From the NCBI RefSeq assembly GCF_002113885.1, contig NW_018407841.1, positions 103,996 through 167,995 on the forward strand: a stretch of 64,000 bases of DNA. Direction: 5' to 3'. A program made the position numbers and the translations under genes. Positions 1 through 64,000 of this stretch are shown here, piece by piece (position 1 is the first letter of the stretch; each line of letters begins with the position of its first letter). The notes beneath the pieces were generated by a model, which worked only from the letters and a program-made list of their open reading frames with translations, had not been told where the DNA came from and searched no databases. The stretch is from Mizuhopecten yessoensis (Eukaryota).

Positions 1-55
1 ACAAAAGGCGATCGCAATAGGTCACTTGAGACTTTGTCTCAGGTGACCTAAAAAT
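1..55 (-). mobile_element. End of a HINE/Helentron-like non-autonomous element
   Basis: Minus strand reads tttttaggtcacctgagacaaagtctcaagtgacc, a T-run plus hairpin typical of bivalve HINE termini. Confidence 0.5.
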
Positions 56-1238
56 CTAAACCAAAGGGGCAAGATTTTTCTGTCTTACTCCTAAAATGGG
101 GAATGATTATTTTTTTTCTATTTCAAAATACAGGAAGTACTTCTGTTTTCAAAATTCCCAGCAAATCAGAGTTATCTTCCTTGATCTGCTACTGGTGACG
201 CGATGTCAATGCGTTGTTGATGTGCATCATACAATTGTTATGGCAGAGAACTGCCCATCATTACCCAAGGGTAACACAGAAATACCTTTCCCTGAACGGA
301 AATGTGGATATCTCTGTCTAATGGGGGAGAAAAAGCCTTTCTTTTACCCTGGACAGGTGTATCCACACTTTTCCCAATGTGAGATATCCTTGTCTCACTC
401 TAGGGTGAAGACTGGGAGATTTTTCTTTTCATAACAATGCAATTGTATCACGTGAACAATACAATAAACATCAACAATGCATTAACGTTACCTCAACCCT
501 GCATTTCGCCTGTCACGTTAACAGTACATTCGGAGAACAGGGTAAGAGAATTAAATCCCTAACCCTCAGGGAAAGTTCTTAAATTGCCAAACACTTGGCA
601 AAGCCTTGTTTTCCGCCACTTAAGAATATCCCCCCTTCGGATGAGGTTCCCCTATCTCAGCCCAAAAGGGGTGAGAGATTCTATTAGTCTTTTAGCTAAA
701 GACATCCCACAAACACTATGATTCTGACACTATCACGTTATCACTATTGTAGAGAATTCGAAGTGAGGGAGAAAAATAATCAATCACTCTTGTGTAATGC
801 TGTCAAAGAAATCTCAACCCTCGGGATAAGGTTTTTGAAGTTTAGCACTTTGCAAAACATTGCGCTAAACTTAAACAATCTTGCCCTCCAGCTGAAATTT
901 CTCTGTCTACATCATACAGGGAAGTAAAATTGAATTAGTCTTCAACTTAGATAAAGACAGCTCACAGGCTTCTTTTGTTCTGGAAACATAACCTTTAAAC
1001 ATTATGATAATGTCATTATCTGCTGTATAACTATACTACAACAGGTTTGCATCATCATTTTATTTTTTTACTTTTCATAAACCATTGTAGATAGGCCAGT
1101 GTGTTGCGTTCGCCATTAGTAATTTATGTAAGGGAAATGTGGTAGAACAAATCCACCACTCCAGTCGGTGTCCTGTGTTATGTACAGACAAATCTCAACT
1201 CTGCATTCAATCAGACACATTCTACTTCTAATACCGAC

Positions 1239-1337
1239 CTGTTTTTGAATTTGTTCTGGACTTTTCAGCATAAGACCCACAATCTGTTGTTTTATTGTTA
1301 TTCTATCTTCTGCATGTATTTTATCAGTTCCATCCAC
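1239..1337 (-). CDS. CSE1L: Exportin-2, third coding exon; gene continues beyond the left edge
   Basis: VDGTDKIHAEDRITIKQQIVGLMLKSPEQIQKQ contains the CSE1L-type SPEQIQKQ motif. Acceptor ttccag, donor gtcggt, 99 nt, phase 0. Confidence 0.9.
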
Positions 1338-1889
1338 CTGGAAAAACAAAAATTATTGTGTAATAAAAAATAACAGAAATCACATGTAATATTGTTTATA
1401 AATATGATTTTTTTTCTCTAAAACCAAACAAATAATAAGTTACGACATTTCTGGCAACATGTGTGAAAAAATTAGGGTAAATCAGTAAAGCAAATTAGTG
1501 TATTGTTTATATAAATAATCATTTAACATACTAAGTTAAATAGTGTTTAGATATATAGGGCAATCAGGGATACCGTAAACAGGTATTATGTTGAAGGTCT
1601 AATTAAAAATTACACACTAGAATTTCTTGTTATATAATTGTTACTGGTGTGTTACCCAATGAAGGATGCATATTACTATTTTTAACTGACGTTAGACGTC
1701 AAGGTTTTACACACGTAAATTTATGTATTATTTTCCTACTGGTGGTCTGTCTCATTAAGATCAGGCATTATGTCTAAAGTAACACTATTTTTTTCTACCT
1801 AGAAATGCATTTTACATATATATTCCCATATCACATGGGTTTTTCTTATGGAAGTTTCATTCAATATTGCTAGTTATCAGGTCTATCAA

Positions 1890-2696
1890 ACGCATATATA
1901 GTTGTGGGGGTGGGGATCTCAACCATTCCAAAGTTATGGTCCATAAATTAAGTATCTAGGGGTGGGGCCAAACCCAAGAGTCAGTACTAAATATAAGATA
2001 GGAATCTCAACTGTTTCAAAGTTATGGCTCGCTCAGGAAGTCCCTAGTGGTGGGGCCAGACCCCAAGGTCAATTCTTGTATCATAATTGTGTTTGTTTCT
2101 TGATGTTTAGCAATTGTATACATGTTTAAAGGGTGGGAAGCTTGATAATGTCAAAGTCAAAAATTCTTTTTGGCCCTGCCTCTTAGACCCGGTATCTGCC
2201 CTTAAACTTGTACAATTATGAATCATCACCACCTGAGAATGCTTCCAACCAAATATAGTTGATATAAATCACTTTGGAACAGAAGTTGGTTAAAGCAATA
2301 TGGCCAAATATCCCCTTTTTGGCCTCAACCCTCAGTCCCCTGGGGGGGGGGGGGGGTCAGCCCCTACATTTGTACAATTTTGAATACCCATCAAATAATG
2401 ATGTTTCCAAGCAAATACGGTTGATATCCTTCCCTTAGTTTCAAAGACATACTATAGCTTGAAGAAGTCGCTTAAAGCAATACAGCCATATTACCCCTTT
2501 TTGGCCCTGCTCCTCATCCCCCTTTGGTGGTGGGGGGCAGCCCCTCCATTTGTACAATTGAATCTCTACCTAGGGATGATTCTAGTCAAATTTGGTTGAA
2601 TTCCAATGAGTGGTTAAGGAGAAGAAGTCGTCTGAAGAAATACCTGGTAAGGCATAAGCTCACCTCCGTCCTTTGGACCAGGTGACTGAGCTAATA
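1890..2696 (-). mobile_element. HINE/Helentron-like element with internal subrepeats in a CSE1L intron
   Basis: Terminal ttattagctca...cacctggtccaaaggacggaggtgagc hairpin and repeated ccccttttt(t)ggcc / tttgtacaatt blocks. The left boundary is approximate. Confidence 0.45.
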
Positions 2697-2804
2697 AACC
2701 AATTAGGCAATTGATCATCAATCAGTTTAATACTTCTGTTTATAAACCGATCATTGGTGATGATTGTATGATTGTAAACAGATTGCCCATCACTAGGTAC
2801 TCAC

Positions 2805-2950
2805 CACACGCCAGTTCCTGCGAGTGTAGTTTTTGAATGTGACGGCCGAGCTGACCCGAATATGTGATTCCACATTGTCTTTGTCCAACAAGTGTAGCAG
2901 TAAGAGAGGGTAGTGTTGCTGTATCTCTACAGACTCCAGGAACTTCTCCG
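2805..2950 (-). CDS. CSE1L: Exportin-2, second coding exon (importin-beta N-terminal domain)
   Basis: AEKFLESVEIQQHYPLLLLHLLDKDNVESHIRVSSAVTFKNYTRRNWRV. Acceptor tttacag, donor gtgagt, phase matches the previous exon. Confidence 0.92.
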
Positions 2951-3700
2951 CTGTAAACATTGAACAAACAAGTGAAGCAGTAAGAGAGGGTAGTGTCGCT
3001 GTATCTCTACAGATTCCAGGAACTTCTCCGCTGTAAACATTGAACAAACAACAAGTGTAGCAGTAAGAGAGGGTAGTGTTGCTGTATCTGTACAGACTCC
3101 AGGAACTTCTCTGCTGTAAACATTGAACAAACAAGTGCAGCAGTAAGAGAGGGTAGTGCTGCTGTATCTCTAGACTCCAGGAACTTCTCCGCTGTAAACA
3201 TTGAACAAACAACAAGTGTAACCGTAAGAGAGGGTAGTGCTGCTGTATCTCTCCAGACTCCAGGAACTTCTCTGCTGTAAACATTGAACAAACAACAAGT
3301 GAAGCAGTAAGAAGGTAGTGCTGCTGTATCTCTTGACTCCAGGAACTTCTCCACTGTAAACATTGAACAAACAACAAGTGTAACAGTAAGAGAGGGTAGT
3401 GCTGCTGTATCTCTCCAGACTCCAGGAACTTCTCTGCTGTAAACATTGAACAAACAAGTGAAGCAGTAAGAGAGGGAAGTGTTGCTGTATCTCTACAGAC
3501 TCCAGGAACTTCTCCGCTGTAAACATTGAACAAATAACAAGTGTAACAGTAAGAGAGGGTAGTGTTGCTGTATCTCTTCAGACTCCAGGAACTTCTCCGC
3601 TGTAAATGTTGAACAAACAACAAGTGTAACAGTAAGAGAGGGTAGTGCTGCTGTATCTCTACAGACTCCAGGAACTTCTCCGCTGTAAATATTGAACAAA
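2890..3700 (-). repeat. Minisatellite, 10 copies of 78-83 bp, made of the CSE1L splice acceptor plus exon start
   Basis: Acceptor motif ctgtaaa (plus strand) at 2951, 3031, 3114, 3192, 3275, 3354, 3437, 3517, 3600 and 3683. Confidence 0.95.
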
Positions 3701-3947
3701 CCACATGTCTTCTGCCAAGACATAATCAATCAAACTAATATCTACAATGGAATTATAAAACTTCAGTGATATATATAAAATATCCATGGTTGTACCGGTA
3801 TACCACGAGTGAGTGAATATTTATATGTTTCAAAAATACATAGCAATGAGTGAAAAAAAAAAAAAGTAGAATATAACAGATATTTATCATAAAGCAATGA
3901 TTCTATTCCTTATGAATTTCAACATAAGGACATTGGCTTCGACCAGA

Positions 3948-4319
3948 CAGGGTTTTTGCCAGGTACTTTGGGAAAGGGCCCCTGAGCAGGAATTGGGAAA
4001 ATATCATCGGCGTTTCGCAAAATTGGGAAATATCATCAGTATTCCCACATGCACAGGTTCGAGAAAAAAAGTTTAAAATAAATAAACACATCAATTTTCA
4101 GTGTTTTTGTTTATTCAATTTCAAAATTCCGTTACCTATGTATTTTGAATGCTCTTTCATGGACGGTAATACTTTAACTAGAACCTTGTATAAACATGTT
4201 TTTTTTAATTTTTAATTTAATTGGGAAAATAAAGACTGAAATTGGGAAAATACAGGGTCATTTTTCAATTGGGAATGGGTCCCCGTACCGGACCCTATAA
4301 ACACCTGGCAAAAACCCTG
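3948..4319. mobile_element. MITE with 17-bp perfect TIRs (hAT-like CAG termini)
   Basis: cagggtttttgccaggt ... acctggcaaaaaccctg, with repeated subterminal ttgggaaa motifs. No clean TSD. Confidence 0.75.
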
Positions 4320-4592
4320 CCAAATAATCGACGTCCTCCCAAAAAAATAGAGAGAGAAGGAATACTGCGTTGCTGCACCTCCAGAAGAAACATCAGCGTA
4401 TCACTGATTGACTTCAATATCATAATTGACAATGCCAGTGACAAACATTAATTGTTTGCTATTTTCCACAAAATACCCTGGTCTCTAATTGAATTGTTTA
4501 ATGTAGAAATAAACAAAATATCAATTTGTTTCACTGAAAAATCTTATATTACATCAGTAAAAATGTACAAAACCATTCATACTGTTGTTTAC

Positions 4593-4677
4593 CTTGTCTC
4601 CGTACTGTCTGATCTGGGGACAGAGTTTGCTGTAGGTAGCCAGCCAGGGACTGCAATGTCGACTCATTCAGCTCCAT
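4593..4677 (-). CDS. CSE1L: Exportin-2 (CSE1L/CAS), first coding exon
   Basis: MELNESTLQSLAGYLQQTLSPDQTVRRQ resembles the CSE1L N-terminus. Acceptor tttcacag lies just upstream of the ATG, donor is gtaaac. 85 nt, phase 1. Confidence 0.92.
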
Positions 4678-5789
4678 TCTCTGTGAAACAGTCTGTAAAT
4701 GAAAAAATAAAACTTTGTATTTAATCGACAGCTGAACACAATCAGCTGACAATGAACTTTTCCTCTTTTGAGATGCTTCTTCTAAAGCTGATTCTGACAA
4801 TCTAAGGCAGTAGTTGATGTTAATGTCCTGTTTATGAATTCATTGCAATGTCTAAACCATCCATATCCTTTTATTAGTGTTACACCCCCTCTCAGTTCTG
4901 ACGTGATTTGCTTTAACTCTGTCTCCATATTCTTCTGAAGCATAGTATTTCAAGAGTACCAGTGTTCATACTTAACGACGGACCCATAGACAATCACCAT
5001 TAAAAATACTGTAGGAATCATTGACTTCATATAGACTAAGTTGTCTATGAAGTCATTTTAAGTGGCCTGAAAATGAATTTTCTTCCTTTATTACTACAAC
5101 TAGTTTTGCAATTTCCTGTTATCAATCACCAAACAATACTAAGAAAAACATTCTTGGTAAAAGTCTGAATCTTTCAAAAAAATCTTACAATTTGTCGTAA
5201 GACATTGAGTTATGATTATCTTAGGAGAACTCTTCAGACATTTTCATAATTGCATAAGTGAAAAAATATTCTTTATTTTTTTTTGTTTACGAGCAGACTT
5301 ACGATTTGATGTACAAGAAAAGTTTCCCTAACGACGACCTTAGCGTAGTTTGCACAAGCATAACACATGCCTCCGGTTCCTTACGTGAGTGTTAGGAACA
5401 ACAACTCTGGCTAGAGATTGCAAAAAACTTAAAGGAGACCAGGGCATGTTCGACCCTTTATTGAAGTCAATTTGGACAAAATGACATTTGTAGAAATGTA
5501 TGTATATACTATAAATAATATTTGATAGAAATAATCCATACTTTTCTTAAAATAACAACAAGAAGGCAAACACATCAGGGGTAAGTCTGGCCCAGGTTAT
5601 ATATAACAGCAATACAAGGTCAGTGCTAGGCTTAAATGTATACCATCATGTGAAGCAGTCATTGTGTTACACAACATAAAATTTAGTTCCAATTCGGTTT
5701 ACCAAACCTTCGCAAAACTAGAAGGAATAGAGGTAATAATGTTCTGCCTCGGTAGTGTGTTCGCTGTCACCCATAGTCATTACTACTGT

Positions 5790-6005
5790 GTGCAATCAAG
5801 CTTGAGCTTCAGACCACTCACTCTCCCAAGAATTTCGGTTCGATCCCCAGCGGTGGCAGAAGAAAGAGAGTGATGTCTGATAGGGTTAGTTGTTATCCCT
5901 TCGATGGCACGGTGGTTTTCCCCTGTGGCGTTTCCTCCACCACGAAAAACAACATTAGTTCCCTTAGTTGATAATGTATACGACGTTAAATCAAGATAAT
6001 CCTTA
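5790..6005 (+). mobile_element. Degenerate tRNA-derived SINE
   Basis: B-box ggttcgatccc followed by a ggtggttttc...tttcctccacca core and a gacgttaaa tail. Confidence 0.5.
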
Positions 6006-6469
6006 TTATTTTTCAAATTGATGTTTATTGTCCAGCTCTGCTACACAGGTAATGACTGTACATGTGACTTGTGCTATTTCGCCGAACCAAGGAAGGTGTA
6101 TTCTCTCCAACTGCCCTTTTTTGGGGTTAAATTTGATTCACAAACAATATCACATTCATATACTGTACCGATACAGTACGTGCAAGTTACAGATAGATTC
6201 AGAATAGAAATTCCAAATCCATATTAAAAGAAAATGGGCATGGTATCATAGATTAGGACACGATTTTTATCTAGAGGATAAAGACACCAAACAACAACGC
6301 TAATAAATAATGTGTTTTACAAAATAAGAAATTTGTCGGCAATTATTGTCTCTTTTTGTAGTAATATACGTGTATTATTGACATTGTTCATAGAGTTTTT
6401 TCCAATATTCACCTATAATAAGACACAAATCACGTTACTGAACAAACACCTCCATCACATTTTGAGTAC

Positions 6470-6600
6470 CTGGTGTGCAACTAAGATCCACCAGCTCAAC
6501 TATTTGACTTCTTTCCTTATTTTGGATCACTAAAGAGCCAACAATCTCTTTCAAACGACACTCTCACATGTTCAAATGGCGCCGAATTTATGCAGTTGGG
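6470..6600 (-). promoter_or_regulatory. Possible non-coding first exon/promoter of CSE1L
   Basis: The ATG exon has an acceptor, so an upstream exon is required. Donor-like ccag|gtactc at 6469 and a YY1-like aaatggcgcc near 6575. The 5' boundary is a guess. Confidence 0.3.
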
Positions 6601-7393
6601 TAAAATCCGATACGTTCCGAAAGCTGCAAGGGGACGTAATACGTGGCTGCAATCAACTAAATAAATTCGACAATAATATTGCAGTAAACACAAGACGAAG
6701 ACAGTGATTAAGGGTACCATGTAAATCTTTAAAAGCAGGTCAATTTGAAATAAATATAATAAAAAATACAACGCATAGAAAATCAAATATACCCCATCGC
6801 AAAATCAAATATACCCCATTGCAAATTATAATACATCAATTATCAAACACGGCTATTAAAATCAATACCTACAGAAATTCACAGATTTTTTTTGTATCAA
6901 ATGAACAAGTTTGGAGCTAATGATCACGATATAACGAATCATTTCAAAAACAGAGATATAAATTTACATAACAAAATCATCTACAATTTCAGGATTGAAT
7001 TCAGTAAATGGTTTATTAATATAGCAGACATGTTCTTTAATTTAATACGATTAAGACTTGAAACTTCTATTAAAATTGGCAGCCAATTCAATGTCAATAG
7101 GCTGGTCCAAAACACACAAACTGATGAATATCATTATTGACCTATAAAGAGCCTGTGCCAGTAGTATATCTATGAGTAGGATATAAAATATGTCGACCGG
7201 GTGGGACCGAGGCAGTTGTTGAAATTTATGTTTATAATACACGATTTGTAAGAGATATTTCATGCCTTTCATAAATTAATAATAAGAAGGGCAAGGGCAA
7301 AATATCCGTATTTGAAGAATTATTCAGAGACACATATATTATTTAACTTTTTGGGGGTCAGAAGATTTGATGGCCTAACGTGCCTCGTTCGGT

Positions 7394-8139
7394 GGGCAGT
7401 CTGGGGTAAGTTCGGTCTGCATTGGAATCGCATAATTATGATGCCATAAAGCATGCAACGCCAATTTTTAGGCTTTCAATAAAATAGTAATAATGATATA
7501 CCACATTTGATATAGTGCCCTATCTAGCTAGAATAAGCTCTACAGCGCTTTACAGTACAAAACAAATCTATACATATATTAATCAACCCAATTTTGAGGA
7601 ATTCGCCGGAGCTGCCTTATGCCGCCTGGCTAATATCTCCCAATGTGTGTATGCCTGGGAATGTGCTGGAGATGTATTGTATTCTGTTTGTAGTGGGACC
7701 GTGCTTCCAACGGTATAATTTATAGTGCCACCTCACTTGAATGCTACAGCACAGATACAGCAACATACACCTGGGTTGTTGGAGGGTTAACCGCTCGACC
7801 AATCCGCTCATGATATGTTGCATGGGCCGAACCTGCCCCGGTATCATGGGCCAAACCGGTCCCAAATTGATATTTCAATAAATTCATATATTACAGCAAT
7901 ACGAAAGTCGATAAAATGGTTATATTGCATACCATCATGCGAAGCTGTCAGTGTGCTACACGTATGGCATAAATAAGTAGCAATTCGGTTTACAGAAAGG
8001 TCGCAAAACTTGTGTGAATGTCCCGTCCAGTCAGCTGAACTGCTAAGATAATTTAGCAAAACTGTAAATATTTGACCAAGATCAAAGATATCAGGGTCGG
8101 TCGGACTTACCCCGGGGCCGAACTTACCCCGGTCTCCCC
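7394..8139. mobile_element. Non-autonomous TIR element carrying a nested SINE
   Basis: Imperfect TIRs gggcagtctggggtaagttcgg and ccgaacttaccccggtctcccc. Confidence 0.6.
7482..7809 (-). mobile_element. Internally deleted copy of the SINE family found in the XKR-B introns
   Basis: Aligns by eye to 30324-30808, including tail, core and the first bases of the head. Most of the tRNA head is deleted at a GGAG microhomology. Confidence 0.75.
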
Positions 8140-8488
8140 TTTTCTCCCAAAAGTTGTAAGTTATGGTCATAAACACAGTGATTAGACATACAAAAAACGT
8201 ATAAGGATTTCGATTTGTTGAGGTAACGTTGTATTCGAATTTTCTTTGGCCGTATGTTTAGTGTGAAAATCATCATAGTTTTACCAGGACTCAGGTAAGG
8301 GTTAGGTTTGTCGATGTATCATGTCAATGGCGATATAGCGAATATTATTGATGAAAATAATACTATTTTGAAAGCATAGTTCGTGAATGCCATATGTAAA
8401 AAAAAAATAAAAAAATGAGTGATCAACTTCCTTATTCGGACTACATGATAAATTAAATCATACACTACAAAAACTGAATTCATAACAG

Positions 8489-8615
8489 GGGGCCGCGGTG
8501 GCCAAGTGGCTAAGGCCTCTGACATTCTGCTACCACTATAACCCTCCACGACCAACACCTGGCACGTCCTTAATGACCATAGATGTTAATAGGACGTAAA
8601 ACACAAACAAAAAAA
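8489..8615 (+). mobile_element. Short, internally deleted tRNA-derived SINE
   Basis: A-box ggtggccaagtggctaagg and tail gttaataggacgtaaaacacaaacaaaaaaa. Confidence 0.55.
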
Positions 8616-8797
8616 GTATTCATAACAAAACTTCAATTCAATATTATTACCCGCAGTTTGTCTGTCTGTGATTGGATTCGTTATTCGGATAAATACAGAA
8701 ATAAATAAGCTGCCTATTTAGTTCTGTTATGTAATCATAATCTCAACTTTATGGAGCAAAACACTAGCCGTTTCAGTCTATGAAATCGTCATTTGAT

Positions 8798-8838
8798 CAG
8801 AGACGTATATATATATTATTGTAATATATGCGTCTCTG
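8798..8838. mobile_element. 41-bp mini-element, TIR CAGAGACG, 7-bp TSD
   Basis: atttgat|cagagacg...cgtctctg|atttgat. Confidence 0.7.
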
Positions 8839-9029
8839 ATTTGATATAAGATATTCGCGTCTAATATTTTTTTAAATTAAATCCCGGTAAAATGCGAATG
8901 AAACAGAAAATGTTGATCCAGTAAAACAGGTAATTAGTCAACAGTTTTGAACCATAATTGTTTATCTAAGAAGAGGTTTGTATGGCCGGGCCGGATTGTA
9001 ATCTACTATTTTAGAAGGAATGTGCATGT

Positions 9030-9812
9030 GTATATGTATTGTACTCCGTTATCTCAGAAGGGATGTGTATATATTTTGTACTCCGTTATCTCAGAAGGGG
9101 GGTGTATATGTTTTGTACTCCGTTATCTCAGAAGGGATGTGTATATATTTTGTACTCCGTTATCTCAGAAGGGATGTGTATATGTTTTGTACTCCGTTAT
9201 CTCAGAAGGGATGTGTATATGTATTGTACTCCGTTATCTCAGAAGGGATGTGTGTATGTATTGTACACCGTTATCTCAGAAGGGGGGTGTATATGTATTG
9301 TACTCCGTTATCTCAGAAGGGGGGTGTATATGTATTGTACTCCGTTATCTCAGAAGGGATGTGTATATGTATTGTACTCCGTTATCTCAGAAGGGGGGTG
9401 TATATGTATTGTACTCCGTTATCTCAGAAGGGATGTGTGTATGTATTGTACTCCGTTATCTCAGAAGGGGGGTGTATATGTATTGTACTCCGTTATCTCA
9501 GAAGGGATGTGTGTATGTATTGTACTCCGTTATCTCAGAAGGGGGGTGTATATGTATTGTACTCCGTTATCTCAGAAGGGGGGTGTATATGTATTGTACT
9601 CCGTTATCTCAGAAGGGATGTGTGTATGTATTGTACTCCGTTATCTCAGAAGGGGTGTGTATATGTATTGTACTCCGTTATCTCAGAAGGGATGTGTGTA
9701 TGTATTGTACTCCGTTATCTCAGAAGGGATGTGTATATGTATTGTACTCCGTTATCTCAGAAGGGATGTGTGTATGTATTGTACTCCGTTATCTCAGAAG
9801 GGGTGTGTATAT
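9030..9812. repeat. Minisatellite, ~21 copies of 36-37 bp
   Basis: Unit tgtactccgttatctcagaagggatgtgtatatgtat with minor variants. Confidence 0.95.
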
Positions 9813-11632
9813 GGACTGTAATCTGTTATCTTAGAAGGGGTGTGAGTGGACTGTAATCTGTTATCTTAGAAGGGGTGTGAGTGGACTGTAATCCGTTATC
9901 TTAGAAGGGGTGTGAGTGGACTGTAATCTGTTATCTTAGAAGGGGTGTGAGTGGACTGTAATCTGTTATCTTAGAAGGGGTGTGAGTGGACTGTAATCTG
10001 TTATCTTAGAAGGGGTGTGAGTGGACTGTAATCTGTTATCTTAGAAGGGGTGTGAGTGGACTGTAATCTGTTATCTTAGAAGGGGTGTGAGTGGACTGTA
10101 ATCTGTTATCTTAGAAGGGGTGTGAGTGGACTGTAATCTGTTATCTTAGAAGGGGTGTGAGTGGACTGTAATCTGTTATCTTAGAAGGGGTGTGAGTGGA
10201 CTGTAATCTGTTATCTTAGAAGGGGTGTGAGTGGACTGTAATCTGTTATCTTAGAAGGGGTGTGAGTGGACTGTAATCTGTTATCTTAGAAGGGGTGTGA
10301 GTGGACTGTAATCTGTTATCTTAGAAGGGGTGTGAGTGGACTGTAATCTGTTATCTTAGAAGGGGTGTGAGTGGACTGTAATCTGTTATCTTAGAAGGGG
10401 TGTGAGTGGACTGTAATCTGTTATCTTAGAAGGGGTGTGAGTGGACTGTAATCTGTTATCTTAGAAGGGGTGTGAGTGGACTGTAATCTGTTATCTTAGA
10501 AGGGGTGTGAGTGGACTGTAATCTGTTATCTTAGAAGGGGTGTGAGTGGACTGTAATCTGTTATCTTAGAAGGGGTGTGAGTGGACTGTAATCTGTTATC
10601 TTAGAAGGGGTGTGAGTGGACTGTAATCTGTTATCTTAGAAGGGGTGTGAGTGGACTGTAATCTGTTATCTTAGAAGGGGTGTGAGTGGACTGTAATCTG
10701 TTATCTTAGAAGGGGTGTGAGTGGACTGTAATCTGTTATCTTAGAAGGGGTGTGAGTGGACTGTAATCTGTTATCTTAGAAGGGGTGTGAGTGGACTGTA
10801 ATCTGTTATCTTAGAAGGGGTGTGAGTGGACTGTAATCTGTTATCTTAGAAGGGGTGTGAGTGGACTGTAATCTGTTATCTTAGAAGGGGTGTGAGTGGA
10901 CTGTAATCTGTTATCTTAGAAGGGGTGTGAGTGGACTGTAATCTGTTATCTTAGAAGGGGTGTGAGTGGACTGTAATCTGTTATCTTAGAAGGGGTGTGA
11001 GTGGACTGTAATCTGTTATCTTAGAAGGGGTGTGAGTGGACTGTAATCTGTTATCTTAGAAGGGGTGTGAGTGGACTGTAATCTGTTATCTTAGAAGGGG
11101 TGTGAGTGGACTGTAATCTGTTATCTTAGAAGGGGTGTGAGTGGACTGTAATCTGTTATCTTAGAAGGGGTGTGAGTGGACTGTAATCTGTTATCTTAGA
11201 AGGGGTGTGAGTGGACTGTAATCTGTTATCTTAGAAGGGGTGTGAGTGGACTGTAATCTGTTATCTTAGAAGGGGTGTGAGTGGACTGTAATCTGTTATC
11301 TTAGAAGGGGTGTGAGTGGACTGTAATCTGTTATCTTAGAAGGGGTGTGAGTGGACTGTAATCTGTTATCTTAGAAGGGGTGTGAGTGGACTGTAATCTG
11401 TTATCTTAGAAGGGGTGTGAGTGGACTGTAATCTGTTATCTTAGAAGGGGTGTGAGTGGACTGTAATCTGTTATCTTAGAAGGGGTGTGAGTGGACTGTA
11501 ATCTGTTATCTTAGAAGGGGTGTGAGTGGACTGTAATCTGTTATCTTAGAAGGGGTGTGAGTGGACTGCACTCCGTTATCTTAGAAGGGGTGTGAGTGGA
11601 CTGCACTCCGTTATCTTAGAAGGGGTGTGAGT
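9813..11632. repeat. Minisatellite, ~52 near-identical copies of 35 bp
   Basis: Unit ctgtaatctgttatcttagaaggggtgtgagtgga. Confidence 0.97.
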
Positions 11633-12014
11633 GATCTTAGAAAGGATGTGTATGGGTTATGTTGGGATGGGAGGGGACAGTATGATGTGGTTTTCTGTTA
11701 TTACATAATGTTGCTTTTTTTTTTACCAAATCCTATTCCACAGTCTTGCAACATTTTTGACCTTATGAAACCTTATCTTGTGATTGCCCCAATGTTATTA
11801 CGGTGCTCACTTTGTGCCACGATTTTTTTATTTGAATATGGACTGACATCGATCTTCGATATAAACCCGGACTGCACAGTCGAACTTGGGTTACCAGGTC
11901 AGCAAAGGCCTAAACAGTGTCTTTTTTTATATCATAAATGTATATGACAGCATTTTTCGCAATATTGTAACGATGATTACGTTCTATACATTATTGTAGC
12001 GATGATAACGTTCT

Positions 12015-12362
12015 TTATTACATACTTACTAATAAATACGGGTTTTTTGCATATGCTCTAACCCATATCAGCCCTCGCCGTATCACACCCCAAAACCGGT
12101 ATCAGCCCGCAAAACCCATATCACACCCCTTTTGGAAAAAAAATCGTTTTTCAATATTTCAAAAATAAAAATAAATCATAAGATTGTAGTTTTTATTAGT
12201 AAGTATGTAATAAACAGAATAAAACACGCCTTTTTCCATATCACACCCAGTATCAATCCTCGACCAATATCAGCCCTCGGGCCTTCGGTCCTTGGGCTGA
12301 TATTGCAGTCTCGGGTTGATACTGGGTGTGATATGGAAAAAGGCATGTATTATTCTCTATAT
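12015..12362. mobile_element. Non-autonomous element with a 22-bp inverted repeat and a ~150-bp terminal hairpin, inserted in a short tandem repeat
   Basis: ttattacatacttactaataaa / tttattagtaagtatgtaataa, then a long palindrome centred on gggccttcggtcc. Both flanks carry tattgtagcgatgataacgttc repeats. Confidence 0.6.
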
Positions 12363-12477
12363 ACATTATTGTAGCGATGATAACGTTCTATACGTTATTG
12401 TAACGATGATAACGTTCTGTATATTATTGTAGCGATGATAACGTTCTATACATTATATTGTAGCGATGATAACGTTC

Positions 12478-12659
12478 NNNNNNNNNNNNNNNNNNNNNNN
12501 NNNNNNNNNNNNNNNNNNNNNNNNNNNNNNNNNNNNNNNNNNNNNNNNNNNNNNNNNNNNNNNNNNNNNNNNNNNNNNNNNNNNNNNNNNNNNNNNNNNN
12601 NNNNNNNNNNNNNNNNNNNNNNNNNNNNNNNNNNNNNNNNNNNNNNNNNNNNNNNNNNN
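12478..12659. other. Assembly gap (182 N)
   Basis: Run of N. Confidence 1.
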
Positions 12660-13747
12660 GGGGGGGGGGGGTGATATCACCCGGGCTGATATCAACTTGT
12701 GAAAATTGTATACGTATTACACATACAAAAAGGGTGTAATTATTAGTAAACATATGATAGACGGGTTGATATCACCGTTGGTCGTCAGTGATACCGTCCT
12801 TAAGCTTCTCACATGCCTTGGATTTTCCCATACAAACAAAAAGTTACCAATTAGCATTACATTTCATCAGCAATATGAATATACATTTTTATCAAAATGG
12901 GAATTTCTAGATCGATTTATATTAAAATCTATTATTCCTACTGCGTCGCAGCTGTGAGTTAACTTCAATATTATTATTGTAATAGTTGATTAGTTCAGCT
13001 GGAAGCCTGCCAAATTACAGCCTGTATATCTATACTTTGCACATTATAATTATGAAAATGTAATTATTGTATGTCAATTAAATCGATAAACTGTTTGAAC
13101 TAGTATTTGATTTATTTATGATAAAAGTCTTAAAAGTTAATATTAACCGTCACGGGGAGTTGGAATTTCATGTGATAAACCACGGAATTAGATTGGATTA
13201 TCTAAGTCCGTGGATAAACTGAGTATCTTGTATACTGTACATGTACAATAAGTATCAATTTAGTATCTTGATTACTTTATGTAATGAAAGACAAATTAAA
13301 CAATATTGGTTTTCACTCCTGTAGTAACTTAGACCTGACCGGCTACAATTCAATAAAACATCTCGACAACCGCTCTTATTCTTATAAAATACAAAACGGA
13401 AATTCATACTTTTTCTCATTTCAAATCATATTTTATTGCATTTAAAAACAATTTGATGCATTTATTCAGCGCCTTAATTAAAGCCTTTTCCAGAAAAACG
13501 GAAATACACACTTGAGGTATGGCTTTTTGAATGTCTCTGAGGTATAAGACTCCTAGTAAAACGGTTAATCATAGGCCTACTGGCTGCTGGTACGTTTCAT
13601 TGGCTATGAGAAGAGAATGGGGAATCCCCTTGCGCATCTATTAATATTTCCATGGTATGAAATGTGTCACATACAATTTCCGTTAGGCTGTAAAGACCCG
13701 GTTGGTAGAGGTTACACATGCTGAATTTTACCTGACAACCAATCGAT

Positions 13748-14379
13748 ATGTACAGCTTTCGTCATAACAACAGAGGAAGGGATGTCCCAGATACTGGTCT
13801 GCAGAGAACATCCTACAAGTTCATGTCCGATGAAGTGGAACCAGAAATTCGCTGTGAGACAGCGGGAAAATTGCGCGGTTCGGTGATCTCTCATAGAGTA
13901 AACAATGACGTAGCCACTGACCATAACGGAACATCAGACGTTGGCGATTCAACCGCGCTGAATATGGAGAAAGCCGGGGATGACCCCCTTGACGTCAGTG
14001 ATGCAACGCTCCTACCTAGGGATCAGTATGACCTCGCTGACCTGACCCGTCAAAATAACGGCAGTTGTCAATCGTCGGTCAAAACCTGGCCGCCTGTTTA
14101 CACCAGACTGGACCTCGCGTTCTCGATCACATCCCTTGTCATGTTTGCAGTGGACCTCGGGACGGACGTCGCGCTAGTGGTGAAGTATCACGTGACTGAC
14201 CAGTACCTTCTGAGGAATTTGACCCTGGGCTTCATCTTGGTCCCATCATTAGCGTCAGGTTGTGGGTCCGTCGTGTGGAGCTACATAGACTACAGGAACC
14301 ATGTGCGTCATAACAGGAGCAAGTGGCCCATGGTCGTCCGATGTTTGTTTACGTTTTTCCAACTAGGCAGAGTGTACAG
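13748..14379 (+). CDS. XK-related protein A, coding exon 1
   Basis: XK-family TM1 ..FAVDLGTDVALV.., LTLGFILVPSL and FQLGRVYR. Donor AG|gtgggt, phase 2. The start codon is the first in-frame ATG and is not certain. Confidence 0.85.
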
Positions 14380-14461
14380 GTGGGTACCAGAATATTACAT
14401 AATCACTTAATAAGTCCAAATCATGACTTTTAATCTCCTATAACTTATGTATTGATGTCAC

Positions 14462-14491
14462 CAGAGACGTATAATACATTATAGGTCTCTG
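14462..14491. mobile_element. 30-bp mini-element, TIR CAGAGAC, 7-bp TSD
   Basis: atgtcac|cagagac...gtctctg|atgtcac. Confidence 0.7.
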
Positions 14492-15309
14492 ATGTCACAA
14501 AGGAGACAGTCAGGTATTTCAGACTCAATGTCACATTCACCTTCGTGACAAAATCTTCAAAAAGGTGGTCACTATATGGTAGAACATGTCTCTATAATGA
14601 CCCTACCCCTAATGCCAAGGTCACAGCAAGGAGGTCAAAGGTCAGTAATATCTCTTCATAAATAGTTCCTGGTGGAGCCGTTGATTTTAAACCTCTGACC
14701 GTTATGCAGACCTGCTAACCTTTGAATCTCCCAATGGGGGTCATGACCCCCATTGGGAAATTCTGTGGAGGGTGATAACGCGCGAACGAAAATTTGTGTG
14801 GAAATTTAGTAATTTCGCGGGGTCTCGGCTTTACAACGTATTATGTTTTGTCTTCTGGCAAGATCAATGACTTTTTTGAAATTTTTATGTCTGATGAAAT
14901 TTCGTTACTTATATATTGCTAGATAGTGTGTTGTGTGCCAGGTTACATTAAGGTAGATTTATGGTCATGTAACAAGCACCTTAGCTTCTGGCTTTGGGCT
15001 AAATGGAAAATTCTCTTTAGCTCCATCCCCTATGCCGAAGAGCATTACTCACTTTTCTGCTACACTTTTATCTTTTTCGAAAATCAGTCGGGGAACAGCT
15101 TTGGAATCCCCTGTTCCTTTTGATTTCATTCATTATAATTAATTATCACTGATAATATCTTTTATGTTGTTTGTTGAGGATGTGCTTTAACTTGCATTTT
15201 ATATTTGTAAAAACTATTTCAAGAAATGGGTATTGTCACATCTAATATTTTCTGTACTGATTCTCTAACACACAATGTTGGGCCTCAAACTTTTTTTTTT
15301 TTAATTAAG

Positions 15310-15515
15310 GATGGTGGAGTTTATCTACCACATTACCCGCACATGGAAGGAACAAGATCCTGAGAAGGTAAAAGACATTTCTCTCAAAGCCATTGAGCAG
15401 AAGAGGGATGCGGCCATCTTGGGGCTGGTGGATGGTTTCCTGGAGTCGACCTTACAATTATTGCTGCAGCTTTACCTTACCGTCCGTGCCTACGTGCCTC
15501 TGGATGAACTTAGAG
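15310..15515 (+). CDS. XK-related protein A, coding exon 2
   Basis: DAAILGLVDGFLESTLQLLLQLY matches the XK ES.PQL.LQ.Y region. Acceptor aag, donor gtaact, phases 2 and 1. Confidence 0.9.
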
Positions 15516-15539
15516 GTAACTATCATTTTTACTAGGTAA

Positions 15540-17411
15540 CTATTATTTGATCCTGTATAATAACTCTCGGTTAACTACCATGTGTTGCCATGACATCTAC
15601 ACTCATGTGACCCTGGATGAACTCTGAGGTCACTACCATGTTTTACCTTGATATCTACACTCACGTGACCCTGGATGAACTCTAAGGTGACTACCATGTT
15701 TTACCTTGACATCTACACTCACATGACCCTGGATGAACTCTAAGGTAACTACCATGTGTAACCTTGACATCTACACTAACATGACCCTGGATGAACCCTG
15801 AGGTAACTACCATGTGTTACCTTGACATCTACACTCACATGACCCTGGATGAACTCTAAGGTAACTGCCATGTTTTACCATACCATCCATACTTATATGA
15901 CCCTGGATGAACTCTGAGGTAACTACCATGTTTTACCATGAGAACTACACTCATGTGACCTTGATGAACTCTAAGGTAACTACCATGTGTTACCTTGACA
16001 TCTACACTCACATGACCCTGGATGAACTCTAAGGTTACTACCATGTGTTACCATGACATCTACACTAAAATGACCCTGGATGTACTCTAAGGTAACTACC
16101 ATGTTTTATCATATCATCCATACTTACATGACCCTGGATGAACTCTGAGGTAACTACCATGTTTTACCATGACATATACACTAACATGACCCTGGATGAA
16201 CTCTAAGGTAACTACCATGTGTTACCATGCCATCTACACTCACATGCCCCTGGATGAACTCTAAGGTAACTACCATGTGTTACCATGCCATCTACACTCA
16301 CATGCCCCTGGATGAACTCTAAGGTAACTACCATGTGTTACCATGCCATCTACACTCACATGCCCCTGGATGAACTCTAAGGTAACTACCATGTGTTACC
16401 ATGACATCTACACTCACACGACACTGGATGAACTCTAAGGTAACTACCATGTGTAACCTTGACATCTACACTCACCTGACCCTGGATGAACTCTAAGGTA
16501 ACTACCATGTTTTACCATGACATCCACACTCACGTGATCCTGGATGAACTCTAAGGTAACTACCATGTGTTACCATGACATCTACACTCACATGACCCTG
16601 GATTAACTCTAAGGTAACTACCATGTGTTACCATGACATCTACACTCACATGACCCCGGATGAACTCTGAGGTAACTACCATTTTTTACCATATCATCCA
16701 TACTTACATGACCCTGGATGAACTCTAAGGTAAATACCATGTTTTACCATATCATCCATACCTACATGACCCTGAATGAACTCTGAGGTAACTACCATGT
16801 TTTACCATATCATCCATACTTACATGACCCTGGATGAACTGTGAGGTAACTACCATGTTTTACCATATCATCCATACTAACATGACCCTCAATGAACTCT
16901 GAGGTAACTACCATGTTTTACCATATCATCCATACACCTTGACATCTACACTCACATGACCCTGGATGGACTCTGAGGTAACCACCATGTTTTACCTTAT
17001 CATACATACTTACATGACCCTAGATGGACTCTGAGGTAACTACCATATTTTACCATATCATCCATACTAACATGACCCTCAATGAACTCTGAGGTAACTA
17101 CCAAATTTTTCCTTATCATCCATACTTCCATGCACCTGGATGAACTGTGAGGTAACTACCATGTTTTACCATATCATCCATACTTACATGACCCTAGATG
17201 GACTCTGAGGTAACTACCATGTTTTACCATATCATCCATACCTACATGACCCTGGATGAACTCTGAGGTAACTACCATGTTTTACCATATCATCCATACC
17301 TACATGACCCTGGATGAACTCTGAGGTAACTACCATTTGTTACCACAGAATTAGATTATAAGTCCGTGGTGTTACCCTGACATCCATACTTACATGACCC
17401 TGGATGAACTT
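15540..17411 (+). repeat. Minisatellite, ~32 copies of 58 bp, derived from the XKR-A exon-2 end plus donor site
   Basis: Unit ccctggatgaactct(a/g)ag|gtaactaccatg...; the real junction reads ctctggatgaacttagag|gtaactatcat. Confidence 0.93.
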
Positions 17412-19614
17412 TAAATTGTATTGTCTTTGTTCACCTGTCAGAAGGGCGAATGAGGTAATGTCATGATCCAGCTTATGTTGTCTCTCATTTATCCATCATG
17501 TGTTTATTGAATTTTTACACTTCTTAATGACTTAGAGGCCTAGGGTGGTAATAATTAGCCAGTAGAATGCTTGAATAAAGGGCTATCAAGTCTGTTAAAA
17601 GAAATTAAAAGAACTTACCTTTACCCAGTTTCAAGGTCACAGAGGTCAAATCTTTCAACAACTTCAGCTAAATATTAAATAACTGAGGGAGGCCAGGGGT
17701 GATGATGTTCAGCAGAAAGCATTCTGAAAACCAGAGGTCCCGGGTTAAATGATTAAGGCATGCATAAAAAAGAAAGTCTATTATTTCATAAATTTGGTAC
17801 TGTGTAGAGCATTGTTGTTACCACTGGAAATATTTGAGACAAGCTCCTTCCGACGGGATGAGTATGTCGCCCTGTTAAAGTAATAGCCACTTCCTACCAA
17901 CTCCACTCAGGAGAATTTCCTTTACCGTGGCAAGCTCATTTGGTAGAACCTCTGCCTGGTAAATCAGAGGTCTGATGTTTGAACCCTAGCAGAGGTGTCG
18001 AGAAAGAATAGTGACCTCTCTTACACAACTATGTTAACATCCTTAAATGTCTTAATCTGAATAACAGAGGGGTATTAGGGTGGGCATATTTAGCCAGAGG
18101 GGTGTGATCCAGTTTTGGGGGGGGATGTTATATGTATATGGTTTGCAGTGTCCCCTGAAGTTTTGCAGAAAAAAAAGAAAGAAAAAAAGAGTTGTCTCCC
18201 TTGAAATATATATATCACAAGACAATTGTAATTCTGTAATCAAAATTGTCTGATGAACTTTATTATGCATCTAAGGTGAAGCAGAACTTAACAAAATATA
18301 AAATCAGTTCTTGTCAACTTTGTTTGCCGCTCAGACTTTATTGATAGTACTAGTTAAGGTAATAGGAATGTGTCACGATTTCTCAGTAGAATTTCTTAAA
18401 ATTTTGTAGTTATATTGCTCTGAAATTACGAAAATTTTCTGCCACAAAAAAATATAGGTTGTCATAATTTCAAGGAATTTAAATGGAAATTTATGTTAAA
18501 AGGAGCGACTTTTGAAAAAAAATTGAAAGACACAATTCTTTGCAAAATAATGTCAATAAAAATGATACTGCCATAGATTAGTATTGCATTAATGTATATC
18601 AATTTAATAAATGCTGAAATTATGTCAAATAAATTATCTATAAATGATTAAAAATTGACATTTTATAATAAAACCATATGCACATAGTACATTGTAATTG
18701 CAGGTAAGAGTTATCTTTCTTGAAAAACTTCACAGTAGTGAAATAGGTAGCCGGTTTCCTGAAGTACAGAAAAATGGATACATGTGGCTCATTGATAAAA
18801 AAACCTGTATTAATGCCTGCATTGCTTTGAAATACGTTAATACTGAGAGAAAACACTGTTCTGTCAATAATAAACATACAATATTCATCAGTTTAATATT
18901 CAACATTAGAATATGCGGAAATTGTGATACTGTCTCCCTAAATTGGATTTCCAACTAGAGATGTACTTCCTACTTCCGTTTATCAATACACTCCTATGAC
19001 CTTAAGCTCGTTTATTCTCAGTATACGTGTATCACATATCAATATATACAATCAATATACATGTATATACAATATATAACGATACGCACTGGAACATCTT
19101 ATATCATTACGACAATAAAAATGATCAACATTTAAAACTATTTGCTTTTCTTTTATTCAACTAGATTAATTTTTAATCCTGTACACGAAGGACACTGATA
19201 AAATGTGAGGCCAGTATCCAAAACACTGTCTGAATATGCTTCACCTATGATTATTTTATGATTATACGACAATTTTCATGCAACCTTGAAATGTAAAAAG
19301 CCGCAATTCTGACTCCAGTGCGTAAGTCTGTGACATCATGTACTTGTCCTAGGCGCGACGTCACAATTGAAACAATTGAAACTTACAACCAATCACAGGG
19401 CTGATAGTTCATATTACATGGGTTAATACGCAAACAAATATGATATGGGTATATTCACAGGATAACACAGTACATTATGTGATAAAACTATTTATACAAT
19501 GGTTAGCAATGGGAAAAATTCACCCTGGGTGAGAATATTGAAAGATTTGAAACCCCTACCCTTTAACCATATATGCATTGCTGGGCATGAAAGGATGAAT
19601 ACACATATACTACT

Positions 19615-19836
19615 AGGCTTGACTTAAGGGTCCACCCCTGCTCTACTGACTCTGCCCCTAGGCTTGACTTAAGGGTCCACCCCTGCTCTACTGACTCTGC
19701 CCCTAGACTTGACTTAAGGGTCCACCCCTGCTCTACTGACTCTGCCCCTAGACTTGACTTAAGGGTCCACCCCTGCTCTACTGACTCTGCCCCTAGGCTT
19801 GACTTAAGGGTCCACCCCTGCTCTACTGACTCTGCT
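19615..19836. repeat. Tandem repeat, 5 copies of 45 bp
   Basis: Unit taggcttgacttaagggtccacccctgctctactgactctgcccc. Confidence 0.95.
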
Positions 19837-20007
19837 CCTTGGTTAACACATGGAAACTGTTGAAATCCCCATCCAATATGAATATTTTGATAACTTAGTA
19901 ATTGAAATTAGGAAATGATCGAGATCCATAGCATAAATACCATTTCTGTTGTGTTTTTTTTAGTGGAACAAAGAAGTTATCATAATTGACTCCATGGTCT
20001 GTTTTTG

Positions 20008-20149
20008 ACACCTTGGACTTCGCTCCTTGGTCGTAATGGCAATGAATTTGTATATAACACCTTGGACTTCGTACCTTGGTCATAATGGCAATAATTTTGT
20101 ATATAACACCTTGGACTTCGTACCTTGGTCATAATGGCAATAATTTTGT
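20008..20149. repeat. Tandem repeat, 3 copies of ~49 bp
   Basis: Unit acaccttggacttcgtaccttggtcataatggcaataattttgtatata. Confidence 0.9.
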
Positions 20150-20441
20150 GTCTAACCATGTAGCAATATATGCGATAAGGGAGCATAAAGAGACGGAAGT
20201 AGCAACCCTGTGGGTCAAGAACTGCACACAGACGATCCTTCCACAAAATAAATTCAACCTTGTGACTTTACTTACAAATAGTTCAGGCCAACATTGTGTC
20301 ACCATATATTTGCTTGTTGGTCATGAAGAGAACTTTAAATAAATATTTAGGCGAGTGATTAGGACCTTCTTGGTCTCGTGTTAGAAACTTCTTTATTTTT
20401 TATTTTTGAATGCACTGTTAATATCTCTATTATCTTTTCAG

Positions 20442-21373
20442 TGTTGGCACTGCTGACATCATGGTTCTCAACAGCTCTGACGGTGACGTCATATTACCGT
20501 ACCGTGAGGCGGGCTATGAATGACAGATACAATGTCCGGTATGGTCCCTCTGCACTGTATATGGCCTATCGACTGTTCGAGCTCGGACCAAGGCTTCTGT
20601 TGCTGGGTCTGTGTGTTGCCTACTTCCTGAATATTCTGTTAGGAGCTGTTGCTTTGCATGTGATTGTCATGTTCCTCATGCACCTGTACATCAACCCCCG
20701 TCTCACTGGCGTATGCAATGGGCAGATCTGTCGCACTGTTTTTCTGCTGTTGATCAGCTTCATCAGTGTGTTTTGTTTTATAAACCTGAAGGACAGAAAG
20801 ACACTGTGGATAATGGTATTTTATTATGCAGTGTTCTATGTGGAAAACTTTGCAATAATGGGTGTGTTGGTGGGCCTTACTCAGGCGGGGATTATCTTCT
20901 ACTCCCCCTGGTATTTTACAGCTTACTCTGTCATCCCTGGGTTCGTCCTTCATATGTTGTGTCTCTCGCTGTACTACAAGTTCTGTCACCCTCAGAAAAC
21001 ACGCTGCAAGAATCAGTCTCCACTATACAAAACAAGTACAGAGCTGATACAGAAAAATGCAACTCCTTTCCGACAGGGATCTCTTGGGAACCTTTCCTCT
21101 CCGCATGAAAAAGAGGAAGAAGATCCTCTTTACAGGGAATCTCATAATGAAGAACTGATTCATCAGCTACTACAAAGTAAAGAGGCATCTGCTTTGTACA
21201 TATCTAGAAGCAACTCTGTGGATCAAGAACTACGCACAGACGATCCTTCCACAGACAAAAATCAACCTTGTGACTTTTCTCCATGTAATACTCAAGATAA
21301 TTCATCATCATCAGTGTTACAAAGAAACCATGTTTCTGGGAAAGAGAATGGCCTCTCAGAACAAAGACTCTAG
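20442..21373 (+). CDS. XK-related protein A, coding exon 3 (total ~589 aa, with ~120-aa hydrophilic C-tail)
   Basis: YRLFELGPR, FCFINL, YYAVFYVEN and LYYKFCHP are XK-family motifs. Acceptor ttttcag, stop TAG, AATAAA near 22085. Confidence 0.9.
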
Positions 21374-23013
21374 GAGATGTCCTCTACACAACATAGATTT
21401 GAAGAGACGTCCTCAACACAAGAAATGTGCCAAGATATTTCTTGCTCACAGGAAATGCTCAGAGAGTAGGCGAACACACATGAGATTATTTGGTTTTTTG
21501 AATTGATCTTATTGTTCCTGAAATGAAAAATCACGAACTGTTCCAACAATTATGTGCATGGTTGGACAACAGACTTCCTGAACAGATCTTTACAACTTTT
21601 AACAGTCCTTACAGGAGACAAGATGTACTAGTCCTTACAATGTACTGATAATGTGTTCCACTTTGTATTACCTCGAGATGTGTATAAATGGGATAAACCT
21701 AAGATGACTTATATTGGGATGTGTATAACTGTGTATTACATTAGGATATGTACAAATTTCTATATGGAACGGTGTGTGAAAGTGTAACTGGTGTTGAAGT
21801 CAGATTTTGTACAGGGACGTACTCACTAACGCGTGTCGCAATAGATGAATGACAGGCCGTCCTAGGGTTATCTTAACTTAGGATTGTTTTTACTTGTGAA
21901 AGGATGCATCATATTTTTGTGAGATAAGAAATGTGAGATGTCTATATTTGTTGATATCTTGTTTACATAGGCATTTAACTGAACATTTTGTTGAAAACTG
22001 TCTCGGTAGATCAATATATATATTTTTGTGCTTTATATTTGCATTTACAAAGATGATATTATAATTTCATGTTTTTCATGAAAAAATAAACATACTTGAA
22101 ATAATGTTATTTTGGTTTTGTTTGCACTTGTGGGTTGTGGAGGTGTGGTAGTTGAGTGCCTTTACTAGTTCAAAGTGAAATTAAAAAAAAATACCCAGCA
22201 AAAGCCGATACGGAAAGACACCCGTCAAAACGTCTATTAAATTTAGGAAGATAGTGTAACAACCAAGGAATAAGAAAGGGAATTACTGCCTTACCAGAAA
22301 CTAGCTTTTCCACCAATGCAGTATGACGCGCTCGCTAGTCCAGTCGAATATGGTCAGTGGCTGGATGTATGCTTGCCTGCATTTGGTCGCAGCGGTGAGA
22401 TCCTTTAGCTAGGGAACCACTTAGGTCAGTTCCTGATTGCTAGAGAAAGTGCATTTGTACACCGGGAGACCAACAGGATTGCCTTAACCAATACAGCCAA
22501 TTCGTATAGATCTTAGCCAATTTCCGAATGGTAAATCTTTGCAACCACCTCTTTGAATCCCGGAATTCTACTCCGCGTACGTGACAAGAGCCGTTTCCCA
22601 TAAGATAATCGTGTAGTACAATTGATTTAACAATATACAATATTGTTCGAACCAAGTCCAATATTCTTAAGGGGTAACACCTATTTATACTGATGAATCT
22701 TTACTGTGTTGCTATTTTATTTTAATCTACGTCACCGTTAGTCGTGCTTCAGCTGTTTGCCATCTACCTAATTTTGAGAATCCACGAGTTCTGTATAATC
22801 CATCGTTGATCCGTGTACATTTTGCCATTTACGTGTAATTATAGTCTGTGTTGTATGCTGTGCACTAATAATCAGTCTTTATGAGTTCACCCATTTTGGT
22901 GAGGGTGAAAACAGCGAAATTTAAACTGCCGTGAAAATTTCCCAGTATACAGTATCCTGACTGGTACATTTTGAAAAACTGCTGCCTTTTCTACCTCCAG
23001 CTAGATCAACTGC

Positions 23014-23444
23014 ATTTCAATGTATGTCACTCTGTCCTGACAAAACGATGAAGGGAGAGACGGACTGATTTCAATGTATGTCACTCTGTCCTGACAAAAC
23101 GATGAAGGGAGAGACGGAGTGATTTCAATGTATGTCACTCTGTCCTGACAAAATGATGAAGGGAGAGACTGACTGATTTCAATGTATGTCACTCTGTCCT
23201 GACAAAACGATGAAGGGAGAGACGGACTGATTTCAATGTATGTCACTCTGTCCTGACAAAACGATGAAGGGAGAGACGGAGTGATTTCAATGTATGTCAC
23301 TCTGTCCTGACAAAATGATGAAGGGAGAGACTGACTGATTTCAATGTATGTCACTCTGTCCTGACAAAACGATGAAGGGAGAGACTGACTGATTTTAATG
23401 TATGTCACTCTGTCCTGACAAACCGATGAAGGGAAAGACTGACA
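23014..23444. repeat. Tandem repeat, 8 copies of 54 bp
   Basis: Unit tttcaatgtatgtcactctgtcctgacaaaacgatgaagggagagacggactga. Confidence 0.95.
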
Positions 23445-24552
23445 ACAGTAAAAGAAAAAATGTGTAATTGGCCTCAACCCTGAACATTTTGGTCAAGTCT
23501 ACGACTTTTTTCACATACGCATATTAGCATCCTGGATTTCAGGGGTAGTTGCAAAGATTTAACGTTCGGTGATTGGCTACTATTTGACTGTATGAGGGGA
23601 TACTGCCTTACTGGCTAGCTAGCTTTCCCAATGATGCAGTAAAGCCAATGGACACGAGGTACAGTAATGTCTAGCGTAGTCAGTGGTGTGAGGGTTGCAC
23701 CCGCACGTTAAACTTTGTGACAGTGGGGTCCTGGGCCACCGTGTAAGGCTAGTTGGTACACAGGGAGGACCCATGGTATTCCCCAGTCAAGATCTCGTAC
23801 GGGAAAAGTGGAACAGCTAATGAATAAGAGGGGGAAGTGTGTTTGTTTGGCGTTCAACATTCTTGCAACAACCATTGCATATGCGGACGGAGAGTGGGAC
23901 ATCCTGCTAGTTTTCCATGGATGCAGTTCAACCCTGTGATGCGATCACTACTTCAGCAACGTCGAGCGTGGTCAGTGGCTGGACAGGTGCCCTTCCGCAC
24001 GTTAGAGTAGGATTCTCACCAAACGGTCGAATATATCGTGTACACTGAAATGGTACTTGACACGTTTATCAAATAATTCTGTAGTATATAGTGACATTTT
24101 TGCCATTCTTTTATGTCTAAGAATTTGGTAGAAAGTGTCATAATTGTCACACTATATCATAAATGATCGCTATATGCTTTTGAGTTTTGTAAAATAAAAT
24201 GTTGCTAGAGCGATGACCAAAACAAAAATTCATAAGAAGTAACGATAACCTTTTCATTGACACACTGAAACACGAAAATGCTCGAGATTTTCCCATACCT
24301 GTCCAATATATGACGTTTGATGAAGAATTTGTCAGGAATGAAGTCACTGGAGCGGCGACATCAAAAAGTAACGGCGACTTTGGTCTTCGCACCCTCGAAC
24401 TCGTTCTAGGTAATTATATAGTTGTCAACTATTTAAAATTTAACTGAGCGCATGGAAGGAACACATAGTCAAATTTAGCCTCGCATGCTACAGAGCGAGA
24501 GGTACAGACCAGGAGTGTGTACCAGTTACACCAGTAGATGCATCAATAGTAG

Positions 24553-24942
24553 TGTAACAGGATAGAGAATAGAGTGCTTCCACCGGGGATCGAACCCGCG
24601 ACCTCCAGGTTCCTAGTCGGACCCTCTACCACTGAGCTAAATTCCCTCTAGCACGAAGCCGACCTTAATCCTATGTACAATTGAACCCTGACACACTACT
24701 TCCCCCTTTTTAAATGTGTTCGTCCTCGAACACCACAACACAGGTTCTAACTTCCTGTCACTACAGGAAGGGCCACGGACACCATTTGTAACAGGAAAGA
24801 GAATAGTGTGCTTCCACCGGGGATCGAACCCGCGATCTACAGGTTCCTAGTCGGACGCTCTACCACTGAGCTAAAGGGAAATTGCCTCTAGCTCGAAGCT
24901 AGAAGGCGACCTTAATCCTATGTACAATTGAACCCTGGCACA
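24553..24942 (-). mobile_element. TRIM (miniature LTR retrotransposon) with tRNA-like LTRs, Helenus-like
   Basis: LTRs at 24553-24695 and 24787-24942, both TG...CA. 4-bp TSD GTAG. Minus-strand PBS tggtgtcc and PPT aaaaagggggaagtag. Each LTR holds A-box tagctcagtggtagag and B-box ggttcgatccc. Confidence 0.88.
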
Positions 24943-25679
24943 GTAGTCATAGACTAATGGTATGACGTTGACAACAGTGAGTTAGAAATCCATGCGATAA
25001 TGAAGACAAACAATCTGTTAATGGTAACAATGCCATTGATTCCTTAAAACACAAACTTGTTTGAGGTGTTTTCATGCTTGACCATGATATGAAGTTTGAG
25101 TGAGATCCTTACAGATATTAGGGCGATGGTAACATATTTTGAACTAACGACGATGACCGTGACTTTGGCACTCTGAAACACGAACTCGTGTGAAAGTTAT
25201 TCTCATACTTGACCAACATATGATGTTTTATCCGTATCATTTCCAAACAAAAAGTTGCTAGAGCGATGACAAAATCTTACGCGTTATTCCCTTCAACACT
25301 ACTTCGCAAGGAGGTAATGATCTGTTGTTCCCAGAAGTTGTACAGTAACATAACAGCAAAGGCAGCTTTCCCATTTTTCTCATTTTGTACAACATTTCGG
25401 TTCACTTACGGCACAGTGACTGTATCGGCATATGAACGTTTTAATGGTATCTTCCTTGCTTTGTATTTGGATTTAAATGTGGTTGACTGCTGATGGTGTA
25501 TCAATCTCGAATTTCCTCTGTCATAACTTACTTTAAAAACACTAGTTTGATAATAAATTATTTGTTGTAGCCAAAGAATCCTAACCTTTCACCTTTAGTT
25601 GTATTTCTGTACAAAACACGTTAGACATTGATTTTAATTCTTTGACATTTAGTCACATATAGTCCTAAATAGAGGAAAT

Positions 25680-25885
25680 GGTAGGGTGGCGCCGTGGATA
25701 GTGCCCTCGCCTTTTACCAAGACTGCCGGAGTTCGTTCCCTGATCGAACGTGAAAAGGCATGGGTTCACCTGCGCGACCACGTTTTCTCTGGTTTTCCTC
25801 TCCGCATGCTAACATGCGGGCCAACAAGAATTGTAAATATTTGCCGATATAACTTGTTTCATAGTTTTTGTCAAATGAAATAAGT
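25680..25885 (+). mobile_element. Degenerate tRNA-derived SINE, with a related fragment at ~44670-44760
   Basis: ggtggcgccgtgg A-box, gagttcgttccc B-box, and gctaacat.cgggccaacaaga shared with 44720-44745. Confidence 0.55.
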
Positions 25886-27560
25886 TTGTTTTAAAGACAA
25901 AATGGCCTATGATGCAGGTAGGATATTTTCTTTGTTTGGCTCTCTGCATCGATTTGACTTATTTAGATAGTTGATTCTTCACAACGTATTTCTTTTTTTC
26001 TTTCTTTTCAGATTTGTTTTCAATACTGTATAGTATTACATATTTGTTTACATGCTCATTTGATTCAGTCAAACATCTTTAATACCAAAACAAAATGTAT
26101 GTATATTAATTGTCAAGCTTGGTATGTAACATCAGTAATAGGAGGCAACCTTTTGGTATTTGATATGCATGGTATACGAGACTCTGAACCGACTCTGATG
26201 CATTGGTAGTCTGTGATGCCTTGTTTGTTTATACTGGGACAGAGCTCCAGACTGTACAGATATATATGTAGTCAGTCCTTAATCTTATAACCGACAACAC
26301 ATTTAAATAACCGACAACTTATTTAAGGAACAGATAACTGATATGTGAAAACACAAGCACAGGTCAGGAACACACACACACGGGACGGTCAACATTACAT
26401 TTTACACGCTTACAGGGTTATTTTTGTTTGTGCAAGATACACTACGACATGCATTTACCTGGGTATACATATGTAACATGCCGATTAGTACACAGAAATA
26501 CTCATTCGTTCGTGACCTTTTGCACCTTATACACGTTTAACTACAATATATACACCGTCACGCCGTGATAGTCACGATGGATAAACTCACAGTATATAGG
26601 TACTGTACGTGTGTGTACGTGTGACAATACCGAAAGATATTGATACCGCATCAGTATTTTAGCTGGTCACCTGTATCTACCTTTGTACAATGAGCTATCG
26701 TTTTTAACATTTGCCGGTTTGGTGTAAAGTGTACTATACCCTACACTACCAGAGTATTAACCGTGGTGTCGTCTACACTACCAGGGTATTATTTACAGGA
26801 GAGCTCTCACGACTACGGTAAGTGATTTAAATACTACATTTATCTTAGACTTTCTATAAGTACTTTTCGACCAAGTACTTAGAATAGGTAGAGTTGTCTA
26901 CCTTAAACCATCGATATGATTTTTATAAACATATACATATACCGTACGTAACTGTAAGTAATATATCCTATATCTTTCAACTGTCGTTCTTCACATGCAC
27001 CCTAGCTTATAATGTTACGCATAGACGACGATTACGAAATATGTATTTAAAGGGGAAAACAATGATCAACTACGGGTTCCATATGTAGGGTTATCACGTT
27101 TTGCTCAATATGAAATCGTCTTCGTTCGGAACGACGAAAGTTTAGCCTTTATATCACATAAAATACATTATGTATTTTTCAAAGAACAAGTGTCATTGAT
27201 TATATACATATTCCCTTCAGAATGTCAATCTTCGACTGTTCTGTGATTGGTTTGCGCTATTTATGGGTCTAACTCTGTATTACATTGTTTCAAACTAGTA
27301 TTCATTAATGTGTTGAAGGATATTATATTGGTCGACAGGTTCATAGAACACAACCAGTGAAACGTTTGTATGCGACGCTCATTGTCTTCTTGTACAATTT
27401 ATATCACCTATAGTGCATATCGTGCTCTATTCACCAAAGCGTCGAACTTAGTCTTTTTACTGGTATGCTACATGGACCTGCATGCAATACATGTATATAT
27501 TTACCCACGCGAATAAAATGTTGTTATTTCGAAAACTGTTACAGGAAACTTGTCAACAAG

Positions 27561-28159
27561 ATGTGTGCTGACCAGGTAGACGGTGCTATAATGTCAAGAC
27601 ACAAACTTGCAGGAAAGGATAAGCCAGTACGCAACGAAACCGCTGATATCACTGACTCGGACCCGTCAGTTACAGACCAATTAGACGAATTCGACTCCTT
27701 TGTTAGACCGAGCTGCAATGATGTGACAAACAGCCAGACCGGATGTGACGACACAAACGAATTCAAACAATGCTTATGCTGCAATATCTGGGGACTTCCA
27801 GTTTTAAGACATGTTCCTGAGACGGATCACGATCGTGCGTTTGATTTGCTGGTAGCTGTAGTTTCGCTCGGTCTCTGTCTCGGTGAGGTAGGATCGGAAG
27901 TGAAGTTACTCTTGGAGTACTATATGTCGGGTGAACACCTGAGTTTTGGTCTCACCCTGGGCTTTATGCTTACCACTACTGTTATTGTTGGCATTTTCAC
28001 GCTGTTGTGGACTTTAATAGATATAAAGCAACAAAATGGACATGCAGAGGAAAATTCGGACGGGAGACAACAGTCTGTCGGGACAATCGATACTGCGTAT
28101 TTTGAAACAGGACACGACTTCAACAATATCTCAAGAATGAAACTACGTTCCAAGAAATT
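27561..28159 (+). other. Truncated XKR-B exon-1 copy in a probable assembly-duplicated segment
   Basis: 27081-28159 is near-identical to 28161-29239 (two differences seen), and the two are joined by a single N at 28160. Confidence 0.75.
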
Positions 28160-28640
28160 NATATGTAGGGTTATCACGTTTTGCTCAATATGAAATCGTC
28201 TTCGTTCGGAACGACGAAAGTTTAGCCTTTATATCACATAAAATACATTATGTATTTTTCAAAGAACAAGTGTCATTGATTATATACATATTCCCTTCAG
28301 AATGTCAATCTTCGACTGTTCTGTGATTGGTTTGCGCTATTTATGGGTCTAACTCTGTATTACATTGTTTCAAACTAGTATTCATTAATGTGTTGAAGGA
28401 TATTATATTGGTCGACAGGTTCATAGAACACAACCAGTGAAACGTTTGTATGCGACGCTCATTGTCTTCTTGTACAATTTATATCACCTATAGTGCATAT
28501 CGTGCTCTATTCACCAAAGCGTCGAACTTAGTCTTTTTACTGGTATGCTACATGGACCTGCATGCAATACATGTATATATTTACCCACGCGAATAAAATG
28601 TTGTTATTTCGAAAACTGTTACAGGAAACTTGTCAACAAG

Positions 28641-29293
28641 ATGTGTGCTGACCAGGTAGACGGTGCTATAATGTCAAGACACAAACTTGCAGGAAAGGAT
28701 AAGCCAGTACGCAACGAAACCGCTGATATCACTGACTCGGACCCGTCAGTTACAGACCAATTAGACGAATTCGACTCCTTTGTTAGACCGAGCTGCAATG
28801 ATGCGACAAACAGCCAGACCGGATGTGACGACACAAACGAATTCAAACAATGCTTATGCTGCAATATCTGGGGATTTCCAGTTTTAAGACATGTTCCTGA
28901 GACGGATCACGATCGTGCGTTTGATTTGCTGGTAGCTGTAGTTTCGCTCGGTCTCTGTCTCGGTGAGGTAGGATCGGAAGTGAAGTTACTCTTGGAGTAC
29001 TATATGTCGGGTGAACACCTGAGTTTTGGTCTCACCCTGGGCTTTATGCTTACCACTACTGTTATTGTTGGCATTTTCACGCTGTTGTGGACTTTAATAG
29101 ATATAAAGCAACAAAATGGACATGCAGAGGAAAATTCGGACGGGAGACAACAGTCTGTCGGGACAATCGATACTGCGTATTTTGAAACAGGACACGACTT
29201 CAACAATATCTCAAGAATGAAACTACGTTCCAAGAAATTACTTATAGCGTGTAGAATTATTGCTTCGTTTCTCCAGTTTGGCCGCGCCTTCCG
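28641..29293 (+). CDS. XKR-B exon 1 without its own exons 2-3 (cut by the N join at 29525)
   Basis: Intact 653-nt exon MCADQVDG...FLQFGRAFR with donor gtaagt. The intron is interrupted at the single N. Confidence 0.6.
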
Positions 29294-29617
29294 GTAAGTC
29301 GTGTGTTCTCGGAAACTGCCGTGTTGGATTGCTTACGATACCTCTCTAATCACGATATATAATACTATACAACATTTGATATAGCGCCCTATCTAGCTAA
29401 CATAAGCCACTCTGAATCGATTTACAGTACATAGATATACAGTTTATATAATTAGCATATACATTAATAAATACAAATTGTTTTGAAGAATTCTCGCAGG
29501 AGCTGCCTTGTCATGCGCTAACTTNGGTTGCTAAATAGACCTGTATGCAATATTTATTTACCCACCTGAATAAAATGTTGTTCTTTTGAAAACTGTTGCA
29601 GGAAACTTGTCAACAAG

Positions 29618-30270
29618 ATGTGTGCTGACCAGGTAGACGGTGCTATAATGTCAAGACACAAACTTGCAGGAAAGGATAAACCAGTACGCAACGAAACCGC
29701 TGATATCACTGACTTGGACCCGTCAGTTACAGACCAATTAGACGAATTCGACTCCTTTGTTAGACCGAGCTGCAATGATGCGACAAACAGCCAGACCGGA
29801 TGTGACGACACAAACGAATCCAAACAATGCTTATGCTGCAATATCTGGGGACTTCCAGTTTTAAGACATGTTCCTGAGACGGATCACGATCGTGCGTTTG
29901 ATTTGCTGGTAGCTGTAGTTTCGCTCGGTCTCTGTCTCGGTGAGGTAGGATTGGAAGTGAAGTTACTCTTGGAGTACTATATGTCGGGTGAACACCTGAG
30001 TTTTGGTCTCACCCTAGGCTTTATGCTTATCACTACTGTTATTGTTGGCATTTTCACGCTGTTGTGGACTTTGATAGATATAAAGCAACACAATGGACAT
30101 GCAGAGGAAAATTCGGACGAGCGACATCAGTCCGTTGGGGCAATCGATACTGCGTATTTTGAAACAGGACACGACTTCAACAATATCTCAAGAATGAAAC
30201 TACGTTCCAAGAAATCACTTATAGCGTGTAGAATTATTGCTTCGTTTCTCCAGTTTGGCCGCGCCTTCCG
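29618..30270 (+). CDS. XK-related protein B1, exon 1
   Basis: MCADQVDG..., TM1 LCLGEVGLEV, SFGLTLGF and FLQFGRAFR. Donor CG|gtaagt, phase 2. Confidence 0.85.
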
Positions 30271-30323
30271 GTAAGTCGGAAACTGCCGTGTTGGATTGCT
30301 TACGATACCTCTCTAATCACGAT

Positions 30324-30808
30324 ATATAATACTATACAACATTTGATATAGCGCCCTATCTAGCTTACATAAGCCACTCTGAATCGATTTACAGTACATA
30401 GATATACAGTTTATATAATTAACATATACATTAATAAATACAAATTGTTTTGAAGAATTCTCGCAGGAGCTGCCTTGTCATGCGCTAACTACTAGTCCTA
30501 TGCCTCCTGGCAAATACCTCCTTATGTGCGTATGCCTGCTTGTGTGCTGGAGATGTAATGTGTTCTGTTTGTAGTGGGACCCTGCTTTCAACGGCATCAT
30601 TTATAGTGCCACCTCACTTGAATGCTACAGCACAGATACCGCAACATCCTACCCGGACCAATTTATGCTCCACATGGGTTGTTGGAGTTGTGTGGGCAGG
30701 AGAAAAACACTTTCTCTGAATATCCATGCGTATGACGACTTCGGGGATCGAACACCGGCCGCCGCCTGTGTGGAAGGTCGGAGTGTTAAGCACTAGACCA
30801 GTCCGCCC
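30324..30808 (-). mobile_element. Full-length tRNA-derived SINE with L2/CR1-type tail in XKR-B1 intron 1
   Basis: Minus-strand head gggcggactggtctagtgc...gttcgatcccc and tail ...gggcgctatatcaaatg. Paralogous copies at 38766-39220 and 46273-46759, partial copy at 29356-29524. Confidence 0.8.
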
Positions 30809-30882
30809 ATATATATGCAATTCTAATATCAGTAATTATATGAAAATATGTAAAGGGCTACCTATACTATCTTTAATTTCAG

Positions 30883-31079
30883 CCTAGCGGAGTACATTTA
30901 CAACATGTACCAGGGATGGAAAAGTAAGAGAAAAGATGAGAAACGAATAGAAAAAGCGGAAGTGGAATTACGGGATGCCGCAATTTTGGGCCTGTTGGAG
31001 GGATACATGGAAACTGCCCCAAAGTTCCAGTTACAATTGTATCAGTGGTTTACAACTGATTTCAAAACTAGGACAAGAG
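30883..31079 (+). CDS. XK-related protein B1, exon 2
   Basis: LAEYIYNM...RDAAILGLLEGYMETAPKFQLQLY. Acceptor tttcag, donor gtttgt, same phases as XKR-A. Confidence 0.87.
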
Positions 31080-31317
31080 GTTTGTACTTGGAATAATTAC
31101 GAGAAATACAAAGCAAGTTTCTAGATACAGGAAGCCAATTAAAGTAAATAATATTTTCTTTGTCATATGACAATCGCGGAGGTAAGCTGTTGACAACAAT
31201 TTCTTGAAAAAATTATCAAATCCCGAATGCTTAGCTTCTAATTTCATTAGTAAAGTACATGTTTATCAGGAAAATGCTCTTTGTTACTCATGTTTTCGTC
31301 ATTATTTCTATTTTCAG

Positions 31318-31895
31318 ATTTGTTTTTGTTGATCTCCTTGGCATCTATATCGATCTCGGTGACCTCTTGCTACATGACGCACCGGAAGTTAAAGCAGGGG
31401 CGGAAGTCAGTGACATTTTTGGCATGGGTGTTGTACCTAGCGATGCGACTGTGTGAACTTGGGCCCCGTCTTGTCTTATTAGTGTTGTGTTTTAGGTTCG
31501 TTGGCTTGAGTACGACGCTGATAGGTGTCTTTTTCCATTTCGTGCTCATGTTCGTGCTCAATGCATATCACGTGAAGCCGGAGAACAATCAGATGTGTGA
31601 CCAACGCTGTTCGCGCTTCTTCTACATCTTCCTGAGCTACGTGGAGATCTACAGCTTCATCAACATGAATCAGGAAGAATCCAAACATACGTCACTAATC
31701 TATTACGTCATATTTTACTTGGAGAATGCTGTGATGGTGTCATTAGTGTTAGGTCTGACGTATAGCGGAATCATGCCGTGTATGACTTGGTGTATGTTCT
31801 CGTATTCAGCTATCCCAGGTTTTGTGTTACACCTACTCTTCCTGTGTCTGTACTATTCCTGTCTCCACTCGTCACGCAACAGATTAGACCACTGA
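31318..31895 (+). CDS. XK-related protein B1, exon 3 (total ~475 aa)
   Basis: MRLCELGPR, YSFIN, YYVIFYLEN, LYYSCLH, then a stop shortly after. Confidence 0.88.
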
Positions 31896-33619
31896 TCGTC
31901 TAACATATAACAGCTGTATTAAAGGAGAGAAACAAAGATTGTGTACATTCAGTTCCATGCCAAAACCCTTTTACATTGGTGTGTTCGATGATTTCATAGC
32001 AACATACTATTCGAAGTCTGTAGCTAACCTACAAACGCATTCTTCGAAAGTATTTAACACACACACGACACTGTTATACCATTGTTCAGAACTCATTTCT
32101 TACTTGTGAAACCTTTACCTCAGATTACAACTGTATCTAATTCGCGACCTCCGACAATGAAGAATAAATATACTGCCCCCATAGCAACACTTCAGACTTT
32201 TTTTTTATCTTTTCTACTTTCTCTTTCCTTTCTCCTCTCTTCCCCTTGGTGTCTTAACGATCCCTTAACGATGTGTATTTCACAAAAAATATAAAAGTAC
32301 TTTTAAGTACTAATTAATTTCACGTAAAAAGAGTAAAATGTGTATAATATGTGTCATGTCACTGCTCAAAAGTGTGACAGTGACTGACGAGGTTCAGGCC
32401 AACCTTGGGGACTGAGAAATACACCAGCAAAGACTACTAGCAGAATAACCGCGTAAACAGTATTGTATCAGACACTTGTTATTAGACTTTTGACAATGAA
32501 TATTGACGATTTTAATCACGTCCTATGTTAAACAACGATATAAATATTATGTTAATGTTTTGTCAATCCCTTTCCGGATCAAAGAAGATGCGTTCTTGGC
32601 GAGTATATAAACGTGTTGCTTTATTTATTGATTATATATCATCGTAAGTAGTACAACAATAGTTCATGTTAACCTTAAAAAAACAGCAACAAGGGAAAAA
32701 TACCGAAGTATCGACAAAATCGAATATCGAACTAATAATCGTTATAACTAGGGCAAAACATTCACAAAAGTAAGGCTGAATAGAAATTCTTGATAAACTA
32801 CCAGGAGATTAAAACAAAGTGTTCAGAAAGGCAAATCGTCCTTTGTTTGATTGATGACGATATTAATCTAAGACATATCCAAGTAATGTCACCTCATAAC
32901 TGGGGTAGTGACAACGGAACATCTTTGGAAACTCTGTGTTATAATTTTGCCACAGACCTTTGTCTATGTAAAAGCTATAATGAGTTAGTATTCTACCTGC
33001 TTATAAAACATAAGATTCTCTACTCAAGTTCCTATTCCAAACACTGAGATTTCCAGGATGAATGCGTTCTACATGCTGACTTCACGTTTCGTAACCAGGG
33101 TCTTCTATCAGAGCGTTAGTCGCAATCCTGACCTGATTGTTAAACTGTGAGATTTGAATAACTATTATGATATAATTAAAGATATGTTGAGTGGATCTGA
33201 GATAGATTATGGTTCAAATTTCATCTAGATTTGACAGCAGTCATTAGGACTGGTGACATATAAATATTATGTGGTGAGTTTATTTAATCCTCAGTGGCGT
33301 CTGTGTTTCCAATTGGTTATTCGCTGATCAAGTCCAGATTATGTTTTGTAAATGATACCTGATACGTGTGTATTTGAACTGATCATAATTGTCACAGTAA
33401 TATATTGCAAAACTTAATGTAAACAGCGATCAGAAGTAGGATTTACACGTTTCATTGTCAACTACGCTTTAATGTTAGTTTATTTTGTATGGTATGGCTG
33501 GTGAATCTTCATGGAGTTTGTGGGATACTTTATTATGGGTTCCACATGTGGCGCAGGGAACATTTAAATCACTTAGCCACAAAGTGTTTTTGTGGTTCGA
33601 CTATCTGTGGAATGTCCTA

Positions 33620-34088
33620 TTTTTTATCTCGCCGCCACGAAGTAGCGGAAGCGAGACTAAGGTGTTACTTTTCCGACGGCGTCAACGTTAAGTGTTTTGC
33701 GTTTAACTTGGTTTCACTGAAAGTATAACTAATAGACCAACCAAACTTGGACCAAAGATGCATCTTAGTTAGAACATCTGAACCCATGCATCAAATGCTG
33801 AATGCGGCCTACCTTACATGGTCCATTGACTTTTCAGCATCTCCATCAACATTAAGTTTTGAAGTTTTTGCGTTGAAGTTAGTTTCACTGAAAGTATAAG
33901 TACTAGACCAAGCAAACTGGGACCAACGATGCATCTTAGATAGTACATCTCATTTCATGCATCAAATACTGAATGCGGCCTTCCTTTCATGGACCATTGA
34001 CTTTTCAGCATCTCCATCAACATTAAGTTTTTGCGTTTAAGTTAGTTTCTCTGATATGTGCATTGATGGTCAAAGCGGGACACAGGCA
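33620..34088 (+). mobile_element. HINE/Helentron-like element in each XKR-B 3' flank (also 42013-43140 and 50105-50390)
   Basis: 5' hairpin tctcgccgccacgaagtagcggaagcgaga followed by internal tandem subunits (gaccaa.caaact.ggacc...). Two subunits here, one in the other copies. Confidence 0.55.
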
Positions 34089-35179
34089 AGACATATCAAT
34101 CTGAATGACTTGTTTATGTTGGTGTCGACGTTCTTGTTGGGATTGTGTATGATCGCTTTTGTTTATCTCGCTTTTATACAAACTTTCTTTTGAAAAACAT
34201 TTGGTGTCGTTTTTGTATGCTATGTTCTATTTCAATTTTGTGTAAACATTTCGGCCGATATTCTTTGTTGTCAATGTCATATAGCATTATTCTTCAGACA
34301 CCTGTATTGCCGTTATTGTATATTACTTTTTATCATATTTTTGGCGGACATTTCTTGGAAGATTGTGTGTTGTCGTCGTTATATATATTTTTTACTATTT
34401 TACTTTCATACACTTCCTTGTCAATGTTGTGTGCTGTCGTTTTCGCTGTGTGGCATATAAGAGAAATAACATACTTACGTCGAAAATGTGATCGGTATTT
34501 ATTTAATTTATTTATTAAATTTTTCTCGACCTTTCTGGCTACTATGTAACATTGACTGGAAGTTTACGAACGGGTGACTGATAACAATTATATGTTTATA
34601 CTGTGGTTTCTCAGTAACGTTTACAGAGGATAAAAACTTAATGATCATGACGTAATTGGAATGTTATGCCACATATTGGCATGTCTGACTTGTTCAACAC
34701 TAAAATAAAAATTGTTTGTGATTTATTTTCTTTGATCACACTGATGATAAATTTGACATGCCTGTTGTAGTAGTTGCTTTGGTGGCATTCCTGAACGACT
34801 GTGATATCCATACAAAACGATGGATGGGCTCTATGTTTTGAGGGATCAGGTCATCTCCACAAATCTTGTTTTGTCTTCTTTTATTATTTCATTTTGAATT
34901 TTGTCTAGCTAAAGCTAAATTACTGATAACAAAACAAATCAATTTTCAGCTATTTAAATATATATAAAGAAACACAATAACATTTGTAATTATGTCTTCA
35001 GGCTGAGCCAGGTTAGACATAGGTCAGGAATATTAGCTCGGGATACACTATGAAAAGCATTCCAGGGTATAACATGGAACATTGATTCGTGTCTTATTGC
35101 ACCTGGTCACATGTATCAATCTTTGTACAATGATCTATTGTTTTTAACATTTGCCAGTTTCGTTTAAATGTACTATACC

Positions 35180-37307
35180 CTACACTAGCAGGGTACTAAC
35201 AGTGCTGTCGTCTACACTTCCAGGGTATTAACAGTGATGTCGTCTACACTAGCAGGGTACTAACAGTGCTGTCGTCTACACTAGCAGGGTATTAACAGTG
35301 CTGTCGTATACACTTCCAGGGTACTAACACTGCTGTCGTCTACACTAGCAGGGTATTAACAGTGTTGTCGTCTACACTTCCAGGGTATTAACAGTGCTGT
35401 CGTCTACACTAGCAGGGTACTAACAGTGCTGTCGTCTACACTTCCAGGGTATTAACAGTGATGTCGTCTACACTAGCAGGGTATTAACAGTGCTGTCGTC
35501 TGCACTAGCAGGGTATTAACAGTGCTGTCGTCTACACTTCCATGGTATTAACAGTGCTGTCGTCTACACTTGCATGGTATTAACAGTGCTGTCGTCTACA
35601 CTTCCAGGGGATTAACAGTGCTGTCGTCTACACTAGCAGGGTAGTAACAGTGCTGTCGTATACACTTCCAGGGTACTAACACTGCTGTCGTCTACACTAG
35701 CAGGGTATTAACAGTGCGGTCGTCTACACTTCCAGTGTATTAACAGTGTTGTCGTCTACACTTCCAGGGTATCAACAGTGCTGTTGTCTACACTTCCAGG
35801 GTATTAACAGTGCTGTCGTCTACACTTCCATGGTATTAACAGTGCTGTCGTCTACACTAGCAGGGTATTAACAGTGTTGTCGTCTACACTTCCCGGGTAT
35901 TAACAGTGTTGTCGTCTACACTTCCAGGGTATCAACAGTGCTGTTGTCTACACTTCCAGGGTATTAACAGTGCCGCCGTCTACACTTCCATGGTATTAAC
36001 AGTGCTGTCGTCTACACTAGCAGGGGATTAACAGTGCTGTCGTATACACTTCCAGGGTACTAACACTGCTGTCGTCTACACTAGCAGGGTATTAACAGTG
36101 CTGTCGTATGCACTAGCAGGGTATTAACAGTGCTGTCGTCTACACTAGCAGGGTAGTAACAGTGCTGTCGTATACACTTCCAGGGTACTAACACTGCTGT
36201 CGTCTACACTAGCAGGGTATTAACAGTGCGGTCGTCTACACTTCCAGTGTATTAACAGTGTTGTCGTCTACACTTCCAGGGTATCAACAGTGCTGTTGTC
36301 TACACTTCCAGGGTATTAACAGTGCTGTCGTCTACACTAGCAGGGTATTAACAGTGCTGTCGTCTACACCCCCAGTGTATTAACAGTGTTGTCGTCTACA
36401 CTTCCAGGGTATCAACAGTGCTGTTGTCTACACTTCCAGGGTATTAACAGTGCTGTCGTCTACACTACCAGGGTATTAACAGTGCTGTCGTCTACACTAG
36501 AAGGGTATTAACAGTGCTGTCGTCTACACTAGCAGGGGATTAACAGTGCTGTCGTATACACTTCCAGGGTACTAACACTGCTGTCGTCTACACTAGCAGG
36601 GTATTAACAGTGCGGTCGTCTACACTTCCAGTGTATTAACAGTGTTGTCGTCTACACTTCCAGGGTATCAACAGTGCTGTTGTCTACACTTCCAGGGTAT
36701 TAACAGTGCTGCCGTCTACACTTCCAGGTTATTAACAGTGCTGTCGTCTACACTAGAAGGGTATTAACAGTGATGTCGTCTACACTTACAGGGTATTAAC
36801 AGTGATGTCGTCTACACTTACAGGGTATTAACAGTTAAATGTACTATACCCTACACTAGCAGGGTACTAACAGTGCTGTCGTCTGCACTAGCAGGGTATT
36901 AATAGTGCTGTCGTCTACACTAGAAGGGTATTAACAGTGATGTCGTCTACACTAGAAGGGTATTAACAGTGATGTCGTCTACACTAGAAGGGTATTAACA
37001 GTGATGTCGTCTACACTAGAAGGGTATTAACAGTGCCGCCGTCTACACTTCCATAGTATTAACAGTGCTGTTGTATACACTAGCAGGGTATTAATAGTGC
37101 TGTCGTCTACACTAGAAGGGTATTAACAGTGCGGTCGTCTACACTTCCGGGGGATTAACAGTGCTGCCATCTACACTTCCAGGGGATTAACAGTGCTGCC
37201 ATCTACACTTCCAGGGTAGTAACAATGTTGTCGTCTACCCTTCCAGGGTATTAACAGTGATGTCGTCTACACTTACAGGGTATTAACAGTGTTGTTGTCT
37301 ACACTTC
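35180..37307. repeat. Minisatellite, ~66 copies of 32 bp
   Basis: Unit cagggtattaacagtgctgtcgtctacact(tc/ag), with variants recurring in higher-order blocks. Confidence 0.95.
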
Positions 37308-37395
37308 CTATATCGATCTCGGTGACCTCTTGCTACATGACGCAACGGACATTAAAACACGGGCGGAAATCGGTGACGTTTTGGGCATGGGTGTT
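37308..37395 (+). pseudogene. 88-bp displaced copy of part of XKR-B2 exon 3
   Basis: Identical to 39890-39977. Confidence 0.9.
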
Positions 37396-38108
37396 ATAAG
37401 TTTCCCTTTAGATTTATGATACCAGTTTGGGATTTTTCATGTTTGCGAGCCACTGGCGAGTAAATGTGAAAAATCCAAATCGAGTATCATAATCTAATAT
37501 GCAGGGAAACGAATGACATATTCTTATTTTCATATAATACAAAGTAAACTGTATAAATGTGATCTGAATATTCTGCACTTGACCGACTCTGAAACGATGA
37601 AAACTGCGTCCGCTTCGCAATGACGTGACGGCATGTTGACTGTTCCTATTCGATTGGGACGTCGTCTTTATTACACTGCATTTCACGGTTCTCATATGAT
37701 AAATAGGGTTATCCCCTTTTGTTCGAGATGACACAGTCTTCGTCCGCAATGACGAAATTGTAGCCTTAATATCACATAAAATACATTACGTGTTTATCAA
37801 AGAACAAGTGTCATTGTTTGTATACATATTCCCTTCAGAATGTCAATCTTCATCTGTTCTCTGATTCGTTTGCGCTATTTATGGCTCTAACTCTGTACTA
37901 CATTGTTACAAACTAGTATTTAAAACGTATGTATGTGAAGCTTCCATGACTTCTAGTACAATATGTCTCCCCTGTAGTACATATCGTGCTTTAGCCACCA
38001 GCTTAATAATTTTACTGGGTTGCTAAATAGACCTGTATGCAATATTTATTTACCCACCTGAATTAATGTTGTTCTTTTGAAAACTGTTGCAGGAAACATG
38101 TCAACAAG

Positions 38109-38713
38109 ATGTGTGCTGACCAGGTAGACGGTGCTATAATGTCAAGACACAGACTTGCAGGAAAGGATAAGCCAGTATGTAATGAAACCGCTGATATCAC
38201 TGACTCAGTCACAGTCAAATTAGACGAATTAAACTCCCTTGTAAGACCGATCTGCAATGTTGGGACAAACACCCAAACCGGATGTGACGACACAAACGAA
38301 TCAAACGACACAGACGGATCAAAACAATGCCTATGCTGCAATTTTTGGGAACTTCCAGTTTTAAGACAAGTTCCTGAGACAGATCACGATCGTGCGTTTA
38401 ATTTGCTGATAGCTGTAGTTTCGCTCTGTCTCTGTCTCGGTGAGGTAGGATCGGAAGTGAAGTTACTCTATGAGTACTATATGTCGGGTGAACACCTGAG
38501 TTTTGGTCTCACCCTAGGCTTTATGCTTACCACTACTGTTATTGTTGGTATTTTCACGCTGTTGTGGACTTTAATAGATATAAGGCAACACAATGGACAT
38601 GCAGAGGAAAATTCGGACGGGAGACAACAGTCTGTCGGGGCAATCGATACTGCGAAATCACTTATAGTGTGTAGAATTATTGCCTCGTTTCTCCAGTTTG
38701 GCCGCGCCTTCCG
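38109..38713 (+). CDS. XK-related protein B2, exon 1
   Basis: Paralog of B1 exon 1, 605 nt, donor gtaagt. Confidence 0.87.
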
Positions 38714-39299
38714 GTAAGTCGGAAACTGCCGTGTTGGATTGCTTACGATACCTCTCTAATCACGATATATAATAATATACAACATTTGATATAGCGCCCT
38801 ATCTAGCTAACATAAGTCACTCTGAATCGCTTTATAGTACATAGATAGACAATTTATATAATTAGCATATATATTAATAAATTCAATGTGTTTTGAGGAA
38901 TTCTCACAGGAGCTGCCTTATCAGACAAATATCTCTCTATGTGTGTATGCCTGCGTGTGTGCTGGAGATGTAATGTGTTCTTTTTGTAGTGGGACCGTGC
39001 ATCAAGGCATCATTTATAGTATCACTTCACTTGAATGCTACATCACAGATATCGTAACATCCACCCCAGACCAATTTAAAACTCCACCTGGGTCGTTGGA
39101 GTTGTGTGGGAAGGAGAAAAACACTTTCTCTGAATATCCATGCTTACGACGACTTCGGGGATCAAACCCCGGCCGCCTGCGTGGAAGGCCGGAGTGTTAA
39201 CCACTCGACCAATCCGCCTCTATATATACAATTCTAATATCAATATCAGTAATTCTATGAAAATATGTTAAAGGTTACTTATACTATCTATTATTTCAG

Positions 39300-39496
39300 T
39301 CTAGCGGAGTACATTTACAACATGTATCAGGCATGGAAATGTAATAGAAAAGATGAGAAACGAATAGAAAAAGCGGAAGTGAAATTACGGGATGCCTCGA
39401 TTTTGGGCCTGTTGGAGGGATACATGGAAACTGCTCTTAAGTTCCAGTTACAATTATACCTGATGTTTGCAACTGATGCTACAACTAAGACAAGAG
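39300..39496 (+). CDS. XK-related protein B2, exon 2
   Basis: 197 nt, GYMETALKFQLQLY, AG/GT boundaries. Confidence 0.87.
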
Positions 39497-39543
39497 GTAT
39501 GTACATGGAATAATAACGAGAAATATAAAGTTAGTAAACACTT

Positions 39544-39624
39544 ACAATCTGATTATAATCATCCGTTAGGCTTCGTTAACTTCGTACTACGGAGCCATGT
39601 AACAGGTGATTCTAATCAGATTGT
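39544..39624. mobile_element. Palindromic MITE with 8-bp TSD in B2 intron 2 (longer copy at 47077-47176 in B3)
   Basis: aaacactt|acaatctgatt...aatcagattgt|aaacactt. Confidence 0.7.
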
Positions 39625-39862
39625 AAACACTTAATTAACCATTTTCTCGATTCAGGAATCCATACAAAATAAATATTTTATTGTATCGTATGACTACGAA
39701 GGGGTAATCTGTTGATATAATACTAAGTGAGTTGTGATTCATTAATTTCTTGAAAATGAATCACAATCCGAATGTTGGTCTTCTAAATTCATTAATAAAG
39801 TATAGGTTTATCAGGAAATTGCTCTTTGTAACACATGTTTTCCTTATTATTTCCATTTTCAG

Positions 39863-40440
39863 ATTTGTTTTTGTTGATCTCCTTGGCATCTATATCGATC
39901 TCGGTGACCTCTTGCTACATGACGCAACGGACATTAAAACACGGGCGGAAATCGGTGACGTTTTGGGCATGGGTGTTGTATCTATTGATGCGACTGTGTG
40001 AACTTGGGCCTCGCTTTGTGTTATTAGTGTTGTGTGTTAAGTTCGTTGGCTGGTGGACGACGCTGATAGGTGTCTTTTTCCATTTCGTGCTAATGTTCGT
40101 GCTCAATTTATGTCACGTGAAGCCGGAGAACAATCAGATGTGTGACCAACGCTGTTTGCTCTTCTTCTACCTTTTCCTCAGCTACGTGGAGATCTACAGC
40201 TTCATCAACATGAACGAGGAAAAATCCAAACATACGTCACTAATCTATTACGTCATATTTTACTTGGAGAATGCTGTGATGATGTCATTAGTGTTAGGTC
40301 TGACGTATAGCGGAATCATGCCATGTATGACTTGGTGTATGTTCTCGTATTCAGCTATCCCAGGTTTTGCGTTACATTTATTCTTCTTGTGTCTCTACTA
40401 TTCCTGTCTCCACTCGACACGCAACAGATCAGACCACTGA
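39863..40440 (+). CDS. XK-related protein B2, exon 3 (total ~459 aa)
   Basis: 578 nt, open frame, XK motifs as in B1. Confidence 0.88.
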
Positions 40441-42094
40441 TTGTCTTACATATTACAGCTGTATTAAATGAAAGAAACGAAGATTGTGTTCATTTAATTT
40501 AATGCCAAAACCCTTTTACATTGGTGTTTTCATAGCAACATAACATTCAAAGTCTGTAGCTAACCTTGACGCATTCTTCGAAAGTATTTAACACACACAC
40601 GACACTGCTATACCATAGTTCTTACTTGTGAAACCTTTACCCCAGATTACAACTGTATCCAATTCGCGACCTCCGACAATGAAGAATAAATATACTGCCC
40701 CCATAGCAAAACTTCAAATTTTTTTCATCTTTTCTACTCTCTCTTTCCTTTCTCCTCTCTTCCCCTTGGTGTCTTAACGATCCCTTAACGACGTGTATTT
40801 CACAAAAATTATATAAGTACTTTTAAGTACTAATTAATTTCACGTAAAAAGAGAAAAGTGTGAATATTATGTACCATGTCACTGCTCAAAATTGTGACAG
40901 TGACTGACGAGGTTCAGGTCAACCTTGGGGACTGAGAAATGCACCAGCAAAGACTACTAGCAGAATAACCGCGTAAACAGTATTGTATCAGACACTTGTT
41001 GATAGACTTTTGACAATGAATATTGACGATTTTAATCACGTCCTATGTTAAACAACGATATAAATATTATGTTAATGTCTACAGTCAATCCATTTCCTGA
41101 TCAAAGAAGATGCGTTCTTGGCGAGTATATAAACTTGTTGCTTTATTTATTGATTATATATCATCGTAAGTAGTACAACAATAGTTCATGTTAACCTTAA
41201 AAAAAACAGCAACAAGGGAAAAATACCGAAGTATCGACAAAATCTAATATCGAACTAATAATCGTTATAACTAGGGCAAAACATTCACAAAAGTAAGGCT
41301 GAATAGAAATTCTTGAAAAACTACCAGGAGATTAAAACAAAGTGTTCAGAAAGGCAAATCGTCCTTTGTTTGATTGATGACGATATTAATCTAAGACATA
41401 TCCAAGTAATGTCACCTCATAACTGGGGTAGTGACAACGGAACATCTTTGGAAACTCTGTGTTATAATTTTGCCACAGACCTTTGTCTATGTAAAAGCTA
41501 TAATGAGTTAGTATTCTACCTGCTTATAAAACATAAGATTCTCTACTCAAGTTCCTATTCCAAACACAGAGCGTTACCAATCTACACTGGAAATAATAAG
41601 TCGCAATCCTGACCTGATTTTTAAACTATGGGATTTGAATAACTATTATGATATAATTAAAGATATGTTGAGTGGATCTGAGATAGATTATGGCTCAAAT
41701 TTCATCTAGATTTGACAGCAGTCATTAGGATCAAGTCAAGATTACGTTTTGTAAATTATACCTGCTACGTGTGTATTTGAACAGATCATAATTGTCACTG
41801 TAATATATCGCAAAACTTAATGTAAACAGCGATCAGAAGTAGGATTTACACGTTTCTTTGTCAACCATGCTTTAATGTTAGTTTATTTTGTATGGTATGG
41901 TCGGTAAGTCTTCATGGAATTGGTTGGAGTCGTTATTATGGGTACCACATGTGGCGCAGGGAACACTTAAATCACCAAGCTGCATAGTGTTTTGGTGTCT
42001 CGACGTCCTAATGTTTGTCTCGCCGCCACGAAGTAGCGGAAGCGAGAATAAGGTGTTGCTTTTCCGACGGCGGAGGCGGCGTCAACATTAAGTT

Positions 42095-42909
42095 CAATTT
42101 CAATTTCAACAGATTTTATTGACTTTATATATGTCAATTGGATTGGACATCAGGCTAGGCCTATTAAAGTCCTTTCCAAACTTATTTGCAAACATTACAT
42201 ATATTCTGTCGTAACAATCTAATTTAGCTTGTGAAATGAACATTTTTCTACTATTATTCAATCATTTTTTGTTTACGTTTTGGATATTACCAATTAAATA
42301 AATCACGTATATTTGTTGACAACCCATCCTACATACATTCTAAGGGATACAGGCCCTGTGTATAAACACATTGGCCATCCATCTACTGGATATATAGGAT
42401 AAGTTACCAAGAAATAAACATTTTGTCAAATTTCAGAATATGATATGGCTCCATAAAGGAAAATATAGTTATTATTATCTATTATTGGAGTTGATTCTCT
42501 TAAAATTTAGTTAACAAAACACTTTAGAATATTCATGTAACTATGAAATAGTTAGAACAGGTTATAGAGTCGTACACTCATAAATTACATCCAGTCAACC
42601 GAATACCAGAGATGTTGTGAAGACAGATGTACAAAATGTATATACACCAGTATCAATACTTATTAGCAGAGTGATGATGACACTATAAATAATAGCATCA
42701 CTTTCAATGTAAAGTTTAGCTGTTAGTGAGATTACATACCAAGTCTATTAGTTTAACAAATATAGTCAGATATACAGATAAAATGGATCAGTGCTGCATA
42801 TTAAGCATCCATTTTTTTTTTTTTTAGATAAAAATGATCATGATTATCAGTTATATCAAATTGAGAGATTTGTATTACTAATTGCATTCTAATGTTAATA
42901 AAGAGTTGG
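42095..42909 (-). mobile_element. Retroposed insertion with LINE-type 3' end, unique to the B2 unit
   Basis: 9-bp TSD cattaagtt. Minus strand ends AATAAA followed by (ttgaaa)n. The site is empty in the B1 and B3 units. Confidence 0.75.
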
Positions 42910-45626
42910 CATTAAGTTATTTGCTCTTAGCTTAGTTTCATTGAAATTAAAAGTGCTAGACCAACCAAACTTGGACCAAAGATGCATCTTAGTTAGTACA
43001 TCTCAACCCATGCATCAAATACTGAATTCGACCTACCTTTCATGTTCCATTGACTTTTCAGCATCTCCATCAACATTTAGTTTTTGCGTTTAAGTTAGTT
43101 TCTCTGATATGTGCATTGATGGTCAAAGCGGGGCACAGGTGATGCATATCAATCAAATGGCTTGTTTGTTTCGACGTTCTTGTCGGGATTGTGTATGATT
43201 GCTTTTGTTTATCTCGCTTTTGTGCAAACTTTCTTTTGAAAAACATTTGGTGTCGTTGTTGTATGCTATTTTCTATTTCAATTTTGTGTAAACATTTCGG
43301 CCGATATTCTTTGTTGTCAATGCTATATGTCATTATTCTTAAGACACCTGTATTGCCGTTATTGTATATTATTTTTGTTCTATTTTTGGCGGTCTTTCAT
43401 TGGAAGATTGTGTGTTGTCGTCGTTATATATATTTTTTACTATTTTACTTTTATACACTTCCTTGTCAATGTTGTGTTGTCGTTTTCGCTGTGTGGCATA
43501 TAAGAGAAATAACATACTTACGTTGAGAATGTGATCGGTATTTGTTATGTAAATATTTATTAACTTTTTCTCGACCTTTCTGGCTACTATGTAACATTGA
43601 CTAGAAGTTTACGAACGGTTGACTGATAACAATTATATGTTTATACTGCGGTTTCTCAGCAACGTTTACCGACGATAAAAACGTAATGAACATGACGTAA
43701 TTGGAATGTTATGCCATATATGGGCATGTCTGACTTGTTCAGCACTGAACATATATTCGTTTGTGATTTTATTTCTTTCATAACACTTATGGTAAATTTA
43801 ACTTTCGTTGCTTTGGTGTCCTAAACAGTTGTGGTATTCACACAATACAATTGATGAGCTCTACGTTTTGAGTATTCTGGTCGTTTCCTCAGTTCTTGTT
43901 TTTGTCTGCTTTTATCAATTTTCATTTTGTATTTTGCCAAGCTTAAACTGAAATACTAATAACAAAACAATTAATTTTCAGCTGGGTAAATATATCTTAA
44001 TGTATATGTATATGTAACGAAACACAATACCATTTTTAATAATATCTTCAGGGTGAACCAGGTTAGCCATAAGATCAGGTCAGGAACACACACCTGACAC
44101 ACCATTTTCCTGGGTATAACATGGATAACGTACACGTTTACGTGGAAATACTCATTCATTCGTAACCTATTGCACCTTATATATATTCAACGACAAACCT
44201 ATATACACCGTCACGCTGCGATAGTCACGGTATATAGGTTTTGTACGTGTGTACGTGTGACAATACAGGAAGATATTTGTAATGATAACACCCTACACTA
44301 AGTACATATTACTGTTACACTGTATTTTCATACATTCGAGCACTTGTCTACCTTGTTATTACTCTTTTGGTCACACAGAACATTACATGCCAATATCTTG
44401 TTTGACCATCATCTAAACATACAGGCTGTTAAAGCAGTTCCAGTAGTATAGATCACAGCAGGTGACTGCAGAACTTGAGGACATCACATGCTAAGACAGG
44501 ACAGAGTAACAAACTGTAAGAATATCTTGCACCAGAATCAGAATCAGAATCTGAAGGCCAGGTTGAATACCATCCCCATGGGGGGGGGGATGGTTTTGAA
44601 AGAACTTTTAAAAGAGGAAGCCAGCTTTGTCAAGAAAAGCAGCAAAGTTTCTCCGAAATAACTGCGAAACACGTGGGTTTTGTACGGTTACTCCGGTTTC
44701 TTCCCACAGTAAGACGTCCGCGCGCTAACATTCGGGCCAACAAGAGTGATAATTAAAAGTTGTAAAAAATGTCAGATACATGGTACAAAAAATAAACGAA
44801 TACGTGTATGTTACATGAAGCTAACAACAGTTAAAAACTAGGACGTGTGACCGAGACACAACCATTATATATTGTCTGACGCATCGAAAATAGCGGCAAT
44901 CTTCACACACAGTTTAGAAATCCGATACTCGGAATTGAATTTTTCTTACGGACTCCCTAAATAGTTCCGCATTGTTAGGTAACCTATATATGTTCAAGCA
45001 CTTTTACAAACATGACAAAACAACATAATCTGGAGCACGACATTCTAGGAAAGGCTTATCTATTTCAATGAAGAGAACCTGTGTAAATAACAAATTTGCA
45101 TATGTCTATTGAGTAATCGTCCGACATACCTAGGTAAACATAAACATGATGATGTAGCGGGTATATTTTAATATATCTTCAAACACATTTTGGAAATCCG
45201 GTTCTCGGAATTGTTGTTCACCTACCCACTCCTTGAATAGTTCTGCATAATTAAGGAACATATAAATGCCCAAGCACTTCATGATTTTTACGGACATTGC
45301 AAAAGTCTTCAAACCACAGCACAAGTCGCATAAACGTAAGAGAATGTTTTTTTTTTTTTTACCTTGTTAAGAATATTTACTACTTTAAGCTTTGTTTTTG
45401 TAACTTTGTTCATTTCTTTTTATCTCATTCATTACAATTTGTATACTGCACATACAATTTTTCAATGTTCCTTTTCAGATACGTTTTTTATAACCTGTAA
45501 TACATATCGTGCTTCAGTCACCAAAGCGTCGAACTTTATAATGAACCTGTATACAATATATATTCACCCACCTGAATAAAATGTAGTTTTATTTCGAAAA
45601 ACAGTTGCAGAAAACCTATCAACAAA

Positions 45627-46210
45627 ATGTGTGCTGACCAAGTAGATGGTGCTATACTGTACAGATACAAACCTGCAGGAAAGGATAAACCAGTACGTGA
45701 CGAAACTTACTCAGCCACAGACCAATTCGACTCACCTGTTAGACCGATCTGCAATGATGGGACAAACAGCCAAACCGGATGTGACGACACAAACGAATCA
45801 AACGACACAAACGGATCAAAACAATGCCTATGCTGCAATTTCTGGGGACTTCCAGTTTTAAGACAAGTTCCTGAGACGGATCACGATCGTGCGTTTGATT
45901 TGCTGGTAGCTGTTGTTTCCCTCTTTCTCTGCCTCGGTGAGGTAGGATCGGAAGTGAAGTTACTCTTGGAGTACTATATGTCGGGTGAACACCTGAGTTT
46001 TGGTCTCACCCTAGGCTCTATGCTTACCACTACTGTTATTGTTGGTATTTTCACACTGTTGTGGACTTTAATAGATATAAGGCAACAAAACGGACCTACA
46101 GTACAAAATTCGGACGGGAGACAACAGTCTGTCGGGGCAATCGATACTGCGAAATCACTTATAGTGTGTAGAATTATTGCCTCGTTTCTCCATTTTGGCC
46201 GCGCCTTCCG
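45627..46210 (+). CDS. XK-related protein B3, exon 1
   Basis: Paralog, 584 nt, donor gtaagt. Confidence 0.87.
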
Positions 46211-46832
46211 GTAAGTTGCGTGTTCTCGGAAACTGCCGTGTTGGATTGCTTACGATACCTCTCTAATCACGATATACAATACTATACAACATTTGATATA
46301 TCGCCCTATCTAGCTAACATAAGCCACTCTGAATCGCTTTACAGTACATATATAGACAATTTATATAATTAGCATATATATTAATAAATACAATTTGTTT
46401 TGAGGAATTCTCACAGGAGCTGCCTTAGTAGGCGCTAACTACTAGTCCTATGCCACCTGGCAAATGACTCCCTATGTGCGTATGCCTGCGTGTGTGCTGG
46501 AGATGTAATGTGTTCTGTTTGTAGTGGGACCGTGCTTTCAACGGCATCATTTATAGTGCCACCTCACTTGAATGCTACAGCACAGATATCGCAACATCCT
46601 ACCCAGACCAATTTATACTCCACCTGGGTTGTTGGAGTTGTGTGGGAAGGAGAAAAACACTTTCTCTGAATATCCATGCGTACGATGACTTCGGGGATCG
46701 AACCCCGGCCGCCGTCTGCGTGGAAGGCCGGAGTGTTAACCACTCGACCAATCCGCCTCTATATATGTAATTCTAATATCAGTAATTATATAAAAATATG
46801 TAAAGGGTTACCTATACTATCTTAAATTTCAG

Positions 46833-47029
46833 CCTAGCTGAGTACATTTACAACATATATCAGGGATGGAAGAGTAAGAGAAAAGATGAGAAACGAATAG
46901 AAAAAGCGGAAGTGGAATTACGGGATGCCTCAATTTTGGGCCTGTTGGAGGGATACATGGAAACTGCCCCAAACTTCCAGTTACAATTGTACCTGATGTT
47001 TGCAACTGATGCTAAAACTAAGACAAGAG
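46833..47029 (+). CDS. XK-related protein B3, exon 2
   Basis: 197 nt, GYMETAPNFQLQLY, AG/GT boundaries. Not in the ORF track because it has no early Met. Confidence 0.87.
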
Positions 47030-47415
47030 GTATGTACATGGAATAATAACAAGAAATACAAAGTCAGTAAACACTTGCAATCTGATTAAAATCATTCGTT
47101 AGGCTTCGTTAACTTCGTACTACGCCTGAACGATGTTCAAGCGGAGCCCTGTAACTGTTGATTTTAATCAGATTGTAAACACTTGATTAATCCGTTTCTC
47201 GATTCAAGAATCCATACAAAGTAAATATTTTATTGTATCTTATGACTACGGAGGGGATAAACTGTTGATGTAATACTAAGTGAGTTGTGATTCATCAATT
47301 TCTTGAAAACGAATCACAACCTGAATGCTGGTCTACTAAATTCATTTGTAAAGTATAGGTTTATCAGGATAATGCTCTTTGTAACACATGTTTTCCTTAT
47401 TATTTCTATTTTCAG

Positions 47416-47990
47416 CTTTGTTTTTGTTGATCTCCTTGGCATCTATATCGATCTCGGTGACATCTTGCTATATGATGCACCGGAAGTTGAAACGGGGGCG
47501 GAAGTCGGTGACGTTTCTTGCATGGGTGGTATATCTAGTGATGCGACAGTGTGAACTTGGGCCCCGTCTTGTCTTATTAGTGTTGTGTTTAAAGTTCGTT
47601 GGCTGGTGGACGCTGATAGGTGTCTTTTGCCATCTCATGCTTATGTTCGTGCTAAATGTATGTCACGTGAAACCGGAGAACAATCAGGTGTGTGACCAAC
47701 GCTGTTTGCACTTCTTCTACCTCTTCCTCAGCTACGTCGAGATCTACAGCTTCATCAACATGAACAAGGAAGAATCCAAACATACGTCACTAATCTATTA
47801 CGTCATATTTTACTTGGAGAACGCTGTGATGATGTCATTAGTGTTAGGTCTGACGTATAGCGGAATCATGCCGTGTATGACTTGGTGTATGTTCTCGTAT
47901 TCAGCTATCCCAGGTTTTGTGTTACACCTACTCTTCCTGTGTCTGTACTATTCCTATCTCCACTCGACACGCAACAGATCAGACCACTGA
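47416..47990 (+). CDS. XK-related protein B3, exon 3 (total ~451 aa)
   Basis: 575 nt, open frame, XK motifs. Confidence 0.88.
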
Positions 47991-50900
47991 TCGTCTTACA
48001 TATTACGTTTGTATTAAAGGAAAGACATCAAGATTGTGTACCTTAAATTTATTGCCAAAATCCTTTTACATTGTTATGTTCGATGTTTTTATAGCAACAT
48101 AATATTCGAAGTCTGTAGCTAACCTACATACACATTCCTTGAAAGTATTTAACACACACACGACTCTGCTATACTATAGTTCAGAACTCATTTCCTACAC
48201 GTTAAACCTTTAACTCAGATTACAGTGTATTCAATTCGTGACCTCCGACAATGAAGAGACAAGAAAATATTTACTGACCCAATTGCAACACCTTAGATTT
48301 TTTTTTATCTTTTCTACTCTATCTTTCCTTTTTGCTCTCTTCCCCTTGGAAGATCTGTCTCCATATGTCCCTTGCTTTTGCGAGGACTTTTAAACCCTGG
48401 TAAATTAGAATACTTTGTACTTAACCTTTGACCTTCATACGTCGAGACGTCAGGCTCCATTGTACTTGCTGGAGTTTATAGGTTATATTAGGTAACTATT
48501 GTACAACGTGCAATAAGTGATTGTTAAAATTAAGTAAATTTGAGATATGAACGCAAAAAACACACACATGTGTGTGCACCTATAAACTTGGAAATAGAAA
48601 CAGTATGTTCCATACAGCTGTTTTATACCTGCTGGGACTTATGGGTAATGCTAGAATCCAAAACGATGGAAATCCAAATTTGTCTTAACTACTGTTGAAA
48701 CAAAAGGGGAGATGAGTAAAATTTCTCAACGATGTTCATTTCACAAAAATTATAAAAGTACTTTTAAGTACTAATTAATTTCACGTAAAAAGAGTTAAGT
48801 GTGTATATTATGTTTCATGTCACTGCTCAAAGTGTGACAGTGACTGACGAGGTTCAGGCCAACATTGGGGACTGAGAAATGCACCAGCAGAGACTACCAG
48901 CAGAATAACCGCGTAAACAGTATTGTATCAGACACTTGTTGATAGACTTTTGACAATAAATATTGACGATTTTAATAACTCACTATATTAAACAAAGATA
49001 TTTAAATTATATAGATTTATAACTTTTATAAGTTTATAGTCAATCCCTGTTCGGAACAAAGAAGATGCGTTTTTGGCGAGTATATAAACTTGTCGCATTA
49101 TTTATTGATCATATATAGTACAACAATATTTCATATTAACCTTAAAAAATAGCATCAGGAAAAAAATACCGAAGTGTCGACAAAATCGAATATCGAACTA
49201 ATAATCGCTAAAACTATAGCTATAAAAAAAAATATACAAAAAGTAAAGCTTAATGGAAATTCTTTAAAAAGGACAAGGAGAATAAAACAAAGTGTTCAGG
49301 AGGCAAAGCGTCCTTTGTTTGATCGATTACGATGTTAATCTAAGACATATCCAAATAATGTCACCTCATACCTAGGGTAGTGACAACGAACCATTTTTGG
49401 AAAACCTTTATTATAATTTTGCCACAAAGCTATGTCTATGTAAAAGCTAGAATGAGTTAGTATTCTACCTGTTTATAAAATATGATTCATTACTCAAGTT
49501 CCTATTCCAAACACTGAGATTTCCAGGATGAATGCGTTCTACATGCTGACTTCACGTTTCGTAACCAGGGTCTTCTATCAGAGCGTTACCAATCTACACT
49601 GGAAATAATTAGTCGCAATCCTGAGCTGATTTTTAAACTATGGGATTTGAATAACTATTATGATATTATTAAAGATATGTTGAGTGGACCTGAGATAGAT
49701 TACGGCATAAATTTCATCTAGATTTGACAGCAGTCATTAGTACTGGTGACATATAAATACTATGTGGTGAGTTTATTTAATCCTCAGTGTCATCTGTGTT
49801 TCCAATTGATCATTAGCTGATCAAGTCCAGATTATGTTTTGTAAATTATACATGATACGTGTGTATTTGAACAGATCATTATTGTCACAGTAATATATCG
49901 CAAAACTTAATGTAAACAGCGATCAGAAGTAGGATTTAGTTCATTTAGTTAAGTNAATATTAGTACATTTTGTATGGTATGGTCGGTAAGTCTTCATGGA
50001 GTTTGTGGGATACTTTATTATGGGTTCCACATGTTGCGCAGGGAACATTTAAATCACTAAGCCACAAAGTGTTTTGGTGGTTCGACTATCTGTGGAATGT
50101 CCTATTTGTTGTCTCGCCGCCACGAAGTAGCGGAAGCGAGACTAAGGTGTTGCTTTTCGGCGGCGTCAACGTTAAGTGTTTTGCGTTTAACTTAGTTTCA
50201 CTAAAAGTATAACTACTAGACCAAGCAAACTTAGACCAAAGATGCATCTTAGTTAGAACATCTCAACCCATGGATCAAATACTGAATGCGGCCTACCTTT
50301 CATGGACCATTGACTTTTCAGTATCTCCATCAACATTAAGTTTTTGCGTTTAAGTTAGTTTCTCTGATATGTGCATTGATGGTCAAATGCTATATATCAT
50401 TATTCTTAAGACACCTGTATTGCCGTTATTGTATATTATTTTTGTTCTATTTTTGGCGGTCTTTCATTGGAAGATTGTGTGTTGTCGTCGTTATATTTTT
50501 TGTTTTCTATTTTACCTTTTCATACACTTCCTTGTCAATGTTGTGTGTTGTCGCTGTTTTCGCTGTATATGAGAAATAACATACTTACGTCGAGAATGTG
50601 ATCGGTATTTGTTATGTAAATATTTATTAACTTTTTTTCTCGACCTTTCTGGCTACTATGTAACATTGACTGGAAGTTTACGAACGGTTGACTGATAACA
50701 TATATGTTTATACTGTGGTTTCTCAGTTACGTTTACAGACGATATAAACTGAATAAACATGACGTAATTGGATTGTTATGCCACATATGGGCATTTCTGA
50801 CTTGTTCAACACAAAAAATATATTGGTTTGTGATTTTTTCCCTTTGATAACACTGATGGTACATTTAACATGCCTGTTGTAGTAGTTGCTTTGGTGGCAT

Positions 50901-53900
50901 TCCTGAACTGTTGTGGTATCCATAGATTGATGGGCTCTACGTTTTTTAGGGATCAGGTCATCTCCTCAGTTCTTATTTTTTGTCTTCTTTTATGATTTAA
51001 TTTTAAACTTTGACCAGCTTGAAGGTAATAATTAATAAAAAAAAAAAAATCATTTTCAGCTATGTAAAAATATATTAAGTAACACAATGACATTTTTAAT
51101 TATGACTACAGGGATAATTTTAGTGGCGAAAGCAATGCCCTTTTGTATTTCAGGAGCAGAAATCTAAATATTTCCTTACTTACAAAACAAATATAAAAAC
51201 TATTTAAACATATTTGACGTCATTTGTATTTGAATTTATATTGAATATTTCGAAATTGTTATAACCGTTGTTAAACAATAACTCACCGTAACACACACCT
51301 GTCAGTGACTAACGATGGTTGGCATGCCCTAGTCAACCTTACATACAGGTAATTTACCAAGGTTTCACAGCCACCGCGGCATGGCAAGCCAAAGGGAGGG
51401 AAGCAGTCCCTTGTAGTGGCTGACCTGATACCACAAAGGTGAGCCTTCTCTCACAGAACCAGGCACCTGATGACGTTACACTTCCCCCGTCCTAGGGTCG
51501 AGTCCGGGGAGACCCGAGTTCCTAGTGGAATGGCGGATATCATTTAACCATTACCTTATCTCCACTGTGTTTGGGATATTAATCAAAACTCTGATCTCAA
51601 GTCTCACCTCGATCCCGTGTCGGTGTGTGAAGGAGGTCACTGGTTTAGTCCTTGTTTGGCCACCGTTTGGCATAAAGATATCCAGGCTTATATTCGTTTG
51701 ATCGATCCATAGTTTGATAACTGAGGGCTATATTTATGTTTCCTATATTTAATCCTGAATAATTCTTGGTTTGTTTTCCTTTGTCTATTCATTTCCTGTT
51801 ATATTTCAATATCAACATTGATACACAAGACGTTGGTGTGACCACTTGATAATATGGGTTGGGTTTCCTTGTTTTCTTTCTAAATTTACCAAGTGTTTTT
51901 TTACACGTATCTACATTAACACACACACGTGTTTATTTACGTACATTGTTACTAATTTGATCAAAAGAACCAGACGCTTCAAAGTCAACGCACAGACAAG
52001 CTCGGATATCAGATTTGATGCTAAATGCTGGTGACAGGTGCTCCGGAATGATCAGTATGCGAATACAATTATAGAAATATGTAGTACACCAGCGAAACGT
52101 GAACGGGAACGTGACGTGACTTTAATTGGGTTTAAACTAGATTGTTGTCGTCGATGAAGAAGAAGACGCTCACCCTTCCCGAACACCTGGTCTAGTTATT
52201 CTAGTTTTATCAGTAATGAGTTCACATTACTGTTTTGGGGACACTTTGGTATTCTCTTTTTTTCGCTTTTTTATTGTTGGAAAAAGAAATATGTCATGAT
52301 TACAGAACGAAGACGTTCCTTCTGTTTTAAATAATATATATGTTAATGTATAGAGTATGAAAGCCAAAAGTTCTCATAGAAGAAAGTACTGGTCATTTGT
52401 CTGTTGAAAGTGACAGAGTATTCACCGTACTGGATGTGCTATAGAAACCCGTTTATCAAAAAGAGCCATCGAGTTGATTCCAAGGGTTCAACATTTTCAA
52501 AACTTGTAAATATTTTTTTCTAAGGAAGCAATATAGTTAATGATATTTGGTCAGTAAAGTTTTTTCAGATAAGTAACCTCGAACGCCTTTCAATGTCTCG
52601 GGGTTTGAATGGGATAACCTTATTAATGTATGAAGTTTCGAATTCTTTACTTTTGTTTACTGTGAATGTCACAGATAAAGGATTTATTGCCAACAGCATA
52701 AAAACAATGTGAACGAAGCTTCGAAGGACATAAATTTATAGACACGGAACTGTTTATCGTGGCATCGTCATGCTAAATATAGTATCTTTGCACGAGATGA
52801 ATTAAAGGTTGGCATTTATATACATTTATATATATATATATTTTTTTTTAAAAGAACAAAGCATGAAGAACGACTATATAATTATATGGTTGGTTCTCTC
52901 GATGGATGTATTTAATCTACTCCAAATATCATGCCAGGGGTGTCGCCGAGGTTTAACATGACATTTCCATATACAGTAAACAATCTTCGTCAACATCTTC
53001 ACACCGACTAGCCGATTTAGAAATATACTCCACCCGGCCGATAAGGCCTGCGTAATGCCGCCCAAAGGCTGATAATGGCAGAACTACGCCATTATCTCGA
53101 GGGGGGTGTTGGTACTAATCTGTCAATCAGATTGATACGATTTGGAAATAGCAAAACCACGACGAAATATGTGATTTATACAGTGTATTCACTGGGTGAA
53201 CATTTATATTCTACAATATCCATTTATGAAAATTGCATAATATTGTTTAGCTTACTATATCGCCGTCACCGGCTAATAATTACATTAAACGCGCTGTTTA
53301 TTGAGTTGCCAATGACTTGCTTTACGTAAACGTCTCTCTTACTGAGAAGCTAACGAGGGAAAACCGGGTTAAACGAAAAATGGTATGTTAACTCAAACTC
53401 GATAAACCTAGGGCAAAATACGAACAAAGGGAAGATTTTCATTGATTTCCGGGGAGGTTTCCAGCTTCTATGAATGCAACTGGCTTTCAGTGTGGCATTC
53501 CTTACAGTTTGTAATGATGTAACAAATATTATTTAAGTTTGAAAATACACAAGGAAACTCAATTCAGAGTTTGCATTTTTCGTAATCAGTTGATATAATA
53601 GATCGATTTACGATCGATGATATTACAGCGGGTAGTTTTAGAAATCTGTTTTTGTCTACAAAGTTTGTTAGTTTTTTTCTGATTATTCCTACTTGGGTGA
53701 GGTGGTGACAACAAATAGTATCACCATTTATTTAAATGTAAGAGTAAATTGTGAAAAAATAAACAAATTTAAAAGATAAAATATAAAAAAGTTTTTTTTT
53801 TCTCTCGAAAACACAATGTAATAAACATGATTCACAGCAAACACACATAGGTAAAGATATCTAATGTTTCGGTTGAGAGTTTCCAAATGTTATTTTAAAG

Positions 53901-54137
53901 AGTTCGTACCAATAATTATAATGTATTTTATGAATGACGACATAAAAATGAACCCTGACAACTGTAGAGAGAGAGAGACGTTCCTGAGGTGACGGGAGGG
54001 GTCCACAATGGCTACACTTCCTAATCCAGCTGTGATACAGGGTGCGATACAGGTATTTATAGGACGTATATAGGTAGACACGTGGTCTTGTTTATATCAG
54101 ACCGGTTCTGGTCACACAGAAACATTTGTTCCTCAGG

Positions 54138-54188
54138 ATGGCCGCCACATTGTGTGTTCTTGTGTCTTTGGCTCTATACCCTTATATG
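54138..54188 (+). CDS. Notch-ligand-like gene, putative exon 1 (signal peptide)
   Basis: MAATLCVLVSLALYPYM in context aggATGg, donor gtaggt, phase 0. TATA-like sequences at ~54055-54098. Confidence 0.6.
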
Positions 54189-55723
54189 GTAGGTCTAATT
54201 GGTTTGATATCTTTAAATTGTAGGTCTTATTAGCTTTCTATCCTCATATGGTAAGTCTAATTCTGATATGGTAAACAACATTTATTGTTAATGATATTTT
54301 TTGTGGAATTTGGACATTATTATTAATATCACTTTTTTTTCTCTCTCACAGAATGAAAAACAATTTTATGATTAAAAGTATTCGGAAGCAAGGACAAAAT
54401 CATCTGTAAATCTAAAAGGTTAATTATTTTCTCTCCAAAAAAGGATCATATTCTCTTCTCAGTATGATATCTCTGTTCACTCCATTAATGACGCGCTATA
54501 TGTAGTATTTAGTCTTGGAGAAACTAATATTTAACAAGTATTGTGTAATGTTTCTCATCTATTATTGTTTTTCCTTATCTAAGAAATTAAGTCAGCAGAG
54601 TCCGTAACAATAGTTGATCCGGAAAAAATTGTATTTTAAGATTTATATAATGAAAAGATTAATACATATATGCTGAGTTTATGAATAACTTTTTAATAAA
54701 ACAAAATTGTCATTTAAGCAATGAATGTTTTAGCAAATGTTGTTATGGTCCTATAACATACAGTGCTATTGATGACAAACTTAATAGAGCCTGGTAGAGC
54801 TTTCCGTAAGTTTCTCAGCAATAGAAATGTGTGTTATCCATTATTTATATTTACATTTTGTAAAGAGTAGCTATGCTTTATTTTGTTATTTCCAACAGTT
54901 TTTGGACATTAAATCAAGTGTTGACAACAATGAAGTTGATGACGTCCCAATAGATTGGTGACGTTATAACAGCAAATGTTGTTATAGTCTCATAACAACA
55001 TTTGCCATTGCAAAACATATCAAATTAGCATGCATTTAATTAAACGAAGGAGCAGCAAGTTTCTCTTTCTCATGAATTGCTCTTCTAACACTTGATCTGT
55101 GAAACTTGTCGATACCAAACAGCTCCGAAACTAATATCTTATTTCAAATGTTTTTGTATAAATAAGTTCATTTACAGGTAAGTGTACGTGAAAAGAGGTT
55201 TAATTATAAAGGTAACATTGTTATATAGGGTTCGAGTTATACAGATTATAATGTATAATGAATATCAACCGGAAATTTACGCTTACCTGGATATTCTATA
55301 TCGTAATCTAATACGTCATAAGGGGTCATTGTTTAAAATATCATAAGTATAATTCCTTTTTGTTCGCTAAAATGCTTATTTCGCCTACAGATTTAAGGGG
55401 TTCCTTTTGACATTTCGGTTAATGATGTTGTCTTCCCTTTTGTTTTGGTGTCCTCACCTTATATGTAGTTACCTTCCTTGTTCTTGTGATAAAGCCCCTT
55501 TTTTAAGTTGCTGTCTTTGGTTTTCCCTTAATCTTGTGGTTGTTCTGTCCATTGTTTTGATATCCCCTCGGATCCTGTTATAGCATTTCCTTTTGTTTTG
55601 ATGACCCTCTGTTCCTGCTGTTGTCTGCACGTATCCGATTTTGTTCTTGTGTACTTACATTTCGTATACATTTCTCCTTCCTAACCGCGTTAATGGTACT
55701 ATATTTATTTTAACTTACTCTAG

Positions 55724-55884
55724 ACGAGTGCAGCTGCTGACATCCAGTTTCGACTGGAGGAGTTCTCATTGACCTCCGACCTCGGACTGATTCCTGCCTG
55801 TTGTGGACAGGAACCTGTTAACTCACCTGGATGTCTGTCTGTTTGTCCGTACCGTCTAAAGTTCTGTGTAGAATCTAACGAAAG
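55724..55884 (+). CDS. Notch-ligand-like gene, exon 2 (start of C2/MNNL domain)
   Basis: TSAAADIQFRLEEFS...ACC...GC..VCPYRLKFCV resembles the Delta pattern FEL.L.EF...CC...C...C.TFFRVCL. Phases 0 and 2. Confidence 0.75.
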
Positions 55885-56127
55885 GTGGGCATATTTTTAT
55901 ACATCCAATTTATGTCTTGGAATTCCGACAATTTATCTAGTTATTCCATGCGTTATAACATGATCATTTAGTATTACCTGAGACGTGTTTCCTTCCCGCC
56001 CCAACTACGAAATTGAATACGACATTTATAAGTTTAATTGATGTTTAAAATAAAACATGGTAAGATTCAAGGTATTCATATGATTCTTTAAATTAACCCC
56101 TCAAATGTAGCCATTAAACATTAAGAC

Positions 56128-57240
56128 ATTTCAACCGTAACAGACTTTAGGATATTTCAACCGTAACAGACTTTAGGTGATTTCAACCGTAACAGACTTT
56201 AAGATATTTCAACCGTAACAGACTTTCGGATATTTTAGCCGTAACAGACTTTAGGATATTTCAACCGTAACAGACTTTAGGTGATTTCAACCGTAACAGA
56301 CTTTAGGTGATTTCAACCGTAACAGACTTTAGGTGATTTCAACCGTAACAGACTTTAGGTGATTTCAACCGTAACAGACTTTAGGTGATTTCAACCGTAA
56401 CAGACTTTAGGTGATTTCAACCGTAACAGACTTTAGGTGATTTCAACCGTAACAGACTTTAGGTGATTTCAACCGTAACAGACTTTAGGTGATTTCAACC
56501 GTAACAGACTTTAGGTGATTTCAACCGTAACAGACTTTAGGAGATTTCAACCGTAACAGAATTTAGGTGATTTCAACCGTAGCAGACTTTAGGATATTTC
56601 AACCGTAACAGACTTTAGGTGATTTCAACCGTAACAGACTTTAGGTGATTTCAACCGTAACAGACTTTAGGTGATTTCAACCGTAACAGACTTTAGGTGA
56701 TTTCAACCGTAACAGACTTTAGGTGATTTCAACCGTAACAGACTTTAGGTGATTTCAACCGTAACAGACTTTAGGTGATTTCAACCGTAACAGACTTTAG
56801 GTGATTTCAACCGTAACAGACTTTAGGTGATTTCAACCGTAACAGACTTTAGGTGATTTCAACCGTAACAGACTTTAGGTGATTTCAACCGTAACAGACT
56901 TTAGGTGATTTCAACCGTAACAGACTTTAGGTGATTTCAACCGTAACAGACTTTAGGTGATTTCAACCGTAACAGACTTTAGGTGATTTCAACCGTAACA
57001 GACTTTAGGTGATTTCAACCGTAACAGACTTTAGTCGATTTCAACTGTAACAGACTTTAGGTGATTTCAACCGTAGCAGACTTTAGGATATTTCAACCGT
57101 AACTGACTTTAGGTGATTTCAACCGTAACAGACTTTAGGTGATTTCAACCGTAACAGACTTTAGTTGATTTCAACCGTAACAGACTTTAGGATATTTCAA
57201 CCGTAACAGACTTTAGGTGATTTCAACTGTAACAGCACTT
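56128..57240. repeat. Minisatellite, ~43 copies of 26 bp, intronic
   Basis: Unit atttcaaccgtaacagactttaggtg. Confidence 0.96.
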
Positions 57241-58675
57241 AAGACAATACAGACGTAACAGACCTTTGACCATTTCAGCCATAATGCAAACCTGTGACCA
57301 ACACTCTGATTTAAAAGGATTAATAACAGGAGTGAAACCATGCACTCGTTAAAGGATCAATAAAAGGAGTAAAACCATGCACTCGTTAAAGGTTTATGTT
57401 TAACCTATATGTTCTCTATAACGGGTTTATAGGCATCATTCCATTTATCTGTATTCTACTTGTAATTAGAAACACTAACGTCTAAACATAAGGAGAAAAC
57501 ATGGATTGGTTTTAATCTTTTTATCTTTAGTACCGTTGTTGAGTCTATACTAAACCAAAGGCTCATATTGTGCAGTAAAATTTTATTTATTTGGCTTTAT
57601 GCATTTAAAAACAACGTTTTCAAACAGGTGCTATATTTTTCGGATTTCTAATTTGTATAGTTAGGAGACCATTACTTTCAACAATAACAAAAGCCCTGTG
57701 CTAAATCTTTGATTTTTGTGGTCTTAAATGAACAGAAACATGTTTAAGCAGAGCGCAACATGTCTGAGCCTATATGCTATTAGCTATTATTATACCTCCA
57801 CTGATTTTCCCTATCTAAAAACAATATGATCAAATCTCCCTTTTCCTTACATTTCTTCATCTGTGGGTTATCCTCTCCCCAAAATAGGACTACTCCCCGC
57901 AAGAAAGGACTACTGTATATAATAAGAGTCAATTAAGTGCAGGATTTTGTAAATGTTTATATCAACTTATTTGGTCTTATATTTCAAATCGTACAAATTA
58001 CTTTACCTCCGATAGTCAGTTTGGAATAACCCTTTACAGGGGCTAGTAATTGTAGTTAACTATTTGCCCATTCATTGACCCTAAGTAGCCAGAGTTGGCG
58101 GTAGTAGCATACACAAACATGATAACACTTTCCAGTTTAAAACATCCAAACACGGGGAGTGAGTATAATCACATCGACCACCTTGAGACCCTGGGACTGT
58201 ATAAAACGTGTTCTAGTTTCACGGCTAAGCCCACTTAGTCATAATTCCCATACCTATGTTGATTTAGGGATTGACATGTTCATAGCGAGAGAAATATTTC
58301 GTCAAGAATCTGTCATTGTTTAACAGATAAACAAAGTTATCAACTTTAAACAAAGGTATTAGAGCAGTGCTGATGGTGGTATTACTGGTAGTCGCATTTG
58401 TTCGGAACGAGATTAATCAGAATGGTATGAATTATGTATGTCAACTTTTCAACACAGAATGTCAAAGGAAGACATCAATGAAGTAATACAATACATCAGC
58501 CATTTCTTACCATGCTAACATACACAAGCATATCATAGACCGGAACACGTAACTTCAAAGTGCTTGAAAGAGGGGATAAAAGGATAATTAGGAAAATATA
58601 AATATCGATGAACAGAGCGAGGGTAATTTATTTTTATGATAAATATAGATATAGATATTCAATTTTGATTGCGTG

Positions 58676-58677
<2 letters not shown>

Positions 58678-58738
<61 letters not shown>
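58678..58738. repeat. (CT)n microsatellite
   Basis: About 30 CT units. Confidence 0.98.
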
Positions 58739-58742
<4 letters not shown>

Positions 58743-60776
58743 TACATCAAAGTCTTTGAAATTAAAACAGGAACTTCAATTTTGATGTAGCGCTATAAGC
58801 ATTATTTTGATTTTTTTAAATTTCGTTATAAATTGGTCGATTCATTGCATGCACCATGCGATTAAATTTCTAGTCAATAAAGCCGATACGTTTGTGTAAT
58901 CTCATATAGATACATTGATTTGATTTTAAAGCACATTAGTTTATAATGCACAGAAGCAATACATATTAATCATTTTCTTAATTTTACTATTTACAAATAG
59001 CTGAAAAGATTCAATCCCCCAGGAAATCAATTCGTTCTAGATTACTCCTGAATAAAAAATGTATGTTCGTGATCAAATTATTTAGAAAAATCCTGGTTCT
59101 TTATGATTCGGTTACATTTTACGTTGCGGATATGAAATTTCACCCCTTCCCCAGTCGAATTTTTCTGCTATATAAGGACATTCAAAATAAACAAAAGTTA
59201 ATCCGCATTGCGAAAACGTTTTAAGAGATAAAAGATGAGACAGGTGTTTACATGGGGCGCGTTTTAATTACATTCCTCAAGCACCTGCCATCCAAATCTC
59301 ATTAAAATAGCAAACATCTAATATTTTATCAAAGCAACTGTTTGTGTAAATACACTGATAGCAATTTATCAAACTTCCTCATAGCACAATAACAAACACA
59401 TTTTGTATGACATTTAGCTGTATTCTCTAGCTGTGTAAAGTTTATATTATTATTTACTTCGGCTTTACGATAAGATACGGTTTTTTCCACTTAGTGTTCT
59501 GGACTGGCTTTTCTCCAATATATTGCAGTTCTAGTTTGACACAATCCAGCGTTGTTAGGCTTTTTACGGAAAGACGACGGAAGAAATAACTTTCAAAAAG
59601 AAAACATTGGTAAAACAAATTGCAAAAATCTGTGTTTAGGCCAGAAAGCCAATAGGTTAGACAGAAACAAGTCGTTATCGGGGGAACAGTCCCGTGTGTT
59701 AGCAACATACACATTTATACAACGGAATTAAGTTTCAACATTTTATAAAACATTCAGAAGCACGATCAATTACATTGGTTGAAAAATAATGTCTAAAACA
59801 ATCATTTGACATGTTTATTTAATACGTAAAATATGTATCTACAAACAAACGATGTTGGAAATCAATACTGGTGTCACTTTACCGCTCTAGTGAGGCAAAT
59901 ACGCACTAGAATTACAAGAGATGAAGCTCATATTTGAAAACGAATATATTGGAGATACAAAAACCAAACAAAGGAAACATTTGTACTGTATCATATATTC
60001 ATTTCTTCCATATAAGACACAGCAGTGGTACTAAAGGACAGAACAAACTAAAATACATCTAAAGTGTTTTGATACATATGTAGATTACAGAAAAAAGGAA
60101 AGGTGTTTATTAAACCATTATAGCGTTACGATTGCATATTATCTTTGAAGACTTATTTATACTCAAACTTGTATTTTATGTAAGCCCCGACAATAGTAAA
60201 TTCTAATAACGTTACATAACAATATTTCGGATACCTCTTTGATGGTTGTGCCTTATTCACTGATTAACGTTACTGATATTTGCTATAGAGAGTAAATGTA
60301 TGGTTAGGTGAACGGAGCACACACACAGGTAATCGTACATGAGTTAAAGTGCATCATACAGCTGTTTTGACCTTCGATAACTGTTACACATTTTATCTTT
60401 TGTTTGAATATGTTTCTCTTCGCAATAAACTGTTCAAACCCTAGATCCCAGATATATTCTTAAGATATTAAGATTTTAATAGTGTTACTTACATTAAGAG
60501 TTTTGCTGACAATTTTAGCAATTTATATTCAACATATATAGTTTTATCTTCCGTACCATGTCGTCCCACAAAAAGACCCAATTAACGTAAATACACATAA
60601 TTCCGTATCCCCGACCAGTAAATGTGTGCGGCGTCTGAGATAAAATAAAGTGTTCTGTAACATAAAAAACCCCGTCAAAATGTCTCCAGTCAACTTTAGT
60701 GTTTTACACCCTAAGCATTCGTATCGTTTGTACAATGGTTTTTGAGACACAAATTGAAATGTTGTCATTTTCCCAG

Positions 60777-60858
60777 GCAGATGTGTTCACAAGCGTACCC
60801 ACTTGACAGTCGGGGTCAGGAGAAGGATGTCACTCATATTAGCCTGGCAAACATAGAG
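60777..60858 (+). CDS. Notch-ligand-like gene, exon 3
   Basis: ttttcccag|G QMCSQAYPLDSRGQEKDVTHISLANIE|gttggt. Phases 2 and 0 bridge the neighbouring exons. Confidence 0.6.
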
Positions 60859-61006
60859 GTTGGTATGATAGGTTAAATAGAACTCCTCCTAATGTTTTGG
60901 TAATGTGCTTTGATTTTGATTGCCTATTTCCCGTGCTCTTATTTTAAGACTTATACTCCGAATCGTTTAAAATTTTAATGTTTATAAATAACGCACGTTT
61001 TTTCAG

Positions 61007-61146
61007 ACTAGGATGGTGGTTCACATACATTTGATAACTGATACAGAGGAGGAAGACATTCTGATGGACGTTCCAGTCATCCCCGTTTCTGTTGGTGATA
61101 TTAGAATTGTGTCTGGCAAATGTCAGAGAAACAAATTCAAGTGCAG
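61007..61146 (+). CDS. Notch-ligand-like gene, exon 4
   Basis: ttttttcag|TRMVVHIHLITD...KFKC AG|gtaatt. Open frame, phases 0 and 2. Confidence 0.7.
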
Positions 61147-61787
61147 GTAATTAAGAAAGGGAAATAACAAACTATAAGTACAGGTTATTTAAAAAAAGAT
61201 ACGTTTACAGCATACCGTACATTTTTATGTATATTTGGAAAATTATTTCAATTATAATGCTGTAAGGTGTTCGTGATAAACATAAAAAAATGTCTGTTTA
61301 TAATCATAAAACAAAATAGCAGATCTAACAAAGAAACCTTTCATGAATGAAGTCTTCTTCTACAAAATTAAGTTCCTCTTGTATTTCGTCCATGTAACAT
61401 AATAAATTATGCCTTCTTCTACAAAATATAGTTCCACTTGTATATCGCCATGCACCATAATAAATTATGCCTTCTTCTACACATGTAACATAATGAATTA
61501 TGCCTTCTTTTACGAAATGTAGTTCCACTCAAATCTCATCCTTTGTAACACTACATAGTATGCTTTTTACTTCTAAATGTAGTTCTGATTATAAAACTGT
61601 GTTTCTGAATTAGCGTCCTCCACTACAATACGTCGTGTCTATTTGATCCGTTTATACCCATATATTCCTTATTGTGCTGACTGTACTAGTTTCAGCCAAT
61701 TTTCGTTTGATAATTTACACTTCGATGATAAGAAGAATTGTTTTTCGCTGACTGTGTCATTAGTTTGTTTTTCGTTATTTGTTTTAG

Positions 61788-63070
61788 TATGAGAGCCGCT
61801 ATAGCTATCAATTGCGAGCCTAATTTCTACGGTGAAGACTGCTCCAATTATTGTCTACCTCCAAACAACTGTTCTCGATATATGTATCATGAGAAAAACT
61901 TGGACCCAGTTATGGCTTCGGTCATTCGCAGATCTATTGCAACGAATTTAAGTTCAAGGGTATTAACTTGTTCCAACAGTAATTGTCAGAATTTTGGTAA
62001 ATGTGTGTCTGGCGTGTGTGAATGTGTGCCAGGATTTACCGGAGATTTATGTGAGATAGACATTCTGGAGTGTGAGACCAACCCTTGCATTCATGGTAGG
62101 TGTATAGAACCTAACGTCCCTAACACATACTATTGTGAGTGTGACAAGGGCTACACTGGGACGAACTGTGACGTGAGAGGTACGGGTACGACAAACAGCA
62201 CAGGAATGCCAATGTGTCCGAACTGTTATTACAATGGGTCTTGCTACAGTAAACAAGTTAATCCAGTACAAAACCAATCTCCGGGATGTCAACCGCACAA
62301 ATACGGTAATAATTGTAACGTCACGTGTATCCCCCAGAACACATGTGGAGGCGGCCATTACGAGTGCAACCCTACAACAGGTGAAAGGGACTGTCACGGA
62401 GGCTGGAGTGGGGATAATTGTACTGTCCGTAACGTGTCCAAATCATGCGATCCAGAGTGTCCGAACGTCCGCTGTAAAAATGACGGAACGTGTTTCAATG
62501 GAACTTGTTGTTGTCTGCCAAAATATACAGGGAAATATTGTGAAAGGGTAAAAATCTTCTGCGACAAGATGCCATGTAAAAACAACGGAATCTGTACGAA
62601 CATGGAGGATGGGTATTCCTGTCAATGTCGTCAAGGTTATGGGGGCATAAATTGTGAAAATAAAATCACAACACATCCTTCTACGTTCTCCACACCATCG
62701 TCTTCCCCAACAGACAGGAGTAAGGCACCAACAAATCCCAAACCATCTACATCACAATCTACAGCAAAATCAACGACTACCAGCAAACCAACAACAACTA
62801 CGTCAAAACCAACGAGCACAAGCCAACCAACCACACAGTCTACTTCAACAACGAGGTCAACAACTGCGCCTACAACGCCGAGGCCAACAACCACTGTAAA
62901 ACCAACCACAAGTACAACTACCACTAAACCAACCACCACCACGGCTACCACGACAGACAGACCAACCACGACTGCAAAGCCACTCGTGACACACAATCTC
63001 CTTGTGAACGGGAAAATAAAGGACAAGGACATTTCTAAACTGGAGAAGTTATTGAATGATGTGCTGAAAA
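61788..63070 (+). CDS. Notch-ligand-like gene, large exon: partial DSL, 2 EGF, DSL, 2 EGF, Thr/Pro-rich stalk
   Basis: Inside the 456-aa ORF. DSL-type CQPHKYGNNC..TC...GHYEC...GERDCHGGWSGDNC and EGF C.C..G[FY].G..C motifs. Acceptor ttttag, donor gtgagt. Confidence 0.88.
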
Positions 63071-63547
63071 GTGAGTGTCTGGAAGTTGGAATAATTTACG
63101 CATGTTAAATAAATTGATGGATGAATTTTGAAAAAAAAATAATTAGAGAATTGTGCATTTTTGAAATTTAATTTTAATGAGCTGTCTTTATGAACCTTAT
63201 AGATCTGATGAACAGTTCTTATTGCTAATTTCAAATTTTGCAGACGCATTATTAATCAATAAACGTATGAAGCTAAAGTAAGCATAACATAAAAAAATGA
63301 ACATGATATTTAGCAAGTATGTATTAAGAAAACAAAATCAGATCTGACGACCGACTACAAAAACTAGCTTCATGTACACTCATCCTACACATTATTGCTC
63401 TTCATGTTTGTTTCATGCAGAGCCATTTGAAGGGTGAAAGCAGCTAGTTTTGTAGGCAGTCGTTCGATGTTATTTGTTCTATACTTACCTACTTCAAATG
63501 GATTTTTTTTTATCCTATTTATATATATATATGTGTCATCATTGCAG

Positions 63548-63608
63548 ATCTGAATTGTACGAAAGGAGCCAAAATTGTCGACTTTCATCATTTAATCAAC
63601 GACATTAG
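63548..63608 (+). CDS. Notch-ligand-like gene, next exon
   Basis: ttgcag|..LNCTKGAKIVDFHHLINDI AG|gtacg. Phases 1 and 2 fit. Confidence 0.6.
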
Positions 63609-63875
63609 GTACGCTTTATACTGGTAATTTACCAAGAGCATTCTAGTTTTTATGCATTATGAAATTATTCAAGCGAGAATAATTGAAATATTTTCAGACA
63701 GGTATTTGTTAAAACTAACTTAAAAAGCACTACATGAGAATAGTTAATACTTTGTCGGGCTTGGACAGTTTCTCTCTTACCTGGCAATGATTTGCCAGTA
63801 TGTCAATCCGTTATGCATTGTCCGTATATACAGTTAGTCGTGGGTGTTAATTTTGATATACTTGGTATAATGCAG

Positions 63876-64000
63876 GGAACAAGTCACCAGCGTTGATATT
63901 GCCTCAGAGTGTATCCATGGTAAGACACTGGACCCAAACATTGTGTCGATGTTGAACGGTTTACTAGGAAGAACACCGCCTTTCCGGAGTAGTGGTAATC
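63876..64000 (+). CDS. Notch-ligand-like gene, next exon (3' end uncertain, may run off the window)
   Basis: tgcag|G EQVTSVDIASECIHGKTLDPNIVSMLNGLLGR... open to the window end. Possible donors after 63918 or 63994. Confidence 0.5.

What the first reader, a model, noticed from the sequence alone, without database searches (positions are those of the whole stretch)
28641..47990. Tail-less XKR paralogs carry a conserved N-terminal DQVDG caspase-type site
Seen: every B copy starts MCADQVDG. Further DxxD-S/G-like sites follow (DITDS, DEFDS, DQFDS, NDTDG) in an otherwise indel-rich N-terminus, and the proteins stop ~8 residues after the last YY..H motif. Established, from memory: vertebrate XKR8/4/9 scramblases are activated by caspase cleavage in a C-terminal tail (human XKR8 site recalled as DQVD/G), whereas C. 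elegans CED-8 is cleaved near its N-terminus. Inference: a lineage-specific expansion of scramblase-like proteins controlled from the N-terminus, next to a parent-like gene (XKR-A) that keeps a long C-tail.
Basis: partly seen in the sequence, partly recalled or inferred. Interest (0 to 1): 0.7.

Follow-up and report, generated by a model that had tools for sequence, protein, structure and literature searches.

The report
Scallop scramblase genes with N-terminal caspase site
Three tandem scallop genes of the XK-related lipid-scramblase family start with the same caspase-type site (DQVD|GA) that switches on human XKR8, but at the N-terminus; the motif is conserved across scallops and other bivalves, so it is probably a real control element, though untested.

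Summary
The window is Mizuhopecten yessoensis. It holds one long-tailed XK-related gene (A), three complete three-exon paralogs (B1-B3) and two extra exon-1 copies next to assembly gaps. All five B exon-1 copies start MCADQVDG, and the proteins end 8 residues after the YY..H motif.

The motif is not chance:
- Pecten maximus and Argopecten irradians orthologs keep D-x-V-D-G-x-[IL]-[LM]-S-R, with synonymous codon changes.
- P4-P2' is identical to the human XKR8 site in PDB chain 7dce_X.
- A matrix built only from non-scallop bivalve XKRs (D-x-V-D-G-A-L-F-S-R-I, sometimes repeated) ranks the scallop N-termini first.
- DxxDG is about 6-fold enriched, and DxVDG about 50-fold, in N-extensions of 92 family representatives.

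- Short C-termini are the norm in this bivalve clade. A's long tail is the exception.
- A carries its own N-terminal DVPD motif.
- The further DxxD sites are not positionally conserved.

Best reading: CED-8-like N-terminal caspase control, confidence 0.55. Cleavage would remove only 5-7 residues and expose a glycine that fits the N-myristoylation pattern, a speculative new twist. No cleavage or activity was tested. The mRNA 5' end in this species remains unmapped.

The parts
13748..14379 (+). XKR-A exon 1 (residues 1-211 of the 589-aa public model P0011). It includes the N-terminal RDVPDTGLQR motif at about 13778-13807.
   Evidence: ORF; Pfam PF09815; donor CAG|GTGGGT; tblastn of P0011
15308..15514 (+). 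XKR-A exon 2
   Evidence: tblastn of P0011, 100% identity
20465..21373 (+). XKR-A exon 3 with a C-tail of about 120 residues (start approximate)
   Evidence: ORF; Pfam; tblastn; tail length
27561..28159 (+). Bx1: extra copy of B exon 1, cut by a single-N gap at 28160
   Evidence: 100% identical to Bx2 over the compared 300 nt
28641..29293 (+). Bx2: extra copy of B exon 1 with an intact donor. GenBank model OWF45373 (P0006) uses it as its first exon.
29618..30270 (+). B1 exon 1. MCADQVDG occupies codons 1-8; DQVDG is 29627-29641.
30883..31079 (+). B1 exon 2
31318..31895 (+). B1 exon 3, ending ...HSSRNRLDH plus stop
38109..38713 (+). B2 exon 1 (DQVDG at 38118-38132). The ORF is intact, although RefSeq XP_021363908 starts only at an internal Met.
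39300..39496 (+). B2 exon 2
39863..40440 (+). B2 exon 3
45627..46210 (+). B3 exon 1 (DQVDG at 45636-45650)
   Evidence: the joint leaves at 46210 in contigs of two runs
46833..47029 (+). B3 exon 2
   Evidence: joints 46210>46834 and 47029>47417
47416..47990 (+). B3 exon 3, ending ...HSTRNRSDH plus stop

Best explanation
B1-B3 are expressed, tandemly duplicated members of the XK-related (XKR) family of putative phospholipid scramblases in the Yesso scallop. Each encodes a confident XKR transmembrane core. The core is preceded by a disordered cytosolic N-extension of about 90 residues and followed by almost no C-tail. The extension is capped by a conserved short linear motif, M-x-x-D-x-V-D|G-A-I-[LM]-S-R. 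This motif is orthologous in three scallop genera and homologous to the N-terminal 'D-x-V-D-G-A-L-F-S-R-I' motif of other bivalve XKRs. The most likely function is an executioner-caspase cleavage site that couples the protein to apoptosis from the N-terminus, as in C. elegans CED-8, rather than from the C-terminus as in vertebrate XKR4/8/9. Cleavage would remove only a 5-7-residue cap. The relevant consequence is therefore more likely a new glycine N-terminus than the loss of a bulky inhibitory domain. Shown here: family membership, fold, splicing, motif conservation and enrichment, and identity to the human XKR8 site. Inferred: cleavage, activation and scramblase activity.
For: - Family: Pfam PF09815 matches on exons 1 and 3. 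The AF2 model has pTM 0.80, and the top Foldseek hits are XKR4, XKR8 and XKR9.
- Expression and splicing: contigs of runs X1 and X2 and raw RNA reads of X24 skip 46210>46834 and 47029>47417.
- Orthologs: Pecten MSFDQVDGAILSR, Argopecten MSFDAVDGILLSR. D4, V6, D7, G8 and R13 are invariant, while Q5, D7, G8 and S12 show synonymous codon changes.
- Human XKR8 (7dce_X) reads DQVDGA at its C-terminal site, identical from P4 to P2'. Rat XKR9 reads DEPDG.
- Residues 1-88 are predicted disordered (pLDDT 40-51), so the site should be accessible.
- Family-wide enrichment in 92 representatives: N-extension DxxDG 22 against 3.7 expected, DxVDG 10 against 0.2, C-tail DxxDG 8 against 1.7. Control patterns and the XK core were not enriched.
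- A matrix trained only on non-scallop motif instances ranks scallop B N-termini first (14.3-20.3 bits; best of 2310 shuffles 13.2).
- Other lineages also carry the site at the extreme N-terminus: MDDVD|GALFSR with an upstream in-frame stop (L005) and MDMPD|GALFSR.
- Precedent: CED-8 is cleaved N-terminally and XKR4/8/9 C-terminally (PMC12334663).
Against: - No biochemical evidence exists for any mollusc XKR.
- Removing 7 residues is not an obvious way to relieve inhibition, and AF2 does not dock the cap on the core.
- Purified CED-8 and XKR4 scramble lipids without cleavage (PMC12334663), so how cleavage matters is open even for the models.
- The conserved block extends past the caspase consensus (G-A-[IL]-x-S-R). 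In one relative (P0030) two of three motif repeats lack the P1 Asp (DDVN-G, DHIY-G), which suggests a function of the motif beyond cleavage.
- The 5' end of the M. yessoensis mRNA was not mapped. A possible acceptor (TGCAG|G) lies 16 nt before the ATG.
- Argopecten transcripts allow an in-frame start 11 codons further upstream.
- B-type proteins have Glu at two near-invariant TM1 Asp positions, so their activity may differ from that of characterised XKRs.
Confidence: 0.55

Rival explanations
1. The conserved N-terminal block is a short linear motif with a non-caspase function, such as a sorting or trafficking signal (its D-x-x-[IL]-[LMF] part resembles an acidic di-hydrophobic motif) or a partner- or membrane-binding peptide. 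Under this reading the match to the caspase consensus is incidental.
For: Conservation extends to G-A-[IL]-[LMF]-[ST]-R-[IV], beyond what caspases need. In P0030 two of three repeats keep GALF[ST]R but lack the P1 Asp. Purified CED-8 does not need cleavage for activity in vitro.
Against: P4 Asp, P1 Asp and P1' Gly are the most invariant positions. DxxDG and DxVDG as such are 6- to 50-fold enriched in XKR termini that lack the GALFSR part, while DxxD followed by K, R, E or P is depleted. The site is identical to a proven caspase site in human XKR8. In scallops the hydrophobic pair varies (IM, IL, LL) and lacks the aromatic residue needed for an LIR-type reading.
Confidence: 0.25
2. The site is cleaved, but cleavage switches the protein off or marks it for removal rather than activating scrambling. 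For example, the exposed N-terminal glycine could act as a degron.
For: Cleavage leaves an N-terminal Gly. B3 has Tyr where the myristoylation pattern needs a small residue, so an unmodified Gly end is conceivable. B-type proteins have diverged strongly (stem branch 1.08, D-to-E changes in TM1).
Against: All characterised caspase-cleaved XKRs are activated in cells by cleavage. There are no data on Gly-degron pathways in molluscs.
Confidence: 0.1
3. The motif is a chance match in an acidic, fast-evolving N-terminus or in a mis-annotated 5' region, and has no function.
For: The linker is Asp/Glu-rich (15-21%), and other DxxD sites there come and go. The TSS is unmapped.
Against: The motif is conserved in three genera with synonymous changes. 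The cross-lineage matrix test exceeds all 2310 shuffles. The enrichment tests gave 0 of 500 shuffles. B1-B3 and Pecten have in-frame stops upstream with no intervening ATG.
Confidence: 0.03

Closest known systems
C. elegans CED-8 (XK-related scramblase cleaved by CED-3 near its N-terminus)
   Same: XKR core with a cytosolic N-extension and a short C-terminus. The caspase-type site lies in the N-terminal region, and cleavage removes a short peptide (21 residues in CED-8; PMC12334663).
   Different: In scallop B the site sits at residues 4-8, so only 7 residues would be lost. It is fused to a conserved G-A-[IL]-x-S-R block shared with other bivalves. CED-8's own site sequence could not be compared here because the papers were not held. 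No orthology to CED-8 was shown.
Human XKR8 (and rat XKR9), caspase-3/7-activated apoptotic scramblases
   Same: Same fold (Foldseek probability 1.00; TM-score normalised to the target 0.75-0.81). Identical cleavage hexapeptide DQVD|GA. Most family-invariant charged and polar residues are kept.
   Different: In XKR8/9 the site lies about 10 residues after YY..LHP at the C-terminus, and cleavage removes a helix or peptide that packs on the cytosolic face. Scallop B has no C-tail, and its N-terminal cap is not predicted to pack. B has Glu at the positions of XKR8 D26 and D30.
Vertebrate XKR4/6/7 subfamily (source of the database names 'XK-related protein 6-like / 7-like')
   Same: XKR4 is the best sequence and structure match among solved structures (9boj; E 8e-16; TM-score normalised to the target 0.85). 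XKR4 also has an N-extension of about 100 residues.
   Different: In the tree the vertebrate-like XKR6/7 representatives fall in the other major clade. XKR4 is cleaved far out in a long C-tail, losing 86 residues. The '6-like' names are automatic and are not orthology statements.
Caspase-dependent post-translational N-myristoylation (BID, huntingtin, BFSP1 and others)
   Same: Asp|Gly cleavage exposes a glycine in a G-x-x-x-[ST] context. B1, B2, Pecten, Argopecten and the GALFSR relatives fit G-{EDRKHPFYW}-x-x-[STAGCN]-{P}. The process is established in human cells (PMC4200515, PMC9880554, PMC10297038).
   Different: It has never been reported for an XKR protein in the held library. B3 (GAILYR) does not fit. 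The pattern is permissive (about 20% of random hexapeptides starting with G, my estimate). Nothing was tested.

Membership tests
XK-related protein family (Pfam PF09815) | Match to the family HMM above the curated cut-off | tested here: met
   B exon 1 scores 41.6 bits and exon 3 72.7 bits; A exon 1 scores 52.6 and exon 3 94.4 bits; the cut-off is 24.8. Public full-length models carry PF09815.
XK-related protein family (Pfam PF09815) | XKR fold (two-repeat helical membrane domain) | tested here: met
   AF2 pTM 0.80 with core pLDDT above 90. Foldseek finds XKR4 9boj, XKR8 7dce/8xej and XKR9 7p14/7p16 at E 2.6e-9 to 1.6e-7; the next hit has E 0.44.
XK-related protein family (Pfam PF09815) | Family-invariant charged and polar residues of the membrane core | tested here: inconclusive
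   R218, E261, Q269, R306, R334, H357, N399, Y413, E419, Y463 and H467 are kept. The two near-invariant TM1 Asp (60 and 58 of 64 sequences) are Glu in all four scallop B sequences and nowhere else.
XK-related protein family (Pfam PF09815) | Phospholipid scrambling activity | not testable with these tools
   Needs liposome or cell assays.
Caspase-regulated XKR scramblases (XKR4/8/9, CED-8) | DxxD|[GSA] site in a cytosolic terminal region | tested here: met
   DQVD|G at residues 4-8 of all B copies, identical to the XKR8 site.
Caspase-regulated XKR scramblases (XKR4/8/9, CED-8) | Site conserved in orthologs | tested here: met
   Pecten has DQVDG and Argopecten DAVDG, with synonymous changes at conserved residues. 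The motif is homologous in other bivalve XKRs.
Caspase-regulated XKR scramblases (XKR4/8/9, CED-8) | Site lies in an accessible, unstructured segment | tested here: met
   Residues 1-88 have pLDDT 40-51 and no secondary structure.
Caspase-regulated XKR scramblases (XKR4/8/9, CED-8) | Cleavage removes an element that packs on or occludes the cytosolic face (XKR8/9 type) | tested here: inconclusive
   Only 7 residues would be removed, and the model gives no confident packing of residues 1-13 (block mean pLDDT about 51). A low-confidence model cannot exclude packing.
Caspase-regulated XKR scramblases (XKR4/8/9, CED-8) | Actual cleavage by an executioner caspase and cleavage-dependent PS exposure | not testable with these tools
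   Needs a protease assay and cell assays.
Post-translationally N-myristoylated caspase substrates | Gly at P1' followed by G-{EDRKHPFYW}-x-x-[STAGCN]-{P} | tested here: met
   The pattern fits GAIMSR (Bx, B1, B2), GAILSR (Pecten), GILLSR (Argopecten) and GALFSR, GAQFSR, GAIFTR in relatives. It does not fit B3 (GAILYR). Overall 13 of 26 N-terminal sites fit against 1 of 8 C-tail sites, and the cases are not independent.
Post-translationally N-myristoylated caspase substrates | Myristate attached by NMT after cleavage | not testable with these tools
   Needs metabolic labelling or mass spectrometry.

The most novel reading that the evidence does not exclude
In a bivalve clade of XKR proteins, the extreme N-terminus is a 5-7-residue caspase-removable cap (M-x-x-D-x-V-D) placed directly on a cryptic N-myristoylation signal (G-A-[LI]-[FLM]-[ST]-R). 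Apoptotic caspase cleavage would then lipidate the N-terminal extension and tether it to the membrane. That would switch the scramblase by a lipid anchor rather than by removal of an inhibitory tail, a mode of XKR control not described so far.
Probability: 0.18. Interest if true: 0.8.

Novelty: new variant of a known kind. Interest (0 to 1): 0.55.

Why it matters
How caspase cleavage turns XKR scramblases on is unresolved. Purified CED-8 and XKR4 scramble lipids without cleavage, and XKR8 and XKR9 show no conformational change after it (PMC12334663, PMC8298096). A family branch in which the caspase site sits only 4-8 residues from the N-terminus is informative. It is conserved across distant bivalves, sometimes repeated, and always followed by the same G-A-L-F-S-R block. 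This arrangement argues that what matters is the new N-terminus, not the removed piece. That gives a concrete and cheap set of experiments: D-to-A, G-to-A and cap-deleted constructs in XKR8-null cells, plus myristate labelling. The work also shows that N-terminal against C-terminal placement of the site is clade-specific across the family. It corrects database models for these scallop genes. If the motif proves not to be cleaved, it is still an undescribed conserved motif of invertebrate XKRs.

Tried and rejected
- Mapping the 5' end with reads (window 42100-48050, four runs). The introns were confirmed, but coverage over exon 1 and upstream was only 1-8x, with no joint or loose end at the candidate acceptor. 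The transcription start therefore stays open. High-copy repeats dominate the depth at 42.9-43.3 kb, 44.7-44.9 kb and 46.3-46.9 kb.
- Word-based protein searches found B-type proteins only in Mizuhopecten, Pecten and Argopecten.
- Suzuki 2014 and Chen 2013 were not held. The XKR8 site was checked instead from the PDB chain sequence. CED-8's site sequence could not be checked.
- AF2 was used to see whether the N-terminal cap docks on the core. The result was low confidence and uninformative.
- Alternative motif readings were considered and set aside for scallop B. An LIR (F-x-x-I) fits the GALFSRI relatives, but scallop B has no aromatic residue. A FFAT-like reading has the acidic and aromatic register not conserved. 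A DxxLL-type sorting signal is kept only as part of the rival explanation.
- The upstream ORF MLHGPAC... before MCADQVDG exists only in Bx1 and Bx2. B1-B3 and Pecten have in-frame stops, so it was rejected as coding.
Exons were used by reference, and the public models P0005, P0006 and P0011, which equal the spliced products exon by exon, were used for full-length work.
- The organisms behind the Logan transcripts P0020, P0026, P0028, P0030 and P0041 could not be named. They nest among named bivalves.
Full report
**What is in the window**

The window is Mizuhopecten yessoensis. Public proteins of that species are reproduced exon by exon: OWF45374/XP_021363909, OWF45373 and XP_021363908 on scaffold NEDP02004514.1.

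- XKR-A has three exons at 13748-14379, about 15308-15514 and about 20465-21373. It equals the 589-aa model P0011.
- Downstream lie three complete three-exon paralogs:
  - B1: 29618-30270, 30883-31079, 31318-31895.
  - B2: 38109-38713, 39300-39496, 39863-40440.
  - B3: 45627-46210, 46833-47029, 47416-47990.
- The intron phases are the same as in A (phase 2, then phase 1).
- Two further exon-1 copies, Bx1 (27561-28159) and Bx2 (28641-29293), sit in tandem before B1 at 1080- and 977-bp spacing. They are 97-100% identical and flanked by single-N gaps.
- Bx1 and Bx2 may be real alternative first exons or haplotype/assembly artefacts. The GenBank model OWF45373 joins Bx2's exon 1 to B1's exons 2-3.

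Full-length work used the public models by id.

**Check of the observation**

All five exon-1 ORFs start MCADQVDG. The proteins end LHS[ST]RNRxDH, 8 residues after the H of the last YY..H motif.

Expression and splicing are real. Contigs of two runs and raw polyA reads skip 46210>46834 and 47029>47417. One 1058-nt contig spans all three exons of a paralog.

The 5' end was not resolved because coverage there is 1-8x. A plausible acceptor (TGCAG|G) lies 16 nt before the ATG.

Several lines of evidence support the start codon:
- B1-B3 have in-frame stops 13-14 codons upstream with no ATG between. Pecten has one 22 codons upstream.
- Among Mizuhopecten paralogs, Pecten and Argopecten, codons for D4, V6, D7, G8 and R13 encode invariant residues.
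- Q5, D7, G8 and S12 show synonymous differences (CAG/CAA, GAC/GAT, GGT/GGC/GGG, TCA/TCG), the signature of a translated, constrained peptide.
- Argopecten transcripts permit an in-frame start 11 codons further up (MCYKPHMMSND-MSFDAVDG), bounded by a stop. This would leave the site N-terminal all the same.

**Family and fold**

- Pfam XK-related (PF09815) is matched by both large exons of A and B.
- An AF2 model of the 475-aa B protein, built on a 64-sequence alignment, has pTM 0.80 and core pLDDT above 90. Residues 1-88 are disordered.
- Foldseek returns only XKR4, XKR8 and XKR9 as significant matches. The best sequence matches among solved structures are XKR4 and XKR9.
- Nearly all family-invariant polar residues are kept.
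- The two near-invariant TM1 aspartates, which correspond to D26 and D30 of XKR8 in the 'DLGTD' motif, are glutamates in all four scallop B sequences and in no other of 64 sequences. The NSMB paper includes D26 and D30 in its alanine mutant panel; the passages I read do not give the result for them.

**Is the motif conserved?**

- The Pecten maximus ortholog (XP_033737429) starts MSFDQVDGAILSR.
- Argopecten irradians proteins and two independent transcript contigs read MSFDAVDGILLSR.
- The block M-x-x-D-x-V-D-G-x-[IL]-[LM]-[SY]-R is an island of conservation before an indel-rich acidic linker.
- The exhaustive profile search found the B type as a single 50%-identity cluster (888 bits). The next hit, at 212 bits, is gene A. 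B proteins are therefore so far confined to scallops.
- Pecten has a single B gene within +-10 kb, so the triplication is specific to Mizuhopecten or close kin.

**The motif is older than scallops**

Among the distant hits, several proteins carry the same block near the N-terminus:
- LDEVDGALFSRIS and LDDCDGAQFSRIN (P0028).
- FDDVDGAIFTRY (P0041).
- MDMPDGALFSRV (P0026).
- Three repeats in P0030: FDDVNGALFSRV, DHIYGALFTRI and CDNVDGALFSRI.
- P0020, called from a GTG, really starts MDDVDGALFSRI at an ATG 9 nt upstream, with an in-frame stop before it.

A position matrix trained only on these non-scallop instances ranks the scallop B N-termini as the seven best hits among all other N-extensions (14.3-20.3 bits). 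The best of 2310 shuffled extensions scored 13.2.

In a tree of 95 XK domains, a fully supported 21-protein clade contains two groups. One holds the B type, the A type and two further sequences (one from Pinctada, one an unnamed transcriptome assembly). Its sister group holds unionid, Mya and Mactra proteins plus the GALFSR-bearing transcripts. Every named member is a bivalve.

The A type has a weaker version at the same place: RDVPDTGLQR here, RDVADGGLQR in Ylistrum and RDVPDVGMCR in a third species.

**Caspase-site character**

- The human XKR8 chain 7dce_X reads ...LHPSCCWKPDPDQVDGARS, and rat XKR9 reads ...QHDEPDGK.
- A preprint mutates two XKR8 aspartates three residues apart (D350A/D353A in its numbering), the spacing of the two Asp in DQVD, to block cleavage.
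- CED-8 loses its first 21 residues to CED-3, whereas XKR4/8/9 are cut C-terminally (PMC12334663).
- Across 92 representatives, DxxDG occurs 22 times in N-extensions against 3.7 expected, and DxVDG 10 times against 0.2. In C-tails DxxDG occurs 8 times against 1.7.
- ExxEG, the reversed GDxxD, and DxxD followed by K, R, E or P are not enriched, and the membrane core shows nothing.
- N-terminal sites are concentrated in the clade that holds the scallops. C-terminal sites occur only in the other major clade.

The B motif is thus one instance of a family-wide, clade-specific feature.

1. Short C-termini are the rule in this bivalve clade. Tails are 0-31 residues in every member of the 21-protein clade except the A type, which has 110-128. 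The long tail of A is more likely the derived state.
2. A's tail has no DxxD[GSAT], while A's N-extension has DVPD|T, DVGD|S and DVSD|A. Nothing indicates C-terminal control of A.
3. The further B sites (DITDS, DEFDS, DQFDS, NDTDG) fall in a linker that is deleted in Pecten and different in Argopecten. They are only marginally above shuffle expectation.

**Mechanism**

The best-supported reading is CED-8-like N-terminal caspase control of a putative scramblase. What is unusual is that cleavage would remove only 5-7 residues in scallop B, P0020 and P0026. AF2 gives no sign that this cap packs on the core.

The residue block that follows, G-A-[LI]-[FLM]-[ST]-R, fits the permissive N-myristoylation pattern in B1, B2, Pecten, Argopecten and all GALFSR relatives, though not in B3. 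Overall 13 of 26 N-terminal sites fit against 1 of 8 C-tail sites, and the cases are not independent.

Caspase-dependent myristoylation is established for other proteins. The held literature does not link it to XKRs. I rate this only as the most novel reading that is not excluded.

Against a pure caspase reading, two of the three repeats in P0030 lack the P1 Asp. The block may therefore also bind something in its own right.

**Verdict**

It is wrong on polarity and on the specialness of the missing tail and the extra sites.

I class this as a new variant of a known kind. No cleavage, lipidation or scrambling was or could be tested here.

Noticed in passing
window 13778-13807 (XKR-A residues 11-20): XKR-A carries its own N-terminal DxxD motif, RDVPDTGLQR. 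The Ylistrum ortholog has RDVADGGLQR and a third bivalve RDVPDVGMCR. It lies at the same relative place as the B motif. A's 120-residue C-tail has no DxxD[GSAT].
   Followed up: partly
window 29942-29956 (B1 codons 109-113); same codons in B2 and B3: All scallop B proteins read G-E-V-G-S-E where 58-60 of 64 XKR sequences have D-x-G-T-D (XKR8 D26 and D30). The Asp-to-Glu pair is unique to the B clade.
   Followed up: partly
window 27465-30274: Two extra copies of B exon 1 (Bx1, Bx2) lie at 1080- and 977-bp spacing, beside single-N gaps at 28160 and 29525. GenBank OWF45373 splices Bx2's exon 1 to B1's exons 2-3 and skips B1's own exon 1. They could be real alternative first exons or an assembly or haplotype artefact. 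Only Bx1 and Bx2 have an open upstream ORF (MLHGPAC...).
   Followed up: partly
window 38109-38713: RefSeq XP_021363908 (B2, 'XK-related protein 7-like', 335 aa) starts at an internal Met inside exon 1, although the full exon-1 ORF with MCADQVDG is intact. The model is probably N-terminally truncated.
   Followed up: partly
window 35180-37308: A 32-bp tandem array of 66 copies (87% matches) lies between B1 and B2, about 800 bp upstream of the B2 start. It is absent from the homologous position upstream of B3.
   Followed up: no
window 46279-46875 (B3 intron 1), 42896-43293, 44687-44885: Segments with very high depth in RNA runs and many rearranged joints and loose ends. They look like high-copy transcribed repeats or transposon fragments, and the first sits inside B intron 1 in all copies.
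   Followed up: no
window 29840-29905 (B1 residues about 75-96): A B-specific conserved box, W-G-[LF]-P-[VI]-L-[RK]-x-V-P-E-[ST]-D-H-D-R-A-F-D, lies directly before TM1. It is invariant in the three scallop genera and not seen in A or other relatives.
   Followed up: no
L005:42-50 (transcript encoding P0020): The gene caller started P0020 at a GTG. An ATG 9 nt upstream, preceded by an in-frame stop, gives MDDVDGALFSRI, which places a DDVD|G site at residues 2-6.
   Followed up: yes
P0030 residues 42-93 and P0028 residues 19-54: The D-x-V-D-G-A-L-F-S-R-I block is repeated three and two times respectively. In P0030 two repeats have N or Y instead of the P1 Asp, which hints that the GALFSR part has a role of its own.
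   Followed up: partly
window 61738-63108: A long ORF carries teneurin-type EGF, DSL and EGF domains, followed by a Thr/Ser/Pro-rich mucin-like stretch. It is probably one exon of a larger gene.
   Followed up: no
window 23009-23443 and 8947-9856: A 54-bp tandem repeat (8 copies, 96% matches) lies at 23009-23443. At 8947-9856 a longer periodic array stays open in several frames.
   Followed up: no
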